In this document: piece after piece, positions 1 to 59,940 of the stretch
Layout: every line of letters starts with the position of its first letter
Position numbering within the stretch: the stretch's first letter is position 1
Assembly: GCA_041662665.1 (NCBI GenBank)
Contig: JBAZSC010000004.1
Span: forward strand, 76,464 to 136,403
Length of the DNA stretch: 59,940 nucleotides
Origin: Patescibacteria group bacterium
GTDB lineage: Bacteria; Patescibacteriota; JABMPQ01; JAQVVF01
Reading direction: 5' to 3'
Notes under the pieces: model-generated
Told to the model about the DNA's origin: nothing
Database searches by the model: none
The model's input: only the letters and a program-made list of their open reading frames with translations
Translations under genes and position numbers: made by a program

Positions 1-8
1 CCAAAAAC

Positions 9-36
9 TTGACAAAATTACAACTTTTTATATAAT
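9..36 (+). promoter_or_regulatory. sigma70-like promoter (TTGACA-16 nt-TATAAT) for the 106..474 cassette
   Basis: TTGACA at 9-14 and TATAAT at 31-36; followed by a 5' UTR hairpin (67-91, CCCGCCAT/ATGGCGGG) and GGAGG at 94-98. Confidence 0.5.
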
Positions 37-105
37 TATCAGCACCCTAAAAATTTTACTGACAAACCCGCCATGCCAAAAAAATGGCGGGCTGGAGGAT
101 GAAAA

Positions 106-474
106 ATGGAAAAAAGGGTCAATCTCATTCTATTTTCCTGTGCATTATTACTCATTTATTCTATTGCCAATTCGCTACCGAGCAAACCACTCGAACAACT
201 AATCAATTCAATCGCCACTCTCCAAAAATCGGTTGACGCTCTAAAGCCAGCAAAGCCAAAAGAAACAAAACTCCCAGAACAACCTATTTCAAATCCAACC
301 ACCATTCCCAATCTTTGCCAAACAAAATGCCAGACTAAATTGAAAATAGTAGCTAAGGCAAGAGACGATTTTGCTCAAAAATGTGATGAGTTATATTCAG
401 ATGAATGCAAAGTGCAAGGCGTATCTCTTAGTCTTGCCATTTCAGCTTACCTCTTCTGCCTAAATCCGAATTGA
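106..474 (+). CDS. small secreted Cys-containing protein, orphan
   Basis: N-terminal signal-like hydrophobic segment (LILFSCALLLIYSIANS); GGAGG 7 nt upstream of ATG; own promoter and terminator. Confidence 0.6.
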   Translation: MEKRVNLILFSCALLLIYSIANSLPSKPLEQLINSIATLQKSVDALKPAKPKETKLPEQPISNPTTIPNLCQTKCQTKLKIVAKARDDFAQKCDELYSDECKVQGVSLSLAISAYLFCLNPN

Positions 475-493
475 CATTTTTCGTACTTTCACC

Positions 494-519
494 AAACCTT
501 GATATCAAGGTTTTTTTAT
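494..519 (+). terminator. rho-independent terminator
   Basis: AAACCTTG-ATAT-CAAGGTTT stem followed by a T-run. Confidence 0.7.
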
Positions 520-594
520 TGCTTAAAATTTAATATATTTTTATTTTATTACTTCATTAAAAATGCTATACTATAACTATAATTTATAATCAAT

Positions 595-2208
595 ATGACA
601 AAAACAAAATATCTTGTTCTAATTATTTTGGCATTATTTATCTTGCCAAACATTTCGTTTGCTAAAACCAAATACCACACTTTTACCAGAAAACAAATCA
701 AAATAAAATATGATGCCAAACTTTGGGCTAAAAAAAATCACAAAGTTTATTTAAATTTAAAATTAAAATCAAAACCAAATACAGTCAAAATAAAAATCAA
801 AAAAACTTCTTTAAGCCAAAAAGGCCGAAAAAATTTAAAAGGACTAAAAGTAAACAAGTTTGCCAAACAATACAAAAACAAAGTTGCAAAACAATTCTCT
901 ACTTTGAATCCTCTATTTCAGTCCGCCCAAACTTACAAAATAAAACACAAAAATTATAAAATAATTAAATTAAATTTTAATTTAAAAACCGGCGGATTGT
1001 TTGCTTATTATATCACTAATAAAAAAGTCTATTTGCAATACATCATCATTTGCCGTCAGCCAGATATTACAATTTATAATCAAGATTTAAGAAAGATAAC
1101 GCAATCTTTAAGAATTTTGCCAGATAACACTGCTCCAACTTTTGCTGGAACGATGAATGCAGTGTCAACCAGTACCTCTTCAATTACTTTGTCTTGGGAT
1201 GAAGCAACTGACACTGTGTCATATCCAGAAAATATTAAATATCTGATTTATCAAGCTAATCAATTAGAAGAACAAGATTATGCCACGCCAAATTACACAA
1301 CCGAAAAAGGCGCAACATCATATCAAATCAATAATCTACAAGAATCAACTTCTTATTATTTTGTTGTTCGAGCCGAAGATGAAGCCGGAAATTTGGAATC
1401 CAATCAAACCCAAGCGATTGCCACAACAAAAGCAACTTCAAATGACAATCCAACTGCTGGTAGTCTGCAAAATGTTACTTATCAATCTAATGGCTCAACA
1501 GTTGTTGGAAGGATGTATCGACCTAACGGCGCTGGTCCTTTTCCAGCAATTGTTTTTAACCATGGCGGAATTACTCCAGTAGATCCTTCTGTTAATGACG
1601 CTAGAATCAATGCTTTACGTCAAGGCGATACTTATGCTGTTTTAGCCACAGCCTATCGAGGAGACACTCTCTCTGGAGGGAATCTAAGTCTTAGCCTAGG
1701 TGACGTTAATGACACCTTGGCAGCAATTGAATATCTAAAAAGTAAAAGCTATATTGACTCAAACAGAATTGCAATGTACGGGGAAAGCAGAGGTGGCAAT
1801 GTTACTCTATCCGCTGCTGAAAGAACAACCGAAATGAAAGCTGTTGTTACATGGTACCCATACACCAATATCACAACATTCTGTGATTATCTTAATGAAA
1901 ATGTCTATCCAGGCGCTTGTCTTCTTTATGCTGATTTTTATGGCTTAGCAGATTCTGACCATAATGTTCGTATTGCTTCACCAATCAATTTTGTATCTCG
2001 CTTAACTTCGCCATTGCAAAATAGTCATGGTACAGCTGACACTACAGTACCCTATTCCCAAAGCGTTGAACTAAATACTGCCATGACTGGCAAATCAAAT
2101 TACACTTTTTATGAATATGTTGGTGCTGATCATGGTGGTAGTGCTGTTTGGGCAACAGATGGAACTGCAATGCAGAGGCTTCATGAATTTATTGCCAGCT
2201 ATTTATAA
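595..2208 (+). CDS. secreted FN3-domain / alpha-beta serine hydrolase (S9 / dienelactone-hydrolase-like)
   Basis: Signal/anchor ILALFILPNISFA; FN3-like segment (SSITLSWDEATD...YYFVVRAED); GESRGG nucleophile elbow, GTADTTVP and DHG motifs. Confidence 0.75.
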   Translation: MTKTKYLVLIILALFILPNISFAKTKYHTFTRKQIKIKYDAKLWAKKNHKVYLNLKLKSKPNTVKIKIKKTSLSQKGRKNLKGLKVNKFAKQYKNKVAKQFSTLNPLFQSAQTYKIKHKNYKIIKLNFNLKTGGLFAYYITNKKVYLQYIIICRQPDITIYNQDLRKITQSLRILPDNTAPTFAGTMNAVSTSTSSITLSWDEATDTVSYPENIKYLIYQANQLEEQDYATPNYTTEKGATSYQINNLQESTSYYFVVRAEDEAGNLESNQTQAIATTKATSNDNPTAGSLQNVTYQSNGSTVVGRMYRPNGAGPFPAIVFNHGGITPVDPSVNDARINALRQGDTYAVLATAYRGDTLSGGNLSLSLGDVNDTLAAIEYLKSKSYIDSNRIAMYGESRGGNVTLSAAERTTEMKAVVTWYPYTNITTFCDYLNENVYPGACLLYADFYGLADSDHNVRIASPINFVSRLTSPLQNSHGTADTTVPYSQSVELNTAMTGKSNYTFYEYVGADHGGSAVWATDGTAMQRLHEFIASYL

Positions 2209-2255
2209 TTGACAATTATCAATATTTTGCTAGACTAAAATTGTAAAATTATTTT

Positions 2256-2474
2256 ATGCCAAAAGTAAACTTAAAAAATATTGTTTGGAAAGAAGATAAA
2301 TATTATGTTGCCCAATGCTTGAATGTTGATGTCTCAAGCTTTGGAGAAACAAAAAAAGAAGCTATCAAAAATTTAGACGAAGCTTTAGAATTATATTTTG
2401 AAGACATAAAAATTCCAGAAGTAACCAAGATTGAAAAACCTGAAGTTGTTAATCTTTCTTTGAGTTATGCCTAA
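2256..2474 (+). CDS. hicB: HicB-family antitoxin (UPF0150-like)
   Basis: 72 aa; KYYVAQCLNVDVSSFGETKKEAIKNLDEALELYFED pattern typical of HicB N-terminal domain; followed by a hicA-like reading frame. Confidence 0.7.
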   Translation: MPKVNLKNIVWKEDKYYVAQCLNVDVSSFGETKKEAIKNLDEALELYFEDIKIPEVTKIEKPEVVNLSLSYA

Positions 2475-2675
2475 ATTATATTCATCAAAAAAATTATTAA
2501 AGTCCTGAAAAAACAGGGCTTTATTTTTGTGTCACAAAAAAGAAGTCACACCAAATATCGCAAAACAAATCACAAAACTCTGACTGTTATAGTTCCAGCA
2601 AATAGAAAAGAAATTCCTTCCGGAACTTTTAAATCAATTTTACGCCAAGCCAATTTATCAGCAAAAGAATTTTAA
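2467..2675 (+). CDS. hicA: HicA-family toxin; start unresolved (ATG at 2467 is out of frame with the HicA body by -1 across an A7 run)
   Basis: Frame 2475-2675 translates to IIFIKKIIKVLKKQGFIFVSQKRSHTKYRKTNHKTLTVIVPANRKEIPSGTFKSILRQANLSAKEF (HicA/YcfA signature). The only ATG (2467, overlapping the hicB stop as ATGCCTAA) is in the +1 frame upstream of TCAAAAAAATT. Confidence 0.55.
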
Positions 2676-2679
2676 ATAA

Positions 2680-3243
2680 ATGAACAAAAAAATTATTCAA
2701 GAAGTAAAAAATTTTGTTGAAACAGAATGCAAAAAACCTACCAGCAAATATGGCTATGAACCTTATCCATTCCATTTTGTGCCAGTTGTAAATTATGCCC
2801 AAAAATTAGCAAAAGAACTTGGAGGAGATCTTGAAATAGTTACAATTGCTAGCTATCTTCATGACATTGGCTCAATAATTTATGGTCGAGAAAATCACCA
2901 TCTTACAGGAGCCAAAATTGCTGAAAAAAAATTGCAAGAATTAAATTATCCAAAAGAAAAAATAGAAAAAGTTAAAAATTGCATCTTGCATCATCGAGGA
3001 TCAAAAAATTATCAACGATTAAGCATAGAAGAACAAATTGTTGTTGAAGCTGACTGCTTAAGCGCCTTTGACAACTTGTCAGGAATTTTAAAAGCTGCCT
3101 TTATTTGTGAGAATCTAGATCAAGGACAAGCAAAAATTTCAGCCAGAACAAAATTAGAAAATAAATGGAAACAATTAAAATTTAAAAATTCTAAAATAAT
3201 CATCAAACCAAAATTTGAAGCAGCAATGCTACTCTTAAAATAA
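2680..3243 (+). CDS. HD-domain metal-dependent phosphohydrolase
   Basis: LHDIGS HD motif, second His cluster CILHHRG. Confidence 0.8.
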   Translation: MNKKIIQEVKNFVETECKKPTSKYGYEPYPFHFVPVVNYAQKLAKELGGDLEIVTIASYLHDIGSIIYGRENHHLTGAKIAEKKLQELNYPKEKIEKVKNCILHHRGSKNYQRLSIEEQIVVEADCLSAFDNLSGILKAAFICENLDQGQAKISARTKLENKWKQLKFKNSKIIIKPKFEAAMLLLK

Positions 3244-3244
3244 A

Positions 3245-3922
3245 ATGTCCAAACTATTCAAAATCATTTTAATAATACTTTCCATCTTAATTGCCGCAGT
3301 CTTAACAAGCTTGGCAATTTATTTTGTCTTTTTTAATAACAAAAATGAAATTTCAAATCAAACTTTTCAACAAAATCTTAATATTATAAATCCTGACACA
3401 AATACAAATTCAGAACCGCAATCTCAATTCACATATCCAATCCAAAATTTCAAAACTAATCAAACCAAAAAAACTTTTGACCAATTTATAACAGCCGAAA
3501 ATTCACCAATTCAACCAGAAAGATTTTCTGGCTATCATGCAGGAGCTGATATCGAAATCAATCCTGATCAAATTGATCAAGACGTTCCAATCTATGCTAT
3601 TGAAGATGCTCAAGTTGTTTATCTTGGCTATGTTTCTGGTTATGGCGGTGTAATTATCTTGCAAGGAAACGTCAATAATCAACCAGTCACCTTTTTGTAT
3701 GGACATATTAAATTATCTTCTGTAAACTTATCTGTTGGCGATCAAGTTAGCAATGGCCAGCAAATTGGAATTTTAGGTGATCAATATTCAACTGAAACAG
3801 ATAGAGAAAGAAAACATCTCCATTTCGCAATTCACAAAGGATCAAACATTGAATTACGAGGATACGTTAACAATGAAGCAGAACTTCAAAATTGGTATAA
3901 TCCAAACGATATCATTAAATAG
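3245..3922 (+). CDS. membrane-anchored M23 (LytM-type) peptidase
   Basis: N-terminal TM; HAGAD (HxxxD) and HLHFAIH (HxH) metal-binding motifs. Confidence 0.85.
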   Translation: MSKLFKIILIILSILIAAVLTSLAIYFVFFNNKNEISNQTFQQNLNIINPDTNTNSEPQSQFTYPIQNFKTNQTKKTFDQFITAENSPIQPERFSGYHAGADIEINPDQIDQDVPIYAIEDAQVVYLGYVSGYGGVIILQGNVNNQPVTFLYGHIKLSSVNLSVGDQVSNGQQIGILGDQYSTETDRERKHLHFAIHKGSNIELRGYVNNEAELQNWYNPNDIIK

Positions 3923-3963
3923 TTCTGCATTTTCTGCGTTAACTTCTGCGTTTTTTCTGCGAT
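3923..3963. repeat. intergenic word repeat, TTCTGCG(T/A)T family (4 copies)
   Basis: ttctgcattttctgcgttaacttctgcgttttttctgcgatt; the same word recurs at ~25258, ~28900, ~32250. Confidence 0.8.
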
Positions 3964-3994
3964 TAAATTATTTAACAATTTAACAATAGAACAA

Positions 3995-5149
3995 TTGAGC
4001 AATACAACAATTATTGTCCACTACTCTGAAATCGGTCTTAAAGGCAGAAATAGGAATATCTTTGAAAACAAACTAATTAAAAACATAAAAGCCCACATTA
4101 ATCAATTGGGCTCTTTTAAACTTGTCCATTTGCACGATCGTATTTTGATTGAAATCTCTCAACTCTCACCTCTCATATCCCAAGCTCTTCAAAAAACATT
4201 CGGCATCGCCAATTTCGCAATTGCCAAAACAACAAAATTAGATCTAAACGAAATAAAAGAGCAAGTTTTAAACCTCGCCAAAACAAAAGAATTTACCACT
4301 TTTGCTATTCAAGCCAGTCGTTCCAACAAAAAGTTTCCGCTCACTTCTCAACAAATTAACGAACAAGTCGGTGGAGTAATTTTAGATAATTTAAAAAATA
4401 AAAAAGTAAAATTAAAAAATCCTAATTTAACTATTTATGTTGATATTTTAAAAGACCAAGCTCTAATTTATTCTGAAAAAATCAAAACTTTCGGTGGCTT
4501 ACCAACTGGCACAGCAGGCAATGTTATCTCTTTAATTTCCGGGGGCATTGATTCGCCCGTTGCTTCTTTTCAAATCATGAAACGAGGCTGTCAAATTATT
4601 TTTTGTCATTTCCATTCTTACCCGCAGACTTCAATTGAATCACAAGACCAAGTCAAAAAATTAGTTAGTATTTTAGATCAATATCAGCAAAATTCTAAAT
4701 TATACTTAATTCCAATCCTGGACATTCAAAAACAAATTGTTGCCAAATGCTCTGCCAAACTTCGCGTTGTTTTATACCGCAGAATGATGATGCGAATCGC
4801 CACTAAAATCGCAGAATTAGAAAATGCCAAAGCTTTAATTACCGGCGATTCAATCGGTCAAGTCGCTTCCCAAACTTTAGAAAATATTCAAGCAATTTCC
4901 AATGCTACAGACTTGCCAATTTTTCGCCCACTAGCTGGATTAGACAAAGAAGAAATAATAACTTATGCAAAAAAAATAGAAACTTACGAAACTTCAATCC
5001 AACCTTTTGGCGATTGCTGTTCTCTCTTTATTCCAGATAGTCCAGAAACAAAAGCAAAATTAGATGAAGTTTTAAAAAATGAACGAGAATTAGAAATTGA
5101 TAAATTAATTAATGATTCGTTTCAACAATTAGTTATTAAGCAATTTTAA
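3995..5149 (+). CDS. thiI: tRNA 4-thiouridine synthase ThiI (THUMP + PP-loop, no rhodanese domain)
   Basis: YSEIGLKGRNR N-terminus, PP-loop SGGIDSPVA; TTG start. Confidence 0.85.
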   Translation: MSNTTIIVHYSEIGLKGRNRNIFENKLIKNIKAHINQLGSFKLVHLHDRILIEISQLSPLISQALQKTFGIANFAIAKTTKLDLNEIKEQVLNLAKTKEFTTFAIQASRSNKKFPLTSQQINEQVGGVILDNLKNKKVKLKNPNLTIYVDILKDQALIYSEKIKTFGGLPTGTAGNVISLISGGIDSPVASFQIMKRGCQIIFCHFHSYPQTSIESQDQVKKLVSILDQYQQNSKLYLIPILDIQKQIVAKCSAKLRVVLYRRMMMRIATKIAELENAKALITGDSIGQVASQTLENIQAISNATDLPIFRPLAGLDKEEIITYAKKIETYETSIQPFGDCCSLFIPDSPETKAKLDEVLKNERELEIDKLINDSFQQLVIKQF

Positions 5150-5151
5150 AT

Positions 5152-5175
5152 AAAAAAAAGACATTTTATTGTCTT
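5152..5175. terminator. bidirectional hairpin terminator (thiI / 5180..5572)
   Basis: AAGACA-TTTTAT-TGTCTT flanked by an A-run on the + strand. Confidence 0.6.
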
Positions 5176-5179
5176 AATA

Positions 5180-5572
5180 TCAAAGAACTTTGAAAGTAAT
5201 CTTTATGCCTCCAACATGCATAATGTCATACTCAATCAAGATTAGTCCTTCACAAACTTGTTTCATGTCCGCTATAGTAGGACAAAAGAAATCCAGACGA
5301 CGTTCCTGAGCTATGACTTCAATTGCTCCTTGTTCCAAAAGATTTCTAAAAACCATCTCCACATGTTCTATTCCAAGAAAAATCGCAGATTTGCTTAGCA
5401 ATATAACTGCTTTTTTCAAAGCTTCATCACGCCTTGCTTTTTCCCAATCAATCCTTTCTTGCCATTTCCTTTGCTCTTCTTCCAATAGCTTGACTACTGA
5501 AGTAGCTCGCTGAAAAAAACATAACTGATTTCCCAAATCCAATGACATTTTTCTTTTTTCATCCTCTGTCAT
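5180..5572 (-). CDS. orphan protein, SD-led cassette
   Basis: AGGAGGGAGG immediately upstream of ATG; E/R/W/C-rich composition unlike neighbours; terminator downstream. Confidence 0.6.
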   Translation of the reverse strand: MTEDEKRKMSLDLGNQLCFFQRATSVVKLLEEEQRKWQERIDWEKARRDEALKKAVILLSKSAIFLGIEHVEMVFRNLLEQGAIEVIAQERRLDFFCPTIADMKQVCEGLILIEYDIMHVGGIKITFKVL

Positions 5573-5641
5573 TTCCTCCCTCCTTTGAAGGTAAAAAGAA
5601 CTTAATACAATAATATATCAGTAAAAATCATAACGCGCAAT

Positions 5642-5667
5642 AAAAAAAGAAGACATCAAAGTCTTCT
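5642..5667 (-). terminator. rho-independent terminator of 5666..6154
   Basis: AGAAGAC-N6-GTCTTCT followed by a T-run on the minus strand; overlaps the stop codon. Confidence 0.6.
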
Positions 5668-6154
5668 ACAAGTGCAAAAAGGTACCTTTTTCAAAACATG
5701 GCTTAAAAATCAATTCAATCGTTACAACATCATCACGCATATCTATCTCTGTAACAAAAATATCAATAATATCTTGCCAACCAAATCTCAAAGATTCTAG
5801 TTCAGAATAAAATTCTGCTCGCTTGCTTTTTGGCACAAACAATCTGATTTCTTGCTGTTCGCCACAAATCACTTTCTGAAAAACATTGTAAAAATCAATC
5901 CTCGCAAAACTTTCCAATTTTTCACCACGCAACCAATAAAACGGAAACAAGAATTCAACTTCTGGAAGAATCTGCTTTCCAAATCGATCTTTGTAATCAT
6001 GAACTCGATTTCTGAACAACTTCAAATAATGCAAGATTGAAACATGAAATTGTTGAAACCTTTCAACGACATGGCTATCAGCAGAACACAAAATCGTTTC
6101 TGCCAAATCCAACATGATTGCCATTACCATTTTTCTTTTCAATTTATCTACCAT
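5666..6154 (-). CDS. orphan protein, SD-led cassette (start moved to the internal ATG after GGAGGGAGAGGAG)
   Basis: ORF-track start 6193 lies in the leader; the SD precedes M14 (MVDKLKRK...). Confidence 0.6.
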   Translation of the reverse strand: MVDKLKRKMVMAIMLDLAETILCSADSHVVERFQQFHVSILHYLKLFRNRVHDYKDRFGKQILPEVEFLFPFYWLRGEKLESFARIDFYNVFQKVICGEQQEIRLFVPKSKRAEFYSELESLRFGWQDIIDIFVTEIDMRDDVVTIELIFKPCFEKGTFLHL

Positions 6155-6198
6155 CTCCTCTCCCTCCTTTTTCGGCAGGCATAAAAAGAGCATCTAAC

Positions 6199-6227
6199 AA
6201 TATACCAAGATATTAAAATATTATCAA
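6199..6227 (-). promoter_or_regulatory. sigma70-like promoter (TTGATA-17-TATATT)
   Basis: Read on the minus strand upstream of 5666..6154. Confidence 0.4.
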
Positions 6228-6321
6228 GTCAAATTGAATTTTTCTTTGTTCCTGATATAATTAAATTAATTATTCGCTGTAGCGACAGGGCACTGCCCTG
6301 TCGTTACGTCAACCAAATTTT

Positions 6322-7500
6322 ATGTCTGATAACAAAATCAACGAAATTTTAACTCGCGGAATTGAAGATATTATTGAAAAAGATCATCTTCAAAAAAATT
6401 TAGAATCAAAAAAATTAAGAATTAAATTTGGCATTGATCCAACTGGCCCAAAAATCCATTTAGGTCGAGCCATTCCTCTTTGGAAACTTCGCGACCTTCA
6501 AAATCTAGGTCACACTATTGTTTTAATCATCGGTGATTTTACTGCCCAAATTGGCGATCCTTCTGACAAGTTGTCAAAACGACCTTTTCTTACAGAAGAT
6601 GAAATCAAAAAGAATCTTGAAAATTATAAAGAACAATTAGGCAAAATTTTGAATATTGAAAAAGTTGAATATCGCTATAATTCGGAATGGCTAAAAAATT
6701 TAACTTTCAAAGAAATCAGCCAATTAGCTGAAATTTTTTCCATCCAACAAATGCTAGCCAGAAGAAATTTCAAAGAAAGATTTGAGAACAAAGAAGAAAT
6801 TTCTTTGCGTGAATGCCTCTATCCAATCATGCAAGGCTACGATTCAGTTCAAATAAAATCGGATTTAGAAGTTGGCGGTTTTGATCAATTATTTAATTTA
6901 AAAGCAGGCAGATTAATCCAAAAACATTTTAATCAACCAGAACAAGATATTTTAACTTGTAAAATGTTATTAGGCTTAGATGGGCGAAAAATGTCGACAT
7001 CTTGGGGTAATATTATTACAATCGTAGACGAACCAAATGACATGTTTGGCAAAATCATGTCCATGCATGACGAATTAATTCCAGACTACTTCTTACTTTG
7101 TACCAGATTAAATTTAGAAGAAGTAAATAAAATTAAAACAGAATTAGAACAAGGTACAAATCCAAGAGATTTAAAAATTAAATTAGCTAAGGAAATCGTT
7201 ACTTTGTATCATAGCAAAGAGTTAGCAGATAAAGCCGAGGCAGAATTCAAACAAGTTTTCCAACAAAAAGGCAAACCAACCGACATTCCAGAAATAGAAA
7301 TTAAAGACAAAAAATTAAAATTAATCGACCTAATTTCACAGACAAAAACGATTCCATCAAAATCAGAAATCCGCCGTTTAATCGAACAAAAAGCTGTCAA
7401 AATCAACGATCAAGTTAACAATAATTGGCAAGCCGAAATTGAAATAAAATCTGGCGACATTATTCAAATCGGCAGAAGAAAATTCGTAAAAATAAAATAA
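6322..7500 (+). CDS. tyrS: tyrosine--tRNA ligase
   Basis: HIGH-type motif (KIHLGR), KMSTS, GGFDQLFN, C-terminal S4-like domain. Confidence 0.9.
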   Translation: MSDNKINEILTRGIEDIIEKDHLQKNLESKKLRIKFGIDPTGPKIHLGRAIPLWKLRDLQNLGHTIVLIIGDFTAQIGDPSDKLSKRPFLTEDEIKKNLENYKEQLGKILNIEKVEYRYNSEWLKNLTFKEISQLAEIFSIQQMLARRNFKERFENKEEISLRECLYPIMQGYDSVQIKSDLEVGGFDQLFNLKAGRLIQKHFNQPEQDILTCKMLLGLDGRKMSTSWGNIITIVDEPNDMFGKIMSMHDELIPDYFLLCTRLNLEEVNKIKTELEQGTNPRDLKIKLAKEIVTLYHSKELADKAEAEFKQVFQQKGKPTDIPEIEIKDKKLKLIDLISQTKTIPSKSEIRRLIEQKAVKINDQVNNNWQAEIEIKSGDIIQIGRRKFVKIK

Positions 7501-7566
7501 AAGATTAAAACACAAATCCCAAATCCCAAATTCCAAACAAATTACAAATCACAAAATACAAAAAAA

Positions 7567-7589
7567 CCTGCGAACGAACGCAGGTTTTT
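7567..7589. terminator. hairpin terminator after tyrS
   Basis: CCTGCG-AACGAA-CGCAGG then TTTTT; A-run on the other side. Confidence 0.7.
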
Positions 7590-7611
7590 ACTTTATAAAC
7601 TTTATAACTTT

Positions 7612-7767
7612 TTACTCGTCTTTTTCTTTTGGTCTTTTTCTCACAAAATGTCCTTGATATCGACATTTCTGGCATAACATTTTTTCTTTGGTCTCAATCC
7701 AACCATGCTCGCCTTCATATTCATAATCCTGCCCACAATTTGGGCAATACACTTTTATTTTGTCCAT
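7612..7767 (-). CDS. 51-aa zinc-ribbon protein (below ORF-track cutoff)
   Basis: MDKIKVYCPNCGQDYEYEGEHGWIETKEKMLCQKCRYQGHFVRKRPKEKDE: two CxxC pairs, ATG start, TAA stop. Confidence 0.55.
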   Translation of the reverse strand: MDKIKVYCPNCGQDYEYEGEHGWIETKEKMLCQKCRYQGHFVRKRPKEKDE

Positions 7768-7775
7768 ATATTTAT

Positions 7776-7814
7776 ATTAGCAAATAATTAGCAAAAATTA
7801 GCAAAGGATTAGCG
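7776..7814. repeat. intergenic word repeat ATTAGCAAA x4
   Basis: attagcaaataattagcaaaaattagcaaaggattagcga. Confidence 0.75.
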
Positions 7815-8657
7815 ACTTATTAATAATCCTGCTCCAATCATTCCAGCATCATCGCCTAACATTGCCTTTTCAACTTTAAATTCAACATCTTTATAAAAAA
7901 TATATTTTCCCATTTCTTTTTTTGCCGATTCAATCAAAATGTCAGACCTTGCTAATCCTCCACCAATAATTATAATTTCGGGACACAAAATATTTATTAA
8001 ATCTGCAATTCCAATTCCTAAATATTTACCTGCTGTTTCATAACATTTTTTTGCTATATCATCTCTTTCAATTTTATTTTCAATTTCTACTGCGTCAATA
8101 TTTTGACCGTAGCATTTTTCAATTGCAGATCCAGAAGCTAAATTCTCAAAACTTTTTTCACCTAACATCATATGTCCAGCTTCTGCTCCAAATCCTTGAC
8201 CCTTATATAATTTAGAATCAACAATAATTCCTGATCCAATTCCAGTCCCAATTGTCAATCCTAAAATATTTTTAAATCCTTTGCCTGCTCCAAATTTTGC
8301 TTCAGCTAAAACAAAACAATTCGCATCATTTTCTATAGCAATTTTTGTTACTTTAAATCCATTTAATTTCTTTAACAATAAATCACTAAAATCAATTCCA
8401 TCTAATTTCGGCATATTCGGAGATTTGATAATTTTTCCTTTCTCAGAATCAATTTGTCCAGCAATTCCTATTCCAATTAATAATTCCTCATTATTTTCTG
8501 CTAAGGCTTTAACAATTTCAACAACATTATCCAAAACTTTATCAATACCCAAATTAGCTTCTGTTAATTTTTTAACTTTTTTGACAATTTTAGAACCATC
8601 AAAAATTCCACCAATCATTTTCGTTGCGCCAATATCAATGCCAATTATTTTATTCAT
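7809..8657 (-). CDS. ROK-family sugar kinase (glucokinase-like)
   Basis: IGIDIGATK N-terminus, glycine-rich ROK core GLTIGTGIGSGII. Confidence 0.85.
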   Translation of the reverse strand: MNKIIGIDIGATKMIGGIFDGSKIVKKVKKLTEANLGIDKVLDNVVEIVKALAENNEELLIGIGIAGQIDSEKGKIIKSPNMPKLDGIDFSDLLLKKLNGFKVTKIAIENDANCFVLAEAKFGAGKGFKNILGLTIGTGIGSGIIVDSKLYKGQGFGAEAGHMMLGEKSFENLASGSAIEKCYGQNIDAVEIENKIERDDIAKKCYETAGKYLGIGIADLINILCPEIIIIGGGLARSDILIESAKKEMGKYIFYKDVEFKVEKAMLGDDAGMIGAGLLISR

Positions 8658-8701
8658 AGAAATTCTTAAAAATATTTATATTTACTTAAAATATAAAATA
8701 A

Positions 8702-10573
8702 CTATATTTTATACCGAATGTCAGACATTAATTCATAATATTTCCTAATAATTCTTCTTGCTCCAACAGCAGACCACAATTGAACTTTGCTCATTCTTCC
8801 GCCCACATTAGATTGCTCTGTCCAAAATCTCGCCTTGCCTTGATCATCACAATAATGCAATTCTGGAATCATTTTTAATTTATCAAAAGCTTTGATCATA
8901 TTCTCGCAAGTCACCAATAATGTTTTTTTAATTAATTTTTGCAAATCTTTATCCCATTCTTCAACAATAGATTTTTTTAAATGTTTTGATAATCCCAAAA
9001 CAATATAAGCTGTTTGTTTTGTCCAAATAACCAAGCCATGATAATCCATTGTCGTAAATCCAGCTTTATCACTTTGGCCAACCAATACCGGACCTGCATC
9101 TGTATAAAAATATTTTTTGTCTAATAATCTTTTGCAAAAACTTTCAATCTCATTCTTGCTTCCATCACAATATGTATATAAATAGGATTCATCGATATGA
9201 TTAACTTTATACTGTTTGTATTTTATTTTTTTGCCTTTCTTTTCACCTTCTACGTCATACAATGCCAAAGCATATGCCAATAGGCCATCTTCGTTCTTAA
9301 ATTTATAATAACCTTTTACTTTATTCCATTTTTTTATTAAGTCATCGATATCCGGTATTGTCATTCCAAGTTTTTCTTGATAATCTTTCAGCACTCTTAA
9401 TGCTTCAGGATAAAAAACTACATTTACATCAAATGGCGCGATCTTTGGCGATATTTTTTTGTACGACCATTCTGAATCTCGCCAATCTCCCATTTCGTAA
9501 TATTTTTTATCTTTTGTTTGCAATTCTTTCGGTAATTTTTTAAATAAAATTAAATTATTTTCTCGTGCTTGTTTTAAAATATAGTTAGCAGTTAATTTTA
9601 TTTTTTCTTTATTTTCTTTATTTATCAAAAAATCATTTGACAGCATTTTTAAACCGAAAATATAATGAGGTTCAATATCAATCATTCTTCTATTAAAAAT
9701 ATCTTTTCCAGCTAATTGATGTTCATATTTATATTCTCCGACAACATCTTCATGCCAGCCTTCTCCATCTTTATCAATATTTTTTAAAGAAACTTCATAC
9801 ATATAATCTCGCACTTTTGGCAAAAGATCATGTACTCCTAAATCTGAAGTTTCCATCCAATCTCGTGGAAAAATTGTCCCATAATAATCACCAGATGTTT
9901 TACCCCATGTTATCAAATGCCTTACTTCAACCTCAGTCATTTTCCAAAAATATTCTACTGTTTTTTTGTATTTTCCAAATGTGTCAAAATTGAATTCTAT
10001 TGGTTCAAAAAAACTTTTAATTTTGCTTCTATTGATATCATTGGTTGAAGAAATAATTCGAAAATTGATTTCTCCTTTTTTAGTCATATCAGAAATTTGA
10101 TGCCCTTTGTACGGACTATCAATGCTTTCAATCACAACATCATTTGAAGTAAATTCAAATAATGTTTGATACCAATATTTTTCACCATAAAATCTTTTAT
10201 AAACTAGCAAATCACTAAAACCTACCTTTCGATGTTTCACAACTTGCGGTACTAATTTATCAAAAAAATTTTGCCTAATTTCCAAAAAACTGACAAACGG
10301 TTTTGCTGCATATTCTTTAGTAATCAAACTTCGCATTGTTCTAATATCATCCATTGCTGGATAATACAAATTAACTCTTTCTGACAAAAAAGTTCCATCA
10401 ATTTTTACTTTTCCATTAGTTGATTCAACTTTATTAATTTTTATTTTATGTCTCGGAATATCTATTAGCCCAAGATAAAGATGATTGTTCGGTCCGATTA
10501 TTCTAAATTGGCCAAGTTCATCAAAATCAATATAATATCCTCCCTCTATCCACAAATCTTTGTCTAGTTTCAT
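8702..10573 (-). CDS. putative (alpha/alpha)6-barrel glycoside hydrolase-like protein
   Basis: FPRDW and QLWSAVGA motifs resemble amylo-alpha-1,6-glucosidase / GH15-GH63-type barrels; assignment weak. Confidence 0.45.
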   Translation of the reverse strand: MKLDKDLWIEGGYYIDFDELGQFRIIGPNNHLYLGLIDIPRHKIKINKVESTNGKVKIDGTFLSERVNLYYPAMDDIRTMRSLITKEYAAKPFVSFLEIRQNFFDKLVPQVVKHRKVGFSDLLVYKRFYGEKYWYQTLFEFTSNDVVIESIDSPYKGHQISDMTKKGEINFRIISSTNDINRSKIKSFFEPIEFNFDTFGKYKKTVEYFWKMTEVEVRHLITWGKTSGDYYGTIFPRDWMETSDLGVHDLLPKVRDYMYEVSLKNIDKDGEGWHEDVVGEYKYEHQLAGKDIFNRRMIDIEPHYIFGLKMLSNDFLINKENKEKIKLTANYILKQARENNLILFKKLPKELQTKDKKYYEMGDWRDSEWSYKKISPKIAPFDVNVVFYPEALRVLKDYQEKLGMTIPDIDDLIKKWNKVKGYYKFKNEDGLLAYALALYDVEGEKKGKKIKYKQYKVNHIDESYLYTYCDGSKNEIESFCKRLLDKKYFYTDAGPVLVGQSDKAGFTTMDYHGLVIWTKQTAYIVLGLSKHLKKSIVEEWDKDLQKLIKKTLLVTCENMIKAFDKLKMIPELHYCDDQGKARFWTEQSNVGGRMSKVQLWSAVGARRIIRKYYELMSDIRYKI

Positions 10574-10589
10574 ATTAAAAAATAATAAA

Positions 10590-11642
10590 TTAGATAAATT
10601 TAAACCATTTTTTCCAATTTTGTTTATCTATTAACTTTTGATAAACTTCTTCATAACCATCAACCATTTTTTCAATCGTAAAATGTTGCATAACTCTTTT
10701 CCTACAATTCTCACGATCAATTGATTTGATTTTTTTGATCGCTGCTGCCGCTTCTCTAATATTTTTTACTAAATAACCAGTTTTGCCATCTTCAATTATT
10801 TCTTTTGTTGCACCATTGTCATAGGCAATTACTGGCGTGCCACAAGACATTGCCTCAATCATTACTAAACCAAATGGTTCTCTCCATTGCACTGGAAAAA
10901 TCAAAGCTTCAGCACCTTGTAATAATTTGATTTTTTCTTTTTGTTGAACAGGACCAACATATTTTATTTGTTTATTATCAATAAAAGGTTTAATTTCTTT
11001 TTGATAATAAAGATCTTTTTTACTATCCAATTTTGCCGCAATAATTAATTTTTTACCTGCTAATTTTGCAATTTTGATCGCTTCAGCAGTACCCTTTTCT
11101 TTGCAGATTCTGCCCAAAAATAAAATATAATCTTTTGGCTTAAAATTAAAACTATATTTTTCAGTATCTAAACCATGATAAACAGTCGATACATAATTTA
11201 ATTCTGGCAAAGGCTTTCTTTGACTATTTGAAATTGAAGTAAAAAAACATTTTTTATAATCTCGATAAAATTTCTTTGCCATTACATCTTCCAAATTTAT
11301 ATGGAAAGTTGTTACAATCGGAGTTTTTACTAAATTCACCAAAGGCAAAATATGCCAAGATAAGTGGCTATGAATTACATCATACTTTTTTGCATCTTCT
11401 AATAATTTGCTTGTCAACCATTGTACATACATCAAATAAACTTCTTTATCAATATTCTTCAGAGGTTTATAACAAACTGATTCAATATTAGCTAATGTTT
11501 TTGAATCTCCAGAAGCATACAATGTTACTTTATGTTTTCTTCTAACTAATTCCTCGCAAATTAAACCGACTACCATTTCAATTCCTCCATAATCAATCGG
11601 CGGCACTCTTTCCACAATTGGTGAAATTAATGCTATTCTCAT
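10590..11642 (-). CDS. GT4-family glycosyltransferase
   Basis: N-terminal PPIDYGGIEMVV...; EX7E region EPFGLVMIEAMSCGTPVIA. Confidence 0.85.
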   Translation of the reverse strand: MRIALISPIVERVPPIDYGGIEMVVGLICEELVRRKHKVTLYASGDSKTLANIESVCYKPLKNIDKEVYLMYVQWLTSKLLEDAKKYDVIHSHLSWHILPLVNLVKTPIVTTFHINLEDVMAKKFYRDYKKCFFTSISNSQRKPLPELNYVSTVYHGLDTEKYSFNFKPKDYILFLGRICKEKGTAEAIKIAKLAGKKLIIAAKLDSKKDLYYQKEIKPFIDNKQIKYVGPVQQKEKIKLLQGAEALIFPVQWREPFGLVMIEAMSCGTPVIAYDNGATKEIIEDGKTGYLVKNIREAAAAIKKIKSIDRENCRKRVMQHFTIEKMVDGYEEVYQKLIDKQNWKKWFKFI

Positions 11643-11652
11643 ATTTAAATTT

Positions 11653-12681
11653 TTATTTTTTACTAACTAATTGTTCGTAAATTTTTAAATAATTATCTGC
11701 CATTTTCTCAACAGTAAATTTTTCTTGAACAATTTTTCGACAATCAGATCTTCTAATTTTATCAATCATTTTTACTGATTTTTCCATTTCCGTAATATCA
11801 TTAACTATAAAACCAGTTTTACCATTTTCAACAATTTCTGGGATTGCTCCTTTATTAAATGTAATGACTGGCGTTCCGCATGCCATTGCTTCAATTAAAA
11901 CCAAGCCAAAAGCTTCGTTCCAACTTATTGGAAAAATAAAAGCTTTAGCTTTTTTCATAATCTTGTTTCGCATCTGTGGTGTAATCTCGCCTAAAAATTT
12001 TATTTGGTCATCATCAATAAAAGGTTCTATTTTTTCTTTATAAAAATTTTCAAATTCTGGTCTTCTATCACCAGCAATTAACAACTTTTCGCCTGTTTTT
12101 TTTGCAACCTCTATTGCTTTGTCAGCACCTTTTTCTGGAGAAATCGTTCCCACAAAAAACAAATATTCGCCGGAATTCTCACTAAATTCAAATTTGCTCA
12201 AATCAATACCATGATAAACAGTATCCAAATAATTTAATTCTGGCCATAAATTTCTTTGAGCATCACTAATTGAAACAAAATTTTCTTTGCTATAAGTTTC
12301 CGCTAATTTTTCTAATTCTCTTTTACTGCTATGCAAAGTTGTCAGAGTCGGAGTTTTTACTAATCTCGCAAATGGCAACATTGTAAAACCAACATGATTA
12401 TGAATTACATCAAATTGATTAGCCATTTCATAACATTTTCCACCATTAATCAAATCCATATAAAAATAATTCCAATCAAATTTTCCAAGCATCTCATACA
12501 ATGATTTATCAATTATCGAAAATAATTTTGCTTTTGTTTTTGACGTCCCACAAGCAAATAATGTTACTTCATGGCCTCTTTTTACCAATTCTTCAGTCAA
12601 TAGACTAACTACAACTTCTGTTCCTCCATATTTTATTGGAGGTACTCTTTTCCACAATGGCGCTAAAATTGCTATTTTCAT
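11653..12681 (-). CDS. GT4-family glycosyltransferase (paralog of 10590..11642)
   Basis: PPIKYGGTEVVV; EAFGLVLIEAMACGTPVIT. Confidence 0.85.
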   Translation of the reverse strand: MKIAILAPLWKRVPPIKYGGTEVVVSLLTEELVKRGHEVTLFACGTSKTKAKLFSIIDKSLYEMLGKFDWNYFYMDLINGGKCYEMANQFDVIHNHVGFTMLPFARLVKTPTLTTLHSSKRELEKLAETYSKENFVSISDAQRNLWPELNYLDTVYHGIDLSKFEFSENSGEYLFFVGTISPEKGADKAIEVAKKTGEKLLIAGDRRPEFENFYKEKIEPFIDDDQIKFLGEITPQMRNKIMKKAKAFIFPISWNEAFGLVLIEAMACGTPVITFNKGAIPEIVENGKTGFIVNDITEMEKSVKMIDKIRRSDCRKIVQEKFTVEKMADNYLKIYEQLVSKK

Positions 12682-14474
12682 AATTTATGTTCCTTGCCTT
12701 GTTCTAAAACATTTAAAACAAAATTGTATGATGTTGTTGAAAAAATTAACGCATAAATAATTAATAAAACAGCAATTAACCATGATTCGAAGCCTCCAAT
12801 CACAACGACAATACTAATCGCGAAAAATAGACAGATTAAAGTGATTGCTAACTCTTTGAAGGCATATTTCCAATTATCTCTTATTTTTGGCCGATGCGTA
12901 AATTTTGATGTACGTTTAAAAACAAATTGCTTAGTAATAAAACCATCCAGCGTCGCATACGCCATTGCTAATGTCAAAGAATAAAATGACACTAAAGCCC
13001 AAAACATTGTTGAAAATTTTTGTTTTATTAAATTTTTCAATATATATAAAAACCCAAAAGTTCTTCTAAAAATATATGATCCTATTGTAAACATTATAAC
13101 AAACAAAATTGGCCAAGAAAATGCCATTCCAAAATTATAAAGTATTACTAAAATCAGCAAAATTATTGTTACTGGCAACAAAAGATTCATCCAAATACTA
13201 ATCGCTGCAAAATAATTTACTTTCTGCCAAAAATTTAAACCAGATTTTACACCAGGTAAAAATTTTTTCCAATGTTGCTTTAAGACTTGAACATTGCCGA
13301 ACGTCCATCTCTCTCTTTGTTTTTTATAACTTTTGAATTCATCAGGTATAAATCCTTTTCCAAAAGCTTTATCAATATAAACAGTTTTATATCCTTTTGA
13401 ATGAACTCGAAAACCAACTTCTATATCTTCAGTTATAGTTTTCTCACTCCATTCTCCAATAGTTTCCAAAATATTTTTTCTAAACAATCCCATTGTCCCC
13501 ATAAAAGATGCTGCATTATCCATATTATTAGAAATCATATTTACCGCAAAAAAATATCGGTATACCCAAAAACAAGAGACAAAATACTTGCTCCATTCCC
13601 AACCGCGAAAACTTTGCGGAGTCTGGACAATTGCAATTTTTTCATCTTCAAAATAACCAACAGTTTCTTTCAAAAATTCAGGAACAACTAAATAATCCGC
13701 ATCTATTACACAAATAATTTCAGAATCAGATGCAGTATGTTTCAAAGCTAAATTCAAAGCTCCGGCTTTAAAACCAGATAATTCACCAACATGAAAAAAC
13801 TTAAATTTTTCTGACTTTTCCTTACAATATTTTTCTACTGGTCGCCATAATGCCTCTTCTTCTGTCCCATTATCAACAACAATCACTTCAAAATTCGGAT
13901 AATTTAATCTCTCAAGTCCTGCTAAAGTTTCAATTACCATTTCAGGTGGTTCTTTTTTTGTTGGAATATGTATCGAAACTTTTGGATATCTTTTTAACGG
14001 CTTATCCCATGGCTTGCTGATTCTAATATTTCTGATTCTGAACAATGAATTCATCTGCGTAAAAACTTCCGCCAAACATAATAATGCTTCAGCAACAAAT
14101 AATATTAATAAGATTATTAATATTATTCCTTCAACTAAAGAAAAACTTGTGATTAAAAAAATAACAGCGTACAGAAATAATGAAACAAATGAATAAATCA
14201 ATGAGCTATACAACAAATTAGCCAACGAACTCCAAACTGAAAAAATTTTTGCCACCAACAAATTCACAACTAAAAATGCCAATCCAAAAATAATCAAAGT
14301 CACAAAATCATCCACATAAAAATTAGTTAAAAACATTGCAACCAAACTGACAAAAAAAGACAAAAATATCGAGCAAAAAAGTGATCCAAATTTATACCTT
14401 TTTCCAAAAATAATTACACAAAAAAGCGACAACAAAAACAGCATAAACGAAAAAAACAGATTTAAAATTATCAT
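12678..14474 (-). CDS. processive GT2 polysaccharide synthase (cellulose/chitin/PNAG-synthase-like), polytopic
   Basis: VIDADY, QTPQSF, TEDIE and QRERW (QxxRW) motifs; N- and C-terminal TM bundles. Confidence 0.8.
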   Translation of the reverse strand: MIILNLFFSFMLFLLSLFCVIIFGKRYKFGSLFCSIFLSFFVSLVAMFLTNFYVDDFVTLIIFGLAFLVVNLLVAKIFSVWSSLANLLYSSLIYSFVSLFLYAVIFLITSFSLVEGIILIILLILFVAEALLCLAEVFTQMNSLFRIRNIRISKPWDKPLKRYPKVSIHIPTKKEPPEMVIETLAGLERLNYPNFEVIVVDNGTEEEALWRPVEKYCKEKSEKFKFFHVGELSGFKAGALNLALKHTASDSEIICVIDADYLVVPEFLKETVGYFEDEKIAIVQTPQSFRGWEWSKYFVSCFWVYRYFFAVNMISNNMDNAASFMGTMGLFRKNILETIGEWSEKTITEDIEVGFRVHSKGYKTVYIDKAFGKGFIPDEFKSYKKQRERWTFGNVQVLKQHWKKFLPGVKSGLNFWQKVNYFAAISIWMNLLLPVTIILLILVILYNFGMAFSWPILFVIMFTIGSYIFRRTFGFLYILKNLIKQKFSTMFWALVSFYSLTLAMAYATLDGFITKQFVFKRTSKFTHRPKIRDNWKYAFKELAITLICLFFAISIVVVIGGFESWLIAVLLIIYALIFSTTSYNFVLNVLEQGKEHKL

Positions 14475-14483
14475 AAATAATAC

Positions 14484-15479
14484 TTATATAAATTTTTTCT
14501 CTGCCATATCTAAATCAAACTTGTGCGCTCTTAATGCTTCTTTTGTCGTCACATAAGATTTTATCGGTTCAAACCAATCATTATATTTCCAAATTATTAT
14601 TTCTCTAACTGACAATTGAATTAAAATTAAAGCAAACATTTTTTCAAATCTCTCTTTATCCTCAATATTTTGTACAAATTCATTATACATTTTGTTGCGC
14701 CATTCTGGATATTTCCAAGCCTGTACCCATAAAAAAGCCAAGTCAGATGCATTGTTGTCAAGATGTACGTCTTCCCAATCAGCTGTATGTATTAATTCAG
14801 ATTTTTTTTCAACAATTTGATTTGAAAGCGAAAAATCTCCATGCGCCAAAACTTTGCATTCTTCATCAAAAAAATTTTTTTTATCTTTAACAATTTTTAA
14901 AAGCTTTTTATACCTATTTTCTCCGATCATTTCAAAAGCTTTTTTTTCATAACTTAAAAATTCTTTTTCATACCAATTTCCATCCCTTTTTTCAAGAATC
15001 GGCAAATTATTACTTTTTAACATTACCTCTGTATTTTTTTGAATACCTGATAAATTGCCAAGAATTCCTTTTATAAACTCGTCTCTTCGTTCCGAATAAT
15101 CTTTATCAAAATCAAAAATTGAACCAATCGGCTTTCCATCAACAAAATAAAATAATGCCCATCTTATTTTTCCATCGATTCCCTCTTTTCTGTAAAGTTG
15201 GACATTCAAATTATTTTTATTTTTTAATTCAACCACTGTCTTGTTCAACCAAATTTCTCTAGCAAAAGCTTCATTTGTCTCTTGTTCATCAACAATGTTT
15301 GCTTTAAAAAAATATTTCTTATTATCTTTGTCTAAACAAATCGCATAATAATATCGTTTTAAATCTTTTATTCTTTTTTCCATCGTATGCTTCACTGATT
15401 CAACTGGCTGCAAATTCAAATCCTGCAAAATTTTCCTTAATTTATTCTCTGCTTCTGGAATAAAATTTCGAGTTTGCAT
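14484..15479 (-). CDS. APH/choline-kinase-family phosphotransferase
   Basis: HGDFSLSNQIV catalytic loop and DWEDV motif. Confidence 0.7.
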   Translation of the reverse strand: MQTRNFIPEAENKLRKILQDLNLQPVESVKHTMEKRIKDLKRYYYAICLDKDNKKYFFKANIVDEQETNEAFAREIWLNKTVVELKNKNNLNVQLYRKEGIDGKIRWALFYFVDGKPIGSIFDFDKDYSERRDEFIKGILGNLSGIQKNTEVMLKSNNLPILEKRDGNWYEKEFLSYEKKAFEMIGENRYKKLLKIVKDKKNFFDEECKVLAHGDFSLSNQIVEKKSELIHTADWEDVHLDNNASDLAFLWVQAWKYPEWRNKMYNEFVQNIEDKERFEKMFALILIQLSVREIIIWKYNDWFEPIKSYVTTKEALRAHKFDLDMAEKKFI

Positions 15480-15488
15480 AAATATTTT

Positions 15489-16394
15489 TTATAAATTCTC
15501 TAAAATTAATTCCACTATCAAATCAGAAACATTTTTGTGAGCTTCTTTAAAAGCTTCCGGATAAAATCCAGGAAAATTATTTTCATCAACTATTTTATAA
15601 CCATCAGCTGTCTTAATAAAATCAAAACCAACAATTGATTTGTCTAAAATTTCTGCTGCCTTTTCGGCATAATCTTTAACAGGCGACGGATCAACATAAT
15701 ACGCTCCTCCACCTGCTCCTTTAACATCATACACTTTCCAATCAGCAAATTTTTCTTCTTTTTTCCTATATCCATAGACAATTTTTCCGTTGATTAATGT
15801 TGTACTTATCCAAGCTTTTTTGTCATTTTCATAAAACTTTTCTACAAAAATTTTATTCTGACCATAAGATTTTAACATGCCAGCTATATCTCTTAAAGTT
15901 TCAAAATCTTTAACTTTTATAATTCCTCTGCCAAAACTTCCAAATCTCGGTTTAACTAAAATCTCTTTCCAGTCATTCAGAATCTTTTTCATAGTTTCAA
16001 GATCATCATAAGGAATCAAAGCAAAATCAGCAATTGGCAAACCTTTTTCTTTCAAAGTCACATGCGTCTTAAATTTATCATTAATCAATTCTAATGATTC
16101 AGGATTTTTAATAACCTTTATTACTTTTGATAAAGCTTTGTATTCATTTATATTTCTGCCAGGCGCATACCAAAAGAATAAATCACATTTGCTCAAATTA
16201 ACATTATCGCACCAAAAATCAGTGTTCAGTACTTTTAAATTATTAAAATTAACATTACCTAAAAATTCAATTTCAGAATTCTGTTTCAATTTTTCTTCAA
16301 TTTTCAGAACCTCTTCTTTGCTCAAGAAACCAGTTTGTTTTTTAGTTGAATTATCAATACTTAACAAAAAAATCGCCACTTTTTTCTTACTCAT
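15489..16394 (-). CDS. RimK-like ATP-grasp ligase
   Basis: LVKPRFGSFGRGI, VEKFYE, DENNFPGF segments typical of the ATP-grasp fold. Confidence 0.65.
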   Translation of the reverse strand: MSKKKVAIFLLSIDNSTKKQTGFLSKEEVLKIEEKLKQNSEIEFLGNVNFNNLKVLNTDFWCDNVNLSKCDLFFWYAPGRNINEYKALSKVIKVIKNPESLELINDKFKTHVTLKEKGLPIADFALIPYDDLETMKKILNDWKEILVKPRFGSFGRGIIKVKDFETLRDIAGMLKSYGQNKIFVEKFYENDKKAWISTTLINGKIVYGYRKKEEKFADWKVYDVKGAGGGAYYVDPSPVKDYAEKAAEILDKSIVGFDFIKTADGYKIVDENNFPGFYPEAFKEAHKNVSDLIVELILENL

Positions 16395-16453
16395 AAATAT
16401 ATTTAAAAATATTTTTACTAAACAGCTAATCCTGTGCCCTAAAAACCTAAGCC

Positions 16454-17899
16454 CTAAGCACTAACAAGTCCCAATTCTTCATAAACAGCTTTTACGACGT
16501 TCTTCATCCAGCCATTTAATTCCTTGCCATCATGTTCAGAAATTTCTTCGTTTGCAATAATTTTTAAAATTTTTCCATTTTTTGCATACACTAAATTTTT
16601 TGTTGGCACGCCATCAGTTAAAATAAATTCACCTGCATTTTTGATATCAATCAACTCAACGCCTAATCTTAAAAATTCTATTTTTTCATTATTCAATTTA
16701 TAAACTCCGCCTTTTAATTCTTTTCCACATTTGACATCTTTTCCTAATGGATTAAAAATTAGTAGATGCCCGCCATTTCTTTTTTTATCTTTTTTAAAAA
16801 CTTGCTCATTCTTAATTTTGTATGGAATATTTAAAAATTCTAAAATATGAAATGAAACAATAGGCACTTCTCCTTTATCAAGTTGTACAAAAACAGAAGC
16901 TGGAAAAGTTCCTAATAATCTGACATTAATTTCTAATGGCAAAAGTTGGTTATTTTTTTTATCCCAAATCAAATCTAAGCCAAAAATTCCTTTTAATCCT
17001 GCTTCTTTTAATTTCTCGCCGATTTTTGTAACGAGTTCAACACCTTGTTTATTTATTTCATCAGGAATATTTACTGATTGCGACCAATCATGTCCGCAAA
17101 AAACACCTACTGCATTTGTCTTATTTTTCGTCGCTTCTTTGATATCAATTAATTGATATTGGCAATATGATGTCAAAATTCCATTATCTTTTGTAATACA
17201 GCCAGTAATGCTCAAAACTGGTCCTTCCACAAATCTGCTTGCCACAATTTTCATTGCATTATTTCTTTTTTTATTAATCAGATCAAATCTGGCAAAAATT
17301 TTATCCATCACTTCGGCTCGCTCATTTTTATTAAAAAAGAAGGTTCCTCTTCCTCCTCCTTCATCAACAAATTGGATTACAATTTTTTCCCATTCATCAA
17401 ATAAATTGTCCAAATTCTTTTCTAAATCAGCTAGATCAAAAATTTTAATGTCTCGATTTATTTTTAATTCTTCTAAAATTTTATAAAACTCTAATTTACT
17501 GCTAAATCTTTCAAACAATTCAGGACTGTTAGAAAGCATCGTCCAATTATTTTTTTGACAAATTTCTTTTGATTTTTTGGATGGCTTATAAAAATATAAG
17601 GCTGTCTTTCTATTTTTTGCCGAACTATTAATGTGTTCAATAACTTTTTTATCGCTCAAAACTACATCTGGTCTTTTCTCTGGAATTTTATTTGATGATT
17701 CAAAATCAGCCACAAAAACTTTTGTCCTTATTTTCACAGAATCTATTTCTCCAGATAAGTTACCGCATATCACTTCAAAATCTGAAACTAAAGGCCAAAT
17801 TTCCGACCTAGTTGATGGATACCCGCCAACACCAAAAATAGCGACATTATTTTCTGTCAAAATATTTTTAATATCTTCTTTTGAACTAACTATCTTCAT
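16454..17899 (-). CDS. ATP-grasp-fold ligase (divergent)
   Basis: VDEGGGRGTFFF, RFVEGPVLSITG, GLDLIWDKKNNQLLPLEINVR segments. Confidence 0.5.
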   Translation of the reverse strand: MKIVSSKEDIKNILTENNVAIFGVGGYPSTRSEIWPLVSDFEVICGNLSGEIDSVKIRTKVFVADFESSNKIPEKRPDVVLSDKKVIEHINSSAKNRKTALYFYKPSKKSKEICQKNNWTMLSNSPELFERFSSKLEFYKILEELKINRDIKIFDLADLEKNLDNLFDEWEKIVIQFVDEGGGRGTFFFNKNERAEVMDKIFARFDLINKKRNNAMKIVASRFVEGPVLSITGCITKDNGILTSYCQYQLIDIKEATKNKTNAVGVFCGHDWSQSVNIPDEINKQGVELVTKIGEKLKEAGLKGIFGLDLIWDKKNNQLLPLEINVRLLGTFPASVFVQLDKGEVPIVSFHILEFLNIPYKIKNEQVFKKDKKRNGGHLLIFNPLGKDVKCGKELKGGVYKLNNEKIEFLRLGVELIDIKNAGEFILTDGVPTKNLVYAKNGKILKIIANEEISEHDGKELNGWMKNVVKAVYEELGLVSA

Positions 17900-17919
17900 A
17901 ACAAAAAAGTTTTAAAAAT

Positions 17920-19194
17920 CTATTTTTCTGCTTTCAAAGCATTTACAATTTTTATTAAATTCATTCCATGTGATGCTTTAACTAAAATCACATCTTTTTC
18001 TTCTACCATATCCTTAATTCTACCAATCGATTGATCAACATCATTAAAATGCAATGTTTTATTAATATCGAAACCATTGTTAACTGCTTCTTCAGCAATC
18101 TTTGTTGCATCATCACCAATCGTAATTAAAAAATCTACAGTATCGCTACTTATTGTTTTGCCAATTTCGCGATGGCATTGATCTGAAAATTTATGCAACT
18201 CTAATATATTTCCTAAGATAGCAATCTTTCGCCTCTCTTTTGGAAAGACTGCCAATGATTTTAATGCTGCGGTCATTGAACGAACATTGGCATTAAACGT
18301 ATTATTTATAATTATCGAATTTTTTATGCCTGTCACAATATTTCCTCTACCTTCTACTGGCTCAATCTTACTAACAGCATCAATTATTTCATCACGATTC
18401 ATATTATAGATTCTGCCAACTAAAATTGCTGGCAAAATTGCATAGACATGAGCTCTATCAAAAATTTTCGGAACTTTAAAATTTATTGGCTCGTTGTCTT
18501 CTTCTTTAAACACAAAACTTAATCCGTTCTCATTAATTATGACATCAGAAACTCTTGCATTTGCAGATTTATCAAATCCATAAAAAATTATTTTAGCAAC
18601 TGTACATTTTGCCATGTCTTTTACATACGGATCATCAACATTTAACAATGCATTGTGAGAATTTAAACAACCACATTCAACTAAGGCTCTTTTTTTAGAT
18701 GCAATTTCAGAGAGACCACCAAGATTTTCTGCATGCACAATTTCAACAGCAGTTACAACCCGAATATCAGGTTGTAATTTTTCTGTAATAAAACGCAAAT
18801 TATTTCCAGCATAATTGCACCTTAATTCCAAAACTAAATGGGACCAAAATCGCACCCGCTTATTTAACAAAATCCAAAACGCTTTAAAAAAAACATAAAA
18901 TAACCCTAAAAATTGTTTGCGCAATTCACGCACTGGGCTATAACCAAAAATCGACAAAAAAGTAGGAACTCCAGTTGTCAAATCTTTACTAATATATACA
19001 TTCGGATATTTTGTTTTTAAAACCGAATAAATAAAATTAGTTGTTGTTGTTTTTCCAAGACTGCCTGTTACGCCAACAATCTTTGTTTTTCTTTTATCAA
19101 CTACTAATCTAGTTAAAAAAGCCAACGGCTCAAAAACAAAAGTTTGGCGAATTCTATACTTTAAACCTCTAAAAAATTTTATTATTTTTTCCAT
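17920..19194 (-). CDS. Mur-ligase-family protein (MurF/CapB-like)
   Basis: P-loop VGVTGSLGKTTTTN; Mur middle and C-terminal domain-like layout. Confidence 0.75.
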   Translation of the reverse strand: MEKIIKFFRGLKYRIRQTFVFEPLAFLTRLVVDKRKTKIVGVTGSLGKTTTTNFIYSVLKTKYPNVYISKDLTTGVPTFLSIFGYSPVRELRKQFLGLFYVFFKAFWILLNKRVRFWSHLVLELRCNYAGNNLRFITEKLQPDIRVVTAVEIVHAENLGGLSEIASKKRALVECGCLNSHNALLNVDDPYVKDMAKCTVAKIIFYGFDKSANARVSDVIINENGLSFVFKEEDNEPINFKVPKIFDRAHVYAILPAILVGRIYNMNRDEIIDAVSKIEPVEGRGNIVTGIKNSIIINNTFNANVRSMTAALKSLAVFPKERRKIAILGNILELHKFSDQCHREIGKTISSDTVDFLITIGDDATKIAEEAVNNGFDINKTLHFNDVDQSIGRIKDMVEEKDVILVKASHGMNLIKIVNALKAEK

Positions 19195-19195
19195 C

Positions 19196-20236
19196 TTATT
19201 TCTTTTTTAAAGCCAGTATTCTTTGATAAACTTTTATATACTCATCAGCCATATGAGAGCTGCTAAAATATTTTTCAGCATAATTACGACATTCTTGGCG
19301 ATCAAATATCTCATCAACTTCTTTTACTGCCTTAACTAAATCATCCATCTCATTTGATAGATAAGCAACCTTTGGACTTCCACCCAAAAGCTCTGGCATT
19401 TGTCCTATTTTTGTCCCAATAATTGGCGTTCCGCATATCAAAGCTTCCGAAAGCACTAACCCAAAAGGTTCAGGCTCTTGAATCGTAAAAAGAAGTGCTT
19501 TTGCTTTTCTGTAATAATCATATATTTTTTTATGCGAAACTTCTTTTTTATAAATAATATTTTTACCATCAATAAATGGCTTTATTTCTTTTTCAAAATA
19601 ATCCTTATAAGCATGATTTATTCTACCAAAAATCAGCAGCTTAATTTTCGCTTTTAAAGCAATTTTGATCGCCTTATCTACTCCTTTTTGCGGAGTCAAT
19701 CTTGCAACTGTCATAAAATACTCTCCCTTCTTAACAGAATATTCAACTTTTTTAACTGGCACTCCATTCCCAATTATTGCATAAGAATCAAGTTTTTTAT
19801 CATGAAAATCAGTCAAAGAAACAGTAAAAATTTTTGCTTCATTAATTAATTCAAATTCATCTTTATCTATTCCGCTATGCAATGTTAAAACACATGGTAT
19901 TTTTGAAATTTTACCAACTGGATAGGCATGTCTCTGTGAATTCAAATGAATAATATCAAATTTATCCTGATAATTTAAAACCTTCATTTGACTATAAGTA
20001 ATATAATTTTGCCTGATTATCCTTTTCTGTTTTTTAAAATCTTTCATATTCCAAAGACTCTGCTTCAATGTCGCAATCCTTTTTACTCCAATTTTCCAAT
20101 CTTCAGGACAAAAAAGAGTGACGTCAACATCGTCTTTTTTAGCTAACTCAGAAACCAAATTTTGAACAACAACTTCTGGTCCGCCCCAATCACCAAATGC
20201 CGGCGACACAACAGCTACTTTAATTTTTCTTTTCAT
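19196..20236 (-). CDS. GT4-family glycosyltransferase
   Basis: EPFGLVLSEALICGTPIIG EX7E region. Confidence 0.8.
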   Translation of the reverse strand: MKRKIKVAVVSPAFGDWGGPEVVVQNLVSELAKKDDVDVTLFCPEDWKIGVKRIATLKQSLWNMKDFKKQKRIIRQNYITYSQMKVLNYQDKFDIIHLNSQRHAYPVGKISKIPCVLTLHSGIDKDEFELINEAKIFTVSLTDFHDKKLDSYAIIGNGVPVKKVEYSVKKGEYFMTVARLTPQKGVDKAIKIALKAKIKLLIFGRINHAYKDYFEKEIKPFIDGKNIIYKKEVSHKKIYDYYRKAKALLFTIQEPEPFGLVLSEALICGTPIIGTKIGQMPELLGGSPKVAYLSNEMDDLVKAVKEVDEIFDRQECRNYAEKYFSSSHMADEYIKVYQRILALKKK

Positions 20237-20284
20237 AAATTTAAGACTTAACCTATCTTCACTATAATTAATTTTGACGCATCA

Positions 20285-20347
20285 GCATTCGTATCCGCGT
20301 TAGCATCCATATCGTATCCGCGTCGTTTCCGCAACGTTCCGCGATAA
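20285..20347. repeat. intergenic word repeat, (T)ATCCGCGT family
   Basis: cgtatccgcgttagcatccatatcgtatccgcgtcgtttccgcaacgttccgcg; family recurs at ~21400, ~24668, ~33548. Confidence 0.75.
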
Positions 20348-20392
20348 TATTTATTTATTTCAATAGAATTGCAATCTTATCAAATCGTTTTT

Positions 20393-21361
20393 CTACATCA
20401 ACCAAGAATCCATTGCTTCAAGAACATCAGTAAAATATTTTTCTCTTGTGTCAAAATTATTTTCGTTAAAATAATCAACTCCTGGCTTCGTATTCATTTC
20501 AATTAATTTTGGCCCATTTTTTTTATCATATAAAAAATCCAAAGAATAAATCCTTTCACTAAAAAAACTAATTCTTTTATTAACTTTTTTTACAATGTTC
20601 CAAATCTCTTCTGGAATCTTTTTCTCATCAATAATATTCAAAACTGCTCCTTGGTGAAAATTGGTAAATAAAGAACCTTCTGGCGCCACTCTTGTTGCTG
20701 CATAACTAAGCTCTTCACCAACAAAAACCATTCTCAAATCAGCCACACGATCCTTAAAACCCCAAAAAGAAGCGTCAGCTTCCAAAAATTCTTGCCCTAA
20801 AACAGGAAAAGAAACTTTTTTTAGATCAATATTCTTTATCTTTTCAATTATAATTCCAAATCCTCCAGATTGATCAATCGGTTTCAAAACAATTTTCTTC
20901 TCTTGATCCATAGACTTCAAAATTCTTTCTAAATTCTGAAAATTACCAGCAAAAAAACTTTCTGGCATAAATTCAGAGAATAATAAACATTGATTTATTT
21001 TGTTATCAAAAAGAGAAGAAAAAATTGGATCATTTATAATCGGAATACTTTTTTGCATTGCTTTCATATTCTCTAGATCTTCCATTTTTTCTCTTATTTT
21101 TATCTTATTCAAAACAACATCTGGCAAAAAAGATTTTTCGTTTTTTTCCCATTTTCCATTTTTAAATTGCCAATATTTTTTAAAGCTGCCATTTTTCTTG
21201 TCAAACCATTCAATCGATGCACGAACCATTTCTACTTCCATTTTTCCAGCTTGCTCTGCCCAAGCTTCATAACCTTTTCGATTTGCTTCTTTATCAAACG
21301 GTATTTCTTTATCCCAGTCATCACCTTGATAAATTACTAATATCTTTTGTAAGTTTTTCAT
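20393..21361 (-). CDS. RimK-like ATP-grasp ligase
   Basis: LKPIDQSGGFGII, GQEFLE, LIEMNTKPG segments. Confidence 0.6.
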   Translation of the reverse strand: MKNLQKILVIYQGDDWDKEIPFDKEANRKGYEAWAEQAGKMEVEMVRASIEWFDKKNGSFKKYWQFKNGKWEKNEKSFLPDVVLNKIKIREKMEDLENMKAMQKSIPIINDPIFSSLFDNKINQCLLFSEFMPESFFAGNFQNLERILKSMDQEKKIVLKPIDQSGGFGIIIEKIKNIDLKKVSFPVLGQEFLEADASFWGFKDRVADLRMVFVGEELSYAATRVAPEGSLFTNFHQGAVLNIIDEKKIPEEIWNIVKKVNKRISFFSERIYSLDFLYDKKNGPKLIEMNTKPGVDYFNENNFDTREKYFTDVLEAMDSWLM

Positions 21362-21489
21362 TTTTTATTCTATATTATTACAACTAAATTTTTAGAGAGT
21401 ATCCGCGTTATATCCGTATTTTCCGCGTAAATTTATTATGAGTATTAAATTATTTTTCAAATATTATAAAAAATCAACGAAATTATTTA

Positions 21490-22914
21490 TCATTTTCGTT
21501 CAACATTGACTAAATAACCTTTTATATCTTGCATGCCAATTAACATTTGATATTTCATTAAACCTCTTTCAGCTAAGTTAACTGTCGAAATCTTTTTTTC
21601 ACCTGCTACAAAAAATGCTAATTTTATATATGGACGTAAGGTCAATCCATGGGCAGATCTCACAAAATTAACCTTTACAACATCAGATGAAACAATTTTT
21701 AATTCTTTTTCTGCTTTTTTCGCTGCCTTTTCGGCCTGACTGTCTGACATTTTTGAATCTAATTTATAATTTTTAATTAAATTCAATAAATCTCCATATC
21801 CTAATTTTTTCGCTAATTCAGAATCAATTGATGATGAAGCAGCTCCAGTATCAACTTTAGCCAAAATTTCAAAAGTACTTTTGCCATTCTTGCTTAATAC
21901 TTTAACTTTTTCAATTGAACCTAATACTTTTCTACCTAAAACTTCTGCTTTCTTAGTTGATACTGCGCCAAAAAGCTCTTTTGCAATTCTAACTCCATGA
22001 TCAACAGTTCTAATAGCCAATCCAGACACTCTTTCTAATCGCCTTGCTAATCCTAATAAATTTGCATTCTGAATTTCTAAACCAGGTCTTGCATTTAATT
22101 CCAAAATTTCTGGACCAAATTTTCGATCAATTGCAATGTCAACACCAATAAAACCCAAGCCAGATGCCTGTTGCGCTTCGATTGACATTTTTAGTATTTC
22201 ATCCCAAAAAGGCACCTGAAAACCATTTAATTTTTGTCCTGTATCAGGATGCGTAATTATTTCCGCTCTTTTGGGAACTTTTATAATTGAATGTGTCGTA
22301 ACACCAGTTGCGATATCAACTCCAACGCCAACCGCTCCTTGTGCTAGATTTGCTTTGCCTTTTGATAATTTCGTTGGCAATCTCAACATTGACATTACTG
22401 GAACCTTATTAAAAACAATCACTCGAACATCTGGAATTCCTTTATAAACATATTTTTTTAACAATGGATGCAAAACAATTTTTCTTTCAAAAAAAGCAAC
22501 GTCTGGAATACCAGATAATGAAAATCTACCGTCCAAAGTATCAAGAATATGCGATTTTAAATTTTCAAACGTTACTTCCTCGTTATCACTCTTAAACCAA
22601 ATCCTCTTTTCAATTGGTTTTTGCATAAATTCTTTTTTCTTCTCAGAAGAACGTAAAACCATTACTCCCTCTCCGCCAAATCCATGATCTGGTTTTACCA
22701 CAAAACTAACTGGCAATTTATTCCAATCAAAAGTATTCAAATCTCTTGAAATTTGAATCGCGCCATAAACTCGCGGAGTTTTTATTCCGGTTTTCCTTAA
22801 AACTTCTTTTGTTGCTAATTTGTCATCAACTACCCGAATATCATCTCTACGATTATAAACACGAATGTAACGTAAATTACGCTCATTCATGCCTAAAATA
22901 TCAGTTGCTTGCAT
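21490..22914 (-). CDS. alpha-L-glutamate-ligase-like ATP-grasp fused to a retropepsin-like (DTG) domain
   Basis: VVKPDHGFGGEGV, ILELNARPG ATP-grasp segments; C-terminal AKVDTGAASSSID aspartic-protease-like motif. Confidence 0.7.
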   Translation of the reverse strand: MQATDILGMNERNLRYIRVYNRRDDIRVVDDKLATKEVLRKTGIKTPRVYGAIQISRDLNTFDWNKLPVSFVVKPDHGFGGEGVMVLRSSEKKKEFMQKPIEKRIWFKSDNEEVTFENLKSHILDTLDGRFSLSGIPDVAFFERKIVLHPLLKKYVYKGIPDVRVIVFNKVPVMSMLRLPTKLSKGKANLAQGAVGVGVDIATGVTTHSIIKVPKRAEIITHPDTGQKLNGFQVPFWDEILKMSIEAQQASGLGFIGVDIAIDRKFGPEILELNARPGLEIQNANLLGLARRLERVSGLAIRTVDHGVRIAKELFGAVSTKKAEVLGRKVLGSIEKVKVLSKNGKSTFEILAKVDTGAASSSIDSELAKKLGYGDLLNLIKNYKLDSKMSDSQAEKAAKKAEKELKIVSSDVVKVNFVRSAHGLTLRPYIKLAFFVAGEKKISTVNLAERGLMKYQMLIGMQDIKGYLVNVERK

Positions 22915-22924
22915 AGATTATACT

Positions 22925-23022
22925 CTAAATCCTAGGTCCTAAACAAATCCAAAACTTAAATGGTCAATAATTTGATTTTGAACATTTACATTTTGATATT
23001 TAAATTTGTTTAGGACTAAGAA
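22925..23022. repeat. long imperfect palindrome built from CCTAAA/CAAAT words
   Basis: GTCCTAAACAAAT (22937-22949) pairs perfectly with ATTTGTTTAGGAC (23004-23016). Confidence 0.75.
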
Positions 23023-23023
23023 T

Positions 23024-24547
23024 TCAGGATTTTGATTTTTTCAACAACGATTTAAAACGAAAATACTCTGATAATCTTAATCCAGTCCATTTACCTAAGG
23101 CAATATTTATAATAATCGTCAATAAAACCAATTCAGGATAAGACAAGATCAAAGTCTTAAACCACTCCCAATTCACAATCCAATAACAAATTACTGAAAC
23201 CAAAATAGTTTCTAGAGATAATAAAATTGCTGTTGTTCCGCCTTTTTCGATCTGTACTGCAATAAATTTTTCAACCATTATTATCAATACTAAAATTGGC
23301 AAAATTGACAGAGTAATCATTCCTGTTCGATTAAAGTAGGCACCGACCATAAATAATAACAACAAAACCAAAGCAACAACGCACAGAACAATTGCCATTC
23401 TTGGCAGATAAAGCAATTTAAATCTTCTCAGTAAAAATCTTAGTGCAGATGCCACTAATAATATAATAATAAAAATAGTTAATCCGTATTTTAGGCCAGT
23501 TGCAATAAAACATAGAGTGATAATTGTCGGAGTATAAATACCAAAAGTCTTGATTCCTAATATTTGTCTTAAAAAAGCAATTAAAGTTGCAATAATTGGC
23601 AACATTAATAATAAAAATAAATTATCAATTGCCACACCCTTGTTAATCAAATAATTTATTGAATAACTTAAAAAATTAGTTACGCCTAACTTTGTAACTG
23701 CTCTTTCAGAATGTTTGCCAATTAAAGTATGCTCAGAATTATCCGACTGAACTTTTGATAATAAATCACCAGAATTATGAGAGCTAATAACCGAATTTAA
23801 ATAATTATCTTTAACTAACAAAATATATTCTGGCTTCAAAACATCATAAGTTGATTGCGCGATTCTCGCATTTGATTTTACATTTTTGCCGGCACTAACA
23901 ATTCCTTTTTGATCCATTCTAAAATCTGCCAAATTTCCTGCAGATTGAGCAAATTTTGACATTGCATTTAAGCCTAAACTTCCAGAAGTCCAAAGAATAA
24001 TAATATCAGCATTTTGAACATCTTCTTTTGCCTCAAGCAAAGCGTTAGACAAAGCTCCTTCAGTGACATAATCAGCTTCACCTTGCTTATTTAAGATCGT
24101 TACTAGTAATACCTGATTTCTAGAAGCCTCTCTTTTTAAATCTCGAAGCTGATCGGAAGTCGGAGTCTTGTCCGCAACTAATAAAATTAAATCTTTATAA
24201 ACATTAACTGTAACTTCATCCTTATCAGACTCGACACCATTATTTACAGTCAAAGTAACCTTATATTCGCCAGGCAAACTATAACTATGGATAACTTCTT
24301 TACCATCTGCAAAAGTTCCATCGCCAAAATCCCAAAAATACTCTATAAATTCGCTTTCTCTTGTATCTGTCGTTTTTGAGGCATCAAAAACTATTTTTTT
24401 ATCGACTGCAACATTTTTATCGCCACCAGCAGATGCTCTCAGTTCCAAAGACAACGAATCAAACTGAGCATTTGCCACAAAACCAAAACATAAAAAGACC
24501 ATCGTAAAAATAGCAAATACAACAGATAATATTTTATTTTTATTCAT
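23024..24547 (-). CDS. secreted PKD-domain protein with C-terminal 7-TM module
   Basis: Signal peptide after M17 (MNKNKILSVVFAIF); WDFGDGT PKD hallmark; seven hydrophobic helices in the last ~200 aa. Confidence 0.65.
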   Translation of the reverse strand: MNKNKILSVVFAIFTMVFLCFGFVANAQFDSLSLELRASAGGDKNVAVDKKIVFDASKTTDTRESEFIEYFWDFGDGTFADGKEVIHSYSLPGEYKVTLTVNNGVESDKDEVTVNVYKDLILLVADKTPTSDQLRDLKREASRNQVLLVTILNKQGEADYVTEGALSNALLEAKEDVQNADIIILWTSGSLGLNAMSKFAQSAGNLADFRMDQKGIVSAGKNVKSNARIAQSTYDVLKPEYILLVKDNYLNSVISSHNSGDLLSKVQSDNSEHTLIGKHSERAVTKLGVTNFLSYSINYLINKGVAIDNLFLLLMLPIIATLIAFLRQILGIKTFGIYTPTIITLCFIATGLKYGLTIFIIILLVASALRFLLRRFKLLYLPRMAIVLCVVALVLLLLFMVGAYFNRTGMITLSILPILVLIIMVEKFIAVQIEKGGTTAILLSLETILVSVICYWIVNWEWFKTLILSYPELVLLTIIINIALGKWTGLRLSEYFRFKSLLKKSKS

Positions 24548-24757
24548 AACTTTTTTTAATTTTTCATTTTCTCCAAAAATCAACATACCCGCCACTATCT
24601 TGTCAAGTTTTATAATAGAATTATAACAAAATAAATCAAAAAAACAAAGTAAATGTCAAGGTTTTTTAATTATCCGTTTGCCATCCGTTGAATCCGCGTA
24701 AAAGACGATAAAAACAAAAAACTTTTAAAGTTTTAAATAATTAGTTTGTACCGTTAA

Positions 24758-25228
24758 TCATTTAACACAGTTAGCATGACAAATCGCAGAAGCGCATGCA
24801 TCAGCCACATCATCAGGCCTTAAGTAATCACTTAGTCCAAGCAATCCTTTTGTCATTTCTTGAATTTGTTTCTTGTCTGCTCTTCCATAACCAGTCAATG
24901 CTTGTTTTATCTGCAATGGAGTATATTCAAAGAATGGTACTTTCGAATTTTTCGCAGCCAGCATAATTACACCTCGTGCCTGCGCAACATTAATTACTGT
25001 TTTTGCATTCTTAAAGAAAAAAAGTTCTTCGCAAATTACACAATCTGGTTTATATTTCTTAATAACTTTAATAACATCAGCATAAATCATTCCAATTCGA
25101 TTATAAACCGATTCTTCTTTTGAAGTTAAAATACAACCGCTAGCCAATAAATTAATTTTATTTTTATCTTTAATAATAACTCCAAACCCAGTTATTGCTA
25201 ATCCAGGATCAATTCCCAATATTCTCAT
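24758..25228 (-). CDS. ruvC: crossover junction endodeoxyribonuclease RuvC
   Basis: ILGIDPGLAITGFG N-terminus and overall RuvC length. Confidence 0.9.
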   Translation of the reverse strand: MRILGIDPGLAITGFGVIIKDKNKINLLASGCILTSKEESVYNRIGMIYADVIKVIKKYKPDCVICEELFFFKNAKTVINVAQARGVIMLAAKNSKVPFFEYTPLQIKQALTGYGRADKKQIQEMTKGLLGLSDYLRPDDVADACASAICHANCVK

Positions 25229-25358
25229 TATTTAATGTTATTTATACACTTTTTAACTTTTTTCTGCGATTTCTGCGTCAGATTCTGCATATTTTTGCGT
25301 TAAAGTCATATAAATAACTATTCATATGACTTTACAGCACACCAAAATTCATAAAATT

Positions 25359-26087
25359 TTAAATAAATTTGATATTAGAATAAATATTAACCACATCAGG
25401 ATGTTCTTCTAATTCTAACAATAGACTTTTAACTTGAGTTAAAATATTTTCATCAACATCGATCAAATTTTTAGGTTCAAGCCTTGATTCAATTGCCTCT
25501 ATTTTAACATTTTTCTTTTCTAAACATTCCTTAGCTTTCTTTAGATCTCCAGATTCAAAAAAGGCTTTTAAAATTTTATCGTTTTTTGTAACATCTAACG
25601 CCCCACAATCTATCAAAAATAGCGTCATTTCATCCTCTACTAAGTTATTCTTGCTCATATCCACTTCCACCACGTTTTTCTTTTCAAATAAGAAAGAAAC
25701 ATTGCCATTTTCGACTAATCTTCCATTATGATCACTCAAAATTTTCCTTAGCTCTGGAACAGTTCTATTCCTGCTATCAGTAATAACTTCAATCATCAAA
25801 GCAATACCAGCCGGACCATAGGCTTCATAAATAATTTGTTCAGCTAAATTATTTTCAAGTCCGCTCGCTCCTTTTTTTATCGCTCTTTCAATATTTTCTA
25901 ATGGCACGTTATTTTCTCTTGCTTTATCAATCGCTAAACGCAACTTAAAATTAGCTTCTGGGTCGCTTCCGCCTTCTCTTGCTGCAATTGCGATCACATT
26001 TGCCATTTTTGTAAAAATTTTTCCGCGCACAATGTCTCGAACTCCTTTTTTTCTCTTAATTGTGCTCCATTTTGAATGTCCGGACAT
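25359..26087 (-). CDS. yebC: YebC/PmpR-family transcriptional regulator
   Basis: MSGHSKWSTIKRKKG start; ORF-track N-extension runs into the intergenic repeat. Confidence 0.9.
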   Translation of the reverse strand: MSGHSKWSTIKRKKGVRDIVRGKIFTKMANVIAIAAREGGSDPEANFKLRLAIDKARENNVPLENIERAIKKGASGLENNLAEQIIYEAYGPAGIALMIEVITDSRNRTVPELRKILSDHNGRLVENGNVSFLFEKKNVVEVDMSKNNLVEDEMTLFLIDCGALDVTKNDKILKAFFESGDLKKAKECLEKKNVKIEAIESRLEPKNLIDVDENILTQVKSLLLELEEHPDVVNIYSNIKFI

Positions 26088-26100
26088 ATAACCAGTTAAA

Positions 26101-26150
26101 AATCTAAAGTCAAAAATCAAAAATATTTAAGACTTTAGATTTTAGACTTT
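26101..26150. repeat. intergenic word repeat (AGACTTTAGATTT family)
   Basis: aatctaaagtcaaaaatcaaaaatatttaagactttagattttagacttt; the 18-mer gactttagattttagact is identical to 43531-43548 inside trmD. Confidence 0.8.
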
Positions 26151-26151
26151 T

Positions 26152-27255
26152 TTATTTCTTTATTGGCATTACAATATAAAAATGACCAGCTTCTTCCTTG
26201 CCAAAAATCATTCCTGGACCAGAATCACCTAGTAACTGCATTTTTACTACATCAAAATTAATTGAATTTAAACCTTCTAGTAAATATTTTGAATTAAATA
26301 TAACTTCTGTATCATTTCCATTAAAACCGCAAGCTAATTTTGTAATATTTTTTCCGATTTTTCCAGATTCAGCGCTTAATTCAATTTCTTTTTTAGTACT
26401 ATCTGCTTTCATTTTTAATTCATTCGTATCTGTTTTAGCAAATAAACTTGTTGTTTTAATTGCTTTTATAAAATTACCTTTATGAATTTCCAAAACAGTT
26501 GTAAAGTCCTTTGGAATTATCTTTAAATAATCAGGATACTGTCCTTCAACAAGACGAGAAACCAAAATTACATCATCAGCAACAATCTTAACTTGATTTT
26601 CCATTGTGAATATTTCTACATGAGAGGCGCCTTCGTCCAATATTTTAGATAGTTCTTGCATCGTAAAAACTGGAATAACCATTGCTGTTTCCTTGCCATT
26701 ATCTTTTAGCAGATCAATTGTTACTTCAGAAAGCCTATAACTATCTGTTGCTGCTAATCTCAGTTTTCCGCCTTTTGCATTCAAATAAACTCCGGATATT
26801 TCTGGACGCATTTCATCTCTTGCTGCTGAAAAAACTACTTTATCTAAAGCATCCTTTAATAAACTAGTATTCACGCTACAAAATGATTCGCAATCAATTT
26901 TTGGTATTAATGGAAATTCATTTGCCGCAATTCCATTAATTTCGCCAGTATAGCTATCACAACTAATTTTTACGACATTATTTTCAACAGACAATAAGAT
27001 GTTATTCTTCGGCAAGCTCACAATGTAATTCTGCAACAATTGCGCTGGAATTGTAATCGAACCCTCTTTTTCAATTTTTCCACGAATTATGCATGTTGTT
27101 CCAATTTCCAAATTTGTTGCTGAAATCTTTATTATGCCTTTACGAGCTTCAATTAATACGTTAGCTAGTACTGGCAAATTTGCGTCTTTGCCTACGCTTT
27201 TGCTAACCAAAGATATGCCTCTAGCTAGATTCTCTTGTGTGCAAACAATTCTCAT
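26152..27255 (-). CDS. dnaN: DNA polymerase III beta sliding clamp
   Basis: 367 aa three-domain clamp pattern, located directly downstream of dnaA. Confidence 0.9.
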   Translation of the reverse strand: MRIVCTQENLARGISLVSKSVGKDANLPVLANVLIEARKGIIKISATNLEIGTTCIIRGKIEKEGSITIPAQLLQNYIVSLPKNNILLSVENNVVKISCDSYTGEINGIAANEFPLIPKIDCESFCSVNTSLLKDALDKVVFSAARDEMRPEISGVYLNAKGGKLRLAATDSYRLSEVTIDLLKDNGKETAMVIPVFTMQELSKILDEGASHVEIFTMENQVKIVADDVILVSRLVEGQYPDYLKIIPKDFTTVLEIHKGNFIKAIKTTSLFAKTDTNELKMKADSTKKEIELSAESGKIGKNITKLACGFNGNDTEVIFNSKYLLEGLNSINFDVVKMQLLGDSGPGMIFGKEEAGHFYIVMPIKK

Positions 27256-27480
27256 TTAGTTAGTATATAGTATATATAAATAAACAATAATACGTAATAA
27301 GGATTCAAAATTCTGTGTATAAATGGCTTTTAATTCTTATTTAAGCCACAACTCTTACTTATATCTCCTGGATAACCAGTGTCTTATACCTTAATATTAT
27401 TTTTTAAATGTTGATATCTTTATTCTACTTACATAATCCTGTTGATATCATCTACTTTATAACAACTTAATAACAGGTTA

Positions 27481-28866
27481 TTAACAACTGCTGACATACA
27501 TTTTTTGCTTTATTGCCTCGATTTCTTGTTTTAAGTTGTCATTCTTCTCTAATTCTTTCTTAACTTTTTCGTAAGCATGAATTGCTGTCGTATGATCTCG
27601 TCCACCTGTCTCATCGCCAATTGTTGGATAACTTTTATTTAACTCTCTTCTCATTAAAAACATCGCAATCTGTCTTGGCCAGGCAATATCTTTCCTTCTG
27701 TTCTTCGCCATTATATCAGAAGGATCAATATCATAGAATGAAGCAACTGCCTCAATTATTTCTTTAGAGCTTGTTGTCTGCTTGCTAGGCGCTGTAATAA
27801 TGTCTGTTAAAATTGTTTTGCAGCTTTCAAGCGTTGGAGTGCTGTTGCTAAGCTGGCTATGTGCAATAACTCGACTCAATGCGCCTTCAAGTTCTCTGAT
27901 ATTGCTTTGAACATTAGAAGCAATAAAATCTAAAACGTCTTCTGGAACATTATAAGCCTTCTCTCTGCATTTTGTTGATAAAATTGCTTTTCTTGTTTCT
28001 AAGTCAGGCGCGCTGACATCAGCTACCATTCCGCCTTCAAAACGCGAGACTAATCTTGCTTCAAGACCAGAAATTGCTTTTGGCGGTCTATCTGAAGTTA
28101 ATATTATTTGTTTATTATTCTGAAATAAACTGTTGTAGGCATGAAAAAACGCTTCTTGAGAACTAACTTTTCCAGCTAAAAATTGAATATCATCAATAAT
28201 TAAGACATCGCAATTGCGATAAAAATTTTGAAAATTGACAGTATTACTATCTTGATTTTTATTTCTAATAAAATTAATAAAATCATTAATGAATTTTTCA
28301 GAAGTTGCATAAACAATCTGAGTATCTTTATTCTCTTGCAGTATCCTATTGCCAATTGCTTGAACAAGGTGAGTTTTTCCAAGCCCAACACCGCCGTATA
28401 TGAAAAAAGGATTATAAATTTTACCAGGACTCTTGCAAATTGCTGTTGCTGCTGCCTTTGCTAATTCATTATTCGGACCGATGATGAAATTTTCAAAAAT
28501 ATATTTCGGGTTCAAGCCAGTTTGTATATCTTGGCTTGGCATTACATTTTGTTTTCTTTCGAATGATTCTGCTGGTCTTGCAACTGGTTTTAATGAATCA
28601 ACTGCCTGTGCTGTATTCTTTTTGTTTATCTCGTATGTAAGCTTAGTTACTCTTGAAGATGTAATATTCTGAAGCGCTCTAGCAATATCTTTGTGATATT
28701 TGTTTTGTAACCATTCTTTTGTAAAACCATTAGGCACGCCAATGACATATTCGCCATTAGAGATTAGTAGAACACTGGTTTCTTTAAACCAAGTCGTAAA
28801 ATTTGCCTTGCTCAAAGAGAGCTCAAGCTCTCCAAGCACTCCTTGCCAAATTTGATTATTGTCCAT
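27481..28866 (-). CDS. dnaA: chromosomal replication initiator DnaA
   Basis: Walker A GGVGLGKTHL; C-terminal DnaA signature IGDETGGRDHTTAIHA. Confidence 0.95.
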   Translation of the reverse strand: MDNNQIWQGVLGELELSLSKANFTTWFKETSVLLISNGEYVIGVPNGFTKEWLQNKYHKDIARALQNITSSRVTKLTYEINKKNTAQAVDSLKPVARPAESFERKQNVMPSQDIQTGLNPKYIFENFIIGPNNELAKAAATAICKSPGKIYNPFFIYGGVGLGKTHLVQAIGNRILQENKDTQIVYATSEKFINDFINFIRNKNQDSNTVNFQNFYRNCDVLIIDDIQFLAGKVSSQEAFFHAYNSLFQNNKQIILTSDRPPKAISGLEARLVSRFEGGMVADVSAPDLETRKAILSTKCREKAYNVPEDVLDFIASNVQSNIRELEGALSRVIAHSQLSNSTPTLESCKTILTDIITAPSKQTTSSKEIIEAVASFYDIDPSDIMAKNRRKDIAWPRQIAMFLMRRELNKSYPTIGDETGGRDHTTAIHAYEKVKKELEKNDNLKQEIEAIKQKMYVSSC

Positions 28867-29260
28867 AAAAAATAATGTTTATTTTTTATTTTTAAAAAAA
28901 ATCTGCATTTTTCTGCGTTAGCTTCTGCGTGTTTCTGCGTTAAAAAGCTATTTAACAGTTAGCTTATTAGAAAAAGATAGAAACAATCTAATTTAATTCT
29001 ATCTTGTTAATAAAGTATAGCTTCAATTAAACAAAACATTAAGGATTAATATGTTTACAACTTGTTGAGAACCTGTGGATAACTTAAGTTTATGCTATAT
29101 CTTAAATATGCTGTTGTCAAGAATTATGCTATAATAAAAACAAGGAAACAGAAAATAGAAAACAGTTTGTTTCGCAAGTTTCTGTTTTCTGTTTACTGTT
29201 TTCTTTTTTATGGACAAGAACTAAAAAATTTGCTATTCTCTATAAAATAATTTTAATTTT
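28867..29260. other. candidate oriC / dnaA upstream region
   Basis: Perfect DnaA box TGTGGATAA at 29074-29082, AT-rich tracts, TTCTGCG word repeats (28900-28942), extended -10 TGCTATAAT at 29127-29135. Confidence 0.45.
29144..29203. repeat. palindromic word repeat (AACAGAAAA family)
   Basis: ggaaacagaaaatagaaaacag ... ctgttttctgtttactgttttc; same family at 52402-52466. Confidence 0.75.
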
Positions 29261-32200
29261 ATGTTTGATTTTAGACAAAAGGGCTTAGATAAGCCAAAAG
29301 TTATAAAAACTAATTCTTCAAATATGGCAAATCCAAAGAAAAAATCAGAAAAACAACGCAAAATTGTCATTATTTTTGTTGCTATAGTTACCTTTTTCTT
29401 TTTGGTTTTTGGCGGTATCTTTGCTTTTTATGCAAAAGATCTTCCATCTCCTAGTAAAATTAACTCTAAGAATGTCTCTGAATCAACAAAAATTTATGAT
29501 CGCACTGGAGAAACATTGCTTTACGAGATCCATGGTGGCGAGAAAAGAACGCTAATTCCGCTTTCTGAAATGCCAAAAAGTATTCAGGAGGCCACAATTT
29601 CTGCAGAAGATAAAAATTTTTATCATCATTTTGGTTTTGATCCTATCGGCATTATCCGATCTGCACTCAAGAACACAAAAAGCGATGAAAGAGTCGGCGG
29701 ATCAACAATTACTCAGCAATTAGTCAAAAATACGGCTTTGTCATCAGAAAAAACCTATACTCGAAAAATAAAAGAGCTTATTTTATCAGTTGAAATTGAA
29801 GCTTTATATACAAAAAAAGACATTTTGCAAATGTATTTAAACGAAATTCCTTATGGTTCAAATGCTTATGGTATTGAATCTGCAGCAGAAACTTTTTTTG
29901 GCAAGAAAGCCAAAGATTTAACATTAGCTGAATCAGCCACACTTGCTGCAATCCCTCAAGCTCCTACTTACTATTCTCCTTATGGCGCTAATACTGATGC
30001 TCTCAAAGCTCGCCAGGAATGGATTCTTGATCGTATGGTTGATGACAAATATATTACTAAAGAAGAGGCAGAGCAAGCAAAACAGCAAAAATTTGCCTTT
30101 GTTGAAAAGCAAGAAGGAATTATTGCTCCTCACTTTGTAATGTACGTAAAAGACTTACTTGTCCAAAAATACGGCGAAAAAGAAGTCCAAAAAGGTGGTT
30201 ATAAAGTTTATACAACTTTAGATATGAATTTACAGAAAATTGCTGAAAAAGTTGTTCCTGAAGGCGTCGATAGAAACTATTCATATGGTGCTTCAAATGC
30301 TGCCCTAGCTGCTGTTGATCCAAAAACTGGAGAGATTTTGGCTATGCAAGGCTCAAAAGATTATTTTGATAAAGAAAATGGCGGTAATGTTAATGTTACA
30401 ATCAGAAATCGCCAGCCAGGTTCTTCATTCAAGCCAATTGTTTACGCTTTAGCCTTAAAAAGAGGTTATACTCCTGATACTATTCTTTACGATGTTCCAA
30501 CCGATTTTGGCAATAATTACAAGCCAAGTAATTATGATGGCAAAACTCATGGTCCAGTTACAATGCGTACAGCGCTTTCAAACTCTCTAAATATTCCAGC
30601 TGTTAAAACATTGTATTTGGCTGGTCTTGAAAATACAATTAATTTTGCTCACGATTTAGGCATAACAACACTTGGCGATCCAAGTAATTATGGTTTATCT
30701 CTAGTTTTGGGCGGTGGTGAAGTTAAATTGCTTGATGAAGTATCTGCGTTCAGTGTTTTTGCTAATGATGGAATGAAAAATGATAAAAAAGCTATTTTAA
30801 AAGTTGTCGATCGCAATGGTAAAATCACCCAAGACAATACTAAAGCAGATCCAAAACGAGTTGTTGACGATCAAATTGCTCGCCAACTTTCAAGTATGTT
30901 ATCAGATACAAACGCTCGTCAAATGGTTTTTGGTTCTGCTCCAAATTTAAGATTATCTGATCGTCCAGTTGCTGTAAAAACAGGAACAACTGAAAATTTT
31001 AAAGACGCTTGGACAGTTGGATATACTCCTTCAATTGCCGCTGGTGTTTGGGTTGGCAATAACGATGGTGCTCCAATGAATGCTGGATCTGATGGCTCTT
31101 ATGTTGCTGCACCAATCTGGCATTCTTTTATGGAACAAGCGCTTGCTAACAAGCCAGTTGAAGAATTTCCAGGCTATGATCCAATTAAAGTTGATAAACC
31201 TGTTTTAATGGGCAAATCAGGCTCTGAACAAAAAGTCAGAATCGAAAAAACAACAAAAAAATTAGCAACTAACGATTGTCCAGCTGATGATGTCGAAGAA
31301 ATTACAGTCAGAAGCGCTCATTGTATTCTTTATTATGTTGACAAAGATAATCCAAGAGGCGAAGTTCCAAAAAATCCAGCAGTAGATCCTCAATTCAGAA
31401 ATTGGGAAAGTGGAGTGTTAGCTTGGGCAGGAAAAGATAATAAAGGCATTACCCAAATTCCAACTGAGACAACTGATGTTTGCAGTCCAGCTAAGAAGCC
31501 AAAAATTAATATTACATCTCCAACTGGCGGTTTGATTAAAGAGGATACTATTACTGTAACTGCTAATGCTTCTGCTCCAAATGGTCTAAAAAGCGTTGAT
31601 TTCGCAGTTGACGGCATTTCAATTGGCTCTTCAGCATCCGAACCTTTCTCTGCTAATTTTTATACTGGCAGATTTGAAAATGGCTTTCATACAATTTCAG
31701 CTACAGTTACTGACAAAATAGGTCAAAAAGCCAGCTCTCAAGTTACAATTGAAACAAAAGTTGACCGCGCATCATCTATTTCACTTTCTTCATCAGGTTC
31801 TGGCAATTTGACTAAACAAGATTTTCCAATCAGCTTAACTGCTTCAGTTGTTTATTCAGGAACATTGCAAAAAGTCCAATTTTTGCTTAATGGCGCTGTT
31901 TACGATGAAGTTGGCTCGCCTACTGGCAATTCATTCTCAACAAGCTTAGCCTATCCTGGAACAGGTTCATATTCAGTTCAAGCAGCAGCTGTTGATGAGA
32001 CTGGACGTGCAATCTTTAGTAATCAGGTTTCATTCTCAATTGCAGAAGCAAGTGTTCCAACAAAACCAACTGTACCAGAAAAACCAGTTGCACCGCAAAA
32101 ACCAGCTCCAGACACAACGAAAAATAAAAAATCAAGCTTCTTATTCAAAGTCATTAATAATCTAGCCTATCTAAGCAACTTTGATTTCAGAATAAGCTAA
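29261..32200 (+). CDS. bifunctional class A penicillin-binding protein (GT51 transglycosylase + transpeptidase) with C-terminal Ig-like repeats and a Pro-rich tail
   Basis: EDKNFYHHFGFD, GGSTITQQ (GT51); SSFKP, SNS, KTGTT (transpeptidase). Confidence 0.9.
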   Translation: MFDFRQKGLDKPKVIKTNSSNMANPKKKSEKQRKIVIIFVAIVTFFFLVFGGIFAFYAKDLPSPSKINSKNVSESTKIYDRTGETLLYEIHGGEKRTLIPLSEMPKSIQEATISAEDKNFYHHFGFDPIGIIRSALKNTKSDERVGGSTITQQLVKNTALSSEKTYTRKIKELILSVEIEALYTKKDILQMYLNEIPYGSNAYGIESAAETFFGKKAKDLTLAESATLAAIPQAPTYYSPYGANTDALKARQEWILDRMVDDKYITKEEAEQAKQQKFAFVEKQEGIIAPHFVMYVKDLLVQKYGEKEVQKGGYKVYTTLDMNLQKIAEKVVPEGVDRNYSYGASNAALAAVDPKTGEILAMQGSKDYFDKENGGNVNVTIRNRQPGSSFKPIVYALALKRGYTPDTILYDVPTDFGNNYKPSNYDGKTHGPVTMRTALSNSLNIPAVKTLYLAGLENTINFAHDLGITTLGDPSNYGLSLVLGGGEVKLLDEVSAFSVFANDGMKNDKKAILKVVDRNGKITQDNTKADPKRVVDDQIARQLSSMLSDTNARQMVFGSAPNLRLSDRPVAVKTGTTENFKDAWTVGYTPSIAAGVWVGNNDGAPMNAGSDGSYVAAPIWHSFMEQALANKPVEEFPGYDPIKVDKPVLMGKSGSEQKVRIEKTTKKLATNDCPADDVEEITVRSAHCILYYVDKDNPRGEVPKNPAVDPQFRNWESGVLAWAGKDNKGITQIPTETTDVCSPAKKPKINITSPTGGLIKEDTITVTANASAPNGLKSVDFAVDGISIGSSASEPFSANFYTGRFENGFHTISATVTDKIGQKASSQVTIETKVDRASSISLSSSGSGNLTKQDFPISLTASVVYSGTLQKVQFLLNGAVYDEVGSPTGNSFSTSLAYPGTGSYSVQAAAVDETGRAIFSNQVSFSIAEASVPTKPTVPEKPVAPQKPAPDTTKNKKSSFLFKVINNLAYLSNFDFRIS

Positions 32201-32224
32201 TAAAAATAATTAAAGATTTTAAAA

Positions 32225-32248
32225 ACTCGCCCACAAGCGAGTTTTTTG
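32225..32248 (+). terminator. rho-independent terminator after the PBP gene
   Basis: ACTCGC-CCACAA-GCGAGT then a T-run. Confidence 0.7.
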
Positions 32249-32364
32249 TTTACGCAATTTCTGCGTTAGCTTCTGCGTTTTTTCGCGTTAGATCTTTCTA
32301 AAAAACGCACATCTAATTATTTTTGCATAACAATTTAAGACGAAAAACATTAAAATTAATCCAA

Positions 32365-32388
32365 ATAAAAAAAGCACAAATTGTGCTT
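32365..32388 (-). terminator. terminator of 32395..33510
   Basis: AAGCACAA/TTGTGCTT palindrome with a T-run on the minus strand; near-identical to 33697-33720. Confidence 0.6.
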
Positions 32389-32394
32389 AAGGTA

Positions 32395-33510
32395 CTATTT
32401 CATTCTTGAAAGAACTGCGTTCTGATGTTCCTGCACCTCTCTTTCTTTGCGTAATCTTGTTTCAACTCTTTCTCTGCCTTCAGCAATTTTACGCAAAAGT
32501 ACAAGTGCTAATTCTGGATCATCTTTGCCATATTCTGCATGCCATCTAGTTGCTAGATCTAAGTCCTCTTGGTCATAGATTAAAAATCCTTTTTCATCGC
32601 TGAAACCCACGTTTTCAAAAACCATATATCTGACATATCTTCTCATGATTTCAAGAGCATAAACGTCATCTTCTGTCAGAGTACCAATAAGAGCAAGCAG
32701 TAATCTTTCATTGTAGGTTGGAAATAATCTGCAACCTTTCAAATTGAGCGCAAGCAGAAAGCCGATCTGATCAGCAAAAAGCGCAATTGAATATGGATTT
32801 TTTTTCAAGCCAACGAATGATGTAACGCGATCCGCATAGTGAGCAAACGCGCTCTCATGTTCTGCGCGAGGTTTCGCCTCTCCTTGTAATTCTGCCCTGA
32901 CAGTTACTCTCATCTTCAAATCTGCCAATCTCTTGTAGCGTTCGTTAACTTTAGGATTCCACATGAGATGTGAAAACGGATTATATCCTGAACAATCATC
33001 CATGTTGTTAAAGCAGACCAAATCGTTCAGAGAAATCCTGTTAAACAAATTATCAGCATCTGGTCCTTCAGGCAAATAGCCCAAGAGTGCAATCATCCAG
33101 GAATTATACCGATTAGCAAGCGAAAGATGATCCGTAAATTCATCTTTGCCTTCAAGTGTCAACCGAAAGAAGCTGACAACCAAATCAACAATATATTCAA
33201 TAAACTTTTCGCAATTAGCAACCAGGTCAAGTTCAAAACCATAAATACTAGAAAATGGCGTTACTAAATTCCAATTCTTTGGTGCGTTTTTTGGAGTTGG
33301 TGCAAGTAAGGCCAATATTGCACGCGCCTTGAATCTGTCGTTATAATCACCTTTTAGAATATCTACAAAGTAGCTGATAGAATCTCGTTTTGTTAGCTCG
33401 TGCCATTGTTTCCAAATCTCTTCATCAGCTTCAACAAAAAATCGCGGCCACCGTCTCTTGATGTCAGCAACCAACATTTCAGTTTTCGTTGCGCCTCTGA
33501 AAATTCCCAT
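32395..33510 (-). CDS. orphan 371-aa protein, SD-led cassette
   Basis: GAGGAGG upstream of M14 (MGIFRGATK); W/R/E/F-rich, GC visibly above the backbone. Confidence 0.6.
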   Translation of the reverse strand: MGIFRGATKTEMLVADIKRRWPRFFVEADEEIWKQWHELTKRDSISYFVDILKGDYNDRFKARAILALLAPTPKNAPKNWNLVTPFSSIYGFELDLVANCEKFIEYIVDLVVSFFRLTLEGKDEFTDHLSLANRYNSWMIALLGYLPEGPDADNLFNRISLNDLVCFNNMDDCSGYNPFSHLMWNPKVNERYKRLADLKMRVTVRAELQGEAKPRAEHESAFAHYADRVTSFVGLKKNPYSIALFADQIGFLLALNLKGCRLFPTYNERLLLALIGTLTEDDVYALEIMRRYVRYMVFENVGFSDEKGFLIYDQEDLDLATRWHAEYGKDDPELALVLLRKIAEGRERVETRLRKEREVQEHQNAVLSRMK

Positions 33511-33668
33511 CTTTCTTCCTCCTCTTCTTGGGGTTGGCTTTAGAATCATTTTTCCGCATTAAAATCCGCTCAATCCGCGCAATTTGTTCATTTTTTTATA
33601 ACATATTTTTGTGCAAGAATGATTTTGAAACACTCAAAATGAATTTTTAATTTTAAAGAGCATCTTTG

Positions 33669-33697
33669 AATATATCTTAATTTAAATTAATGGTCAA
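33669..33697 (-). promoter_or_regulatory. sigma70-like promoter (TTGACC-17-TATATT)
   Basis: Minus-strand reading upstream of 32395..33510. Confidence 0.45.
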
Positions 33698-33729
33698 TAA
33701 AAAAAGCACAAAATGTGCTTAAAAAAGTG

Positions 33730-34005
33730 CTAAATTTTTCCTTCAAGAGCCTTTTTCAATCTTTCTGCCAGCAGAGCGAGATAAACAACAACAAAGGATC
33801 CAATTAGTCCACTCATTATAGCTGCCACTATCGCCCTAAAAGTCATATTTTCATAGACCAACGGAATCGCATTAGTTAGTGACAAGTTTTGATTCTGCAA
33901 AACACATTGTGCTCCAATTCCCATCAGTACAAATGCGCTAAAACTGAAAAGAACAAATGTCATAAATCCAAGCAAACACATTTGAACCAAGTCTCCTTTT
34001 TTCAC
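33730..34005 (-). CDS. small 2-TM membrane protein, SD-led cassette
   Basis: AAGGAGG 7 nt before a GTG start; two hydrophobic helices. Confidence 0.5.
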   Translation of the reverse strand: MKKGDLVQMCLLGFMTFVLFSFSAFVLMGIGAQCVLQNQNLSLTNAIPLVYENMTFRAIVAAIMSGLIGSFVVVYLALLAERLKKALEGKI

Positions 34006-34078
34006 TCTAGCCTCCTTTGGTTGCTAGCCGTATTTCGGTACTAGCAACTTTGTCTACAACGAACTCTTCTGACAATAA

Positions 34079-34107
34079 AAAATAGCATGAAAACAAAAAT
34101 TTGTCAA
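34079..34107 (-). promoter_or_regulatory. sigma70-like promoter (TTGACA-17-TATTTT)
   Basis: Minus-strand reading upstream of 33730..34005. Confidence 0.4.
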
Positions 34108-34284
34108 TAATTTGACAAATTAAGCAAAATTTTACAAATTTTAATATTAAACAAGAAGAATGTGAATATCTTAATATCCGAATATCGTAATATCTTCAAA
34201 AATCAAAGCATTAGGGATCGCATTAGAGAAGTAGTTATTCGAGATAGCATTAGAGAAGAGTAATTAACAAAGCAAAAATCAAAT

Positions 34285-35130
34285 TCAAAAGCTTCTTTTT
34301 TTACCAACAATTACTTCGATTGTTTTTGGCACAATTTCAAAGACTTCCGGCACTTTTTTAATCTGTTGTCCATCGCAAGCCATTATTAATTTTTCTTTGC
34401 AATAGAATTTAATCTTTTTACCGCGAAAAAATGATAAATCAGATTCTTTTTGTTTTTTATTTCCGCTAAACATAATTAAATCCAAAATTTGGTCTTTAGG
34501 ATTAACTTTTGATAATTTTATTTTATTTTTTCCTTCAAAATTGATATTTCCTAATGAATTTATGACAGACATACTCGATAATTTTGCTTTTGCAAAGATT
34601 CTTTTATCTACATCAAAAGAAATCTCTGGCAATTTATTTCTAGAAATTGCTTTGATGACAGTTGTTAATTTTTCCCAAACTGTTTTTTTTCGATCCATAA
34701 AATCTGCATCAAAAGATGTCATAAAATAGCTTCCGTCAGCTCGGCCTAAATCAATTGTCTCAACTTTTCTACTAGTTAATGCCTCACAAATTGCATTATC
34801 ATAAGGTAATCCCAAAACATCAGCTATTTTTGATTCTCGTAATGGTACCATTCCAAAAACTGGCCAATTTTTGACTTGCGGATTAGCTTTCTTTAATTTA
34901 GCAATTGTATTTATGATCTGGCTCGCAGTCTTGTCTGATCCAACAGCAACTATTGTTGTATATCTACCATCTAGTATCGCATCATGCGCCAGAATATCAG
35001 CAGTTCTAAGTGGTGTTACTGATACTTTTTCATAACGAATGCCAAGATCAGAAAACTTTAGACTAATAATGTCTAAAAGTTTAGCTTGTTTATCTTTTAT
35101 TTTGTTTGATTCGCAAATAAAATAATACAT
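34285..35130 (-). CDS. DAGK-catalytic-domain (YegS/BmrU-like) lipid kinase, degenerate glycine motif
   Basis: VAVGSDKT in place of GGDGT, FGMVPL segment; start moved to M14 because the extension lies in the repeat palindrome. Confidence 0.5.
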   Translation of the reverse strand: MYYFICESNKIKDKQAKLLDIISLKFSDLGIRYEKVSVTPLRTADILAHDAILDGRYTTIVAVGSDKTASQIINTIAKLKKANPQVKNWPVFGMVPLRESKIADVLGLPYDNAICEALTSRKVETIDLGRADGSYFMTSFDADFMDRKKTVWEKLTTVIKAISRNKLPEISFDVDKRIFAKAKLSSMSVINSLGNINFEGKNKIKLSKVNPKDQILDLIMFSGNKKQKESDLSFFRGKKIKFYCKEKLIMACDGQQIKKVPEVFEIVPKTIEVIVGKKRSF

Positions 35131-35135
35131 AGACG

Positions 35136-35250
35136 AAATTCCAAATAACAAATACCAAATTCCAAACAAATTACAAACTCCAAGCTACAAAAAACAAAAG
35201 TTTTGTAATTTGTATTTTGGGATTTGTTTGTGATTTGGTATTTGGAATTT
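35136..35250. repeat. long imperfect palindrome of CCAAAT/ACAAAT words
   Basis: aaattccaaataacaaataccaaattccaaacaaattacaaa ... ttttgtaatttgtattttgggatttgtttgtgatttggtatttggaattt. Confidence 0.8.
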
Positions 35251-35255
35251 TTAAA

Positions 35256-35657
35256 CTATTCTTGTTCTTCTTCAGAAACATTGCTTTCTTCAATTCCCAT
35301 TTGACAATGTCCAGAAAACATCGCGCCGTCGCTGATTGAAATTGATGACACAACAACATCGCCAAAAATCTTGCCAGTTCCTGTAATGCTTAATTTTCCT
35401 GATGCTTTTACATTTCCTTCGACTCTTCCGCCTACTGTCACATTTTCGCCTGAGATATTAGCCTTGATTGTTGCTGTGTCGCCGATAGTTACATCTCTTT
35501 CAGTTACAATTTGGCCAACAACATCGCCATAAACGCTGATATTTCCAGTGCTGATCAAATCGCCTTCTAATTTTACCGATGATCCGACGATTGTCTCATT
35601 ATTTTCCGCTCCTCCAACAACTTCATCTTCGATTGGTTTTACGTTCTTTTTAAACAT
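35256..35657 (-). CDS. bactofilin (polymer-forming cytoskeletal protein)
   Basis: Repetitive beta-helix pattern VKLEGDL..GNISVYGDVVG..VTIGDTATI..GRVEGNV. Confidence 0.85.
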   Translation of the reverse strand: MFKKNVKPIEDEVVGGAENNETIVGSSVKLEGDLISTGNISVYGDVVGQIVTERDVTIGDTATIKANISGENVTVGGRVEGNVKASGKLSITGTGKIFGDVVVSSISISDGAMFSGHCQMGIEESNVSEEEQE

Positions 35658-35662
35658 ACGTT

Positions 35663-35732
35663 TAGTAATTAGTTAACTAGTAATTAGTAATTAGTGTCGG
35701 CACTAGTTACTAATTTCTAGTTACTAGTTACC
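35663..35732. repeat. palindromic word repeat (TAGTAAC/TAGTTAC family)
   Basis: tagtaattagttaactagtaattagtaattagtg tcgg cactagttactaatttctagttactagttacc; family recurs at ~43771, ~44385, ~55489, ~56690, ~57600. Confidence 0.8.
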
Positions 35733-35740
35733 GATTCACG

Positions 35741-36205
35741 CTATTCTTGTGCTTTTTCAATTGCTTGTTTTTCTTCATCAGACAAATTATATTCTGATTT
35801 TCCGCCTTTAATTGGTTTGGCAAACATTCTAGTTCCAGCTCTTGAATGAAGGCTAGAAACAATAATGCCATTATTATTTGCGTCTAGAAGTGCCATCGCA
35901 AAACTTTGATCTCCACCAGTATCTCCAAAAGGATTGAATCTGACTAATCCAACTTTCGTCAAGCTATTCATCATTATTTTGTTTAGCTGATCAGAAATAT
36001 TATAAAGCTCTTTGACATCAGTATCTATTCTTTTGATTTGTTTTGCACAATCATCAAGCACATTTTCTAATCCTTTTTCTTTTGCTTCAGCCAAAACTCC
36101 TCTTTTGTCAGAAACATAAGATCTAACTAAAAAAGTTAAATAAATCACCCATCCAAGCAATGCAAAAACAATAATAAAAAAGAAAATTAGAAACAAGTTA
36201 GACAT
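35741..36205 (-). CDS. DUF4446-like membrane-anchored protein
   Basis: N-terminal TM plus VRFNPFGDTGGDQSFAMALLD motif. Confidence 0.55.
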   Translation of the reverse strand: MSNLFLIFFFIIVFALLGWVIYLTFLVRSYVSDKRGVLAEAKEKGLENVLDDCAKQIKRIDTDVKELYNISDQLNKIMMNSLTKVGLVRFNPFGDTGGDQSFAMALLDANNNGIIVSSLHSRAGTRMFAKPIKGGKSEYNLSDEEKQAIEKAQE

Positions 36206-36261
36206 TTATTTTATATAAATTAATTAGTTATGTTATTATAGCAGAATTTTTTTAAAACAAC

Positions 36262-36282
36262 AAAAAACAGACATAAAGTCTG
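36262..36282 (-). terminator. terminator of 36294..36713
   Basis: CAGAC-ATAAA-GTCTG with a T-run on the minus strand; duplicated at 36825-36847. Confidence 0.55.
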
Positions 36283-36293
36283 TGCAATTCAGT

Positions 36294-36713
36294 TTAAGGT
36301 GCAATTGGAGTCGAGTTGGCTTCTCTTCTTAAAATTAAGACTGCTTTTTCGCCAAATTCTGTTTGGGTGATTGAAACATCAAAAAGATATCTTCCACTAG
36401 GTACAAATTTCGAAGCTACTTTTATGTCAATCAGTCCATTTTGAGGTTTTTCTTTTTCGCTAACATCAAGAAGTGCCATAATTTTAATTCGACTAATCAT
36501 GGTTTCCTTCAGGCTCAATGGCGGACACATCACAAGAACCAGATTTCCATCAATTCTGTAGCTAACTTCAATCCGTTTTTCAACAGGTACGATCTGTATT
36601 TCAGTTCCGCATTGCCTAATTGAGTCTAAAAGAATCATACTCACCATTCTTACAGCTGGATTCGAAGTAAATTCTACAGGTGCATCTTTGCAATCTCTTT
36701 CTGCTTCTGTCAT
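36294..36713 (-). CDS. stand-alone GspE/PilB-type secretion-ATPase N2 domain (no Walker motifs)
   Basis: GTEIQIVPVEKRIEVSYRIDGNLVLV...ISRIKIMALLDVSEKEKPQNGLIDIKV...FDVSITQTEFGEKAVLILR matches the domain preceding Walker A in T2SS/T4P ATPases; GGAGGGAAGGG SD before M24. Confidence 0.65.
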   Translation of the reverse strand: MTEAERDCKDAPVEFTSNPAVRMVSMILLDSIRQCGTEIQIVPVEKRIEVSYRIDGNLVLVMCPPLSLKETMISRIKIMALLDVSEKEKPQNGLIDIKVASKFVPSGRYLFDVSITQTEFGEKAVLILRREANSTPIAP

Positions 36714-36792
36714 TTTCCCTTCCCTCCTCTCTTGGGATGAATTTAAGGTACAATAAACAAAACTAATCAAAACACTGATCAATTATAATATA

Positions 36793-36821
36793 ATTATATC
36801 ATTTTTTAATATCTTTTTCAA
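36793..36821 (-). promoter_or_regulatory. sigma70 promoter TTGAAA-17-TATAAT
   Basis: Minus-strand reading; duplicated at 37366-37394. Confidence 0.55.
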
Positions 36822-36851
36822 GCATAAAAAAACAGACATAAAGTCTGCGAT

Positions 36852-37277
36852 CTAAAGTGCAAATGATGTTGGGTTTACTTCTCGATTCAAAATCAATATT
36901 GCTTTCTCGCCGAATTCTGTTTGTGAAACTGTAACATCAAAATGAAATCGTCTATCAGGCTTGTCTTGAACGCTGACCAACACATTTAACACGCCAGTTT
37001 GCGGCATTTCCGTCATATCTTCGTTTAGGAGAGCAATTTCTTTGATATGAGCAATGGCATAGCCATGCAAATTGAGCTGCGGACGCATCACAAGAGTAAG
37101 ATGTCCATCAATCATGAATTCAATTTCAACTTTGTTCCTAAAAGGAGTAACGTGAATTTCTGTTGCTCCTTGTATTACAGCATCTAGCAACATATTATTT
37201 ATCATCCATTCTGCTGGATTTGATATTGCTCCAGGCGCAGACGAAATGCTTTGGCAATCTCTTTTTTCTTCTGCCAT
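36852..37277 (-). CDS. stand-alone GspE/PilB-type N2 domain, tandem paralog
   Basis: GATEIHVTPFRNKVEIEFMIDGHLTLV...IAHIKEIALLNEDMTEMPQTGVLNVLV...FDVTVSQTEFGEKAILILNR; GGAGGG SD preceded by (AG)8. Confidence 0.65.
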   Translation of the reverse strand: MAEEKRDCQSISSAPGAISNPAEWMINNMLLDAVIQGATEIHVTPFRNKVEIEFMIDGHLTLVMRPQLNLHGYAIAHIKEIALLNEDMTEMPQTGVLNVLVSVQDKPDRRFHFDVTVSQTEFGEKAILILNREVNPTSFAL

Positions 37278-37365
37278 TTTCGTTTTCCCTCCTCTCTCTC
37301 TCTCTCTGAGCCAAAATAAATTACAACAAACTAAACTAATCAAAACGTTGATTAATTCTAATATA

Positions 37366-37394
37366 ATTATATCATTTCTTAATATTTTTTTCAA
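37366..37394 (-). promoter_or_regulatory. sigma70 promoter TTGAAA-17-TATAAT
   Basis: Minus-strand reading; lies inside the over-extended ORF-track ORF 36852..37394. Confidence 0.55.
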
Positions 37395-37459
37395 GCATAA
37401 AAAAACAGCGATGCGCCGTTAATTTAGTTATTTCTAATTTAGTTATTTTGTTATTAACA

Positions 37460-37545
37460 TGGTGGACCTGAGCGGACTCGACCATGAAAATTTTTTATTC
37501 AAAAATTTTCATCCTCCTGCTTGCAAAGCAGGCGCTCTGACATGA
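37460..37545 (-). pseudogene. 5'-truncated tRNA-Ala(UGC) copy with a 29-nt palindromic insertion and encoded CCA
   Basis: Shares anticodon arm (CCTGCTTTGCAAGCAGG), the T-loop with the 3' strand of the T stem (TCGAGTCCGCT; 5' strand lost) and the acceptor 3' strand with the intact gene. ATGAAAATTTTTGAATAAAAAATTTTCAT is inserted before the T-arm. The acceptor 5' strand is missing. Confidence 0.65.
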
Positions 37546-37553
37546 TTTATTTA

Positions 37554-37626
37554 TGGACCTGAGCGGACTCGAACCGCTCACCTCCTGCTTGCAAAGCAGG
37601 CGCTCTACCAGATGAGCTACAGGCCC
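37554..37626 (-). tRNA. tRNA-Ala (anticodon UGC)
   Basis: Cloverleaf folds by hand: GGGCCTG/CAGGTCC acceptor with G3:U70, anticodon loop TTTGCAA, T-loop TTCGAGT; no encoded CCA. Confidence 0.9.
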
Positions 37627-37663
37627 AATATAATAACAAAATAACTAAATTAGAAATGAAAAA

Positions 37664-38275
37664 TTACTTTCTTTCTTCTGTCTTGCTTAACGTATCAGTC
37701 ATTTTTACGTATAAATAAACTAATAACACGCCAATTAATGCCCCACAAGTATTCATTAACAAATCATTTGGCGTATCAAAGCGATCTCCTAGTCTATTAT
37801 TGCTTAGAAAAAAACTTTCTGAATATTCTTCAATCTCGTACAAGACTCCAAGAAAACAAGCTGCAAAAAAGGCATAACTTCCAATCAAATATTTTTTAAA
37901 TTCAACTCTTCTTCTTTTTAATACAGCGCAAAGTATGAAGAATATTAATCCAGCAACTGAAGCTCCGCCTAAGAAATGAGCCATTTGATCATACCATGAA
38001 AATCTGCCATACCATTTAAAAATATCTCCAAATGCATCAATCAACACATTTCCTAATGGAAACAAGAATACAAAACTTGGAATAGTATAATTAAATTTCT
38101 TTTTACAATACCATAACACAAATTCTAAAGCAATCCAAACTACAATTGATGTCAAAGCTAATCCAAACCAGCTAAATTCAAGTTCAAAATGTAAGATGCC
38201 AAAAAGATTAGCTAGCTCAAAACAAGCAAGTGAAGCAAAAGCAATCCTTACAAACCACAGAATTATAATATTCAT
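37664..38275 (-). CDS. polytopic membrane protein (weak VanZ-like resemblance)
   Basis: Five to six hydrophobic helices; FDTPNDLLMNTCGALIGV C-terminal motif. Confidence 0.55.
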   Translation of the reverse strand: MNIIILWFVRIAFASLACFELANLFGILHFELEFSWFGLALTSIVVWIALEFVLWYCKKKFNYTIPSFVFLFPLGNVLIDAFGDIFKWYGRFSWYDQMAHFLGGASVAGLIFFILCAVLKRRRVEFKKYLIGSYAFFAACFLGVLYEIEEYSESFFLSNNRLGDRFDTPNDLLMNTCGALIGVLLVYLYVKMTDTLSKTEERK

Positions 38276-38284
38276 AATAATGAA

Positions 38285-38548
38285 TTATTGTAATCCGCCT
38301 CCAAATAAGCCTTTTAGCATATTTGGTAATGTATGTTGTAAAAAACCAGTCATGTATAATGTTGAAACAGCAGCAATTAAAACGCCCAGCAGTTGCCAGA
38401 ACAATCTTCCGCCACCAAATGTCCCAAAATATTTTTGAGCAAAGCTTGGACTTCCGACATTATTAATTAACCATTCAGATTTTAAAGTTACAAAAACTCC
38501 AATTGCAATACCTATTAATCCTAAAAATATTTGGCCGATTAAAGACAT
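38285..38548 (-). CDS. small membrane protein
   Basis: Two to three hydrophobic helices, backbone-like AT-rich codon usage. Confidence 0.5.
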   Translation of the reverse strand: MSLIGQIFLGLIGIAIGVFVTLKSEWLINNVGSPSFAQKYFGTFGGGRLFWQLLGVLIAAVSTLYMTGFLQHTLPNMLKGLFGGGLQ

Positions 38549-38551
38549 GAA

Positions 38552-38630
38552 ATAACATTTAACATTTAACTTTTAACAGTTAACTCGCTATTTATAGCGT
38601 TAATTGTTAAGTGTTAATAGTTAATTGTTT
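38552..38630. repeat. palindromic word repeat (TTAAC/GTTAA family)
   Basis: aacatttaacatttaacttttaacagttaactcgc tatttata gcgttaattgttaagtgttaatagttaattgtt. Confidence 0.75.
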
Positions 38631-38633
38631 ACC

Positions 38634-38710
38634 TGGTGGGCGCACTTAGATTCGAACTAAGGACCTCGTCATTATCAGTGACGCGCTCTAACCAACTGAG
38701 CTATGCGCCC
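38634..38710 (-). tRNA. tRNA-Ile (anticodon GAU), CCA encoded
   Basis: GGGCGCA/TGCGCCC acceptor, D-arm GCTC/GAGC, anticodon loop CTGATAA, T-arm CTTAG-TTCGAAT-CTAAG, ACCA end. Confidence 0.9.
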
Positions 38711-38858
38711 ATAAATAAATAACAAAATAACTAAATTTTAAATAACAAAATATCTTTTGCTTTCCTTACTATTTTAACATCAAAAAATATTTCTTTCAAG
38801 TCTTTATGTCCAAAAGTTTTAAAAAGTGCAATATGTGTGTGCACATTACCCAAGAATC

Positions 38859-38887
38859 TTGACAATCTGCTTGCCTTATTGTATCCT
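38859..38887 (+). promoter_or_regulatory. sigma70-like promoter (TTGACA-17-TATCCT)
   Basis: Upstream of 38938..39600. Confidence 0.45.
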
Positions 38888-38937
38888 GATTTAAACGTTC
38901 TTTCCGACAATTTCCTAGCCAGAGGAGGAGGAAAGCG

Positions 38938-39600
38938 ATGAGCAACAGAGAGCCAGAAATCACACTGCCAGTAGTCATTCAACGGGACTTTTTCACTTCT
39001 CTTTCCGACGATCAAGCTATTCAGATCTTGATTCCTATCATTGGCGAAAAAGAAGCTCGCGCTTATGTCCAGAAGTGCCGTTATTTTGCAATTGACCATT
39101 TCAACAACTACGAGGGTACAATCTTTTGGTTGGTTAAAGCTGGCTACACACTGAAACAGCATGCTTCCAAACTTGGTCCGTGCTACAAGAATTTCGATTA
39201 TTTACAGACCTGGAATTTCAACGATGAGCCAACTTTTGACAGTCTTGTTTTCTGGGTTCCCAGACTTGTTCCTGACGGCATTCGAAAAACAGCAAATGAA
39301 CAGTTGAATTATCTCGCCAGACTTAGCAAGAAGTACGATCTGCCAGCCGATCATCTTACTGATTTCGGCAGTGTCACCTTAAACAGCGGTCTCATTTTGA
39401 GCTACTTCAACCAGACAAAGGAACGAGTTCCTCCGGATCGGTTGTGGATCAGGACTTCTGCTCGCGGCTCCGATGGCAGTCGTTTCGACCTGGGCGACTT
39501 TGATGAGCGAGGCCTCTACTGCAGCGGCTACGATTTGGGTGGCGGTTTCGTTGACGATCTTGGCTGTTTCGCTCTAGGTATTGTAAAGCTCGCAGCATAA
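38938..39600 (+). CDS. orphan 220-aa protein, SD-led cassette inside the 16S/tRNA-Ile spacer
   Basis: GAGGAGGAGG 7 nt before ATG; highest GC of any CDS here by eye (3' end near 50%); hairpin terminator follows. Confidence 0.6.
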   Translation: MSNREPEITLPVVIQRDFFTSLSDDQAIQILIPIIGEKEARAYVQKCRYFAIDHFNNYEGTIFWLVKAGYTLKQHASKLGPCYKNFDYLQTWNFNDEPTFDSLVFWVPRLVPDGIRKTANEQLNYLARLSKKYDLPADHLTDFGSVTLNSGLILSYFNQTKERVPPDRLWIRTSARGSDGSRFDLGDFDERGLYCSGYDLGGGFVDDLGCFALGIVKLAA

Positions 39601-39623
39601 TTATTTAAATTTTTAGTTCTTTC

Positions 39624-39652
39624 AACTCTTGATGTATTTCAAGAGTTTTTTT
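39624..39652 (+). terminator. rho-independent terminator
   Basis: AACTCTTGA-N6-TCAAGAGTT then a T-run. Confidence 0.7.
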
Positions 39653-39657
39653 ATTTA

Positions 39658-39735
39658 GAGCTTCGGAACGTCGGAGCTTCGGAACGTCAGAACGTCAGAA
39701 CGTCCGACGATCCGATTTCCGACACTCCGAAGCTC
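39658..39735. repeat. palindromic word repeat (CTTCGGAACGTC family), GC-rich
   Basis: gagcttcggaacgtcggagcttcggaacgtcagaacgtcagaacgtccgacgatccgatttccgacactccgaagctc. Confidence 0.75.
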
Positions 39736-39925
39736 TAAAAACGAAAACCAGCGCTTTTACGCTGGTCAAAAATAATATCCAATATCTAATATCCGTAATA
39801 TTCGAAGATACTTTGATAATCAAAAAGTGATAAGAGGGTCGATTAATTCCTTACATAATGAAAATAAATTCATCTCGACAGATCAATAAAAATCCATAAG
39901 ACTTTCAGAGATCAATTCTCCCTAG

Positions 39926-41541
<1,616 letters not shown>

Positions 41542-41765
41542 TAAATATCTATAATTAATAAATTAATCATAGATCAACTAAAAAATTTAAAGTAAGCTTG
41601 TTAGCTCAAAATAAACGGAATTAACGTAAAACTCTTATCACTATTTAATTATCAAAGTGCGAGAATTATAGACTGATTCTTTTTAATTTTTGAAGTTAAA
41701 AAATATCAAGCTACAATTTTCATAGCTATTTTTACAGATTTACTTGTAAGTAATTTAGTACTTAA

Positions 41766-41794
41766 ATTTTAGTCCATAAAAATAATATTGTCAA
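41766..41794 (-). promoter_or_regulatory. consensus sigma70 promoter for the 16S gene (TTGACA-17-TAAAAT)
   Basis: -35 at 41789-41794 and -10 at 41766-41771 on the minus strand, about 225 nt upstream of the mature 5' end. Confidence 0.6.
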
Positions 41795-41961
41795 GTCAAT
41801 ATCATTTAATTGTGGATAACTTGTGTAAACAGTTAACAATTAACTTTTAACACTTAACTTTTTTATCTGTCATCCCGAACCGCAGTGAGGGATCCCGAGA
41901 AGAAGCAAACAATCACATGATTCATCCGGAGTTTATCATGGAAAATTATTTTTCGAAAATG

Positions 41962-41989
41962 TTGACAGAAAAATTAAGGAAGATATACT
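41962..41989 (+). promoter_or_regulatory. sigma70 promoter TTGACA-16-TATACT
   Basis: Upstream of 42042..42479; same architecture repeated at 42513-42541. Confidence 0.5.
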
Positions 41990-42041
41990 TAATTAAGAGT
42001 AAAAATGTTCTTTTAACAGCGGCAAAAGGAGGGAAGGAAAA

Positions 42042-42479
42042 GTGGAAAAAGACAGGATAAAGAAAATACTACCAAGAGTTACTATCATTACAGGAGTTGT
42101 ATCTATGTTGTTACTCTTGTTTGCAGCTTCTCGTCAATCAACTGCAGAATTAGTTCATCAAAAAGTTGGAAAGGTAATTACTACTATCTTTGGTCCACAA
42201 AAGGAGCCTGAAAAATTTTTTTATTCTGAATTTGAAAAAGGCAAGCTATACTTTGACGTAAAGCCGTATGTCATAGATAATGGTCAAGGCCTAGCATTCA
42301 TCTATATCGGTCAATTTCGCAAAAATGACTTTGGATTTCGTCCTGATATCTATCATCGCGAAAGGATTGAATCTTTCTTTGCCTATTGGAAAAAGCAGTA
42401 TCCAGAACATTCTTCAAAGATCAAAAGTTTTTCTCCTACTGCTCAAAATAATTTGTATTTAGTACTTTACGGTCCATGA
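42042..42479 (+). CDS. membrane-anchored orphan protein (paralog A)
   Basis: AAGGAGGGAAGG SD, GTG start, one N-terminal TM, conserved DNGQGLAFIYIG and YWKKQYPEH blocks shared with 42605..43000. Confidence 0.6.
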   Translation: MEKDRIKKILPRVTIITGVVSMLLLLFAASRQSTAELVHQKVGKVITTIFGPQKEPEKFFYSEFEKGKLYFDVKPYVIDNGQGLAFIYIGQFRKNDFGFRPDIYHRERIESFFAYWKKQYPEHSSKIKSFSPTAQNNLYLVLYGP

Positions 42480-42512
42480 CAACAGATTCTGTTGTTTTTT
42501 TATTTTTTATTA

Positions 42513-42541
42513 TTGACAGAAAGTTAATTCAAGCGTATACT
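42513..42541 (+). promoter_or_regulatory. sigma70 promoter TTGACA-17-TATACT
   Basis: Upstream of 42605..43000. Confidence 0.5.
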
Positions 42542-42604
42542 AATTAGTCAGAAAAAAGTCCGTACTCTTAAATGTTTCGCACGCCGCAGAGGGAGGAGGA
42601 GATA

Positions 42605-43000
42605 ATGACACAAGCAAAAAAACCAAAAATTGATGCGCGTATGATTATTTTAAGCAGTATTGTTAGTTCAGCTATTTTGCTTGTAATTGGATACGGAGTA
42701 TTAAAACTTGGTGTTTTTATCACGCACTGGATGGTGACAGAGAAACCAGTTCAAGGATCAACTGAAACTTCCAAAACTGATTTAAGTAACTCTATCGTTA
42801 TCGATCATGGTCAGGGAGTAGCATTCATCTATCTTGGAAACTTGCCAGGTAGCAAAGAAATTCCTTTTTACGCAGAAAAATTTGAAGAGCCATTTGCTCA
42901 GTGGAAAAAAGAATATCCAACTCATGCACAGAAAATCACTGGAATAACTACTTTAAGAAACAATAACTATTTGTACATTATTCTTTACTCAACCGACTAA
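42605..43000 (+). CDS. membrane-anchored orphan protein (paralog B)
   Basis: GGGAGGAGGAG SD before ATG 42605; DHGQGVAFIYLG and QWKKEYPTH blocks. Confidence 0.6.
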   Translation: MTQAKKPKIDARMIILSSIVSSAILLVIGYGVLKLGVFITHWMVTEKPVQGSTETSKTDLSNSIVIDHGQGVAFIYLGNLPGSKEIPFYAEKFEEPFAQWKKEYPTHAQKITGITTLRNNNYLYIILYSTD

Positions 43001-43019
43001 CAGCATCATAGCTGTTTTT

Positions 43020-43763
43020 TTATTTTTTAATTTTAACGTGTTTTTTTTTCCATTCTTCAATTTTTTCATGATCGCCAGACAATAAAACTTTAGGTACAGA
43101 AAGAGTCGTAGTTTTTAAAGTTTGTAATTTGGAATTTGTAATTTGTTTGGGATTTGGGATTTGGAATTTTTCAGGTCTAGTATATTGTGGATACTCCACA
43201 TAATCTTTATCAACAGAAAAAGTATCATCAAGAGCAGAATGTTCATGTCCCAAAACACCAGGAATCAATCTTGTCACAGCTTCAACCAAAACCATAGCAG
43301 GCAATTCTCCACCAGATAAAACATAATTACCTATTGAAATTTTTTCATCAACAAATTTATCTATGCGAGCATCAAAACCTTCATATCTTCCGCATAACAA
43401 AATAATATTATCAAGTTTAGACAATCTCATCGCCATTTTCTGATCAAGTGTCTTGCCAGCCGGAGTTAACATGATGATTTTAGATTTCGAGTTGTTATTT
43501 TTGACTTTAGATTTAGGAGAAATATTTTTGACTTTAGATTTTAGACTAGTAATCGCTCGATAAAAAGGCTCAACTTGCAAAATCATGCCCTGCCCGCCTC
43601 CGTATGGTTTATCATCAACTTTGCTGTGTTTATCTAAAGTATAATCACGTAAATTATGAATATTAATTTTAATCAAATTTTTCTTTTGTGCGCGCGACAA
43701 AATAGATTCAGAGAAATATGAATCAAATATCTTTGGAAAAATTGTTATTATATCGAATTGCAT
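43020..43763 (-). CDS. trmD: tRNA (guanine37-N1)-methyltransferase TrmD, carrying two in-frame word-repeat insertions
   Basis: GGGQGMIL, CGRYEGFDAR, SIGNYVLSGGELPA motifs; low-complexity inserts SLKSKVKNISPKSKVKNNNSKSK and QIPNPKQITNSKLQTLKTTT. Confidence 0.9.
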   Translation of the reverse strand: MQFDIITIFPKIFDSYFSESILSRAQKKNLIKINIHNLRDYTLDKHSKVDDKPYGGGQGMILQVEPFYRAITSLKSKVKNISPKSKVKNNNSKSKIIMLTPAGKTLDQKMAMRLSKLDNIILLCGRYEGFDARIDKFVDEKISIGNYVLSGGELPAMVLVEAVTRLIPGVLGHEHSALDDTFSVDKDYVEYPQYTRPEKFQIPNPKQITNSKLQTLKTTTLSVPKVLLSGDHEKIEEWKKKHVKIKK

Positions 43764-43770
43764 AGTTGTG

Positions 43771-43835
43771 TTAACTAGTAATTAGTAACTAGTAACTAGT
43801 CGTCGTTCTAGTTACTAATTACTGATTACTAGTTT
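43771..43835. repeat. palindromic word repeat (TAGTAAC family)
   Basis: ttaactagtaattagtaactagtaactagt cgtcgt tctagttactaattactgattactag. Confidence 0.75.
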
Positions 43836-43907
43836 CTCCATTCTTCACGTAAAAGCCACCAATTAATGGTGGCCTTTATTTATTTTGAATCTTATTAAGA
43901 TTTAAGA

Positions 43908-44246
43908 TTATAGTTTTAGATCTTCAACTACATCTGAACTAGCTTCTTCTGCTTTTGGAGCAGTTGCAGCTGGTTTTCTTGTTCTTTCAGAACCTTCTGG
44001 TTCATTGATCTTCAAGTTAACGCGAGCGTTGTTTTTAGCACCAACAACTTTTAATAAAGTTCTGATTGCTTTTGCTGTCTGACCTTGGCGACCAATGATT
44101 TGGCCCATGTCAGCTGCATCAACGTCTAGAGTGATTAATACACCCATTTCGTCAACTGTTCTATTTGTCTTTACTTTGTCAGGAGCATCAACTAATGATT
44201 TGACAATGTACTCTACGAATTCTTGATCGTGTGCTTTTTCTGCCAT
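43908..44246 (-). CDS. KH-domain RNA-binding protein (YlqC-like) with C-terminal extension
   Basis: GQIIGRQGQTAKAIRTLL KH GXXG motif; position between rpsP and trmD. Confidence 0.8.
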   Translation of the reverse strand: MAEKAHDQEFVEYIVKSLVDAPDKVKTNRTVDEMGVLITLDVDAADMGQIIGRQGQTAKAIRTLLKVVGAKNNARVNLKINEPEGSERTRKPAATAPKAEEASSDVVEDLKL

Positions 44247-44422
44247 AACTTTGTAAATTAATTATTTCTTTCGAAGCATTAGAATATTTTTCTAATTCAA
44301 GTCGACCAGCTCTTTCATGAAAAATAGAATCTAATACAACAATTTAATTATATCAGATTAGTAAGTTTTGTCAATATTATTTTGCGGTAATTAGTAACAA
44401 GTAACTAGTAACTGGAGTGCTA

Positions 44423-44824
44423 TTATTTCTTTTCTTCAGGTTTTGCAGGAGTTTCATTATTCTTAATTCCTGATTCTTTATTCTCATTTTTCTTTTCCTC
44501 TGCCTTTGGAGCTTCGGTTGCTGGTTTTACAGGTTCTGCACCTTTTTTTGTAGTCTGTGCTCTGTCTTTTCTATTCAATACTTCCAACTTGCCAGTAACT
44601 TTTTGTTTCTTTAACATTTCTTTAACAGTCTGGCTTACTTTTGCGCCACTCTTTAGCCAGTATTCAACTCTTTCCTTTTTTAATTCTACTTTGTCGCTTC
44701 TTGGATCAAAAGATCCTAAGATTTCGATGAATTTTCCTCTAACAGGAAAATTATGGTCAGTCAAAACCAGCCTGTATTTAGGTTGGTTCTTCTTGCCGAT
44801 TCTTGTAAGACGTATAGTTAACAT
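44423..44824 (-). CDS. rpsP: 30S ribosomal protein S16 with Lys/Glu-rich C-terminal extension
   Basis: MLTIRLTRIGKKNQPKYRLVL N-terminus. Confidence 0.9.
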   Translation of the reverse strand: MLTIRLTRIGKKNQPKYRLVLTDHNFPVRGKFIEILGSFDPRSDKVELKKERVEYWLKSGAKVSQTVKEMLKKQKVTGKLEVLNRKDRAQTTKKGAEPVKPATEAPKAEEKKNENKESGIKNNETPAKPEEKK

Positions 44825-44889
44825 AAATAAAATATACTCGATAAAAAAAAATTAGTCAAGACATTTGACTAATTTTTCCATTTTTAATA

Positions 44890-45369
44890 TTATTTTTTTT
44901 CGTCTTCTAAATCTCCACCTTCAACCCATTCATAATAAATGCACCGTCTCTCATTTATTTTTTCCCAATCAGCCATTTCTCTGTGAGAATTTTCTTCAAG
45001 TCTTTTTTTCAAGTAAGCTGCAAATGATGGTACCTTTTTTTCTTTAAAATCAACTCCGAAATCCCATAGATCAGTGCTTTTATCTTTATTGTATGCTTCT
45101 CTCCATTCATCTTGTTCTTCTCTCTCCAACTTCATCCAATCATCAATAATATCGTATTCATCTCTCTTGTCTCCCGCCATTCTTGCTCTCTCTATCAAAA
45201 CATCTTTTTGTCTTTCTTCAGCTTCCATATCTTCTCTTGCATATCTCGATTCTTGATCCTCTACTCTAAAACGTTCTTGCATTTTTTCTTCACCTTCAAC
45301 AAATGCTGTTTCCGCATCTTTACTTCCTGGTTCCGGAGTAAATCCTCCAGTTTCTGATTTGTTTGGCAT
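44890..45369 (-). CDS. highly acidic orphan protein
   Basis: E/D/R-rich 159 aa; no SD seen; hairpin TTAGTCAA-GACAT-TTGACTAA downstream. Confidence 0.45.
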   Translation of the reverse strand: MPNKSETGGFTPEPGSKDAETAFVEGEEKMQERFRVEDQESRYAREDMEAEERQKDVLIERARMAGDKRDEYDIIDDWMKLEREEQDEWREAYNKDKSTDLWDFGVDFKEKKVPSFAAYLKKRLEENSHREMADWEKINERRCIYYEWVEGGDLEDEKK

Positions 45370-45490
45370 GTTTTTAAAAGTTAATTATTTTAAAAGAATC
45401 TTTAATACATAATAGCATAAAAAAAACGGTTTAGAAATTAATGCATTAGAAATTTAATAAAAATTAGAAATTGAAAATTAGAAATTTCAT

Positions 45491-48076
45491 CTAGCAATGT
45501 CCTTCAAGCGATATGCTTAGCAATTTAGAAACTCCATCTCCAGACATCGTCACTCCATACAAAGCCTTAGCGCAACTCATTGTTTCGCGATTATGAGTCA
45601 CAACTATGAATTGTGATTTCTTCGCAACTTCTTCAATAATCTTCGCGTATCTAGAAGTATTTGCTTCATCAAGAGATGCATCAACTTCATCAAGCACAAT
45701 GAATGGAGCTGGATTATTGGAAATTATTGCTAAAATCAAAGCAATAGAAGTTAGCGCTCTTTCGCCACCAGAAAGCAAACTCAAATCTCTTGGCTTTTTT
45801 CCAGGAGGTGTTGCCTTAATATCAATATATGAATCTTGAGATAATTCAAGCTTTTTATTGCCTGTTTCATCAGTAACTTCAACTTTCGGTCGATATTTTT
45901 CTAATCTTGCATGACCACCATTAAACAAAATTTCAAAATGCTTCTGGAATTGTAAATTAATTTTTTCAAAAGCAGTATCAAATTTGGAGCTTATTGTCTT
46001 ATCTAATTCATCAATAATTTTTTCCAAAGAAATAATAGCTTTTTCCAAATCATCTTTTTGTGCTGTCAAAAATTCAAATCGATCATTAACTTCCTTATGC
46101 TCTTTCACAACCTCTGGATCAATATCGCCAATGATCATTTTTTCGCGTCTTAATTTTGCAATCAAAACATGTAACTCATCAGCATTATTTATTTTTTTTG
46201 GTTTGCTTTCAAAAATTTTGATTAATTCATTTGTCTTTTCTATGCCAAAATTTTCATGCATTTCTTCAATCAAAACATTTTTTGATGCTTGTAGTTGGGC
46301 ATTCGAAACTTCGATTTCTCTAACTTGATCTTTAATATTATTTAAAGAATTTTGCTTTGCTCTATATTCATTTTCTTGCGAAATAAATTGATCTCTAATT
46401 TCTTGTTCTTTTTTTACTTCTAATTCCAATTCATTTTGAATATTTTTAATTTCTTTATCTAGAACTAAAATTTTGTTCACTAATCCTTTTTTCTCATTTT
46501 CTAATTTTTCAAAATTAGCTAAAGTTTCTTGTTTAGACTTTGCCTTTGTTTCCTTGTTTAAATTCTCAATTTCTCTTTTGCGAGGATCAAGCTGTTGTTT
46601 TGCAGAATTTTGTTTTGTATCAAGAATTGCAATTGAAACTTTAATGCTATTTATTTGTGAAGTTAGCGAGTCTCTTTCATCAAATAATTCGCTCAAGCTT
46701 TTTTGGATTTCTGAAAGCTTTTTTTGAATACTGATGTCTTCTTTCTTAGCTGCTTTTTGAATTTTTAATAATAATTTTTCCATTTCAAAATGGACATCAA
46801 AAATCATTTGTTTTAATTTGTCTAATTCATTCAAATTTTCACAAGCATTAATTTTTTCAAATAAATTTGATTCAGACTTAAATAATTTTTCTAAATCATT
46901 CTGAACATCAGTCAAAGTTAGCGATTCAGAGATTAATCCTGATTTTAGAGTTGTTAATTTTTCTTGGCAGTCTTTGATTTTAGTTAAAATCGCAGATTGT
47001 TCCTTAATTTTATTTCTCAAATCTTTTTCTAAAGTCTGCTTTTCACTCAAAAATTCTGAAACATTTGTTTCTAATTCAGCAACTTCATTTTCTAATAATT
47101 TAATTCTATCTGTTAAATTCAAATTTGTATCTGAAGCTTTTGCCAATGAAATTTTGGCTGTAACTTCCATGATCTTTTCATTGATTTCTGACTTTTGTAA
47201 GAATAATTCATTCAATCTTTCTTGTCTTTGTCTTTTTTTGGCAAAATCTTCTTGTAAATTTCGACTATCTAATTTTTTCTGTAATTGCGCAATTAAATCG
47301 ATAGTTTCTTTTTCTTGTTTTGCTAACTTTGCAAGTTGATCGCTATTTATCTTAAAAGCATCTTTTAAAGTATTCCAGCTATGATTAAAATATTGATCGC
47401 AAACTTCATCAAATTTCTTTTCAATCTCTTCTTTTCGCTGTGCTTTGTTAGCTTGTCTTTTTAATGATCGAAGTCTAGGCTCAATTTCTTTCAACAAATC
47501 AGCAACACGAGATAAATTTGTTTTTGTTTGCAATAATTTATTAACGCTCAAATTTCTCTTGATCTGGAATTGTTTGACACCAGCTGCTTCTTCAAATAAT
47601 TCTTTTCTCTCTTTTGGTCCAGCTTTCAAAAAAGTATCAATCATGCCTTGGCCAATCACTGAATAAGTTTTTTGTCCAAAGCCAGTTTTTGCCAATAATT
47701 CCTGAATATCTAATAATCTCGCTCTATTTTTATTTATAAAATATTCGCTTTCGCCATTTCTAAATAATTTGCGAGTAATCACAACATCGGAATAATCAAT
47801 TGGCATTGCATGATCAGAATTGTCCAAATGCATTGAAACGCTTGCCATTCCTAATCTCGCTTTGTTTTTCGAACCAGCAAAAATAATATCTTCTGATTTT
47901 TTGCCTCTCAAAGTTTTCAAACTTTGTTCGCCCATTACCCATCTAATTGCTTCAGTAAAATTTGATTTGCCAGATCCATTTGGTCCAACAACAGCAGTCA
48001 CTCCAGGACTAAATTCCAAAGTTGTCTTTGGAGCGAATGATTTAAAGCCTTGTATGTCGAGTTTCTTGAGATACAT
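45491..48076 (-). CDS. smc: chromosome partition protein Smc (short, 861 aa)
   Basis: Walker A GPNGSGKSN, long coiled coil, signature LSGGE, Walker B FIVLDEVDASLD. Confidence 0.9.
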   Translation of the reverse strand: MYLKKLDIQGFKSFAPKTTLEFSPGVTAVVGPNGSGKSNFTEAIRWVMGEQSLKTLRGKKSEDIIFAGSKNKARLGMASVSMHLDNSDHAMPIDYSDVVITRKLFRNGESEYFINKNRARLLDIQELLAKTGFGQKTYSVIGQGMIDTFLKAGPKERKELFEEAAGVKQFQIKRNLSVNKLLQTKTNLSRVADLLKEIEPRLRSLKRQANKAQRKEEIEKKFDEVCDQYFNHSWNTLKDAFKINSDQLAKLAKQEKETIDLIAQLQKKLDSRNLQEDFAKKRQRQERLNELFLQKSEINEKIMEVTAKISLAKASDTNLNLTDRIKLLENEVAELETNVSEFLSEKQTLEKDLRNKIKEQSAILTKIKDCQEKLTTLKSGLISESLTLTDVQNDLEKLFKSESNLFEKINACENLNELDKLKQMIFDVHFEMEKLLLKIQKAAKKEDISIQKKLSEIQKSLSELFDERDSLTSQINSIKVSIAILDTKQNSAKQQLDPRKREIENLNKETKAKSKQETLANFEKLENEKKGLVNKILVLDKEIKNIQNELELEVKKEQEIRDQFISQENEYRAKQNSLNNIKDQVREIEVSNAQLQASKNVLIEEMHENFGIEKTNELIKIFESKPKKINNADELHVLIAKLRREKMIIGDIDPEVVKEHKEVNDRFEFLTAQKDDLEKAIISLEKIIDELDKTISSKFDTAFEKINLQFQKHFEILFNGGHARLEKYRPKVEVTDETGNKKLELSQDSYIDIKATPPGKKPRDLSLLSGGERALTSIALILAIISNNPAPFIVLDEVDASLDEANTSRYAKIIEEVAKKSQFIVVTHNRETMSCAKALYGVTMSGDGVSKLLSISLEGHC

Positions 48077-48079
48077 AAG

Positions 48080-48186
48080 TATAAATTACAAATTCCAAAT
48101 CCCAAACAAAACACAAATTACAAATTACAACAATATTTTGTGTATTGTGATTTGTAATTTGTTTGGAATTTGGTATTTGGGATTTA
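48080..48186. repeat. long imperfect palindrome of CCAAAT/ACAAAT words in the smc/rlmE divergent spacer
   Basis: ataaattacaaattccaaatcccaaacaaaacacaaattacaaattacaa ... gtgatttgtaatttgtttggaatttggtatttgggattt. Confidence 0.8.
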
Positions 48187-48242
48187 TTATTTTAGTCTAT
48201 CAAATTTTTTTATTCTTGACAAATTGAGTATTCTGATTAATA

Positions 48243-48929
48243 ATGGACTGTATGTCAAGACACTATCAATTCCAAGATTATTATTTTGAATTAGCAAAAC
48301 AAAAAGGCTACAATGCCCGATCAGTCTTTAAATTGCAAGAAATACAAGAAAAATACCGTATAATTAAGCCAAATCATTATATTTTAGATATTGGATGTTT
48401 CCCAGGCTCATTTTTACAAATTTTATCAACTTGGGTTGGAAAGAATGGCAAGGTCGTAGGCTTTGATATTAAAAAAACGAAAGATTTGGGCCTTGAGAAC
48501 GTGATTACATTTGTTGCCGATGTTAATGACCTAGAGAATGTTCGAGAGCAGTTGGACAACCTTGCGAACAAACAAAAAAACAATAAAACAAGAAAACAAG
48601 AGGTCGTTAACCAGTCTAACTTATCTAATAAGTCTAACATATCTAACCAGTTCAACGTTATCATCAGCGATATTGCGCCAAACACATCTGGTCATCCTGA
48701 GTATGATCAATATCAATCAATTTTGTTAAACGAAAAAGTTATTGAATTAGCTAAAACAAATTTGAAAGATGGCGGAAATATGATTTTGAAAATTTTTCAA
48801 GGTTCTGATTTTAACGAATTTCTAGCCAAGTTAAAAAAGTCTTTTAAGAAAGTCAAGATATTCAAGCCAAAAGCATCACGTGCCAGAAGCAGTGAAATGT
48901 ATTTGTTATGTTATGAATTTAAGAAATAA
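48243..48929 (+). CDS. rlmE: 23S rRNA 2'-O-ribose methyltransferase RlmE/FtsJ with a low-complexity insertion
   Basis: RSVFKLQEI, DIGCFPGSF SAM motif, SDIAPNTSG, K..KPKASR; insert NKQKNNKTRKQEVVNQSNLSNKSNISNQ. Confidence 0.85.
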   Translation: MDCMSRHYQFQDYYFELAKQKGYNARSVFKLQEIQEKYRIIKPNHYILDIGCFPGSFLQILSTWVGKNGKVVGFDIKKTKDLGLENVITFVADVNDLENVREQLDNLANKQKNNKTRKQEVVNQSNLSNKSNISNQFNVIISDIAPNTSGHPEYDQYQSILLNEKVIELAKTNLKDGGNMILKIFQGSDFNEFLAKLKKSFKKVKIFKPKASRARSSEMYLLCYEFKK

Positions 48930-48967
48930 ATGCACTTTAAAAATTTGCCTTCAGCGAAGGAGGAAAA

Positions 48968-49168
48968 ATGCACAAGTTAAGAGGAATATTTTGTTTTTTT
49001 CTAATGTTACTGATTATGATTAGCATTGATTGGTCTACTTTCAAATTATTTTATCACTTGTCAGATTCTTATGGGATATTTTTTTATGCGCCAATTCCCG
49101 CTATATCTCTTTTGTTGAGCATTTTTGTTGCAATATCCGTATATCTTAAAATCGGAGGAGAATTTTAG
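48968..49168 (+). CDS. small 2-TM orphan protein
   Basis: GAAGGAGG SD 5 nt upstream of ATG; two hydrophobic helices. Confidence 0.45.
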   Translation: MHKLRGIFCFFLMLLIMISIDWSTFKLFYHLSDSYGIFFYAPIPAISLLLSIFVAISVYLKIGGEF

Positions 49169-49186
49169 TCCGAAAGGAGGGACGAC

Positions 49187-49438
49187 ATGGCCTGGAGTGC
49201 GGCACAAGCAATTCGAGATTATCTGGCAGGCAAAGAATTGAGAATGATTAATTTTTGGTGCGCAGTCAATCCTTATATGCAAGGATACAAAGAAAAGAAT
49301 GAGTTGCCAGAAGTTGACGAGCAGACCTGGAAAGATCTTTTTGATGAGTGTTCATATCTCGTTGAAAGTGGTAGTATGTGCGGGACAATTCATAGAGTAT
49401 TGCCTTTGTCAAAGCAGGAGAACAAATGCAATATCTGA
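49187..49438 (+). CDS. small orphan protein
   Basis: AAAGGAGGG SD; C/W-rich 83 aa. Confidence 0.5.
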   Translation: MAWSAAQAIRDYLAGKELRMINFWCAVNPYMQGYKEKNELPEVDEQTWKDLFDECSYLVESGSMCGTIHRVLPLSKQENKCNI

Positions 49439-49785
49439 TGGCAATTAGGCAATTTGTTGATAGCATCGCCCATTTTGAAAATGAAAGTCATGAAAGGTGG
49501 TTCTACATTAGTCTTAGTGCTTTCGTGATCAGTCTAATTTTGCAAATATTTCGAAAAACTAGATTCCCTTTCGTATTCTTATCTCTAGCTTTTTCGCATT
49601 GTTTTACTTCTATTAGTGCATTTGTAATTGTTGTCTTGATGCAAATAAAGAGTGAAGCATATTCTATCAATTGCATTTGGTTTAATACTGTTATGGTAGT
49701 AATCTATATTGCGCTTTACGGTCTTGCTATCGTAATTAAGAAATTGAAACCAGAATTAAAAGTAAGTACCCTTGAAGAGCATTAA
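49426..49785 (+). CDS. orphan membrane protein (3-4 TM)
   Basis: Start overlaps the previous stop region; CAGGAG upstream; hairpin terminator GAGC-ATTA-AGCTC then T-run at ~49775-49798. Confidence 0.5.
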   Translation: MQYLMAIRQFVDSIAHFENESHERWFYISLSAFVISLILQIFRKTRFPFVFLSLAFSHCFTSISAFVIVVLMQIKSEAYSINCIWFNTVMVVIYIALYGLAIVIKKLKPELKVSTLEEH

Positions 49786-49804
49786 GCTCTTTTTTTATTT
49801 TTAC

Positions 49805-49833
49805 TTGAAATTATCTTAAGACAGGTATAAAAT
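49805..49833 (+). promoter_or_regulatory. sigma70 promoter TTGAAA-17-TAAAAT
   Basis: Upstream of 49883..50161. Confidence 0.5.
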
Positions 49834-49882
49834 AGAGCATTAGTGAATGTTCTTTTCTCAAGGGAGGAAGGAGGGAAAGAGA

Positions 49883-50161
49883 ATGCTCGGCAAGAGATTT
49901 CCAGTCTGGGTTGGAGTCTATGATAAGACAGCAAAGATCTACGAAATTTTCCGGATTGTTCGTGGTGAGAAACAAGTTGGTATCAGGATCAAGTTGGAAA
50001 TGTCGATTGATGAACAGAATAACGAAATTCTCTGTCAAGGAGAAAATATCAGTATGCACCTTCATTCATTTCATGAATTCAAACTTTCCGAAAATCTCGA
50101 AGCTCTTGTCGCTCGGCAAAAAAATGAAATCGTCAGCTGGATCAGGAGACGAATCCTTTAG
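49883..50161 (+). CDS. orphan 92-aa protein, SD-led cassette
   Basis: GGGAGGAAGGAGGGAAAG leader before ATG 49883; terminator 50170-50193. Confidence 0.55.
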   Translation: MLGKRFPVWVGVYDKTAKIYEIFRIVRGEKQVGIRIKLEMSIDEQNNEILCQGENISMHLHSFHEFKLSENLEALVARQKNEIVSWIRRRIL

Positions 50162-50169
50162 CACTATCT

Positions 50170-50193
50170 AACCTTGTTAATCAAGGTTTTTTT
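50170..50193 (+). terminator. rho-independent terminator
   Basis: AACCTTG-TTAAT-CAAGGTT then a T-run; same stem as the terminator at 494-519. Confidence 0.7.
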
Positions 50194-50262
50194 ATTGATA
50201 AATTTGACAAAAAATTTGACAAATCTATTGAAAATAATCAAAAAAAATGTTATACTTAAAAT

Positions 50263-50658
50263 ATGAGTAAAGATAATATTCGAAAAGTAATGGAATATTG
50301 GCAGGAATCAGCAGAGCAAGATTTTAAAATCGCAGAATATCTTTTAAAAGGAAAAAAGTATTCTGCAAGCTTATTCTTTTGCCATCTTATGATTGAAAAG
50401 ATTCTAAAAGCTCTTGTTGTGAAAAAGACTAAAAAGCATTCTCCATACACCCATAAATTAGTTAACCTAGCAAAAATAGTAAATCTAAAACTAACAAATG
50501 AACAGATTGATGATTTAACAACAATAACCGAATTTAATATCGCTGGCAGATACGATGAAATAAAATTTTCTTTTTATAAAAAGTGCACTAAAGAATATTC
50601 TGACAAATATTTTAAAATTTCTAAAAATCTCTATTTTGACTTTAAAAAACAATTATGA
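50263..50658 (+). CDS. HEPN-domain protein (toxin component of a HEPN/MNT pair)
   Basis: AEQDFKIAEYLL...CHLMIEKILKALV...YTHKLVNL pattern of the HEPN family. Confidence 0.7.
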   Translation: MSKDNIRKVMEYWQESAEQDFKIAEYLLKGKKYSASLFFCHLMIEKILKALVVKKTKKHSPYTHKLVNLAKIVNLKLTNEQIDDLTTITEFNIAGRYDEIKFSFYKKCTKEYSDKYFKISKNLYFDFKKQL

Positions 50659-50975
50659 CAAAAAAGGTAAAAAAAAGCATTGAACAATATATCAATATTC
50701 TAAAAAAAGATAATCTTCCAATTAACGAAGTGATTCTTTTTGGTTCACAAGCCAAAGATCAAGCCCATGAATGGAGCGATATTGATATTTGTGTAATCTC
50801 GCCAAAATTTAAAGACAGTTTTAAGGCTTTGCATTATTTGCTAAAAAAGTCATATGAAGTAGAAGACAATATTATCGAACCGCATCCATTCAATCCGAAG
50901 GACTTTAGTAATAATAATGATCCTCTTGTCTGGGAAATCAAACAAACTGGCAAAGTAATTTACAAAAAACAATAA
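50655..50975 (+). CDS. minimal nucleotidyltransferase (MNT antitoxin)
   Basis: LFGSQAKDQAHEWSDIDICVI (GS-X10-DxD) motif; 4-nt overlap with the HEPN gene. Confidence 0.8.
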   Translation: MTKKVKKSIEQYINILKKDNLPINEVILFGSQAKDQAHEWSDIDICVISPKFKDSFKALHYLLKKSYEVEDNIIEPHPFNPKDFSNNNDPLVWEIKQTGKVIYKKQ

Positions 50976-51077
50976 AATTTTAAAAGGCCATTAGTATTTA
51001 ACTTCTGGCCTTTTTTATTTAAACAAAAAACTAGCCGGTAGCTAGTTATTTTTAATTTTTCATTTTAAATTTTTAAT

Positions 51078-51572
51078 TTAAAATATGATGCTTCCGATAA
51101 ATATTACTACCATAATAATCGCAACTACAAATTTCACCAGCGTTCCAGACAGAAATCCAACAAACACACCAGTTCCAGTTTTTAGTGATTTTCTTAAATC
51201 TTGAGAATCAATTAATTCTCCAATTACAGCGCCAATTAGCGGACCGAATATAAAACCAATTACGTTACCAGTAAATAATCCAACAATACCGCCAATTGCA
51301 GAACAAATCAAAGCTGTTCTTGACGCTTTATAAACTTTAGCGCCAACATAATGGCTGACATAATCAATAACTGTCAAAAATAATGTCAAAATGATTAGTA
51401 CAGCAAAAGTCCAAATCGATGTATGCTGAAATCTATCCCAAATTGCATAAATTACCATTCCAGCAAAAATCAACGGCGCGCCAGGAAGCATTGGAACAAT
51501 TGTCCCAACTAAACCAGTTACGATTAAAGCAACGATTAAGATGATGATTAAGACGGTTAAAAAAATAGACAT
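51078..51572 (-). CDS. DUF456-like polytopic membrane protein
   Basis: GTIVPMLPGAPLIFAGM N-terminal motif, four hydrophobic helices. Confidence 0.6.
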   Translation of the reverse strand: MSIFLTVLIIILIVALIVTGLVGTIVPMLPGAPLIFAGMVIYAIWDRFQHTSIWTFAVLIILTLFLTVIDYVSHYVGAKVYKASRTALICSAIGGIVGLFTGNVIGFIFGPLIGAVIGELIDSQDLRKSLKTGTGVFVGFLSGTLVKFVVAIIMVVIFIGSIIF

Positions 51573-51579
51573 AAAAAAA

Positions 51580-51692
51580 TTTTCAATTTACAATTCTCAA
51601 TTTTCAATAAATTATCAATGAACAATTTTCAATTAGTTACGACTTTGAAAACTGAAAATTGATAATTTATTGAAAATTGGAAACTGGTCATT
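51580..51692. repeat. long palindromic word repeat (TTGAAAAT/ATTTTCAA family)
   Basis: TTTTCAATAAATTATCAAT pairs perfectly with ATTGATAATTTATTGAAAA. Confidence 0.8.
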
Positions 51693-51698
51693 GAAAAT

Positions 51699-52394
51699 TT
51701 ATTTCTTCCACTCTTCCCTCTCAATCGCATTCTTCGCAGCATTTACTTGTGCTTCTTGTTTTGAATCTCCTTCACCTTCACCAAGTAATTTTTTTTCTAA
51801 ATATACGCCAATTTTAAATTTTCTTGCATGATCTGGTCCCCATTCTTTCAAAACTTGATATGTTGGAGTAACCTTTAAAGCATCTTGGATCTCTTCTTGT
51901 AATCTTGATTTTGGATCAATATATAATTTTTCGTCTAAAATCTTTTTTAATTCAGCAATAATATGTTTTTCAATGAAATCTTTTGCTACATCCCAGCCTT
52001 GATCTAAATAAATTGCGCCAATTACAGCTTCAAATGCATTAGCCAAAATAACATCTCTAGCTTTGCCAATATCTTTTGCTTCTCCTCTAGATAAGTATAA
52101 AAAATCATCATAACCTAATTCTTTCGCGTGTTTTGAAATCATGTTTGTATTAACAAGCGCAGATCTCCAGTTTGTTAAATCTCCTTCTGGATTTGTAAAA
52201 TTATTATACAAATGCTGAGTCACAACCAATTCAAGAACTGCATCTCCCAAAAATTCTAATCTTTCATTATTATCAAGTGGAAAGCTTGTATTTTCATTTA
52301 AATAAGAACGATGAACTAATGCTTGGTTAAGCAGTTTAATATTATTGAACTTTATTCCGATATTTTTCTCTAGTTGTGTAAAATCTTTGTCCAT
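51699..52394 (-). CDS. rnc: ribonuclease III
   Basis: NERLEFLGDAVLE signature, C-terminal dsRBD. Confidence 0.9.
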   Translation of the reverse strand: MDKDFTQLEKNIGIKFNNIKLLNQALVHRSYLNENTSFPLDNNERLEFLGDAVLELVVTQHLYNNFTNPEGDLTNWRSALVNTNMISKHAKELGYDDFLYLSRGEAKDIGKARDVILANAFEAVIGAIYLDQGWDVAKDFIEKHIIAELKKILDEKLYIDPKSRLQEEIQDALKVTPTYQVLKEWGPDHARKFKIGVYLEKKLLGEGEGDSKQEAQVNAAKNAIEREEWKK

Positions 52395-52401
52395 ACGTTT
52401 T

Positions 52402-52500
52402 AGAAAACAGAAAATAGAAAATAGAAAAGAGTAGATAATTAACTGTTTTCTGTTTCCTGTTTTCTCTTTATAACTTTATAAACTTTAAAAACTTTATAAC
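52402..52500. repeat. palindromic AACAGAAAA words followed by CTTTATAA words
   Basis: agaaaacagaaaatagaaaatagaaaagag ... ctgttttctgtttcctgttttctc, then tttataactttataaactttaaaaactttataac (also seen at 7590-7610). Confidence 0.75.
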
Positions 52501-52938
52501 TCACTTCTTATTTTTATCGATTTCGGCCTCCATCTTCCTAAATATACTCCCAAGTACTCCATTCACAAACTTGCCTGACGATTTACCACCAAACATTTTA
52601 GCAAGTTCAATTGCTTCATTAATCGCAACTTTTGGCGGAATATTTTTGTCAAATAAAAGTTCAAAAACACCCATTCTTAGGACATTTCGATCAACCATTG
52701 TAATTTGATCCATTGGCCAATCAGGAGCAGCATCAGTAATGATTTTATCAATATCTTTGACATTCTTTATTACTCCATCGCACAAATCTTTAGCAAAATT
52801 TGGTTCTTCTGCACCTGGTGCAAATTCATCCAAATTTTGTTTTAGGAATTTTGATAATTCTTTATCATCTTTATCATAAAAATCCCACTCATATAGTGTT
52901 TGTAATGCTACTGTTCTAAGAAGGTGCCGGTTTGACAT
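52501..52938 (-). CDS. nusB: transcription antitermination factor NusB
   Basis: [17 protein letters not shown] start and FVNGVLG C-terminal motif. Confidence 0.85.
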
Positions 52939-52959
52939 TTTTTTTGTTTTAAATAAAAT

Positions 52960-53058
52960 ATAATACGAATGACGATACGAATAATGCGAATGATACGAAT
53001 TACGAATAATTAATTCAGCGTATATCAGCGTTAGAAATCAGCGTTTAATCAGCGCTTG
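52960..53058. repeat. word repeats ACGAAT then CAGCGTT
   Basis: atacgaatgacgatacgaataatgcgaatgatacgaattacgaat ... cagcgtatatcagcgttagaaatcagcgtttaatcagcgc. Confidence 0.75.
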
Positions 53059-53060
53059 TA

Positions 53061-53297
53061 TTATTTTTGTTGTGCTTGTTGTTGTTTTTTCTTATCTTTC
53101 TTTGCTTTCTTGGCTTTTTTTGCTTCAATATCTAAAACTTGTCTGTTATTATAATTTCCACATGCTAAACAAACAGTATGAGGTAAAATTGGCTTGCTGC
53201 ATTTTGGACATTTTGCTAATTTTGTTTGCTTTAGAGCGTGATGTGATCTTCTTTGTCTAGAAGCTGCTTTGGTGTGTTTCTTTTTTGGAACTGGCAT
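53061..53297 (-). CDS. rpmF: 50S ribosomal protein L32 with Lys-rich C-terminal tail
   Basis: MPVPKKKHTKAASRQRRSHH start, CPKC...CLAC zinc ribbon. Confidence 0.9.
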   Translation of the reverse strand: MPVPKKKHTKAASRQRRSHHALKQTKLAKCPKCSKPILPHTVCLACGNYNNRQVLDIEAKKAKKAKKDKKKQQQAQQK

Positions 53298-53433
53298 AGA
53301 CGTGAATTATAAATAACTAAATTAAAATTTCTTACTAATATCATTTTAGCTCATTTTTTCATTCTTGACAAGGGATTTTGATTTACGGTGTTTAATTTTA
53401 CAAAATTCCGCAAGATTATGCACAAGCAATTAT

Positions 53434-53465
53434 TTGACTTCTAGCAAGGGGGGGGGGGGTAGAAT
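53434..53465 (+). promoter_or_regulatory. promoter-like TTGACT / TAGAAT pair separated by a 20-nt spacer containing a G12 homopolymer
   Basis: TTGACT 53434-53439, G12 53448-53459, TAGAAT 53460-53465. Confidence 0.45.
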
Positions 53466-53495
53466 AAAGATAAATTAACAATTTAATACAAAAAT

Positions 53496-53909
53496 ATGGC
53501 AAATGAAACAGGACCAAGCGCAGAAGAAATGGGATTAAAACAAGAAGAAACAGAGATTGGCACTGAACAACGACCAACCGATGCTGCTATTGATCAAAAA
53601 GCAGATGCAATATTGGCACTTAGAGACGCCCAAGAAGAAGCAAGCGTAAGAGCTTATAATTCAAAAATGGCAAGAGAACTAGCACAAGATCCAGAACTAG
53701 CACTGCAAGAAGAAAATGAATGGACAACCATTGAAAAAACAAGATATCAACACGAAAAAGATTTTATAGATGGTTTGGCAAAAGAAGGACCAAAAGATTA
53801 TCTAAAAGGAATTCTGGAAGAACGAGGACTGGCAGGTTACACGCAAGAAGATTTCAAAAAGCTTCATGATTCAGTAACCGCTAAAGAACAGCAAGGTGGT
53901 GCAAAATAA
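53496..53909 (+). CDS. acidic orphan protein
   Basis: E/D/Q-rich 137 aa; terminator ATCCCG-CACAA-CGGGAT then T-run at ~53925-53950. Confidence 0.5.
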   Translation: MANETGPSAEEMGLKQEETEIGTEQRPTDAAIDQKADAILALRDAQEEASVRAYNSKMARELAQDPELALQEENEWTTIEKTRYQHEKDFIDGLAKEGPKDYLKGILEERGLAGYTQEDFKKLHDSVTAKEQQGGAK

Positions 53910-54000
53910 TTACATAAAAATCCCGCACAAACGGGATTTTTTAATATCATAATATCCGTAATATTCGTAATTTCCGAATTTCACAATTTCCGAATATCCG

Positions 54001-54573
54001 TCAATTCACTTCAACCTTTTTCAAAACCGCAGGCAAACGTTTAAAAGCATTCTCGAGATCGCGATAAAGACTAGGTTGATGCAAAGCTGCAGCTGGATGA
54101 TAAATCGGATAAAAATATAATTTTCCTAAATTCTTGATTTCGCGTCTAAAAACTCGTCCTTGATTTTTAGAAATTGTGCCAATTGGAATAAATCTAGCCA
54201 TTGCATGACGGCCTAATGGAATAATAATTTTAGGCTTAATAATCATTATTTGCTGTTCCAAATATGGCCAGCAAGCAGCAACTTCGTCTGGCAGAGGATC
54301 TCGATTATTTGGTGGTCTATGTTTTACTACATTTGCAATATAAACATCTTCGCGTTTTAAAGAAGCTAAAGCCAATAATTTAGACAGTAATTGTCCAGCT
54401 TGGCCAACAAAAGGTCTGCCTAATTCGTCTTCTTTCGCACCCGGACCTTCACCAATAAACATAATTTTAGCATTTTGATTGCCCTCGCCTAGTACTGGAT
54501 TCTTCGCTAGCTTATACAAATCACATTTTTGACAATTTTTAACTTGTTTAGCAATTTGTTCTAAAGTTTGCAT
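54001..54573 (-). CDS. family-4 uracil-DNA glycosylase
   Basis: CQKCDL, GEGPGAKEDELGRPFVGQAGQLL, HPAAAL motifs; start moved to M21. Confidence 0.85.
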   Translation of the reverse strand: MQTLEQIAKQVKNCQKCDLYKLAKNPVLGEGNQNAKIMFIGEGPGAKEDELGRPFVGQAGQLLSKLLALASLKREDVYIANVVKHRPPNNRDPLPDEVAACWPYLEQQIMIIKPKIIIPLGRHAMARFIPIGTISKNQGRVFRREIKNLGKLYFYPIYHPAAALHQPSLYRDLENAFKRLPAVLKKVEVN

Positions 54574-54701
54574 AAAATTTAAATTTAAACTACTAAGAGG
54601 CTCAGCCTTTTCTAAAACCAAATATTCGAACAATTAAGATTAGTTTCCTTAAAGATAGCGGTCTAATAATTTTAGTAAAAGGCTGAGCCTCTTTGACAAT
54701 T

Positions 54702-55484
54702 TTATAGTCCAATCTTCTCCACATCATTCACCAAATTCTCATGTATTTTTTCATTTGTTGCAAAAGTATCTCGTGATCGAACTGTCCATTCATCATTATT
54801 AAAATCAGTTACTTTTCCTCCTGCTTTCCGAACTAACAAAATTCCAGCAGCAACATCCCAAATCGGCGCGCCTGGCAACATAATTGCTTCAGCACGACCA
54901 GACGCAACAAAAGCTAATTCAAGAGATGCAGCACCAAAAGATTTCAAAGACTTTGCTCTTAATTTAAATTCAGAATAAATTTTGATCGTTTTTTCTTTAT
55001 GCATTGCCTTATGGCCACTACAAAATAACAACACAGAATCTTTGACTGAATCTTTGAGTGAAACAGCCAATGGTTTATCATTCAACAACGCTTTGCCATC
55101 TTTAGTTACAGTATATAATTCATGTAGATATGGTGCATAAATAACACCTAATTGAATTTCATTTGCCCTTATTAAGGCAATAGAGACAGCAAACAAAGGA
55201 TTTTGAATAATAAAATTTGTTGTGCCGTCCAATGGATCAACTGCCCAAGTATAATCAGAACCTTTATCAATTTTGTTTTCTTCTTCTGATTCAATATTAT
55301 GTTTTGGGAATTTTTCTTTTAAATAATTCACAATTATTTTGTTAGCCTTGATATCAGCTTTTGTCACAAGCTCATTGCTTCCTTTTGCATAAATATCTCG
55401 TTCGCTTAGATTTTGATAATCATTCATCAATGATTTGCCGGCCTTTTTAGCAATTTCAATTGCCGAATTTAAAAATTCTTGCAT
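54702..55484 (-). CDS. inositol monophosphatase family protein (SuhB-like)
   Basis: WAVDPLDGTTNF and WDVAAG motifs. Confidence 0.85.
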   Translation of the reverse strand: MQEFLNSAIEIAKKAGKSLMNDYQNLSERDIYAKGSNELVTKADIKANKIIVNYLKEKFPKHNIESEEENKIDKGSDYTWAVDPLDGTTNFIIQNPLFAVSIALIRANEIQLGVIYAPYLHELYTVTKDGKALLNDKPLAVSLKDSVKDSVLLFCSGHKAMHKEKTIKIYSEFKLRAKSLKSFGAASLELAFVASGRAEAIMLPGAPIWDVAAGILLVRKAGGKVTDFNNDEWTVRSRDTFATNEKIHENLVNDVEKIGL

Positions 55485-55547
55485 AAAATTAGTAATTAGT
55501 AATAAGTAACTAGTAACTAGGGCGACGTAGTCGATGCTAGTTACTAA

Positions 55548-56087
55548 TTACTTTTTACTAGTTATCTTATTGATTATTTTATTAATTTGCTTAACTAATT
55601 CTTTTCTATTGCCGCTATTATCAACCACAATTTTTTGTTCACGTATTGGTTCAAATCTAGATTTGATAATATGATATGTTTTCATTGTTACTTCGCTTTC
55701 TTTTGCTTTAAATCTCGCTTCAATTCTTTTCTCTGTAATCTCTTCATCGCATTTCACATAAATAATATACAATTTTGTCTTAAACAATTCAGCCAGTTTT
55801 TTTGCTTGATCAACATATGCTTTCTTGAAAAATGTCGCATTCAAAATAACACTTTGGCCATTCATCAATCTTTTTGCACCATTAGAAAACAAAGTATTAT
55901 AAACTGAGCTCTTAACTTCGCGAGCCCAAAAATTTTTATTCTTCAATTCATCAATAATTTTCTTAGTTGGCTTTAATTGATCTGATTCTATCATCTGCTC
56001 CTTTAATTTCGCTCTCAACATTTCGCCAACAGTACTTTTGCCAACGCCAGGAAGGCCACAAATCAAAATCAACATAACAATATTCAA
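55548..56087 (-). CDS. P-loop kinase / AAA-type ATP-binding protein
   Basis: ICGLPGVGKST Walker A near the N-terminus; TTG start at 56087 or ATG at 56075. Confidence 0.7.
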   Translation of the reverse strand: MNIVMLILICGLPGVGKSTVGEMLRAKLKEQMIESDQLKPTKKIIDELKNKNFWAREVKSSVYNTLFSNGAKRLMNGQSVILNATFFKKAYVDQAKKLAELFKTKLYIIYVKCDEEITEKRIEARFKAKESEVTMKTYHIIKSRFEPIREQKIVVDNSGNRKELVKQINKIINKITSKK

Positions 56088-56100
56088 TATTTAATATTCA

Positions 56101-56188
56101 ATATCCTAATATCTCAATATCCTAATATCTCAATATCCTAATATCTCAATATCCTAATATCTCAATATCCTAATATCTCAATATCTCG
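56101..56188. repeat. perfect tandem repeat, 16-nt unit ATATCCTAATATCTCA x5 plus a partial copy
   Basis: Units at 56101, 56117, 56133, 56149, 56165; degenerate copies at 56079-56100. Confidence 0.9.
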
Positions 56189-56232
56189 TTTAAAAATAGT
56201 AAAACTTTAATTTTAGATAAAACAATATAAAT

Positions 56233-56679
56233 CTAATCGCGCGCTAATAATTTCACAATATCCGCTCGACTTACAATTCCAACCAATTTATCATTATCAA
56301 CAACCGGAATTGGATTAATATGATTTTCTTCAATCAAAGTTGCAAGATCAGAAACAGAATCATTTGAGCCAATTGTTACAGGTTTGCTTGTCATAACTTC
56401 TCTGGCAGTCATGCCAGTAATCTTCTTTAATTCAGTTTCAACTTCACTAGGATCTTCTAAATACAAATAGCTATCTAAAATTTGAATATATTGAGGAATA
56501 TGGATTTTTGCCTTTTGCATAATTAAATCTGATTCAGTAATAATTCCAATAACTTTTCCATTATCAACAACAGGCATGCCTGTAATATCATTATCAATTA
56601 ATTTTTTGGCAACTTCATTGACTGGTGTTGTAATCTCACAAGTTACAACATTGCTTGTCATTATTTCTTTTACTTTCAT
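56233..56679 (-). CDS. CBS-domain pair protein
   Basis: Two CBS repeats (GMPVVDNGKVIGIITESD, PIPVVDNDKLVGIVSRAD). Confidence 0.85.
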   Translation of the reverse strand: MKVKEIMTSNVVTCEITTPVNEVAKKLIDNDITGMPVVDNGKVIGIITESDLIMQKAKIHIPQYIQILDSYLYLEDPSEVETELKKITGMTAREVMTSKPVTIGSNDSVSDLATLIEENHINPIPVVDNDKLVGIVSRADIVKLLARD

Positions 56680-56801
56680 GAAAATAAGTTAATTAGTAAA
56701 CTAGTTACTAGTAACTAGTTACCAGTAACAATCTTATTATATACAAAATAATCAAAAAAAACAAAAAAACCAGCTAAAAAACTGGTATATAATAAAGAAC
56801 G

Positions 56802-57227
56802 TCAAACTGAAGAGAGCTTTGCCTGCAACCATACCTCTGCTTCCGAACGATCTTTCGTAACATAGAAAAGTTCATCATCTTCAGGGATTCCTGTGAATTC
56901 ATCCCTCGAAGGCTCTTCAACGTAAAAGGAAAAGTATTGAGTTGCCTCTCCTTCTTGTCCGTTATAAACAAGCCGTACAAGCTGTTCATTTCCAAGACCC
57001 GAAAATTCGAATCTAGAACGGATCTTATCGTCGGGGTCAAGATAGTTTGGCATCATTGGAGAGACCGGAAATACCTTTCCAGATGCCACCTCTTCTCGAT
57101 GATTGCCTTTTTTGAAATATGCTATCCAGGCGAATGCCGTTGCTTCCAGCAGTCGATTTCTTGCTTCCTCTTCCTTTTTCAGTGCTTCGCTCCAATCTAC
57201 ACTCAATTGCTCGATGACAGTCATCAT
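56802..57227 (-). CDS. orphan protein, SD-led, translationally coupled to 57224..57493
   Basis: GGAAGGAGGAAGG inside the end of the upstream gene; ATGA overlap; hairpin terminator at ~56768-56790. Confidence 0.55.
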   Translation of the reverse strand: MMTVIEQLSVDWSEALKKEEEARNRLLEATAFAWIAYFKKGNHREEVASGKVFPVSPMMPNYLDPDDKIRSRFEFSGLGNEQLVRLVYNGQEGEATQYFSFYVEEPSRDEFTGIPEDDELFYVTKDRSEAEVWLQAKLSSV

Positions 57228-57493
57228 GACCTTCCTCCTTCCTGAGCTTTCTTCATTGATTCATATTCAGCCTGAAAGAACTGCGTTGCCTCGATCTTCA
57301 ACCTTTCAGCATCTTCAGGCATACAGCGCACGATCAAGAAATGTCTTTCGCCTCCAAAATCAAACGTATGTGGCCAAGAAATCTCAATGTGTTGTTCTTG
57401 AAAATGAAAAAACGTTCTTCGCAATACTTCTTGATCTCTTGCAGTCGGCCCATCAATGGACAACAGTACAAACCAGAAAGGTTCCTTACCCAT
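57224..57493 (-). CDS. orphan protein, SD-led cassette
   Basis: GAGGAGGGAGAG before M13 (MGKEPFWF); ORF-track start 57529 overlaps the -10 element. Confidence 0.55.
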   Translation of the reverse strand: MGKEPFWFVLLSIDGPTARDQEVLRRTFFHFQEQHIEISWPHTFDFGGERHFLIVRCMPEDAERLKIEATQFFQAEYESMKKAQEGGRS

Positions 57494-57527
57494 CTCTCCC
57501 TCCTCTGTGCTCTTGGGACAATACAAC

Positions 57528-57556
57528 AATCTAGCACAAAAATATTATTTTGTCAA
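57528..57556 (-). promoter_or_regulatory. sigma70 promoter TTGACA-17-TAGATT
   Basis: Minus-strand reading upstream of 57224..57493. Confidence 0.5.
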
Positions 57557-57624
57557 TGACACTGTATATCTAAACAAAAAAGCGCGATTATCTCGCGCTT
57601 TAATTACTAATTACTGATTGATAG

Positions 57625-58914
57625 TTACTTCGTCTCTTCAATACAAGTCTTGCGTAACATTTCAAATACTTTTTTATTTTGCATTAATCCTCTTGCATAA
57701 TCCTTATATTCAGGACTCTTAATTTTTTCTACCATTTTTGGATCATGTTGGTAATGAGAAGCAGTATGTTCAATCTCATGTTCTAATTCTTTTTCATCAA
57801 CTTCTATTTTTTCTTGTTTTGTTATTTCTCTCAAGATCAATCCAATCTTAACTCTCTTTTCTGCTCTTTCTCTCAAATCTTTTTTTAATTCTTCCTCAGT
57901 CTTTTTAATACTTTGTAAATATTGATCAAATTGTCCACCAGATGACATTACCATTCCTTTTAATTCTTCAAGCATCTTGTTTAATTCGCTTTCAACTAAA
58001 ACATCAGGAAGCTCAATTGTTGCTTTATCTGCAATCTTGTCCATTAATTCCATTTCAGCTGATCCTCTTGCCTTTTCTGTCGCTTCTAATTCCATATTCT
58101 TCTTTATTTCAGATTTTAATTCAGCAATGCTTGTAAATTTGCCTAAACCTTTTGCAAATTCATCATTTAATTCTGGCAAATGTCTCTCATTAACAGATTT
58201 TACTTCTACCTTAAATTCAACTTCTTTGCCAGCCAAGTTTTTTTGATGATAATCTTTTGGAAAATTTAATTTAAATTCTTTTTTATCTAATGCTTTCAAG
58301 CCAATCAATTGATCTTCAAATCCAGGAATAAATCTGCCTTCGCCAATCACAATTGGATGATCAACGCTTTGTCCTTTATCAACTGGAATATTATCCAAAA
58401 AAGTTTTGAAATCAACAACAACCATATCGCCTTTTTGTGCCGGTCTTTCAATCTTATGTGTAATTGTTCTGCTTTCTTGCAATTGTTTTAAAGCAGCATC
58501 AACTTCACTATCTTTAACTTCAACTTTTTTTTCTTTAACTTTAATAGATTTGTAATCAGGTAATTTAAATTCAGGCAATAAAGCAACTTCAGCAGTAAAA
58601 ATTAATGGATTATTAGGCGCAATTTTCTCAACATTAACTTTTGGTTGGCCAATTGCTTCTAATTTATTATCAATTATTGCTTTGGCATACATTTGTGGCA
58701 ATACAATTGCGCAAGCTTCTTGCCAAACTCTCATCTCGCCAACTTCTTGCTTCACAATATTAGCTGGAATATGGCCAGGTCTAAATCCAGGCATTTTCAT
58801 GTCTTTAGAAATATTTCTTGATGCCAATTCCAATCTACCTTCAATCTCTTTTGGCTCAACTTCAATTCTAATTTTTACGCTTGATTTTGGTAATTTTTCG
58901 ATATTTGCTTTCAT
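57625..58914 (-). CDS. tig: trigger factor
   Basis: N-terminal ribosome-binding region with GFRPGHIP, central FKBP-like domain, C-terminal arm domain. Confidence 0.9.
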   Translation of the reverse strand: MKANIEKLPKSSVKIRIEVEPKEIEGRLELASRNISKDMKMPGFRPGHIPANIVKQEVGEMRVWQEACAIVLPQMYAKAIIDNKLEAIGQPKVNVEKIAPNNPLIFTAEVALLPEFKLPDYKSIKVKEKKVEVKDSEVDAALKQLQESRTITHKIERPAQKGDMVVVDFKTFLDNIPVDKGQSVDHPIVIGEGRFIPGFEDQLIGLKALDKKEFKLNFPKDYHQKNLAGKEVEFKVEVKSVNERHLPELNDEFAKGLGKFTSIAELKSEIKKNMELEATEKARGSAEMELMDKIADKATIELPDVLVESELNKMLEELKGMVMSSGGQFDQYLQSIKKTEEELKKDLRERAEKRVKIGLILREITKQEKIEVDEKELEHEIEHTASHYQHDPKMVEKIKSPEYKDYARGLMQNKKVFEMLRKTCIEETK

Positions 58915-59043
58915 AATTTAATTTAAATAATATCTCTAATTCTATCAGAAAATCTTTCAAAGTCAAGATTTTACTTTGTCCGCCGATTTATCCACCGAAG
59001 CTAAAGCGAAGGTGGAAGCTCAGAAGAGCGAAGGCGGAAAATA

Positions 59044-59072
59044 TTGACATAAGAACAAAATCTAGTTATTAT
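59044..59072 (+). promoter_or_regulatory. sigma70 promoter TTGACA-17-TATTAT
   Basis: Upstream of 59119..59580. Confidence 0.5.
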
Positions 59073-59118
59073 ACATTATACTCTTTATTTATGCAAGCAA
59101 GAGGAGGAGGAAGAGAAA

Positions 59119-59580
59119 ATGACACCAGCCAGAACATTTGAGAACGCTTCAGATGATCTGCTTCTTCTTTGGGTTGAGCAAGGCAATAAGACTTACAGTG
59201 CTCGTATAAAGCTTGTCAAAAGAAATCTACCTGAAATCTGCCAGATTTGTTTGACTAATCAAGATGGCACTCTAGAATATGTTGTCGTAGCTTGCCAAGC
59301 GCCAAAAGATGAGGACTTGCCAGATGGAATTTACTATTATCGATGTGATGCTCATGGAAAATTCGTCAGAGAGCAAGATCTGTTCGCAACAATCTTGAGT
59401 TTGAAAGTTTTGCCAGCAAAAGTCCTTTGCAAAAGAGTTTTTGGTGAGGTCTGGAAAATTACTGATGAGAAGAACAGTTTTTCGAAATTAATCGGAAGAA
59501 CTCCAAATGATTCGCACTTGAAGAGAGACAAGACTCCACAAGAATTTCACACTCAAACTCTTGGTGGAGGAAAGCGATGA
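59119..59580 (+). CDS. orphan 153-aa protein, SD-led, coupled to an XRE regulator
   Basis: GAGGAGGAGG leader; ATGA overlap with the downstream HTH gene. Confidence 0.55.
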   Translation: MTPARTFENASDDLLLLWVEQGNKTYSARIKLVKRNLPEICQICLTNQDGTLEYVVVACQAPKDEDLPDGIYYYRCDAHGKFVREQDLFATILSLKVLPAKVLCKRVFGEVWKITDEKNSFSKLIGRTPNDSHLKRDKTPQEFHTQTLGGGKR

Positions 59581-59798
59581 ATCTTGGTGTAGCAATTAAG
59601 GCTGTAAGAACAAAAAGAAATCTTTCTCAAGCCGAATTTGCTAATTTAGTTGGCTGTTCAGAAAGTCACATCTCATTGATGGAAACAAACAGAAGAAAAC
59701 CAAGTTTTGAAATGCTAGTAAAAATATCTGAAATAACTGAAACGAAATTATCACAGCTCTTTCTCATAGCGGAAATGCTAGATACTACGAATAAATAA
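59577..59798 (+). CDS. XRE-family helix-turn-helix transcriptional regulator
   Basis: IKAVRTKRNLSQAEFANLVGCSESHISLMETNRRKPS HTH_3 pattern; terminator ATAGCC-ATCT-AGGCTAT then T-run follows. Confidence 0.8.
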   Translation: MNLGVAIKAVRTKRNLSQAEFANLVGCSESHISLMETNRRKPSFEMLVKISEITETKLSQLFLIAEMLDTTNK

Positions 59799-59859
59799 CA
59801 CAAAAAACGCACTTTATAGCCATCTAGGCTATTTTTTTTGCAATGGGTAATAACTGGAT

Positions 59860-59940
59860 TTAGCCACCAAATTTAGTAACTAAATCAATTAATAATTCTT
59901 CTTGTTTGTCTAGCGAAATCATTCTATGATTAAATTTCCA
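59860..59940 (-). CDS. C-terminal fragment of a CDS truncated by the window edge
   Basis: Open minus-strand frame ...FNHRMISLDKQEELLIDLVTKFGG ending at TAA (59860-59862 rc). Confidence 0.3.
   Translation of the reverse strand, partial: WKFNHRMISLDKQEELLIDLVTKFGG

Follow-up and report, generated by a model that had tools for sequence, protein, structure and literature searches.

Tandem genes encoding stand-alone PilB/GspE-type N2 domains that lack conserved arginines, in a variable tRNA-adjacent island of Patescibacteria

Two neighboring genes of a Patescibacteria group bacterium, ORF1 and ORF2, are intact and transcribed separately, and each encodes nothing but an N2 domain of the kind found in secretion ATPases of the PilB/GspE clade. 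They lie in a window of 59,940 nt, by which we mean the whole stretch of DNA that was analyzed. Most of the conserved N2 arginines are lost in every member of the family examined (seven), in ORF1 and ORF2 including both arginine fingers. The N2 genes are accessory: they occupy a variable island that adjoins a tRNA gene on its 3′ side and are missing from close relatives. Four findings go beyond the original prediction for this locus: the loss of the arginines, the existence of a larger family, the lack of the genes in close relatives, and a conservation of promoters and leaders far above that of the coding sequence.

Table 1 Features of the N2 gene pair and its surroundings (positions within the window).
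Feature	Position	Strand	Description
ORF1 intrinsic terminator	36267..36283	−	CAGAC-TTTAT-GTCTG followed by a T-run; 96% identical to the ORF2 terminator
ORF1 (P0001)	36294..36713	−	139-aa protein consisting of the N2 domain alone
Mosaic tract in ORF1	36564..36666	−	codons 16-50, helix alpha1 to strand beta2, 103 nt
ORF1 5′ leader	36714..36786	−	conserved 5′ half with predicted hairpin/inverted repeat at ~36764-36781
ORF1 promoter	36793..36821	−	TTGAAA-17-TATAAT, TG extended −10; 11/12 consensus
ORF2 intrinsic terminator	36832..36848	−	T-run adjoins the ORF1 promoter
ORF2 (P0002)	36852..37277	−	141-aa N2-only protein, paralogue of ORF1
ORF2 5′ leader	37278..37359	−	predicted hairpin at ~37333-37358 enclosing TAATCAA-N4-TTGATTA; GA-rich Shine-Dalgarno region
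ORF2 promoter	37366..37394	−	TTGAAA-17-TATAAT, TG extended −10; 11/12 consensus
Third terminator	37404..37420	−	ends the transcription unit of tRNA-Ala; lies shortly before the ORF2 promoter
Partial tRNA-Ala copy	37460..37545	−	D-stem 3′ side to CCA; exact repeats D6, D7
tRNA-Ala(UGC)	37553..37627	−	ARAGORN; Rfam 68.1 bits; upstream boundary of the island

The original prediction had proposed two paralogous ORFs, and both are present at the positions given in Table 1, with 45% identity between their proteins (E=2e-41). It had assigned them to the N2 domain, ending where the nucleotide-binding domain would begin. Consistent with this, the Pfam profile T2SSE (PF00437) matched with its N-terminal part only, covering profile positions 5-109 of 370 in ORF1 (E=1.4e-13) and 6-90 of 370 in ORF2 (E=4.8e-10). 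Matches to the NCBIfam PilB and GspE models were likewise confined to the N2 stretch (positions 175-285 of 564 of the PilB model TIGR02538 for ORF1), and PilB chains in the PDB were matched at chain residues 200-312. Structure prediction, suggested beforehand as a check, yielded the PilB N2 fold. In the AF2 model of ORF1 the pLDDT was 84.6, exceeding 90 for residues ~20-130, and the best Foldseek match was the N2 domain of Geobacter PilB, with an rmsd of 1.0-1.4 Å over ~115 residues and 44-46% identity; PilT matched much more weakly (E about 1e-3). Both proteins terminate 10-12 residues past the last N2 strand, in the linker between N2 and the C-terminal domain (CTD). Only ~17 disordered residues precede the N2 domain in the AF2 model, and neither protein had a Pfam match to the N1 domain (GSPII/MshEN, PF05157).

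We searched the whole window by tblastn with 29 full-length PilB/GspE proteins and found no ATPase core in any frame; the matches were the two N2 stretches alone. Because the window encodes no such core, ORF1 and ORF2 are not a broken pilB. We rejected a disrupted pilB also because the next gene begins 88 nt past the ORF1 stop, with a terminator between. The genes were therefore rightly predicted to be stand-alone and not fragments of an ATPase gene, and no Walker A/B-encoding sequence followed downstream in another frame. As a consequence of the missing CTD, the Walker A/B motifs, the Asp box, the His box and the zinc motif are all absent from both proteins. No pilB or pilT gene was found within the window, and no type IV pilus gene neighbors ORF1 or ORF2.

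N2 is the N-terminal lobe of these ATPases, which in PilB hexamers packs on the CTD of the neighboring chain and closes onto the ATP of the adjacent packing unit; this N2(n)-CTD(n+1) contact is the main one between chains (~1600 Å2)(PMC5424180). In PilB of G. metallireducens, R271 and R286 are the arginine fingers, which are reported to be completely conserved in the ATPase family, and R257 bridges to E357 (PMC5424180). We compared 53 PilB-like sequences with seven of the nine stand-alone N2 proteins. Among the former, the equivalents of R271 and R286 are 100% and that of R257 98% conserved. In the alignment, the positions of R257, R271 and R286 are taken by L, D and I in ORF1 and by V, D and I in ORF2; across the seven stand-alone members they read L/V/W/S/S/S/S, D/D/M/S/D/S/S and I/I/K/R/I/K/K, respectively. 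R49, R51 and R88 are also mostly gone, with R51 kept only in P0071 and R88 only in P0192. Retained are I39, K77, G121 and K123 in all seven members and P43, R75, L82 and E122 in six, together with the core motifs SRIKIM and FGEK and a conserved hydrophobic core. The net charge of the N2 core ranges from −6 to +3, compared to a median of +7 in the PilB-like sequences. The consensus put forward earlier (ASDIHI, R.RiDG, fRVSt, VlRil) captured the N2 pattern but in the letters of canonical PilB; ORF1 and ORF2 read GTEIQI/ATEIHV, YRIDG/FMIDG, PQNGL/PQTGV, FDVS/FDVT and LILR/LILN. We infer that neither protein can supply the N2 function to an ATPase.

A survey for further stand-alone N2 proteins, as had been proposed, yielded a family of nine (ORF1, ORF2, P0071, P0151, P0152, P0156, P0158, P0192, P0265), so far found in one Patescibacteria lineage only. 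Its members have 120-146 aa, consist of the N2 domain only, stop just past the GEKxxLxL strand and have lost most of the conserved arginines. Eight are intact and share a common C-terminal boundary; the ninth (N2c of locus L008) is truncated by an in-frame stop. The genes form tandem arrays of two or three between a tRNA-Ala gene and a DUF4446 gene, with the tRNA flank seen in the window and in the loci L008 and L018, the contigs of L019 and P0265 being too short to show it. Samples in which the locus occurs are SRR18595301, ERZ27249449, JGI 3300014208, SRR22388177, SRR22387786 and SRR22388062. Seven members formed one clade in 84 of 100 bootstraps, and ORF1 and ORF2 were sisters in 91 of 100 NJ bootstraps. 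For the N2a subfamily, the T2SSE profile gives hardly any signal (E=0.006). Upon inspection of other short T2SSE matches in the databases, nearly all turned out to be fragments at contig ends or high-GC PilB genes with a frameshift, whose out-of-frame tails are rich in Arg and Pro, leaving these nine as the only true stand-alone N2 proteins. A word-index homologue search returned the query alone. Scanning GTDB genomes for back-translated patterns of the ORF1/ORF2 profile gave no match, and scans of viral sequences (IMG/VR) for close relatives of ORF1, P0152 and P0192 gave no N2-only gene. In the literature that we searched, including a 2024 review of PilB regulators, we found no description of such a family. 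Generalization from this family is weak, as it is tiny (nine proteins, short contigs).

Each of the two genes has its own strong promoter, 5′ leader, Shine-Dalgarno sequence and terminator. The promoter TTGAAA-17-TATAAT and the CAGAC/GTCTG terminator were both predicted to be duplicated, and our scan found each twice. The 40-nt promoter pattern occurs exactly two times in the window, with zero occurrences expected, and terminator-like sites number four versus 0.7 expected. The third terminator stands before the ORF2 unit as the ORF2 terminator stands before the ORF1 unit. Between the two units, promoter plus 5′ leader are 87% identical, compared to 59% for the coding sequence. Leaders of ~85 nt had been predicted; there is indeed one per unit, but if transcription begins ~7 nt past the −10 element they measure ~73 nt (ORF1) and ~82 nt (ORF2). 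The 3′ half of the ORF1 leader is polypurine and contains the Shine-Dalgarno sequence. A hairpin is predicted in both leaders, and the two differences in its arms are G-to-A changes that turn G-U into A-U pairs. The fold z-scores of the leaders are weak (−0.8 and −1.3), and tRNA-Ala is the sole Rfam family that attains its gathering score anywhere in the island or the leaders. A riboswitch is therefore unsupported. The inverted repeat in the leader could be a candidate operator, with a control analogous to that of CpiA/CpiR (see below).

The island extends between the tRNA-Ala gene and the DUF4446 gene. A tRNA-Ala gene with a tRNA-Ala fragment beside the pair had been noted before, and we located the gene by ARAGORN and Rfam and the fragment by reading the sequence and by exact repeats. 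In the partial copy, a 29-nt AT hairpin takes the place of the variable loop and the 5′ strand of the T-stem. Its 63-nt core is 98% identical in L008, present in L018 and absent in L002 and L003, so that the copy occurs in the three loci with N2 genes and is lacking in two without. Its distance from the tRNA is 15-100 nt, and it flanks the cargo proximally instead of at the far end. The island contains no integrase or phage genes. Exact-pattern scans of GTDB and IMG/VR for the hairpin of the tRNA fragment gave no matches.

The cargo at this site varies strongly. In L003, whose 16S is 97.4% identical, the same intergenic site is empty; in L002 it holds an unrelated gene of 216 aa and no N2 genes, and in L008 and L018 two or three divergent N2 genes and other cargo. 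L019, a 1.4-kb contig without flanks, carries the module also seen in L008 and L018, in which an N2 gene comes after the gene of a 180-aa protein (p180). The N2 genes of these three loci always follow p180, which is absent from the window locus. Homologues of p180 occur in four IMG/VR viral contigs, and no N2 gene is found in those viral loci. The DUF4446 protein is 93-97% identical in the relatives, with a dS of 0.9-1.9. We rejected the reading of this identity as a sign of very close relatives because of that dS and the 16S identity of 97.4%; the dS indicates instead that the DUF4446 protein is very constrained. A metagenome scan based on DUF4446 returned distant relatives only, all without the island. 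PADLOC gave no match for ORF1 and ORF2 and no defense family for the neighboring uncharacterized ORFs. PHROGs assigned no phage family to any of them and returned only full-length T2SSE-like families.

The N2 genes evolve fast. Their dN/dS is 0.27-0.44 in unsaturated pairs, 5-30 times higher than in the flanking genes (0.01-0.09), and a dN/dS below 1 is by itself no proof of conflict-type selection. Synonymous sites are saturated while promoters and terminators are still 87-96% identical. We also found a near-identical strain (contig L025, JGI 3300014208) that differs by 16 mismatches in 1468 nt, all in the mosaic tract of ORF1, where they cause 7 amino-acid changes; the rest of ORF1, the DUF4446 gene and the bactofilin gene show zero differences. 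The L025 allele of this tract is somewhat nearer to ORF2, and the tract could be plain gene conversion. The near-consensus promoters, the conserved leader hairpin or operator, the presence/absence pattern among strains and the mosaic alleles together suggest an accessory function that is regulated and subject to selection of the conflict type.

The genes pilB, pilT, pilC and pilM are well conserved across Patescibacteria, and in cultivated Saccharibacteria type IV pili drive host binding, twitching and competition (PMC12206443). Natural PilB regulators known so far are unrelated small proteins or c-di-GMP adaptors, and CpiA, Tip, Aqs1 and Zip provide precedents for strain-specific or phage-borne PilB inhibitors (PMC11656802). 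According to the original prediction, a free N2 domain could regulate a pilus/secretion ATPase or cap it in a dominant-negative manner, an idea with which the loss of the arginine fingers, the location in a variable island and the fast and mosaic evolution are compatible. We tentatively favor, at somewhat less than an even chance, that the stand-alone proteins mimic N2 without its catalytic residues and, by binding a PilB-type ATPase, modulate or poison the assembly of pili. With the fold kept and the N2 function to an ATPase lost, they would most likely act as mimics. Their proposed target is the CTD of a PilB-type assembly ATPase, on the face where the N2 domain of the neighboring chain normally sits, or alternatively another partner of N2 domains. 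The resulting packing units would be unable to sense or hydrolyze ATP, and the assembly of a type IV pilus or competence pilus would be capped, poisoned or down-tuned. Such an activity might serve to shut down pili as phage receptors or to switch between pilus systems. A bolder version appears doubtful to us: that the arginine-less N2 proteins are mobile, diversifying motor mimics which shut down type IV pili by entering PilB hexamers or capping them, with alleles reshuffled through recombination in the helix alpha1-strand beta2 surface. Their use would be phage-receptor shutdown, competition or control of host attachment in episymbiotic Patescibacteria, and the ATPase-less N2-N2 fusions of unrelated soil bacteria described below would have arrived at such mimicry independently.

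Other explanations have to be weighed against such mimicry. The N2 fold may have been recruited to a role that has nothing to do with secretion ATPases, as a small alpha/beta module binding a protein, nucleic acid or ligand, whose real partner would be neighboring cargo such as the phage-related p180 in the relatives. We consider this rather improbable, yet worth taking seriously, given the absence of type IV pilus genes nearby, the fixed order of p180 and N2 genes in L008, L018 and L019 along with the viral p180 homologues, the remodeling of most surface arginines with its shift in net charge, and the faint T2SSE score of the N2a subfamily. Yet ORF1 is as near to the Geobacter PilB N2 domain as to its own paralogue, an identity unusually high after a change of partner, and p180 and N2 genes also occur apart, in the window locus and the viral loci. 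Alternatively, the genes could be decaying remnants of a pilB from a degraded mobile element, transcribed but functionless. The position beside a tRNA with a partial copy of it, the absence from close relatives, the in-frame stop in L008 N2c and the lost catalytic residues would all fit. What makes decay quite unlikely is that eight intact ORFs stop at the same domain boundary, that their dN/dS is not about 1, that AF2 predicts the fold with confidence, that the hydrophobic core is conserved, that near-consensus promoters and terminators were kept despite saturated synonymous sites, and that the window holds no trace of an ATPase core.

As decoys, free N2 domains would protect pilus assembly by absorbing whatever is directed against N2 of the real PilB, for example a phage inhibitor of the Tip kind or a regulator of the host. 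Tip of a P. aeruginosa phage maps to PilB N2, residues 187-227 with P208/Y209 (PMC11656802), and by alignment the sole tract differing between the two otherwise identical strains is the equivalent alpha1-beta2 region of ORF1; a decoy needs fold and surface, not catalytic arginines. We give this only a small chance. The known Tip and Aqs1 act for the benefit of the lysogen, so that a host decoy would be without obvious selective logic, and a Tip-like gene is not known from Patescibacteria phages. It is geometrically conceivable that the free domains provide the N-terminal lobe in trans to an ATPase without one. Such a split ATPase is highly improbable, as ORF1 and ORF2 lack both arginine fingers, which are reported to be completely conserved in the ATPase family (PMC5424180), and as the copy number is two or three; moreover, the genes are missing in relatives at 97.4% 16S identity and hence do not belong to the core machinery.

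If the mimicry reading is true, PilT/VirB11-like ATPases would be subject to a novel principle of regulation, in which a naturally occurring, catalytically dead copy of their own N2 lobe inhibits them as a domain mimic at the interface between packing units; it would also offer a ready-made probe for hexamer assembly. If driven by conflict, the genes would be among the few candidate phage-interaction genes recognized in CPR bacteria. Even with an unrelated role, they would still add a new domain architecture to a fold that has been studied very thoroughly.

Among the known PilB inhibitors, CpiA of Acinetobacter baylyi, controlled by the repressor CpiR, is strain-specific, thought to be horizontally acquired and directed at one assembly ATPase (PMC11656802). 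Like ORF1 and ORF2 it is a small accessory protein present in some strains only, but there is no sign of relatedness in sequence or fold, and no repressor gene was identified beside ORF1 and ORF2. Binding to PilB has been shown experimentally for CpiA, whereas for ORF1 and ORF2 it is putative. The small phage proteins Tip and Aqs1 (and Zip via PilZ) stop pilus extension by binding the PilB complex, and Aqs1 is a helical dimer with a helix-turn-helix motif forming a four-helix bundle (PMC11656802). In contrast, ORF1 and ORF2 have the alpha/beta N2 fold, and according to PHROGs and the IMG/VR scans they do not share the phage or prophage location; Tip and Aqs1, in turn, are not homologous to their own target. 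A FimU-like pilus component encoded by a prophage gives anti-phage defense (PMC12952977). As proposed for ORF1 and ORF2, this would be a part of the pilus machine on accessory DNA that interferes with the machine; it mimics a minor pilin, whereas ORF1 and ORF2 are a motor domain in an island without integrase or phage genes.

The fold of ORF1 and ORF2 is that of the PilB/GspE N2 domain (N-terminal part of PF00437; PDB 5TSG/5TSH, 5ZFR, 1P9R). They differ from these ATPases in lacking the CTD, N1 and the arginine fingers, in the replacement of four other conserved arginines and in their stand-alone, tandem arrangement in an accessory island. The best non-self matches of our profile search were two proteins from soil metagenomes, P0003 (447 aa) and P0004 (640 aa), each with two tandem N2 domains and no ATPase core. 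We rejected them as closest relatives because their top scores stem from the two N2 repeats, not from kinship. Both arginine-finger positions are substituted in each repeat as judged by eye, and R257 is partly kept. Unlike in ORF1 and ORF2, a single chain carries both N2 domains behind an N-terminus that is either lipoyl-like or transmembrane plus zinc-ribbon, and the organisms are of high GC content. The P0003 contig has only 1.8 kb, and the context of P0004 is without type IV pilus genes. A separate small inhibitor of a hexameric secretion ATPase is HP1451 of Helicobacter pylori, which binds the N-terminal-domain face of the VirB11-type enzyme HP0525 and holds it inactive. Its fold is unrelated to N2, and it is not a paralogue of the ATPase domain that it regulates.

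Two paralogous genes, ORF1 and ORF2, encode stand-alone versions of the N2 domain, the N-terminal lobe of PilB/GspE ATPases, as the original prediction had proposed. The two proteins are 45% identical (E=2e-41). Their match to the Pfam T2SSE profile is confined to positions 5–109 of 370 (E=1.4e-13 for ORF1 and 4.8e-10 for ORF2), so that the N-terminal part alone is covered. The NCBIfam PilB and GspE equivalogs matched within the N2 stretch, far under their full-length cut-offs, and PDB PilB chains aligned at chain residues 200–312. An AlphaFold2 model of ORF1, built from a 60-sequence alignment, reached a mean pLDDT of 84.6 (>90 at residues ~20–130) with a predicted alpha-beta3-alpha-beta3 topology. 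Foldseek matched this model to the Geobacter PilB N2 domain (rmsd 1.0–1.4 Å over ~115 residues, 44–46% identity), followed by GspE and PilF; PilT and DotB were far weaker.

Features of the ORF1/ORF2 locus and other regions of the window
Feature	Positions	Strand	Remarks
Glycosyltransferase/ATP-grasp cluster	8702-24595	minus	long same-strand run
Variable block	32200-34285		~2.1 kb
Block ORF	32395-33549	minus	384 aa, no family match, GC3 0.34
Block ORF	33730-34005	minus	91-aa membrane protein
DUF4446 and bactofilin genes	35256-36205	minus	directly downstream of the island
ORF1	36294-36713	minus	139 aa, ATG start, GGAGG-type Shine-Dalgarno ahead
ORF1 mosaic tract	36564-36666		codons 16-50
ORF2	36852-37277	minus	141 aa, ATG start, GGAGG-type Shine-Dalgarno ahead
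27-nt inverted repeat, arms	37430-37456 / 37631-37657		perfect; 174 nt between arms
Partial tRNA-Ala copy	37460-37545	minus	adjoins tRNA-Ala
tRNA-Ala(UGC)	37553-37627	minus	
Interrupted rRNA operon	37553-41545		
16S-to-tRNA-Ile spacer	38711-39925		~1216 nt
Spacer ORF	38938-39600	plus	220 aa, GC 46.5%, GC3 49%

Both genes are intact. A terminator lies behind each of the two stop codons. The DUF4446 gene begins 88 nt after the ORF1 stop, and past the ORF2 terminator lies the ORF1 promoter. Walker A/B-encoding sequence downstream in another frame was looked for and not found: in a six-frame tblastn search of the whole window, 29 full-length PilB/GspE queries matched only the two N2 stretches and no ATPase core, the remaining weak matches being P-loops of SMC and a Mur ligase. 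We therefore rejected a broken ATPase gene, given the terminators after both stops and the lack of core similarity. The window is ordinary chromosome, with dnaA-dnaN, a class A PBP, SMC, trigger factor, TyrRS, ThiI and a 16S rRNA gene with tRNA-Ile and tRNA-Ala; it holds no pilus genes. It also contains a large cluster that looks like a surface-polymer or peptide-modification locus. Besides GT4 and GT2 glycosyltransferases, this cluster encodes a Mur-ligase-like protein, a membrane protein of the PKD plus 7TM-transglutaminase type and several RimK/'sugar-transfer associated' ATP-grasp proteins, of which one carries a fused zinc-protease domain.

The predicted duplication of the whole expression unit was likewise recovered. 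In a sequence scan, TTGAAA-17-TATAAT with an extended -10 and the CAGAC-TTTAT-GTCTG terminator each appeared twice; a third terminator lies a short way upstream of the ORF2 promoter, and both ORFs have a Shine-Dalgarno sequence. Units A (ORF1) and B (ORF2) share 87% identity (81/93) across T-run, promoter and 5′ leader and 96% in the terminators, compared with 59% for the coding sequence and 3′ leader, where synonymous sites are saturated. The window has exactly two copies each of a 40-nt promoter block and a 25-nt leader block (0 expected). The similarity of these signals was kept either by selection or by repeated conversion, and the patchy identity pattern argues for selection. Within the conserved part of the leader, a hairpin or inverted repeat directly follows the -10 (TAATCAA-N4-TTGATTA in unit B). 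Two positions differ in the arms of unit A, both to G and giving G-U pairs, which would slightly favour an RNA hairpin over a DNA operator; leader fold z-scores were -0.8 and -1.3 for the two sequences, and no Rfam family reached its gathering score in the leader region.

The motif string of the original prediction turned out to be the canonical PilB consensus, from which the ORFs depart exactly at the arginines. In PilB of G. metallireducens, N2 of one chain joins the CTD (C-terminal ATPase domain) of the next in a rigid packing unit, burying ~1600 Å2, and ATP sits between packing units (McCallum et al. 2017, PMC5424180). R286 touches the phosphates and R271 the Asp-box residue E357, to which R257 forms a bridge in the open state; the two arginine fingers are fully conserved throughout the ATPase family (PMC5424180). 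We placed these arginines via a HMMER alignment, on the assumption that an N-terminal tag accounts for the 20 extra residues of the 588-residue chain; this puts R257 in PQDGR, R271 in (Y/F)RVS and R286 in VLRLL. In an alignment of 60 sequences, all 53 PilB-like sequences have Arg at the R271 and R286 positions and 98% at the R257 position. The seven stand-alone proteins have L/V/W/S/S/S/S at R257, D/D/M/S/D/S/S at R271 and I/I/K/R/I/K/K at R286. They also mostly miss R49, R51 and R88 (R51 is kept only by P0071, R88 only by P0192), and D38, invariant elsewhere, is E in six and K in one. I39, K77, G121 and K123 are retained in all seven, and P43, R75, L82 and E122 in six. The net charge of the N2 core ranges from -6 to +3, against a median of +7 in PilB-like sequences. 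The fold is kept, and the arginine-rich nucleotide-facing surface is rewritten.

A word-index homologue search with ORF1 returned no match besides itself; an exhaustive HMMER search, run over 1.84 billion representatives, returned 9067. Queries aside, the best 150 of these were PilB/GspE proteins or fragments, save for stand-alone N2 and N2-N2 exceptions. Short T2SSE matches were considered as candidate stand-alone genes, and on reading nearly all were frameshifted or truncated PilB genes; P0071 (146 aa, contig L008) was a genuine stand-alone domain. Profile searches yielded four further proteins, P0152 and P0192 (contig L018), P0158 (contig L019) and P0265. L008 also encodes P0151 and the truncated P0156, which brings the family to nine. 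The eight intact members stop a few residues past the GEKxxLxL strand. In a neighbor-joining tree, the seven aligned members form one clade (84/100 bootstraps, with long-branch attraction as a caveat) and ORF1 and ORF2 are sisters (91/100). The third N2 gene on L008 (3547-3920) is interrupted after codon 91 by an in-frame TAA (Gln in L018) and stays in frame beyond it through ...FGEKAVLVLKY; this is either recent pseudogenisation or a sequencing error, and a sign of turnover in the N2 array. Two soil-metagenome proteins, P0003 (contig L009) and P0004 (L024 8001-9923), carry two tandem N2 domains without an ATPase core, preceded by a lipoyl-like domain in P0003 and by transmembrane segments and a zinc ribbon in P0004. 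Each of the four repeats has other residues at both arginine-finger positions. The two proteins may belong to an independent class of N2 proteins without an ATPase core, hinting that the ATPase-less, arginine-less theme is possibly wider.

The relatives' loci, read from short contigs, place the genes in an island between tRNA-Ala and the DUF4446 gene. L008 shares the window's synteny (86-aa membrane protein, DUF2238-like 202-aa protein, tRNA-Ala, island, DUF4446), and its island carries ORFs of 168 aa and 180 aa as well as three N2-only ORFs in tandem, one with the in-frame stop. Two GTDB genomes with the same flanks lack N2 genes. The first, L003 (Patescibacteria MAG STF1_73), is 97.4% identical to the window over a 2-kb stretch spanning the 16S gene and has nothing at the site but tRNA-Ala, a terminator and the promoter of DUF4446; in the other, L002 (a MAG labelled as Saccharibacteria), the site encodes an unrelated 216-aa exported protein. 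It is thus a hotspot whose cargo changes, and the N2 genes are accessory. The DUF4446 and bactofilin genes are conserved with or without the island. A 180-aa protein lacking a functional assignment, absent from the window, always lies ahead of the relatives' N2 genes (L008 2083-2625, L018 374-916, L019 175-717; 85–87% identity among the three). Homologues with 33–38% identity occur in four IMG/VR viral contigs of 30–138 kb (L020-L023), with no N2 gene nearby.

The tRNA-Ala gene and tRNA-Ala fragment noticed beside the pair were confirmed. The partial copy (counterparts at L008 1461-1523 and L018 ~71-140) has a 29-nt AT-rich hairpin (ATGAAAATTTTTGAATAAAAAATTTTCAT) in place of the variable loop and T-stem 5′ strand. 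Over its 63-nt core, the window and L008 copies are 98% identical, the functional tRNA-Ala genes only 90%. It occurs in all three loci with N2 genes and in neither of the two without, on the tRNA-proximal side of the cargo; in the window it, not the intact tRNA-Ala, bears the encoded CCA and ancestral 3′ flank. No integrase was found at the island. A perfect inverted repeat encloses both tRNA sequences, and L008 and L018 have shorter ones immediately around tRNA-Ala (CCCTCACCTTTTT / AAAAAGGTGAGGG); such a repeat may be a processing stem or have arisen when the tRNA 5′ flank was duplicated in inverted orientation.

The rRNA operon is interrupted, comprising 16S, tRNA-Ile, two membrane-protein genes (87 aa; 203 aa, DUF2238/VanZ-like) and tRNA-Ala, with no 23S gene anywhere in the window; L002 has a LAGLIDADG-type ORF inserted in the 16S region. 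The 16S-to-tRNA-Ile spacer is ~288 nt in L003, and the spacer ORF, on the opposite strand from its neighbours (GC3 20–25%), has no match in Pfam, PHROGs or PADLOC; its DNA looks like a foreign insertion within the rRNA-tRNA cluster. A second variable spot is the block between the diacylglycerol-kinase-like and PBP1 genes, which abut in L003 and are separated by different DNA in L002.

Nei-Gojobori estimates of evolutionary rates
Comparison	dN/dS	dS
ORF1 vs ORF2	0.31	1.37 (saturated)
N2a orthologue pairs	0.27-0.42	0.8-0.9
N2c pair	0.44	0.23
180-aa gene	0.15-0.22	0.28-0.52
DUF4446	0.01-0.05	0.9-1.9
202-aa membrane protein	0.07-0.09	1.8-2.5

The N2 genes evolve under purifying selection and are thus not pseudogenes; constraint on them is 5–30 times weaker than on their neighbours. 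DUF4446 proteins are 93–97% identical across relatives despite their dS, a sign of unusually strong constraint on a protein whose function is unknown. The window haplotype was recovered by exact-protein look-ups at 100% identity in two further data sets (L001, L026), along with a 98.9% variant in L025 (JGI 3300014208). All 16 mismatches of this variant over 1468 nt fall inside ORF1 codons 16–50, with seven replacements (A20S, S25N, I32V, R33K, C35G, G36A, T37V) and none in the remaining ORF1, DUF4446, bactofilin or spacers; the cluster is a recombination or gene-conversion tract. Several of its codons equal those of ORF2 (36 mismatches to ORF2 over 102 nt, 42 for the window allele), so the tract probably arose by exchange between the paralogues or from an imported, diverged allele. 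It spans helix alpha1 to strand beta2. The phage protein Tip maps to residues 187–227 of P. aeruginosa PilB, with P208/Y209 (PMC11656802), and by alignment the tract corresponds to this segment, a lead and not evidence.

The N2 proteins have neither ATPase core nor arginine fingers and are accessory, tandem, fast-evolving and mosaic. The hexamer's largest inter-chain contact is that between N2(n) and CTD(n+1), and a free N2 domain that keeps its fold would therefore be the simplest conceivable competitor for the CTD surface; a hexamer taking it up would be capped or carry dead interfaces. An inhibitor or regulator of pilus assembly is the best-supported reading, held tentatively, because of several precedents: CpiA, a strain-specific PilB inhibitor under repressor control, and the phage proteins Tip, Aqs1 and Zip, precedents for PilB inhibition (PMC11656802); a prophage FimU mimic that provides anti-phage defence (PMC12952977); and the fact that pilB, pilT, pilC and pilM are conserved across Patescibacteria (PMC12206443). 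The structural premise of the regulator or dominant-negative cap first proposed, a free N2 domain without a core, stands, and its action on the ATPase we infer, with somewhat less than even confidence.

Co-option of the N2 fold with another partner is a rather unlikely alternative, and a decoy for N2-targeting factors is improbable. That the genes are decaying remnants deserves equally little credence, since their dN/dS values show purifying selection. A split ATPase, which the separate N2 domain might suggest, is very unlikely: with the arginine fingers absent, complementation would be impossible.

PADLOC and PHROGs contain no defence or phage family related to ORF1 or ORF2, and neither a 2024 review of PilB cofactors (PMC11656802) nor a full-text literature search revealed a stand-alone N2 paralogue. 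The two proteins are unrelated to Tip and Aqs. Their likeness to the T2SSE ATPase family is homology to its N2 domain, from which family they differ in the other defining features tested, being without ATPase core, arginine fingers, N1 domain and zinc motif. As far as our searches reach, the N2-only distribution is small and lineage-restricted; what is new here is the ATPase-less, arginine-less architecture of a well-known domain.

Follow-up and report, generated by a model that had tools for sequence, protein, structure and literature searches.

The window analyzed here is a 59,940-nt (60-kb) stretch of DNA from an uncultured groundwater bacterium (Patescibacteria), and the locus of interest is the former 16S-tRNAIle-tRNAAla spacer of an rrn operon. 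Both spacer tRNA genes are still present on the minus strand, together with two genes for membrane proteins, and a promoter-like site upstream of tRNA-Ile is the predicted start of a transcription unit that extends to tRNA-Ala (Table 1). A homologous TTGAAA promoter was also found upstream of tRNA-Ile in the relatives L007 and L105, an equivalent terminator in L003, L005, L007, and L105, and the ORF87/DUF2238 synteny is kept in L005, L006, L007, L074, and L105. The neighboring genes encode DUF2238, T2SSE-N cassettes, DUF4446, bactofilin, DAGK, and PBP1A, or have no Pfam match; the PilB-N cassettes match Pfam T2SSE over the N-terminal part only. The intact tRNA-Ala gene, which the original prediction had recognized from the sequence, was confirmed by both programs applied. 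It has G3:U70 and A73, does not encode CCA, and agrees at each of positions 1-73 with its counterparts in L005 and L007, which do encode CCA.

Table 1. Features of the tRNA-Ile/tRNA-Ala transcription unit and its downstream border, in order of transcription.
Feature	Position in window	Strand	Remarks
Promoter-like site TTGAAA-17-TAAAAT with TG extension	38771..38799	-	10/12 match
Copy (a), AT-rich repeat in tRNA-Ile leader	38711..38751	-	Complementary to trailer (c)
tRNA-Ile(GAU), CCA encoded	38634..38710	-	
ORF87 (small membrane protein) and 203-aa DUF2238 membrane protein	37664..38548	-	Between both spacer tRNAs
Copy (b), left inverted-repeat arm, native tRNA-Ala leader	37631..37657	-	Ends 4 nt ahead of gene
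Intact tRNA-Ala(UGC)	37554..37626	-	ARAGORN; Rfam tRNA 68.1 bits
15-nt spacer TAAATAAATCATGTC (RNA sense)	37539..37553	-	New 3' flank of working tRNA-Ala
Fragment block B, tRNA positions 22-46	37513..37538	-	Exact 26-nt copy of 37581-37606
29-nt perfect AT palindrome	37484..37512	-	Stands in place of tRNA positions 47-51
Fragment block C	37460..37483	-	37463-37481 (19 nt) exactly duplicates 37554-37572
Copy (c), right inverted-repeat arm, native tRNA-Ala trailer	37420..37456	-	27 nt perfectly complementary to (b)
Intrinsic-terminator-like hairpin, then run of 7 T	37404..37420	-	End of tRNA transcription unit
Promoter TTGAAA-17-TATAAT of first PilB-N cassette	37366..37394	-	11/12 match; context, outside the tRNA unit

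Downstream of the intact gene lies a second, partial copy, which had been placed at a distance of 8 nt; its tRNA-homologous part starts 15 nt after the intact gene. The parts reported as retained and lost were borne out by two blocks with exact copies of 26 and 19 nt. Block B comprises the D-stem 3' strand, the whole anticodon arm, and AGG, while block C comprises G52 and G53, the T loop (one T missing), the T-stem 3' strand, the acceptor 3' strand, A73, and CCA. The exact 19-nt repeat within block C spans the T loop to A73, with a repeat spacing of 91. Between the blocks stands the palindrome, which is perfect over 29 nt as predicted, with 12-nt arms and a 5-nt loop, and the tRNA positions lost at this site are the end of the variable loop and the first 3 nt of the T-stem 5' strand. 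Both copies end in CATGT. It also proved correct that CCA follows the fragment (37460-37462; TGG on the plus strand) and not the intact gene.

No tRNA match was found in 37457-37553 even at E ≤ 10 (Rfam RF00005; 29-bit gathering threshold), and ARAGORN found the intact gene alone in its default, intron, and low-threshold modes, which rules out a functional or intron-containing tRNA. In its predicted fold, the fragment forms two hairpins, that of the anticodon and the AT hairpin, and leaves the tail unpaired. Membership in a known RNA family was also rejected, as the fragment and the analogous L052 units gave sub-threshold chance matches only. Judged by its sequence, the fragment is a non-functional partial duplicate of the tRNA-Ala 3' portion.

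Small palindromic insertion elements are known from bacteria, namely, REP/RAYT-type repeats, Rickettsia palindromic elements, and MITEs. The hairpins described here resemble them in being perfect or near-perfect palindromes of 20-105 nt in non-essential DNA, including remnants of RNA genes. In contrast to such elements, the AT palindrome has a single copy in the 60-kb window and replaces 5 nt rather than being a plain insertion. A scan of a metagenome collection returned 30 loci, 29 of which were chance matches with other loops and one the window's own contig, and scans of viral contigs for this hairpin and for that of the relative L003 were both empty. The sole other occurrence is in the same tRNA-Ala remnant in L073. 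A dispersed mobile (REP-like) palindrome was ruled out, as these scans gave no copies at unrelated sites. Dispersed families of palindromes are carried by the relatives.

The arrangement is real and not an assembly artifact. An independent ENA/JGI contig (L001 = L076; a k141 MEGAHIT contig) is identical across it. Logan contigs of two runs, one of 2022 (13-15x depth) and one of 2018 (5x depth), also extend across the fragment and show 0 differences. Furthermore, the 26- and 19-nt repeats are shorter than k = 31, so each junction was read directly.

Comparison of the same locus among relatives revealed that the fragment is variable: it is present in L073 and absent in L005, L007, L105, L003, L006, and L074. 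The unoccupied site, with a single tRNA-Ala followed by trailer and terminator, was found in L005, L007 (also L109 and L111-L113), and L105. In L005 and L007, an identical tRNA-Ala is followed by CCA, by (A/T)(A/G)TTAATAA…, and by the terminator, and no fragment is present. The window has this CCA-trailer-terminator string behind the fragment, not behind the intact gene. If one 91-nt unit, delimited by the 19-nt direct repeat, is deleted, the order found in the relatives returns, and CATGT at the ends of both copies is what a tandem duplication is expected to leave. Comparison of these flanks shows that the fragment rather than the working gene keeps the ancestral 3' end, with CCA, trailer, and terminator.

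Signs of allele turnover were seen at this locus in relatives. In L073, remnants of two alleles surround a third, intact allele; one remnant is the window's hairpin fragment, with the same 29-nt AT hairpin beside a different tRNA-Ala allele. This fragment is identical to that of the window at 62 of 63 positions, while the flanking genes have merely 74-85% nucleotide identity. L003 has a 5' remnant of the window-type tRNA-Ala followed by a different intact allele. For tRNA-Ile, it retains the 3' part of another allele, in which positions 47-51 are again the site of an AT hairpin, here a different one. L105 has yet another tRNA-Ala allele. The gene trees of the two flanking genes conflict, which points to recombination among lineages. 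The region downstream of the fragment is hypervariable, and relatives have other genes or nothing in the position of the PilB-N cassettes.

Two structural patterns recur at these loci. In at least four independent cases (the window/L073 tRNA-Ala, L003 tRNA-Ile, L052 tRNA-Lys, and L067), a hairpin stands in for almost the same stretch of the tRNA, and its right junction falls at 51/52 (±1). The copies are 23 nt apart in L003 and 53 nt apart (twice) in L052, with nothing enclosed. All differences between the two L052 units fall in loops or amount to a compensatory pair, and the L052 spacer resembles that tRNA's own upstream terminator and leader. The second pattern is that of repeat-bracketed intact tRNAs nested inside broken tRNAs of the same type (L060, L062, and L073). 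In all three, the outer pieces are decayed, have lost stem strands, and cannot be rejoined into a tRNA. The leader/trailer repeats measure 12 nt in L073, 14 nt in L060, and 13 nt in L062, compared with 4-9 nt at other tRNAs. L060 and L062 share their repeat, with matching one-base deletions in both arms, and the target gene is uninterrupted in L039 and L043. Archaea are known to have disrupted, split, or nested tRNA genes, and mobile elements have been proposed as the fragmenting agents. The nested cases resemble the archaeal genes in the place of interruption (anticodon loop or D arm) and in their complementary flanks, but they occur in Bacteria, their outer pieces are decayed, and the insert is a complete tRNA of the same type.

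The pair of tRNA-Ala copies had been described as bracketed by a perfect 26-bp inverted repeat. The repeat exists and is one nucleotide longer than reported, being perfect over 27 nt (37430-37456/37631-37657). Among the perfect inverted repeats of the 60-kb window whose arms are separated by ≤300 nt, no other is as long, and 20 composition-preserving shuffles yielded 12-16 nt. The inner 20-mer has three exact copies (37436-37455 on the minus strand, 37632-37651, and 38718-38737), the last of which lies upstream of tRNA-Ile as the original prediction had noted; the expectation is ~0.2 matches even when 3 mismatches are allowed. Copy (a), located ~13 nt past the predicted start of transcription, can pair with trailer (c) over 34 nt at 91%, with the 20-nt exact core at 38718-38737. 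The duplex (b)/(c) has a predicted energy of -32 kcal/mol (z -9.9), the duplex (a)/(c) one of -27 kcal/mol (z -6.6), and the fold a z of -9.9. The arms fall between the predicted promoter and the terminator; the trailer arm, which contains an internal 15-nt tandem duplication, lies directly before the terminator.

Homologs of these arms were found separately. L007, which lacks both the fragment and the right arm, has a homolog of leader (b) in the corresponding position, and a homolog of trailer (c) comes after the tRNA-Ala of L105, where the left arm is damaged; the conserved leader of L007 and the conserved trailer of L105 are mutually complementary. These homologs identify the inverted repeat as putative ancestral leader/trailer complementarity, separate from the fragment. 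It is not part of a scar; its arms are a native leader and a native trailer that can be recognized in relatives. No single relative keeps the strong duplex (z -1.6 in L105 and +0.5 in L007), the tRNA-Ile leaders of L005, L007, and L105 have no copy (a), and neither L005, L007, L003, and L074 nor most of the other tRNAs examined have long leader/trailer complementarity. Unrelated strong duplexes flank tRNAs in L073, L060, and L062. Leader/trailer pairing as a general trait of Patescibacteria tRNAs was rejected, with a complement of ≤9 nt at 44 of 48 tRNAs, equal to the null. Since it is not general in relatives, the complementarity is dispensable. For inversion of the segment between the arms, the contigs contained no opposite-strand joint at the arms.

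The pairing of the arms is perfect in this lineage, probably by templated correction of one arm on the other, and an inverted copy of the trailer would also have been placed in the tRNA-Ile leader. Quasipalindromes are known to be corrected by intramolecular template switching (Ripley-type mutations). A correction of this kind could turn an imperfect leader/trailer match into one that is perfect over 27 nt and could change both arms without selection. Because of this third copy, the predicted transcript (38799 to 37404) can pair at its outermost 5' and 3' ends, and the sequences that flank tRNA-Ala and the remnant could likewise do so. In rRNA operons, leader/spacer complementarity forms a processing stem that is cleaved by RNase III. 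The stem described here is similar in being a long duplex (27 bp perfect, or 34 nt at 91%) around stable RNAs of one unit, but differs in that it encloses tRNAs, two protein genes, and a pseudogene, and in that it is missing in several close relatives. This analogy suggests that the stem may act like the processing stems of rRNA operons, as an RNase III-type cleavage or stabilizing site that splits the tRNAs from the mRNA part.

The best explanation for these observations, to which we give slightly better than an even chance, is a dead tRNA-Ala remnant from recurrent allele turnover, accompanied by a separate native leader/trailer stem. The fragment would be the original 3' portion of the gene, still attached to its original CCA, trailer, and terminator, and a local duplication or insertion of ~91 bp inside the gene would have displaced it downstream. 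The working tRNA would now take the upstream copy of the T-loop/acceptor block; as this copy has no CCA, CCA must be added post-transcriptionally. In the redundant copy, the AT palindrome would have replaced positions 47-51, destroying the T arm and splitting the homology into 26 + 19 nt. This may be one episode of recurrent tRNA-Ala/tRNA-Ile turnover in this Patescibacteria clade, in which incoming alleles would enter or adjoin resident ones, with 5' or 3' pieces remaining. As the mechanism, we infer recombination among co-occurring relatives, most likely unequal, microhomology-mediated, or homology-facilitated. Three observations speak against a simple relic. First, the hairpin fragment is near-identical in L073 despite the diverged flanks, whereas a neutral relic should diverge, so recent exchange or constraint is needed. 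Second, the recurring hairpin position with its near-constant junction is not predicted by random decay. Third, the 9-nt TAAATAAAT after the working gene extends the complementarity to the tRNA-Ile leader, which a simple tandem duplication leaves unexplained.

Integrative elements are known to leave partial tRNA or tmRNA copies (van der Gulik et al., 2023, PMC9897764; Dehalococcoides ssrA islands, PMC3146451), and the original prediction regarded the fragment as an integration scar. What stands of this claim is a partial duplicate of a tRNA 3' end that is variably present and has a hypervariable region downstream; there is no element between the copies, and no integrase among the neighboring genes scanned. 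The fragment had also been placed right beside the PilB-N cassettes, but the trailer, the terminator (37420-37404), and a promoter (37394-37366) intervene, and the two tRNA copies do not bracket the cassettes. The corresponding explanation, which we consider unlikely, is that an integrative element targeting tRNA genes left a classic attR scar and was itself lost later. The attP would have carried a tRNA-Ala-like 3' segment with the hairpin in place of the T-stem 5' strand, and a crossover in the block from T loop to 3' end would have given the intact gene a CCA-less, element-derived end, leaving P-arm, hairpin, core, and chromosomal CCA/trailer downstream. As at att sites, the direct repeat is a tRNA 3' end beside a hypervariable region, the partial copy keeps the ancestral chromosomal flank, and this copy is non-functional and easily mis-annotated. 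The identical hairpin beside the core in the divergent L073 would fit repeated integration by one element family. The constant 51/52 junction would also fit integrases that use the T-loop sublocation of tRNA genes, as Williams is said to have described in 2002. In the Dehalococcoides ssrA islands, similarly, an element-derived, non-tRNA motif abuts each direct repeat, with the crossover in the T loop (PMC3146451).

However, in the known att cases the complete and partial copies stand at opposite ends of an integrase-bearing element of 9-23 kb or larger (PMC9897764, PMC3146451), whereas the window copies are 15 nt apart with no element or integrase, their repeat is split by a perfect palindrome, and the variable genes lie outside the repeat pair. 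In L003 and L052, too, nothing lies between the copies, at distances of 23 nt and (twice) 53 nt. At least three deletions would have had to end precisely at both att copies, each independently of the others, which is unlikely; clean excision would leave no scar. No integrase, recombinase, or mobile-element gene was found among the neighboring genes scanned in the window or at ~15 related loci. The hairpin was not found in viral contigs or other metagenome contigs, and the likeness of the L052 spacer to its own upstream terminator and leader points to local duplication. The arrangement was absent from phage, plasmid, and viral contigs, and BLAST gave ordinary tRNA-Ala homology, with no record covering 80% of the query; a phage or plasmid origin was ruled out by these searches. 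The first gene of the L073 island was also rejected as an element marker, as its homologs are widespread and occur in housekeeping contexts.

Somewhat less probable, and proposed here tentatively, is that Patescibacteria have a dedicated, integrase-independent route of tRNA gene replacement, or a class of functional tRNA-derived elements, with two stereotyped products and the window pair as one member. One product may be an intact tRNA that is bracketed by 12-27-bp inverted repeats and has been inserted into, or next to, a resident tRNA gene of its own type. The other may be a downstream copy of positions ~22-76 in which a perfect hairpin replaces 47-51, with the junction at 51/52.

Slightly more doubtful is that the hairpin-bearing copy of the tRNA 3' two-thirds is by itself a functional cis element or small RNA of Patescibacteria, such as a protein-binding or recombination site at the edge of the variable region, a substrate or decoy of tRNA enzymes, or a guide-like hairpin with a tRNA-matching tail. 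The identity of 62/63 against a nucleotide background of 74-85% would be consistent with such a role, as would an architecture that is the same in four tRNA types: the copy starts near position 22, perfect hairpins replace the stem 5' strands, the T loop to the 3' end is kept (with or without CCA), and the unit is always downstream of an intact tRNA of the same type. The two L052 units, with differences confined to loops or a compensatory pair, point in the same direction, but compensatory changes in palindromes can arise by templated self-correction without selection. Furthermore, the hairpin sequences are wholly different between cases, the element is missing in the closest relatives L005, L007, and L105, it has no Rfam match, and the folded fragment is without a convincing common structure. 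The sample is also small, and the pattern was seen post hoc.

We consider it improbable that the 27-bp repeats are terminal inverted repeats of a small MITE-like cassette carrying tRNA-Ala, as in L060, L062, and L073. Strong leader/trailer repeats occur almost only where tRNA remnants occur (the window, L073, L060, and L062), and the repeat shared by L060 and L062, with its paired deletions, and the uninterrupted target gene in L039 and L043 would fit such a cassette. However, L007 has the native leader that corresponds to the left arm but no right arm, and L105 has the native trailer that corresponds to the right arm, so the pair was not inserted as a unit. There is no target-site duplication at the flanks, and the three copies at these tRNAs are the only copies of the repeat. 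The repeats also have unrelated sequences from case to case, which rules out one transposase for all of them. Least probable by far is a chimera assembled from strains that share the tRNA sequence: tRNA genes are graph hubs in metagenome assemblies and many contigs break at these tRNAs, but the same sequence, with directly read junctions, was found in the window, the MEGAHIT contig, and the Logan contigs of two runs at the organism's depth, and L073, from a different study, has identical hairpin junctions.

Taken as a dead remnant beside a native stem, the locus is mostly ordinary, and the recurring regularity of hairpin copies and nested tRNAs is its only potentially novel part. For annotation, the fragment should be labeled a tRNA-Ala pseudogene or remnant, neither a gene nor an island boundary. 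These bacteria have tiny genomes and are presumably competent, and in them the single-copy spacer tRNAs of a broken rrn operon would be hot spots where alleles are replaced with no visible integrase. A working tRNA can shift from encoded to added CCA during replacement. If the stem is cleaved, the end-pairing typical of rRNA would have been reused for a mixed tRNA/mRNA operon. If it is true that the hairpin copies and the nested tRNAs share one mechanism, they may represent a new route of bacterial tRNA turnover or a tRNA-derived element.

The fragment downstream of the intact tRNA-Ala(UGC) gene is a partial second copy with an AT palindrome and an encoded CCA, as the original prediction held, although it begins 15 nt after the intact gene rather than 8 nt. 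Blocks B and C are exact duplicates of the matching parts of the intact gene, with a copy spacing of 91 nt. In the alignment to the tRNA model, the palindrome substitutes for tRNA positions 47-51, namely, the last two bases of the variable loop and the first three of the T-stem 5' strand. ARAGORN and the Rfam tRNA model recovered the intact gene, and neither these nor folding identified the fragment as a tRNA. With moderate confidence, we regard the fragment as a non-functional relic: at a tRNA locus prone to recombination, a local duplication or the replacement of an allele would have produced a redundant copy, the palindrome would be a later event that stabilised or inactivated it, and the inverted repeat around the pair would be an independent leader/trailer stem, probably acting at the RNA level.

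Features of the tRNA-Ala locus, in minus-strand gene order (window coordinates)
Feature	Position	Strand	Remarks
16S rRNA gene	39926-41545	minus	1620 nt vs. 1533-position model
Unrelated 220-aa ORF	38938-39600	plus	No Pfam match; between 16S gene and tRNA-Ile promoter
Strong promoter	38799-38771	minus	
tRNA-Ile; ORF87; DUF2238 membrane protein		minus	
Inverted repeat, perfect, 27 nt	37631-37657 / 37430-37456		Brackets the tRNA-Ala pair
Intact tRNA-Ala(UGC)	37626..37554	minus	ARAGORN; Rfam 68.1 bits
Fragment block B, 26 nt	37538..37513	minus	D-stem 3' strand, complete anticodon arm, AGG
Fragment AT palindrome, perfect, 29 nt	37512..37484	minus	
Fragment GG + block C, 19 nt	37481..37463 (block C)	minus	T loop minus one T, T-stem 3' strand, acceptor 3' strand, A73
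Fragment CCA	37462..37460	minus	
Terminator	37420-37404	minus	
New promoter	37394-37366	minus	
Two tandem N-terminal-only PilB/GspE ATPase cassettes	36294-37394	minus	~570 bp each; Pfam T2SSE positions 5-110, ~110 residues
DUF4446; bactofilin; DAGK-like gene; PBP1A		minus	

The source is a groundwater Patescibacteria (CPR) genome, of which 60 kb was covered. No 23S or 5S rRNA gene was found within these 60 kb, and the former 16S-tRNAIle-tRNAAla spacer now contains protein genes and its own promoter, which indicates an unlinked, broken rrn operon. The length of the 16S gene suggests an insertion of ~90 nt. At the position of the 220-aa ORF, two of the loci fetched from other Patescibacteria genomes (L-numbers) have a LAGLIDADG endonuclease gene (L005) and a 23S_rRNA_IVP protein (L074). 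Together with both tRNAs and the fragment, the two genes for membrane proteins appear to form a single transcription unit. The PilB-N cassettes do lie downstream of the fragment as predicted, but a terminator and a new promoter intervene, such that they belong to the next unit. A TTGAAA-17-TATAAT promoter and a GA-repeat 5' UTR are present separately for each cassette; there are three PilB-N genes in L073 and none at this position in L007 and L105. Judging from synteny with L105 and L117, dnaA and dnaN would lie ~8 kb away (window ~27481-32200), which would place this variable locus near the replication origin.

Approximately 15 syntenic loci were fetched via homologues of DUF2238 and DUF4446, which allowed the alignment that the original prediction had called for: the fragment is present in L073 and absent in L005, L007, L109, and L111-L113. 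These fragment-free loci have a tRNA-Ala identical to that of the window, followed by CCA, an (A/T)(A/G)TTAATAA trailer, and a terminator. In L007 and L105, DUF4446 directly follows the tRNA-Ala and terminator, which makes them empty sites. In the window, the CCA-trailer-terminator string trails the fragment and the intact gene is instead trailed by a novel TAAATAAATCATGTC; thus, the fragment holds the ancestral 3' end and the 3' end of the working gene is a secondary copy. Removal of one 91-nt unit restores the ancestral state. CATGT follows both copies, which would fit a tandem duplication of approximately positions 22-76 plus 5 nt. The encoded CCA is also missing from other tRNA-Ala alleles (L003, L006, L073, L074, and L105), so its loss should be tolerated.

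Remnants of tRNA genes recur at this locus. Two relics were found in L003, the closest relative by DUF2238 (84%). The first is what remains of the 5' part of the window-type tRNA-Ala, with many palindromic inserts and a different intact allele behind it. The second, downstream of tRNA-Ile, stems from the 3' part of another tRNA-Ile allele; here too positions 47-51 have given way to an AT palindrome, a different one of 30 nt. L073 has, in order, the 5' remains of one tRNA-Ala allele, a third allele that is intact and lies within a 12-nt perfect inverted repeat, a ~90-nt repeat-flanked insert, and a window-type remnant (GCAAGCAGGAGG, the identical 29-nt hairpin, and GGTTCGAGTCCGCTCAGGTCCA), which 7 nt separate from the first gene of the island there. 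This 63-nt block is one indel apart from that of the window, with flanking genes 74-85% identical in nucleotides. The gene trees of the two flanking genes conflict, which indicates that these lineages exchange DNA across the locus. The first gene of the L073 island (L073:1531-1989) encodes a 152-aa protein without a Pfam domain; its homologues (P0056-P0175) are 55-70% identical across Parcubacteria, Moranbacteria, and DPANN archaea, and occur in housekeeping neighbourhoods, with one fusion to a PEP-utilizer domain.

Hairpin-replaced 3' tRNA copies were found after tRNA-Ala (window and L073), tRNA-Ile (L003), and tRNA-Lys (L052), and a tRNA-Ile-like piece in L067 has a like replacement. In L052 (1830-2046), two tandem ~107-nt units behind tRNA-Lys each copy the tRNA from position ~22 through its 3' end, and GC hairpins take the place of the anticodon-stem and T-stem 5' strands. 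The units differ only in loops or by one compensatory pair, and the housekeeping genes DnaB and flavodoxin lie on either side. The retained right-hand block begins at G52/G53 (±1) in every case, a regularity noticed post hoc among four or five independent cases.

The bracketing inverted repeat was also present as predicted, at 27 nt instead of 26 bp, and no other close-range inverted repeat in the window is as long; shuffled sequence gave 12-16 nt. Its 20-nt core recurs just upstream of tRNA-Ile, again as predicted, giving three copies: tRNA-Ile leader (a), tRNA-Ala leader (b), and tRNA-Ala trailer (c). When these were aligned with relatives, the left arm (b) proved to be the native tRNA-Ala leader, conserved in L007, and the right arm (c) the native trailer, which is also conserved in L105, behind tRNA-Ala. 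The leader of L007 and the trailer of L105 are complementary over ~15 nt, so complementarity is ancestral, and one arm or the other was lost in different lineages. The window's arms match without exception over 27 nt, and such exact identity favours templated correction over slow compensatory evolution. Copy (a), which looks like a trailer of the L105 kind in inverted orientation, was not found in the tRNA-Ile leaders of L005, L007, and L105. The predicted transcription start lies ~13 nt ahead of copy (a), and (c) extends to the terminator; thus, the two ends of the transcript are able to pair. The computed (a)/(c) duplex has -27 kcal/mol (z -6.6), and the alternative (b)/(c) pairing around tRNA-Ala and remnant has -32 kcal/mol (z -9.9). 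We infer a predicted rRNA-operon-like processing or stabilising stem. With the 9 nt that now stand behind the working tRNA-Ala (TAAATAAAT), the complementarity to the tRNA-Ile leader becomes longer (37545-37556 vs. 38709-38720); were the fragment removed, the trailer would be perfectly complementary to that leader over 27 nt and lie directly against both tRNAs. The preferred model does not explain this.

Among 48 tRNAs of the fetched loci, scanned with 60-nt trailers that do not reach the window's own repeat beyond the fragment, leader/trailer complements >9 nt occur only in L060, L062, and L073, so such pairing is not general. In all three, an intact tRNA is nested in a broken one of its own type. 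L060 and L062 have a tRNA-Thr, bracketed by CCCCGTTAGAAA(A)T and its complement, inside the anticodon loop of another tRNA-Thr; this outer gene is intact in L039 and L043, and in L060 its two acceptor strands still match. These two Giovannonibacteria genomes (L060:6340-6560 and L062:4530-4720, both minus strand) have 13-14-nt perfect inverted repeats, which differ from each other by single-base deletions that match between left and right arm.

The regular junction and the window/L073 conservation are not explained by simple decay. A classic att-scar of an integrating element would account for the constant junction and the identical hairpin in L073, and has a precedent in Dehalococcoides ssrA repeats (PMC3146451). 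However, none of the loci examined has the element that it requires, and it also calls for repeated deletions of improbable precision; we consider it unlikely. No recombinase was found at the related loci examined, phage and plasmid records matched only as ordinary tRNA-Ala, and the 29-nt hairpin had no other occurrence in the collections scanned. That the fragment is a functional hairpin-tRNA element seems less likely still. A MITE-like tRNA cassette is improbable. An assembly artefact as the source of the tandem copy is barely conceivable, as an independent assembly has the same structure and contigs of two sequencing runs four years apart carry it with 0 differences at the organism's depth, which confirms the observation.

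Several palindromic elements were seen in the relatives, whose genomes also carry dispersed palindromic mini-elements. A GC-rich 20-nt palindrome (CCTGCCTRCCGGCAGGCAGG), absent from the window, lies inside tRNA remnants or leaders/trailers of AT-rich relatives (L003:1198-1215, L067:4990-5007, L073:1140-1157, and L074:~4030-4060). A ~50-nt palindromic element (CCGCCTTCGTCC…GGACTACGGCGG) is inserted into a remnant of tRNA-Ala in one case and into the DUF4446 5' UTR in other genomes (L073:1203-1254, L115:1300-1350, and L116:~470-520), and appears to be a dispersed mini-element family. AT-rich inserts of ~90-105 nt with 15-17-nt inverted termini occupy anticodon loops of tRNA-Ala remnants (L003:1213-1335 and L073:1366-1460); in contigs from the window's own samples (runs X1/X2), the same terminus (…AAATTTGGTGCGGGG) adjoins tRNA-Ile-like sequence. 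These inserts may be a MITE family targeting tRNA genes.

Partial tRNA genes derived from integrating elements are well documented, and their usual place is the distal end of an element of 9-23 kb (PMC9897764). The predicted integration scar shares with them the direct repeat and the variable neighbourhood, whereas the defining intervening element with a recombinase is missing here. Under the preferred reading of a local relic, the arrangement is best filed with tRNA gene remnants, as a variant.

Follow-up and report, generated by a model that had tools for sequence, protein, structure and literature searches.

This locus raises the question of how a conserved, essential gene comes to contain the vocabulary of the spacers around it. 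In the window (the whole stretch of 59,940 nucleotides that was analyzed, from a groundwater Patescibacteria genome), two segments of trmD are made of the same words that fill the intergenic DNA. The original prediction, which had pointed them out, left two options: either repeat modules are inserted into coding sequence, where loops can accommodate them, or a single slippage process gives rise to them everywhere. Each option drew support, and the evidence favors a mix of copying and slippage over either alone. We consider it likely that the segments, here called inserts A and B, are one-armed, in-frame copies of heptanucleotide arrays made at the DNA level, which slippage has since remodeled and selection has filtered. 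The features concerned are collected in Table 1.

Table 1. Coordinates (window positions) of trmD, its two inserts, and the intergenic arrays and hairpins discussed in the text
Feature	Position	Strand	Description
trmD CDS	43020..43763	minus	247 aa, tRNA (m1G37) methyltransferase; ORF and Pfam PF01746
Insert A	43479..43547	minus	aa 73-95 = SLKSKVKNISPKSKVKNNNSKSK; A-rich word array
Insert B	43104..43169	minus	aa 199-220 (KF-QIPNPKQITNSKLQTLKTTT); aa 201-220 = QIPNPKQITNSKLQTLKTTT
CCAAATC array, A-rich, behind tyrS	7513..7554		third exact 17-mer copy; then short GC-rich terminator-like hairpin
Hairpin, dnaN->yebC spacer	26094..26151		arms of AAATCTAAAGTC-type words; partner of insert A; inverted repeat I9/I19
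Hairpin, CCAAATY word family	35143..35250		inverted repeat I3; holds 1-mismatch 17-mer copy
TAGTAAC-word hairpin	43773..43834		inverted repeat I11; end 9 bases upstream of trmD start codon
Hairpin, smc<->rlmE spacer	48081..48187		50-base arms, CCAAATY/ACAAATT words; partner of insert B; inverted repeat I2

The trmD product matched the profile PF01746 (tRNA_m1G_MT) over residues 23-242 (E=3e-51; 174 bits, against a curated cut-off of 27.3) as well as 27 distinct solved TrmD sequences (best E, 6e-57), and its AF2 model matched TrmD structures with a probability of 1.0. The AdoMet-binding knot motifs LTPAG, CGRYEGFD, and SIGNYVLSGGE were aligned and invariant in 32 relatives and in the solved structures, while R165 and the Asp of DDTFS aligned with the RFIPGVLG and EDSF motifs of E. 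coli and H. influenzae, around the catalytic Arg and Asp (R154 and D169 in E. coli). By homology, the protein is assigned to TrmD (SPOUT class) with its core motifs intact. The C-terminal helical domain is not full-length: the protein stops 6 aa past the last PDB-aligned position, whereas the PDB chains run ~30 aa more. The tail behind VLLSG measured 19 to 31 aa in 108 of 108 relatives, and the short domain is a trait of the whole clade, not a truncation of the window gene. A promoter-like match at 43774-43747 was regarded as spurious, since it overlaps conserved N-terminal codons. Of the words in this region, no more than 11% were present in the metatranscriptome runs.

Both peptides and their positions were as originally predicted, and the reading frame is kept through the two inserts, leaving the trmD ORF intact. 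Against the solved structures, insert A corresponds to a gap of 12 to 14 aa and insert B to an 18-aa gap; the inserts are not conserved across distant TrmDs, being absent from all 27 distinct solved sequences matched. In the predicted structure both fall in low-confidence loops, with pLDDT below 50 at aa 82-90 and of 51 to 62 at aa 190-225. Insert A, with 8 Lys among 23 residues, contains AAATCTAAAGTCAAAAAT twice as a direct repeat with a spacing of 27 bases (43497-43514 and 43524-43541). Its 18-mer GACTTTAGATTTTAGACT had been reported as identical to a stretch of the dnaN/yebC spacer, and the identity to 26131-26148 is exact, although its trmD coordinates, given as 43531-43548, were off by one and are corrected to 43530-43547. 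The match widens to 26 of 28 bases (43520-47 versus 26121-48), and the second hairpin arm holds a copy with 2 mismatches (26094-26111). Insert B is traversed at 43121-43169, between the motifs YTRPE and VPKVLLSG, by a heptanucleotide array of CCAAATC/ACAAATT. The 17-mer ATTTGTAATTTGTTTGG was found exactly where predicted, at 43134-43150 and in the smc/rlmE spacer at 48150-48166, and also in a third copy that had not been listed, at 7533-7549 on the minus strand; near copies with 1 or 2 mismatches lie at 35162 and 48102. The insert as a whole is a mosaic of exact 16- to 18-mers common to 48081-48187 and 7513-7554, and one frame of the latter array translates to KSQIPNSKQITNH.

In this AT-rich genome, words of k=11 and k=13 shared by the full sets of CDS and intergenic DNA were too noisy a measure, and longer exact matches and a periodicity scan took their place. 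From dinucleotide shuffles, 0.01 matches were expected for the 18-mer, and the chance expectation for the 17-mer was 0.09. In a search of all window CDS, trmD accounted for 1.5% of the coding DNA, yet of the 20 coding positions at which at least 17 bases recur exactly in intergenic DNA, 13 lie in trmD, as do six of the nine at k=18. The lag-7 match was 0.59 to 0.77 in insert B, 0.52 in insert A, and 0.26 in the trmD core; the value of 0.77 is the top among all window CDS and exceeds the maximum of 200 codon shuffles (0.74). Across the loops, including those of relatives, it ranged from 0.52 to 0.93, and in intergenic arrays from 0.75 to 0.86, whereas lags 3, 6, and 9 gave no peak. The words common to trmD and the intergenic DNA are not shared by chance, an outcome that by the terms of the original prediction would have refuted it; the exact matches lie far above expectation.

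The window contains 53 inverted pairs, with hairpin folding z scores of -5 to -11, built from several word families (CCAAATY, TAGTAAC, CAATTTT, ACAGAAA, and others). The A-rich arm is always 5' and the T-rich arm 3', and the hairpins fill spacers and abut start codons, having words in common without a full-length consensus. Folding energies were -18.6 kcal/mol (z -5.2) for the dnaN/yebC hairpin, -40.8 kcal/mol (z -7.9) for the smc/rlmE hairpin, which ends only 4 bases away from the start codon of smc, and -32.3 kcal/mol (z -8.1) for the hairpin upstream of trmD. The inserts themselves do not fold: the minimum free energy was 0 kcal/mol for insert B, and insert A RNA reached -4.2 kcal/mol (z -0.65), which amounts to no structure. 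Genes take up only the A-rich arm, never the whole hairpin. Intrinsic terminators consist of a short stem, rich in GC, with a U tract behind it. The word hairpins were rejected as intrinsic (Rho-independent) terminators because they are AT-rich and abut start codons; terminator-like hairpins at 43855-43873 and 42999-43016 are separate, conserved, and adjoin word hairpins. The intergenic hairpins sit where ribosome-binding sites would be expected, and our literature search found no paper that describes this family.

Among 108 close TrmD relatives both loops are hypervariable (loop A, 6 to 31 aa; loop B, 10 to 43 aa), always basic and hydrophilic, with no conservation of the peptide sequence. 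While trmD core identity is 0.84 to 0.875, insert A is only 0.48 to 0.64 identical between the window and its relatives and cannot be aligned where cores are ~84% identical; in L003 its site is occupied by a GC-rich palindrome (SLPAGRQG). Insert B conflicts with the core tree: it is 0.91 identical between the window and L005, with an identical run of 48 bases, and 0.72 identical between L005 and L001, although the cores of these two are closer than those of the window and L005. To judge from these alignments, both loops change much faster than the neighboring codons. The two loops of one gene also resemble each other. In L010, 38 identical bases occur in loops A and B and are read in different frames (LPTGRQVSNLKS versus LAYRQAGLKSQS), 26 bases are common to both loops in L107, and, across 59 proteins, loop A is closer to its own loop B than to the loop B of other proteins (permutation p<1e-4). 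A k-mer matrix of the inserts of each genome against its own and other genomes' DNA gave no clear within-genome excess, partly because just 3 to 20 kb of sequence were available per relative. Since arrays occur in both loops throughout the TrmD clade, the window inserts are not two fresh insertions; they are what an old hot spot, where turnover continues, looks like at present.

The reach of the array extends beyond trmD. In the source metagenomes the depth of insert B words was 280 to 660, against 14 in the flanks (about 20 to 45x), whereas the word family of insert A is low copy (depth, 14 to 22). A 34-mer of insert B, scanned against one genome per species, gave a single match, the orthologous trmD insert of a related MAG. 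A 4.9-kb contig of the X1 study, at the genome's own depth, carries a copy of 43121-43171 identical at 51 of 51 positions. The exact 22-mer AAATYCCAAACAAATTACAAAT of insert B was present in 93 metagenome contigs. A downstream inverted partner was found in 49 of the 82 instances analyzed (80 loci returned) and an upstream partner in 0 or 1; the 22-mer mostly serves as the 5' arm of a hairpin. In nine instances the 22-mer lies in frame, within SecA, LeuRS, a Val/Ile-type aaRS, UvrC, MnmA, DnaX, an AMP-binding enzyme, the ATPase domain of a histidine kinase, and UppP. Each of the nine is read along the A-rich sense strand and lacks a partner arm, with inverted-partner scores of 5 to 10, compared with at least 14 for hairpins. 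Related uncultured bacteria carry the same array sequence in frame within numerous conserved enzymes that are unrelated to one another. A protein search with the 42-aa translated array returned 21 candidates, none of them useful, as the word-index search is apparently unsuited to low-complexity peptides. Scanning of viral contigs for the 22-mer yielded one short contig and no sign of a phage vector. A longer conserved element of ~120 bases was found 14 times, on 13 contigs, in otherwise unrelated surroundings.

We favor the following course of events. Loop DNA is A-rich (Lys and Asn codons), and the conserved Glu-Lys-Phe codons GAAAAATTC are already word-like, so that such sites would offer microhomology to the abundant A-rich arrays. 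Stretches of these arrays would be copied into the loops by template switching or gene conversion and then expanded, contracted, and homogenized by replication slippage of 7-base units. Selection would admit only events of 3n bases in the A-rich sense, free of stops and encoding hydrophilic residues (K, N, Q, S, P, T, and I). This filter would account for genes holding the A-rich arm only and never the hairpin, and for the absence of stop-containing words of the TAGTAAC type. In the CCAAATY family, two to three of the three frames are open on the A-rich strand, with 12 to 25% hydrophobic residues, and one of three on the T-rich strand, with 62 to 75%; TAGTAAC words leave no frame open (0 of 3) on one strand or the other, and no case of this family was seen inside genes. 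The peptides produced are most likely near-neutral disordered loops, neutrality being an assumption of the model. No direct copying event was caught in the compared sequences. In coding inserts with a GC palindrome, moreover, the flanking A-rich words are direct, not inverted, repeats, so these are not simple copies of an intergenic hairpin.

We regard as unlikely that slippage alone, working in place everywhere on 7-base units from A-rich seeds, produced the arrays, their likeness being convergence on a small, mutation-biased vocabulary. It has clear attractions: the loops of L105 contain nearly perfect tandem arrays, (AAATCAA)x4 and (AAAGTCA)x4, as do those of L106, (AAACTAA)x5, for which slippage alone could be enough; insert A is a local 27-base duplication; the native Glu-Lys-Phe codons resemble a seed word; and neither target-site duplications nor element ends are visible. 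Slippage of 7-base units is, moreover, an established proposal (Mrazek et al. 2007): by the summary given in PMC4679880, heptanucleotide units are the most abundant among the long simple repeats of prokaryotes and are ascribed to polymerase slippage of ~7 bases. The same summary makes multiples of three the likeliest units in genes, unlike the 7-base unit seen here in essential genes (PMC4679880). However, regular slippage is not expected to re-create independently the irregular partial unit of 4 bases within the 22-mer (CCAAAC-AAAT), and yet this 22-mer is exact in 93 contigs and nine unrelated proteins. The same argument is made by the ~120-base element among unrelated flanks, by the replacement of the whole of insert A between genomes with 84% identical cores, and by non-repetitive GC-rich palindromes of 21 to 47 bases in the trmD loops of L003, L008, L009, and L010, the last with its 38 bases in both loops.

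A bolder version of our scheme, which we hold to be decidedly unlikely, would have an active copying system (driven by template switching, a reverse transcriptase, or a nuclease) spread ~120-base heptamer-word hairpins and 21-base GC palindromes within and between Patescibacteria genomes. Their A-rich half would seed the Lys-codon-rich loops of essential enzymes and so create new disordered segments, and the intergenic hairpins, replacing Shine-Dalgarno regions at start codons, would provide a platform, specific to the lineage, on which translation is initiated or mRNA processed.

The dispersed, near-identical ~120-base hairpins also recall a discrete MITE- or REP-like mobile element, with a dedicated transposase or nuclease, that inserted whole hairpins in trmD and later lost the T-rich arm. 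The very high depth of insert B copies, the GC palindromes at many sites, and the precedent of the Rickettsia palindromic elements (RPEs), as far as the review PMC10969869 outlines them, are in keeping with it. We nevertheless find this improbable, as neither trmD nor the nine in-ORF copies keep a trace of a second arm, the window hairpins share words alone, no terminal repeats are seen apart from the arms, and no transposase was identified in the part of the window genes scanned. Target-site duplications and element boundaries were likewise invisible at the array/core junctions in trmD, and no empty sites were found for comparison. In L010, the 21-base GC core lies in phase within the heptamer array, without duplication.

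It is just as improbable that the loops are primarily an adaptation of the protein, in which flexible Lys-rich segments were selected for tRNA binding and offset the short C-terminal domain, the DNA likeness being a by-product of AT-rich codons. The lysines of insert A, the short tail in the whole clade, and the basic, hydrophilic character of the loops throughout agree with this, and insert A could help the enzyme, with its reduced C-terminal domain, to bind tRNA; as a secondary effect, such adaptation is compatible with the data. Codon usage, however, cannot give a 7-base periodicity above 200 of 200 codon shuffles, identical DNA is read in different frames, the peptide sequence differs among close relatives, and the same DNA occurs in enzymes without a role in tRNA binding (SecA, UppP, and the histidine kinase). 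The periodicity within the ORF, the 38 bases of L010 in two frames, and the 22-mer in nine unrelated proteins together show that the inserts arise at the DNA level and not by selection on the peptide. Finally, a chimeric join that placed an intergenic repeat in trmD through repeat k-mers, which might be suspected from the break of Logan contigs within insert B and the very high repeat depth, is vanishingly improbable given the intact, in-frame ORF, the orthologous insert B in independent assemblies (L005 to L007 from three runs, MAG L011, and L001/L002), and contigs from two studies (X1, 2022; X2, 2018) that are identical to the window throughout the gene (0 differences).

Non-triplet (7-base) repeat DNA can reside in the genes of essential, conserved enzymes of reduced-genome bacteria, does so repeatedly, and is tolerated there. 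Each array probably imposes a standing mutational hazard on an essential gene, because a slip of one 7-base unit shifts the reading frame, and may at the same time be a ready source of new disordered loops. Proteins of Patescibacteria have odd low-complexity loops (KSQIPNPKQITN and LPAGRQ are examples of their motifs) that disturb alignments, phylogenies, structure prediction, and assembly; these loops can now be explained at the level of DNA and tied to an abundant family of intergenic hairpins at expected ribosome-binding sites. With two loops that turn over again and again, trmD is well suited to measuring the rates of array gain, replacement, and loss.

The closest known analogues are the RPEs and the STRR repeats (short tandemly repeated repetitive heptanucleotides) of cyanobacteria. 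The canonical STRR units belong to another host phylum and differ from the window words CCAAATY, TAGTAAC, CAATTTT, and ACAGAAA. STRRs are tandem 7-bp units in spacers, able to form hairpins, for which transcript stability or translational coupling has been proposed (PMC2670836); the unit length, the mostly intergenic location, and the hairpins are shared, but STRRs are described as intergenic, unlike the in-frame arrays in internal loops of housekeeping enzymes seen here. RPEs, in the outline given by the review PMC10969869, measure ~150 bp, have a family consensus, and insert as whole palindromes that encode a conserved peptide (Ogata et al. 2000). In both cases a dispersed hairpin-forming repeat lies in frame in many unrelated conserved, often essential genes, with the peptide placed where the fold tolerates it (in the same outline, PMC10969869); the word family recurs here as the 22-mer and the ~120-base element, and in-frame residence covers TrmD and nine other protein families. 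Unlike RPEs, no whole palindrome occurs in an ORF and the trmD inserts hardly fold; genes hold only the A-rich arm of a degenerate 7-base unit, the peptides change with reading frame and lineage, and the hosts, to judge by how the closest TrmDs are named, are Patescibacteria.

The TAACTGA heptamers of marine Beggiatoaceae, cyanobacteria, and Bacteroidetes, the patchy distribution of which suggests horizontal spread (MacGregor 2015, PMC4679880), are similarly limited by stop codons in their orientation inside ORFs. They are direct repeats, in ORFs mostly at protein ends or in hypothetical proteins (PMC4679880), whereas the window arrays are hairpin arms and lie within conserved domains of TrmD, SecA, aaRSs, UvrC, and DnaX. 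The tandem repeats of Borgs are also A-enriched and fast-evolving, occur both between genes and in ORFs, and add disordered segments, but as perfect amino-acid repeats under strong selection (Schoelmerich et al. 2023, PMC9879509). Here, the unit is degenerate and 7 bases long, and the peptide acquires a period of 7 aa only after three units. REP/BIME elements are imperfect palindromes of 20 to 40 bases with a conserved head, mobilized by RAYT transposases, whereas the arms in the window measure 25 to 60 bases and are built of tandem words.

The TrmD of the window matched 27 distinct sequences among solved structures (best E 6e-57), and in this alignment the solved proteins are gapped at query residues 76-89 (12-14 aa) and 202-219 (18 aa). 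Both gaps are contained in the two trmD segments that the original prediction had singled out as additional, which we call inserts A and B (or loops A and B). The AlphaFold model (mean pLDDT 73.5) matched TrmD structures with a probability of 1.0, with pLDDT values of 80-92 in the SPOUT core, 51-62 over aa 190-225 and <50 at aa 82-90. Insert A is placed before the strand running into the first AdoMet-binding loop, and insert B in the C-terminal domain, with the YTRP motif on one side and VPxVLLSG on the other. As RNA, insert B has a minimum free energy of 0 kcal/mol (z of +0.8) and insert A one of -4.2 kcal/mol (z of -0.65), and folding found neither partner arm nor structure in them, contrary to the intergenic hairpins. 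Only 19-31 aa follow VLLSG at the C-terminus (window 43020-43100), also in all 108 relatives, and the TrmD of this clade is ~30 aa shorter at this end than the solved proteins; the whole clade appears to lack the last helices of its C-terminal, tRNA-binding domain.

Features of the window and, in the last row, of relatives' sequences (L handles)
Feature	Position	Strand	Remarks
trmD ORF	43020..43763	minus	247 aa; Pfam PF01746, E=3e-51
Insert A	43479-43547	minus	aa 73-95; SLKSKVKNISPKSKVKNNNSKSK
Insert B	43104-43163	minus	aa 201-220; QIPNPKQITNSKLQTLKTTT; DNA array extends to 43169
CCAAATY/ACAAATT words	48081-48187, 35143-35250, 7513-7554		intergenic
TAGTAAC words	43773-43834, 55493-55564, 35665-35739		intergenic hairpins
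CAATTTT words	51573-51704		intergenic hairpin
ACAGAAA words	29130-29210, 52402-52465		intergenic hairpins
AAATCTAAAGTC words	26094-26151		intergenic hairpin
CG-word repeats	3923-3994, 20290-20350, 21400-21440, 24680-24720, 25255-25300, 28900-28950, 32250-32300, 33550-33585, 34150-34200, 52939-53060, 53945-54000		spacers
16-base tandem unit	56098-56185		AATATCCTAATATCTC, ~5.5x, spacer
12-G run	53448-53459		divergent spacer 53298-53495
rpsP	44423-44824	minus	C-terminal tail 44453-44494
16S rRNA gene	39926-41545	minus	followed by two tRNAs, then protein genes
tRNAs	38637-38710, 37554-37626	minus
8-base tandem repeat	39661-39717		CTTCGGAACGTC..., immediately downstream of 16S gene
Adjacent paralogous small ORFs	42042-42479, 42572-43000	plus	145 and 142 aa
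~21-base GC palindrome	L003 10227-10248; L001 8767-8788; L005 508-529		also L010 and L009 trmD loops, L063 UvrC

The spacers of the window contain long AT-rich inverted repeats, the arms of which are tandem runs of units of ~7 bases (words). As RNA, these hairpins fold far better than shuffles (z of -5.2 to -11.3), none of them matched an Rfam family, and they usually stop 0-10 bases short of the next start codon. Those adjacent to start codons (26094-26151, 35665-35739, 43773-43834, 48081-48187, 51573-51704, 52402-52465, and 55493-55564) resemble two known situations, the TAACTGA heptamers of Beggiatoaceae, located directly upstream of start codons without ribosome-binding sites (PMC4679880), and the cyanobacterial STRRs, tandem 7-bp repeats that give intergenic hairpins of unknown function (PMC2670836). 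GGAGG-type sites do precede other genes of the window, e.g., before 106 and 59119. These spacers also contain genuine terminators, short and GC-rich, as well as promoter-like sites, all of them distinct from the word hairpins and kept among relatives; in the relatives' syntenic spacers a hairpin is retained, but built of different words. In a second class of spacer repeats, upstream of genes, the words contain CG and recur every ~8-10 bases (TTCTGCGTT, TCCGCGTTA, ATATCCGTA, TACGAAT, TCAGCGTT), mainly as direct repeats rather than hairpin arms. The 12-G run (chance expectation 0.01) is possibly a slippage-prone tract.

The spacer words recur inside trmD. The 18-mer predicted to be common to insert A and the yebC/dnaN spacer is exact at 43530-47 and 26131-48, the trmD coordinate having been off by one; the match lengthens to 26 of 28 bases, and insert A matches both arms of this hairpin. 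The 17-mer shared with the smc/rlmE spacer (43134-50 and 48150-66) is likewise exact, with a third copy at 7533-49 on the minus strand, and three different hairpins contribute 16-18-mers to the mosaic that makes up insert B. Dinucleotide shuffles gave expectations of 0.01 for the 18-mer and 0.09 for the 17-mer. A scan for 7-base periodicity detected arrays at ~10 sites between genes; the one genuine CDS with an array was trmD, whose lag-7 match of 0.77 is the top value of all CDSs in the window (codon-shuffle maximum 0.74, 200 replicates). With 1.5% of the coding DNA, trmD holds 13 of the 20 coding positions with exact intergenic matches of at least 17 bases; with matches of 18 bases, the count is 6 of 9. 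By these figures the repeat words inside trmD are real and statistically strong; their sharing with spacers is not due to chance, and trmD is exceptional among CDSs. The second-highest CDS periodicity, 0.69 (equal to the 95% level of codon shuffles), belongs to AAGAATN words in the rpsP tail, a C-terminal extension of ribosomal protein S16, whose length goes from 122 to 169 aa across relatives.

The closest TrmDs come from Patescibacteria MAGs, with “Candidatus Buchananbacteria” proteins ~60% identical. Across 108 relatives, the length of loop A varies between 6 and 31 aa and that of loop B between 10 and 43 aa; in their shortest versions (KRKKKSK and ENFKGQKVPK), the loops look like those of ordinary TrmDs. 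In the nine relatives with trmD DNA compared, heptamer arrays were again found in the loops, such as (AAATCAA)x4 and (AAAGTCA)x4 in L105, (AAACTAA)x5 in loop A of L106, and AGAAATC/AGAAATA words in both loops alike of L107; the lag-7 match was 0.5-0.93 in loops versus 0.26 in the gene core (trmD outside both inserts). Among the four closest genomes, with core identities of 0.84-0.875, insert A of the window could not be aligned with the others, and L003 carries at this site a GC-rich palindrome, GCCTGCCTGCCGGTAGGCAAGG, translated as SLPAGRQG. Insert B of the window and L005 share 0.91 identity and a 48-base identical run, the longest in the gene, while L005 and L001 reach only 0.72 despite their closer cores, a similarity pattern that contradicts the core tree. 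Lengths differ by 6 and 33 bases. Since TrmD proteins are identical in independent assemblies of each species-level lineage, turnover outpaces the surrounding codons and yet is not visibly polymorphic in available data. Both loops are old hot spots in which sequence turns over fast. An assembly artefact is effectively excluded, as independent assemblies speak against it.

The origin of the inserts lies at the DNA level. In L010, the same 38 bases, AAACCTTGCCTACCGGCAGGCAGGTCTCAAATCTCAAA, occur in both loops in different frames, giving LPTGRQVSNLKS and LAYRQAGLKSQS, and 26 bases are common to the two loops of L107. Where the loops are expanded (59 proteins), loop A is closer to loop B of its own protein than to those of others (permutation p<1e-4). 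The loops of L008 and L009 contain strongly folding GC palindromes, similar to those in relatives' intergenic DNA; none was present in the window. The ~21-base GC-rich palindrome CCTGCCTGCCGGTAGGCAAGG and its variants, likewise missing from the window, recur in relatives' spacers and, read in frame, in their proteins, where they yield LPAGRQ, PTGRQ, YRQAG and similar motifs; within genes they stand in phase inside A-rich heptamer arrays.

Template switching or gene conversion probably copies array tracts into A-rich loop DNA. Insert B starts with the conserved codons GAAAAATTC, which are already word-like. Copied tracts would then be reshaped through slippage of 7-base units, a preference proposed previously (Mrazek 2007, as cited in PMC4679880), and selection would let through only 3n-base, stop-free, hydrophilic additions. 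In the CCAAATY arms, two to three of three frames are open on the A-rich strand and encode 12-25% hydrophobic residues, versus one of three and 62-75% on the T-rich strand; the spacer array 7513-7554 reads KSQIPNSKQITNH in one frame, and TAGTAAC arms have an open frame on neither strand. Thus, a simple selective filter explains orientation and family choice. Besides an assembly artefact, the rivals considered were pure slippage, by which arrays would arise through the same process everywhere, a dedicated mobile element, and adaptive Lys-rich loops. The inserts are shared with the hairpin arrays, tolerated by the loops and rapidly turned over, and the phenomenon is general; the initial interpretation, repeat modules tolerated in loops or slippage, holds.

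In two groundwater metagenomes with this genome, insert B words had depths of 280-660 and 160-410 versus 14 and 4-5 in the flanks; insert A had no comparable amplification there. The 22-mer AAATYCCAAACAAATTACAAAT, which insert B has in common with three of the window's spacers and which includes an irregular 4-base partial unit, had exact matches on 93 contigs of metagenomes, these coming from many samples. Among 82 instances analyzed, from 80 of the matching loci, the inverted partner was downstream in 49 and upstream in at most one, so that the A-rich arm is always the 5' arm. Fourteen copies on 13 contigs share a conserved element of ~120 bases with unrelated flanks. Nine instances are in frame within conserved domains (SecA, LeuRS, a Val/Ile-type synthetase, UvrC, MnmA, DnaX, an AMP-binding enzyme, a histidine-kinase ATPase domain, and UppP), always with the A-rich strand as sense and never with a partner arm. 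In-frame intrusion of heptamer arrays appears widespread in Patescibacteria.

Heptanucleotide arrays and in-frame intrusions of repeats are both known, and this case joins the two. Rickettsia palindromic elements, the classic in-frame hairpin repeats across many genes (PMC10969869), enter as whole elements of ~150 bp, whereas the trmD inserts have no partner arm. TAACTGA heptamers within ORFs lie chiefly at protein ends (PMC4679880), and Borg tandem repeats generate disordered regions (PMC9879509). The literature searched, with incomplete journal coverage, held no description of heptamer-word hairpins or in-frame copies in Patescibacteria.

Regarding neighboring genes, the window contains no 23S gene, which suggests that the rRNA genes are unlinked. 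The two small ORFs, convergent on trmD, have a common motif, ID(N/H)GQG(L/V)AFIY(I/L)G; a Pfam scan of the second (42572-43000) gave no match.

Follow-up and report, generated by a model that had tools for sequence, protein, structure and literature searches.

We identify a run of 12 G's in the spacer of a putative promoter that precedes a 137-aa orphan gene in a 59,940-nt stretch of DNA, all of which was analysed and which is hereafter called the window. We consider it moderately probable that this element is a sigma-70-type promoter of the orphan gene with a slippage-prone G run in its spacer. Read at ttatTTGACTtctagcaaGGGGGGGGGGGGTAGAATaaagataaattaacaatttaatacaaaaatATG, the spacer anatomy consists of a TTGACT hexamer, the sequence tctagcaa, the G12 run, and a TAGAAT hexamer, giving a distance of 20 nt between the -35 and -10 boxes; the next ATG, at 53496, opens the 137-aa ORF, which ends at 53909. 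The architecture is predicted to be of the porA type, with a tract length deep in the OFF range in this genome. The features of the locus are given below, where L005 and L038 are the two populations with relatives of the orphan gene, and L001, L003, and L043 are contigs that cross or enter the tract.

53061 to 53297, minus strand: rpmF, encoding ribosomal protein L32, the left neighbour (Pfam PF01783, E 1.6e-19).
53343 to 53371, minus strand: divergent rpmF promoter, TTGTCA-N17-TAAAAT, from the promoter scan, with no part in the proposed switch.
53381 to 54000, strand not assigned: accessory segment of ~620 bp comprising the putative promoter, G tract, orphan gene, terminator, and AATTTCCG repeats; the closest reference species lack it.
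53434 to 53439, plus strand: -35 box TTGACT of the putative orphan gene promoter, read directly; invariant in the window, L005, and L038.
53440 to 53447, plus strand: non-repetitive part of the spacer, tctagcaa; tctagca in L005 and tttaaca in L038.
53448 to 53459, plus strand: G12 homopolymer, the slippage-prone part of the spacer; G12 in L001 and L003, G13-14 in L043, G7 in L005, and GGGGGAGGG in L038.
53460 to 53465, plus strand: -10 box TAGAAT; the homologous site in both L005 and L038 is TAAACT.
53466 to 53495, plus strand: predicted 5' leader, short, unstructured, and without a Shine-Dalgarno sequence, with transcription expected to start near 53472.
53496 to 53909, plus strand: orphan gene, from the ORF and an AlphaFold2 model; 137 aa, acidic, all-helical, with ~28 disordered residues at the N-terminus.
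53916 to 53942, strand not assigned: terminator hairpin, an A-run, a 10-bp stem, and a T-run (-11.8 kcal/mol, z -5.7).
54001 to 54633, minus strand: family-4-type uracil-DNA glycosylase (UDG) gene, the convergent right neighbour (Pfam PF03167, E 1.7e-36).

The length of the tract is far beyond chance. It is the only run of more than five G's in the window, which has a G+C content of 32% and in which G runs of 1, 2, 3, 4, and 5 occur 5863, 941, 76, 5, and 2 times, respectively, and a run of 12 occurs once; the maximum is 6 for runs of C and 9 for runs of A or T. From base composition, 2e-6 runs of 12 G's and 1.4e-4 runs of 12 C's are expected per window. Counting both strands, there are 99 TTGACW sites and 750 good TAnnnT boxes, and the chance expectation for a tract with both boxes at usable distances is roughly 1e-4 to 1e-2. 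The first-pass annotation had placed the G12 run, the two hexamers, and the 20-nt spacer at coordinates that all proved exact on re-reading, and its description of the run as extraordinary is borne out by the absence of any other G run above five and by the expectation of 2e-6. With 12 units (possibly 13), the tract is also above the length of at least ~8 at which homopolymers slip frequently.

Across about 195 kb of compared loci, we observe only one other G or C run of at least 8, a G10 run at 4065 to 4074 of L021 (JBAYIR010000008.1, an AT-rich Patescibacteria MAG). This run is intergenic, located between nusB and a 232-aa ORF, and it sits within a ccccgttaaataa / ttatttaacgggg inverted repeat with no obvious -35 or -10 boxes around it. 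The nusB gene of L021 encodes a 290-aa protein, twice the usual length.

The stretch is present in two groundwater metagenome runs (X1 and X2), and G12 is the consensus in independent datasets. A Logan contig from run X1 with a depth of 14 (L001) crosses the tract with G12, identical flanks, and 0 differences from the window, and a JGI contig (L003) has G12 as well. A second JGI contig (L043), which runs from the left into the tract, has 14 G's, or 13 and a miscalled T, and one Logan contig from X2 has an extra single non-T base past the 12th G. Within one JGI metagenome, G12 and G13-14 are both found, each on a contig end with dephasing errors. The true tract length is 12, give or take 1-2.

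That the tract is an artefact, arising from a poly-G read-tail error or from a chimeric join at a low-complexity k-mer, is very improbable. This explanation would draw on the behaviour of the low-coverage contigs, which break or degrade at or beside the tract: L002 (ENA) starts at TAGAAT, L004 (Logan, X2) starts one G earlier, a further X2 contig terminates inside the tract, and L003 and L043 deteriorate past it. However, the clean contig of depth 14 spans the tract, the flanks are syntenic with L005 and L038, and each of these relatives has a G run at the homologous site, so that the run is reproducible, recurs in relatives, and sits in syntenic DNA. The breaks are technical because sequencing reads dephase after a long homopolymer. 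L003, which comes from the right, has 0/1994 mismatches on the near side versus 19/98 beyond the tract, with 14 of the 19 copying the neighbouring base, and L043 continues after its 13-14 G's into an A-rich sequence that loosely tracks the true one. Dephasing past a real homopolymer accounts for these breaks, and we reject them as a sign of length heterogeneity, with the errors in L003 and L043 assigned to Illumina dephasing.

The locus illustrates that a genuine 12-G tract can fragment short-read assemblies and leave error-laden contig ends. In JGI 3300014208, the dephased, error-laden read tails of L003 (1 to 98) and L043 (1 to 96) are deposited as assembled sequence, and the junk end of L003 even has a gene call, a 42-aa "gene" at 1 to 129. 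Given dephasing at the tract, short-read "variants" of its length need strict controls to be trusted when they come out of Illumina metagenomes; a published homopolymer-tract analysis gives the same general caution (PMC8808543).

Relatives of the orphan gene are found in two other populations only, L005 (77% identity) and L038 (46% identity), the latter of which surfaced solely via an exhaustive profile search. A search seeded with the L038 protein gave no additional relatives, the GTDB species representatives and the viral contigs contained none, and scanning metagenome DNA yielded nothing beyond the JGI contig already known. The order rpmF, orphan gene, UDG is common to the window, L005, and L038, and the three promoter cores compare as follows.

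Window: TTGACT tctagcaa G12 TAGAAT, spacer of 20 nt.
L005: TTGACT tctagca G7 TAAACT, spacer of 14 nt.
L038: TTGACT tttaaca GGGGGAGGG TAAACT, spacer of 16 nt.

When the three lineages are aligned, the -35 box is invariant, the -10 box reads TA.A.T, and the sole sizeable indel in the core falls within the G run, and the start codon follows the -10 box at 30-31 nt in 3/3 lineages. The first-pass annotation had raised the question of whether relatives have a tract at the same site, and a G-rich run is indeed found at the homologous site in both L005 and L038, although in L038 it is an interrupted 9-base run (GGGGGAGGG). Tract length varies between these relatives (G12, G7, and GGGGGAGGG) within conserved flanks. 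The three natural alleles, with spacers of 14, 16, and 20 nt between near-identical boxes, constitute a ready-made series for comparison.

The spacing norm of the organism can be estimated from the window itself. We counted promoter pairs consisting of TTGACW followed by a TAnnnT box matching at least 5/6 positions, which gave 19 pairs with spacers of 16 nt (6 pairs), 17 nt (5 pairs), and 18 to 22 nt (8 pairs combined); the candidate is the only pair with a 20-nt spacer. The trigger-factor gene is preceded by the identical hexamers at a different distance, TTGACT-N16-TAGAAT (TTGACT at 58966). This promoter and the peak at 16-17 nt indicate that the organism uses ordinary sigma-70-type promoters with 16-17-nt spacers. 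The promoter scan called TTGACT-N16-TAAACT in L038 and left the L005 and window versions uncalled, since their spacers fall outside 16-18 nt, and it detected no other plus-strand promoter-like site between the rpmF promoter and the orphan ATG. At 16-18 nt from the -10 box, no alternative -35 hexamer is present in the window (ACTTCT, CTTCTA, and GACTTC) or in L005. Taken with the conserved hexamers, these comparisons suggest that the tract very probably lies in the spacer of a real promoter of the downstream gene. What the first-pass annotation had called a promoter-like element is upheld by the retention of the hexamers in three lineages, the 16-nt spacer of L038, and the 16-17-nt norm. Its calculation that the loss of three G's would give 17 nt is likewise correct (G9), with the addition that G8 would give 16 nt, which is equally common and is the spacing used by L038.

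The remainder of the putative transcription unit is compact. The predicted leader has a fold energy of -0.1 kcal/mol (z +0.9), and a Shine-Dalgarno sequence is also missing from many genes of the window, rpmF included. Behind the ORF, the terminator hairpin is matched by 0/200 shuffles and is kept in L005 and L038; it is bidirectional in form and lies between the convergent orphan and UDG genes. With so strong a terminator behind the ORF, the promoter, ORF, and terminator would form a self-contained unit. The only ORF that crosses the tract is an antisense ORF of 53 aa (53416 to 53577), which we rejected because it would lose its frame in L005, whose tract region is shorter by 6 nt; the tract thus does not lie in a conserved reading frame as an intragenic frameshift switch would. 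The G run was also ruled out as a Shine-Dalgarno sequence, being 36 nt from the start codon.

A different role for the G-rich run, as a conserved cis element whose length is tolerated and whose flanking hexamers are unused, is improbable. Candidates for such a role are a binding site for a regulator, a structural element beside the -10 box, and a portion of a leader initiated further upstream. Consistent with this, the run abuts the -10-like box in 3/3 lineages despite the diverged intergenic DNA of L038, and L038 has a second promoter-like site upstream (TTGGCA-N16-TAAAAT) that would put the run inside a leader. However, this upstream site is not conserved in the window, and TTGACT, which does not vary, is separated from the -10 box of L038 by exactly 16 nt. 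A binding site, moreover, is not expected to bear 7 versus 12 units, and there is neither a significant fold around the tract (z -0.76) nor a partner sequence for a structural element. A role in translation fits poorly as well, as the run is too distant from the start codon for a Shine-Dalgarno sequence and the sole nearby start in L038 gives a 2-codon ORF.

The tract is located in a 198-bp divergent intergenic region. To its left, on the minus strand, are rpmF, nusB, and the ORF upstream of them (51699 to 52394), which aligns closely with the nusB-adjacent ORF of L007, L008, and L021; to the right of the orphan gene are UDG, an inositol monophosphatase gene, and a kinase-like gene. In L007 and L008, the two closest reference species (L32 88% and 82% identical), UDG adjoins rpmF, and neither the orphan gene nor the tract is found there (around 2860 to 3000). 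Their similarity to the window ends after cttgRcaagggattttg, just past the -35 region of rpmF. Given this absence, the promoter, tract, gene, and terminator are an accessory segment. A 24-nt direct repeat, TGGCAAGGGATTTTGATTTAYAAT (334 to 357 and 952 to 975), flanks the segment in L005 and duplicates the -35 region of rpmF; after the segment comes another orphan gene, of 141 aa and unrelated to the first (1051 to 1476). The interval separating UDG from the rpmF promoter resembles a small hotspot of gene gain and loss. The rpmF promoter itself is kept as TTGCCA-N17-TAGAAT or TAAAAT in L005, L038, and L007.

Several repeats are found in and around this locus. A perfect 17-nt inverted repeat, AAGAGGCTCAGCCTTTT / AAAAGGCTGAGCCTCTT, occupies 54595 to 54611 and 54677 to 54693, with 65 nt between its arms, where the inositol-monophosphatase gene ends and the UDG gene starts. 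Repeat blocks at 53022 to 53058 (TTAATCAGCGT, downstream of rpmF) and 53944 to 53982 (AATTTCCG, downstream of the orphan terminator) match several other contigs of the same metagenomes, one of which, 14.7 kb long, has three such matches, so that the units must be dispersed in this genome or in close relatives. More generally, nearly all intergenic regions of the window have their own AT-rich tandem unit of 7-16 nt (for example, TAGTAAC, TTCTGCGTT, TTTGGAA, AATTTTC, or AATATCTCAATATCCT x6.9). Such units, which vary by spacer and in some cases recur, are found at 3929 to 4012, 7512 to 7566, 28911 to 28942, 35658 to 35740, 38553 to 38629, 43764 to 43860, 48080 to 48200, 51573 to 51698, 52395 to 52500, 55487 to 55520, 56079 to 56185, and 56694 to 56729. 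The tandem blocks are often inverted pairs that form hairpins of 26-45 bp (-23 to -40 kcal/mol, z -3.7 to -8.6), and they may be terminators or genome-wide repeat elements.

The wider content of the window includes a lone 16S gene, two tRNAs, and genes for DnaA, PBP1, SMC, a Mur ligase, and trigger factor, and the closest reference genomes are labelled as Patescibacteria group or Candidatus Saccharibacteria MAGs. After the dnaA gene (27481 to 28866, minus strand), 394 bp of intergenic DNA containing TTCTGCGTT-type repeats precede a PBP1-type gene. The GC skew is strongly negative upstream of this intergenic region and flattens there, and the region from 27481 to 29260 is probably the replication origin. 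The 16S rRNA gene (39926 to 41545) stands alone, with no 23S or 5S match in the 60-kb window, and it spans 1620 nt relative to a 1533-position model, such that an insertion is possible. In CPR, rRNA genes are commonly unlinked and commonly contain insertions.

The product of the orphan gene belongs to no family in Pfam, PHROG, PADLOC, or NCBIfam; a weak match to GajB (E 0.001), obtained for one homologue only, was dismissed. It was described at first pass as a highly acidic orphan, and this description holds, with a pI of 4.6, 31 D/E versus 18 K/R residues, no family, and relatives in two populations. The AlphaFold2 model is helical (mean pLDDT 75.8) and has no fold match in the PDB. The protein contains no signal peptide or membrane segment and has no recognisable link to the surface or to host interaction; it does not look like a surface protein, which weakens the switch reading. 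Between the window and L038, the orphan is 46% identical, versus 86% for UDG and 84% for L32, and these values mark it as an accessory gene that is evolving much faster than its neighbours. By analogy, an accessory and fast-evolving gene has the usual profile of a contingency gene. The ORF is nonetheless intact in 3/3 lineages, and dN/dS between the window and L005 is 0.54 (p=0.03 against neutrality). An intact ORF and this dN/dS, measured between two lineages with off-length spacers, indicate that the gene has been somewhat constrained and hence expressed on at least some occasions.

If the tract acts as proposed, slipped-strand mispairing at replication would add or remove G's, and the changed G count would alter both the distance and the helical phase between TTGACT and TAGAAT. 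RNA polymerase would make good use of the promoter only at about 16-18 nt. With G12 (possibly 13), the spacer would be 20-21 nt and the orphan gene would be silent or weakly expressed, and G8-G10 would restore 16-18 nt. We infer that transcription starts at this promoter and that tract length sets expression. Under the same reading, length change would recur within the population often enough to make the locus a contingency switch, possibly an adaptive one, rather than the product of rare evolutionary on and off events. The predicted ON range is G8-10 for the window, which has G12, and G9-11 for L005, which has G7. Both close lineages are 2-4 single-unit slips off the ON range and are therefore far from the ON/OFF boundary at which a working switch would sit. 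A drifting or silenced promoter would explain this slip distance no less well than a tuned switch. In addition, the G7 tract of L005 is weakly mutable, which counts against a switch, and the window has only one such tract in 60 kb, so that nothing points to a set of contingency loci across the genome.

The main competing explanation is neutral slippage with promoter decay, in which drift has taken the G run of the window and L005 lineages to lengths that no longer function, and the orphan gene has been silenced and is heading for loss without adaptive, reversible switching. The promoter would once have been real and would still be so in L038. We regard this as rather unlikely, though it accounts for several observations: the spacers of both close lineages (14 and 20 nt) are several steps from the optimum, G12 is stable as the consensus over datasets, the gene is under relaxed constraint (dN/dS 0.54, with 46% identity versus 84-86% for its neighbours), and the segment is dispensable, being missing from L007 and L008. 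On the other hand, decay would not by itself preserve an intact ORF in all three lineages, a dN/dS below 1 (p=0.03), or the promoter boxes, leader, and terminator, which are still conserved. A pure G12 run in DNA of 32% GC is, moreover, highly mutable, and its fixed length would need selection or a very recent origin. We thus retain the promoter with a slippage-prone spacer as the preferred reading.

If the tract switches, slipped-strand phase variation would reach beyond cultured pathogens and commensals to an uncultured environmental lineage with a reduced genome. It would then be relevant to how expression varies in lineages with very few regulators, and the orphan would be a protein that is beneficial to express only sometimes. 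A broader proposal, which we put forward as a tentative possibility, is that ultra-small groundwater Patescibacteria (CPR) use simple-sequence contingency loci of the sort found in mucosal pathogens and mycoplasmas and that a hypermutable poly-G promoter dial here gates a fast-evolving accessory protein. The orphan might then be an acidic interaction or mimic protein directed against host or phage, and a clonal episymbiont population would contain pre-existing ON and OFF subpopulations. We infer host association of the organism solely from its Patescibacteria-type identity. If true, this would be the first such switch described in CPR: in the literature searched, no paper combines "phase-variable" with "Candidate Phyla Radiation", and the available portions of the literature joining phase variation and Saccharibacteria contain no apparent description of such a tract.

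The closest known counterpart is the porA promoter of Neisseria meningitidis, in which 11, 10, and 9 G's give high, intermediate, and low expression, respectively (PMC3639595). As in porA, the -35 and -10 boxes are separated by a spacer containing about a dozen consecutive G's, whose number sets the spacer length, and tract length differs, among meningococcal strains in the one case and among lineages in the other. For porA, switching, dependence on mismatch repair, and antibody selection have been shown experimentally, whereas the present locus is a candidate read from sequence. The two also differ in product, with a surface antigen in porA versus a cytoplasmic-looking, acidic protein here, and in organism, with a mucosal pathogen versus a groundwater bacterium of the Patescibacteria type. 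Furthermore, the present allele is 2-4 units, rather than 1, off the predicted ON range.

Other promoter-spacer repeat switches include the poly-C tracts of N. meningitidis opc and Bordetella fim, the poly-A tract of Mycoplasma hyorhinis vlp, and the TA repeats of Haemophilus influenzae hifA/B. In each of these, a simple repeat in or beside the core promoter shifts the -35/-10 spacing via slipped-strand mispairing. All encode surface structures of host-associated bacteria with demonstrated switching, and several need an activator, such as BvgA in Bordetella; by comparison, no surface-structure or activator context is visible at the present locus. Homopolymer tracts are a well-known general device in prokaryotes, and intragenic examples include the poly-G/C genes of Campylobacter and Helicobacter and the poly-A tract of L. 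monocytogenes inlA (PMC2831843). The candidate described here would share with these the use of a hypermutable homopolymer as a reversible on/off device, but theirs lie inside reading frames and act through frameshifts, whereas the present tract ends 36 nt before the start codon. In its length, its position, and its variation between lineages, three criteria that can be read at the sequence level, the locus resembles the porA type and offers a testable candidate.
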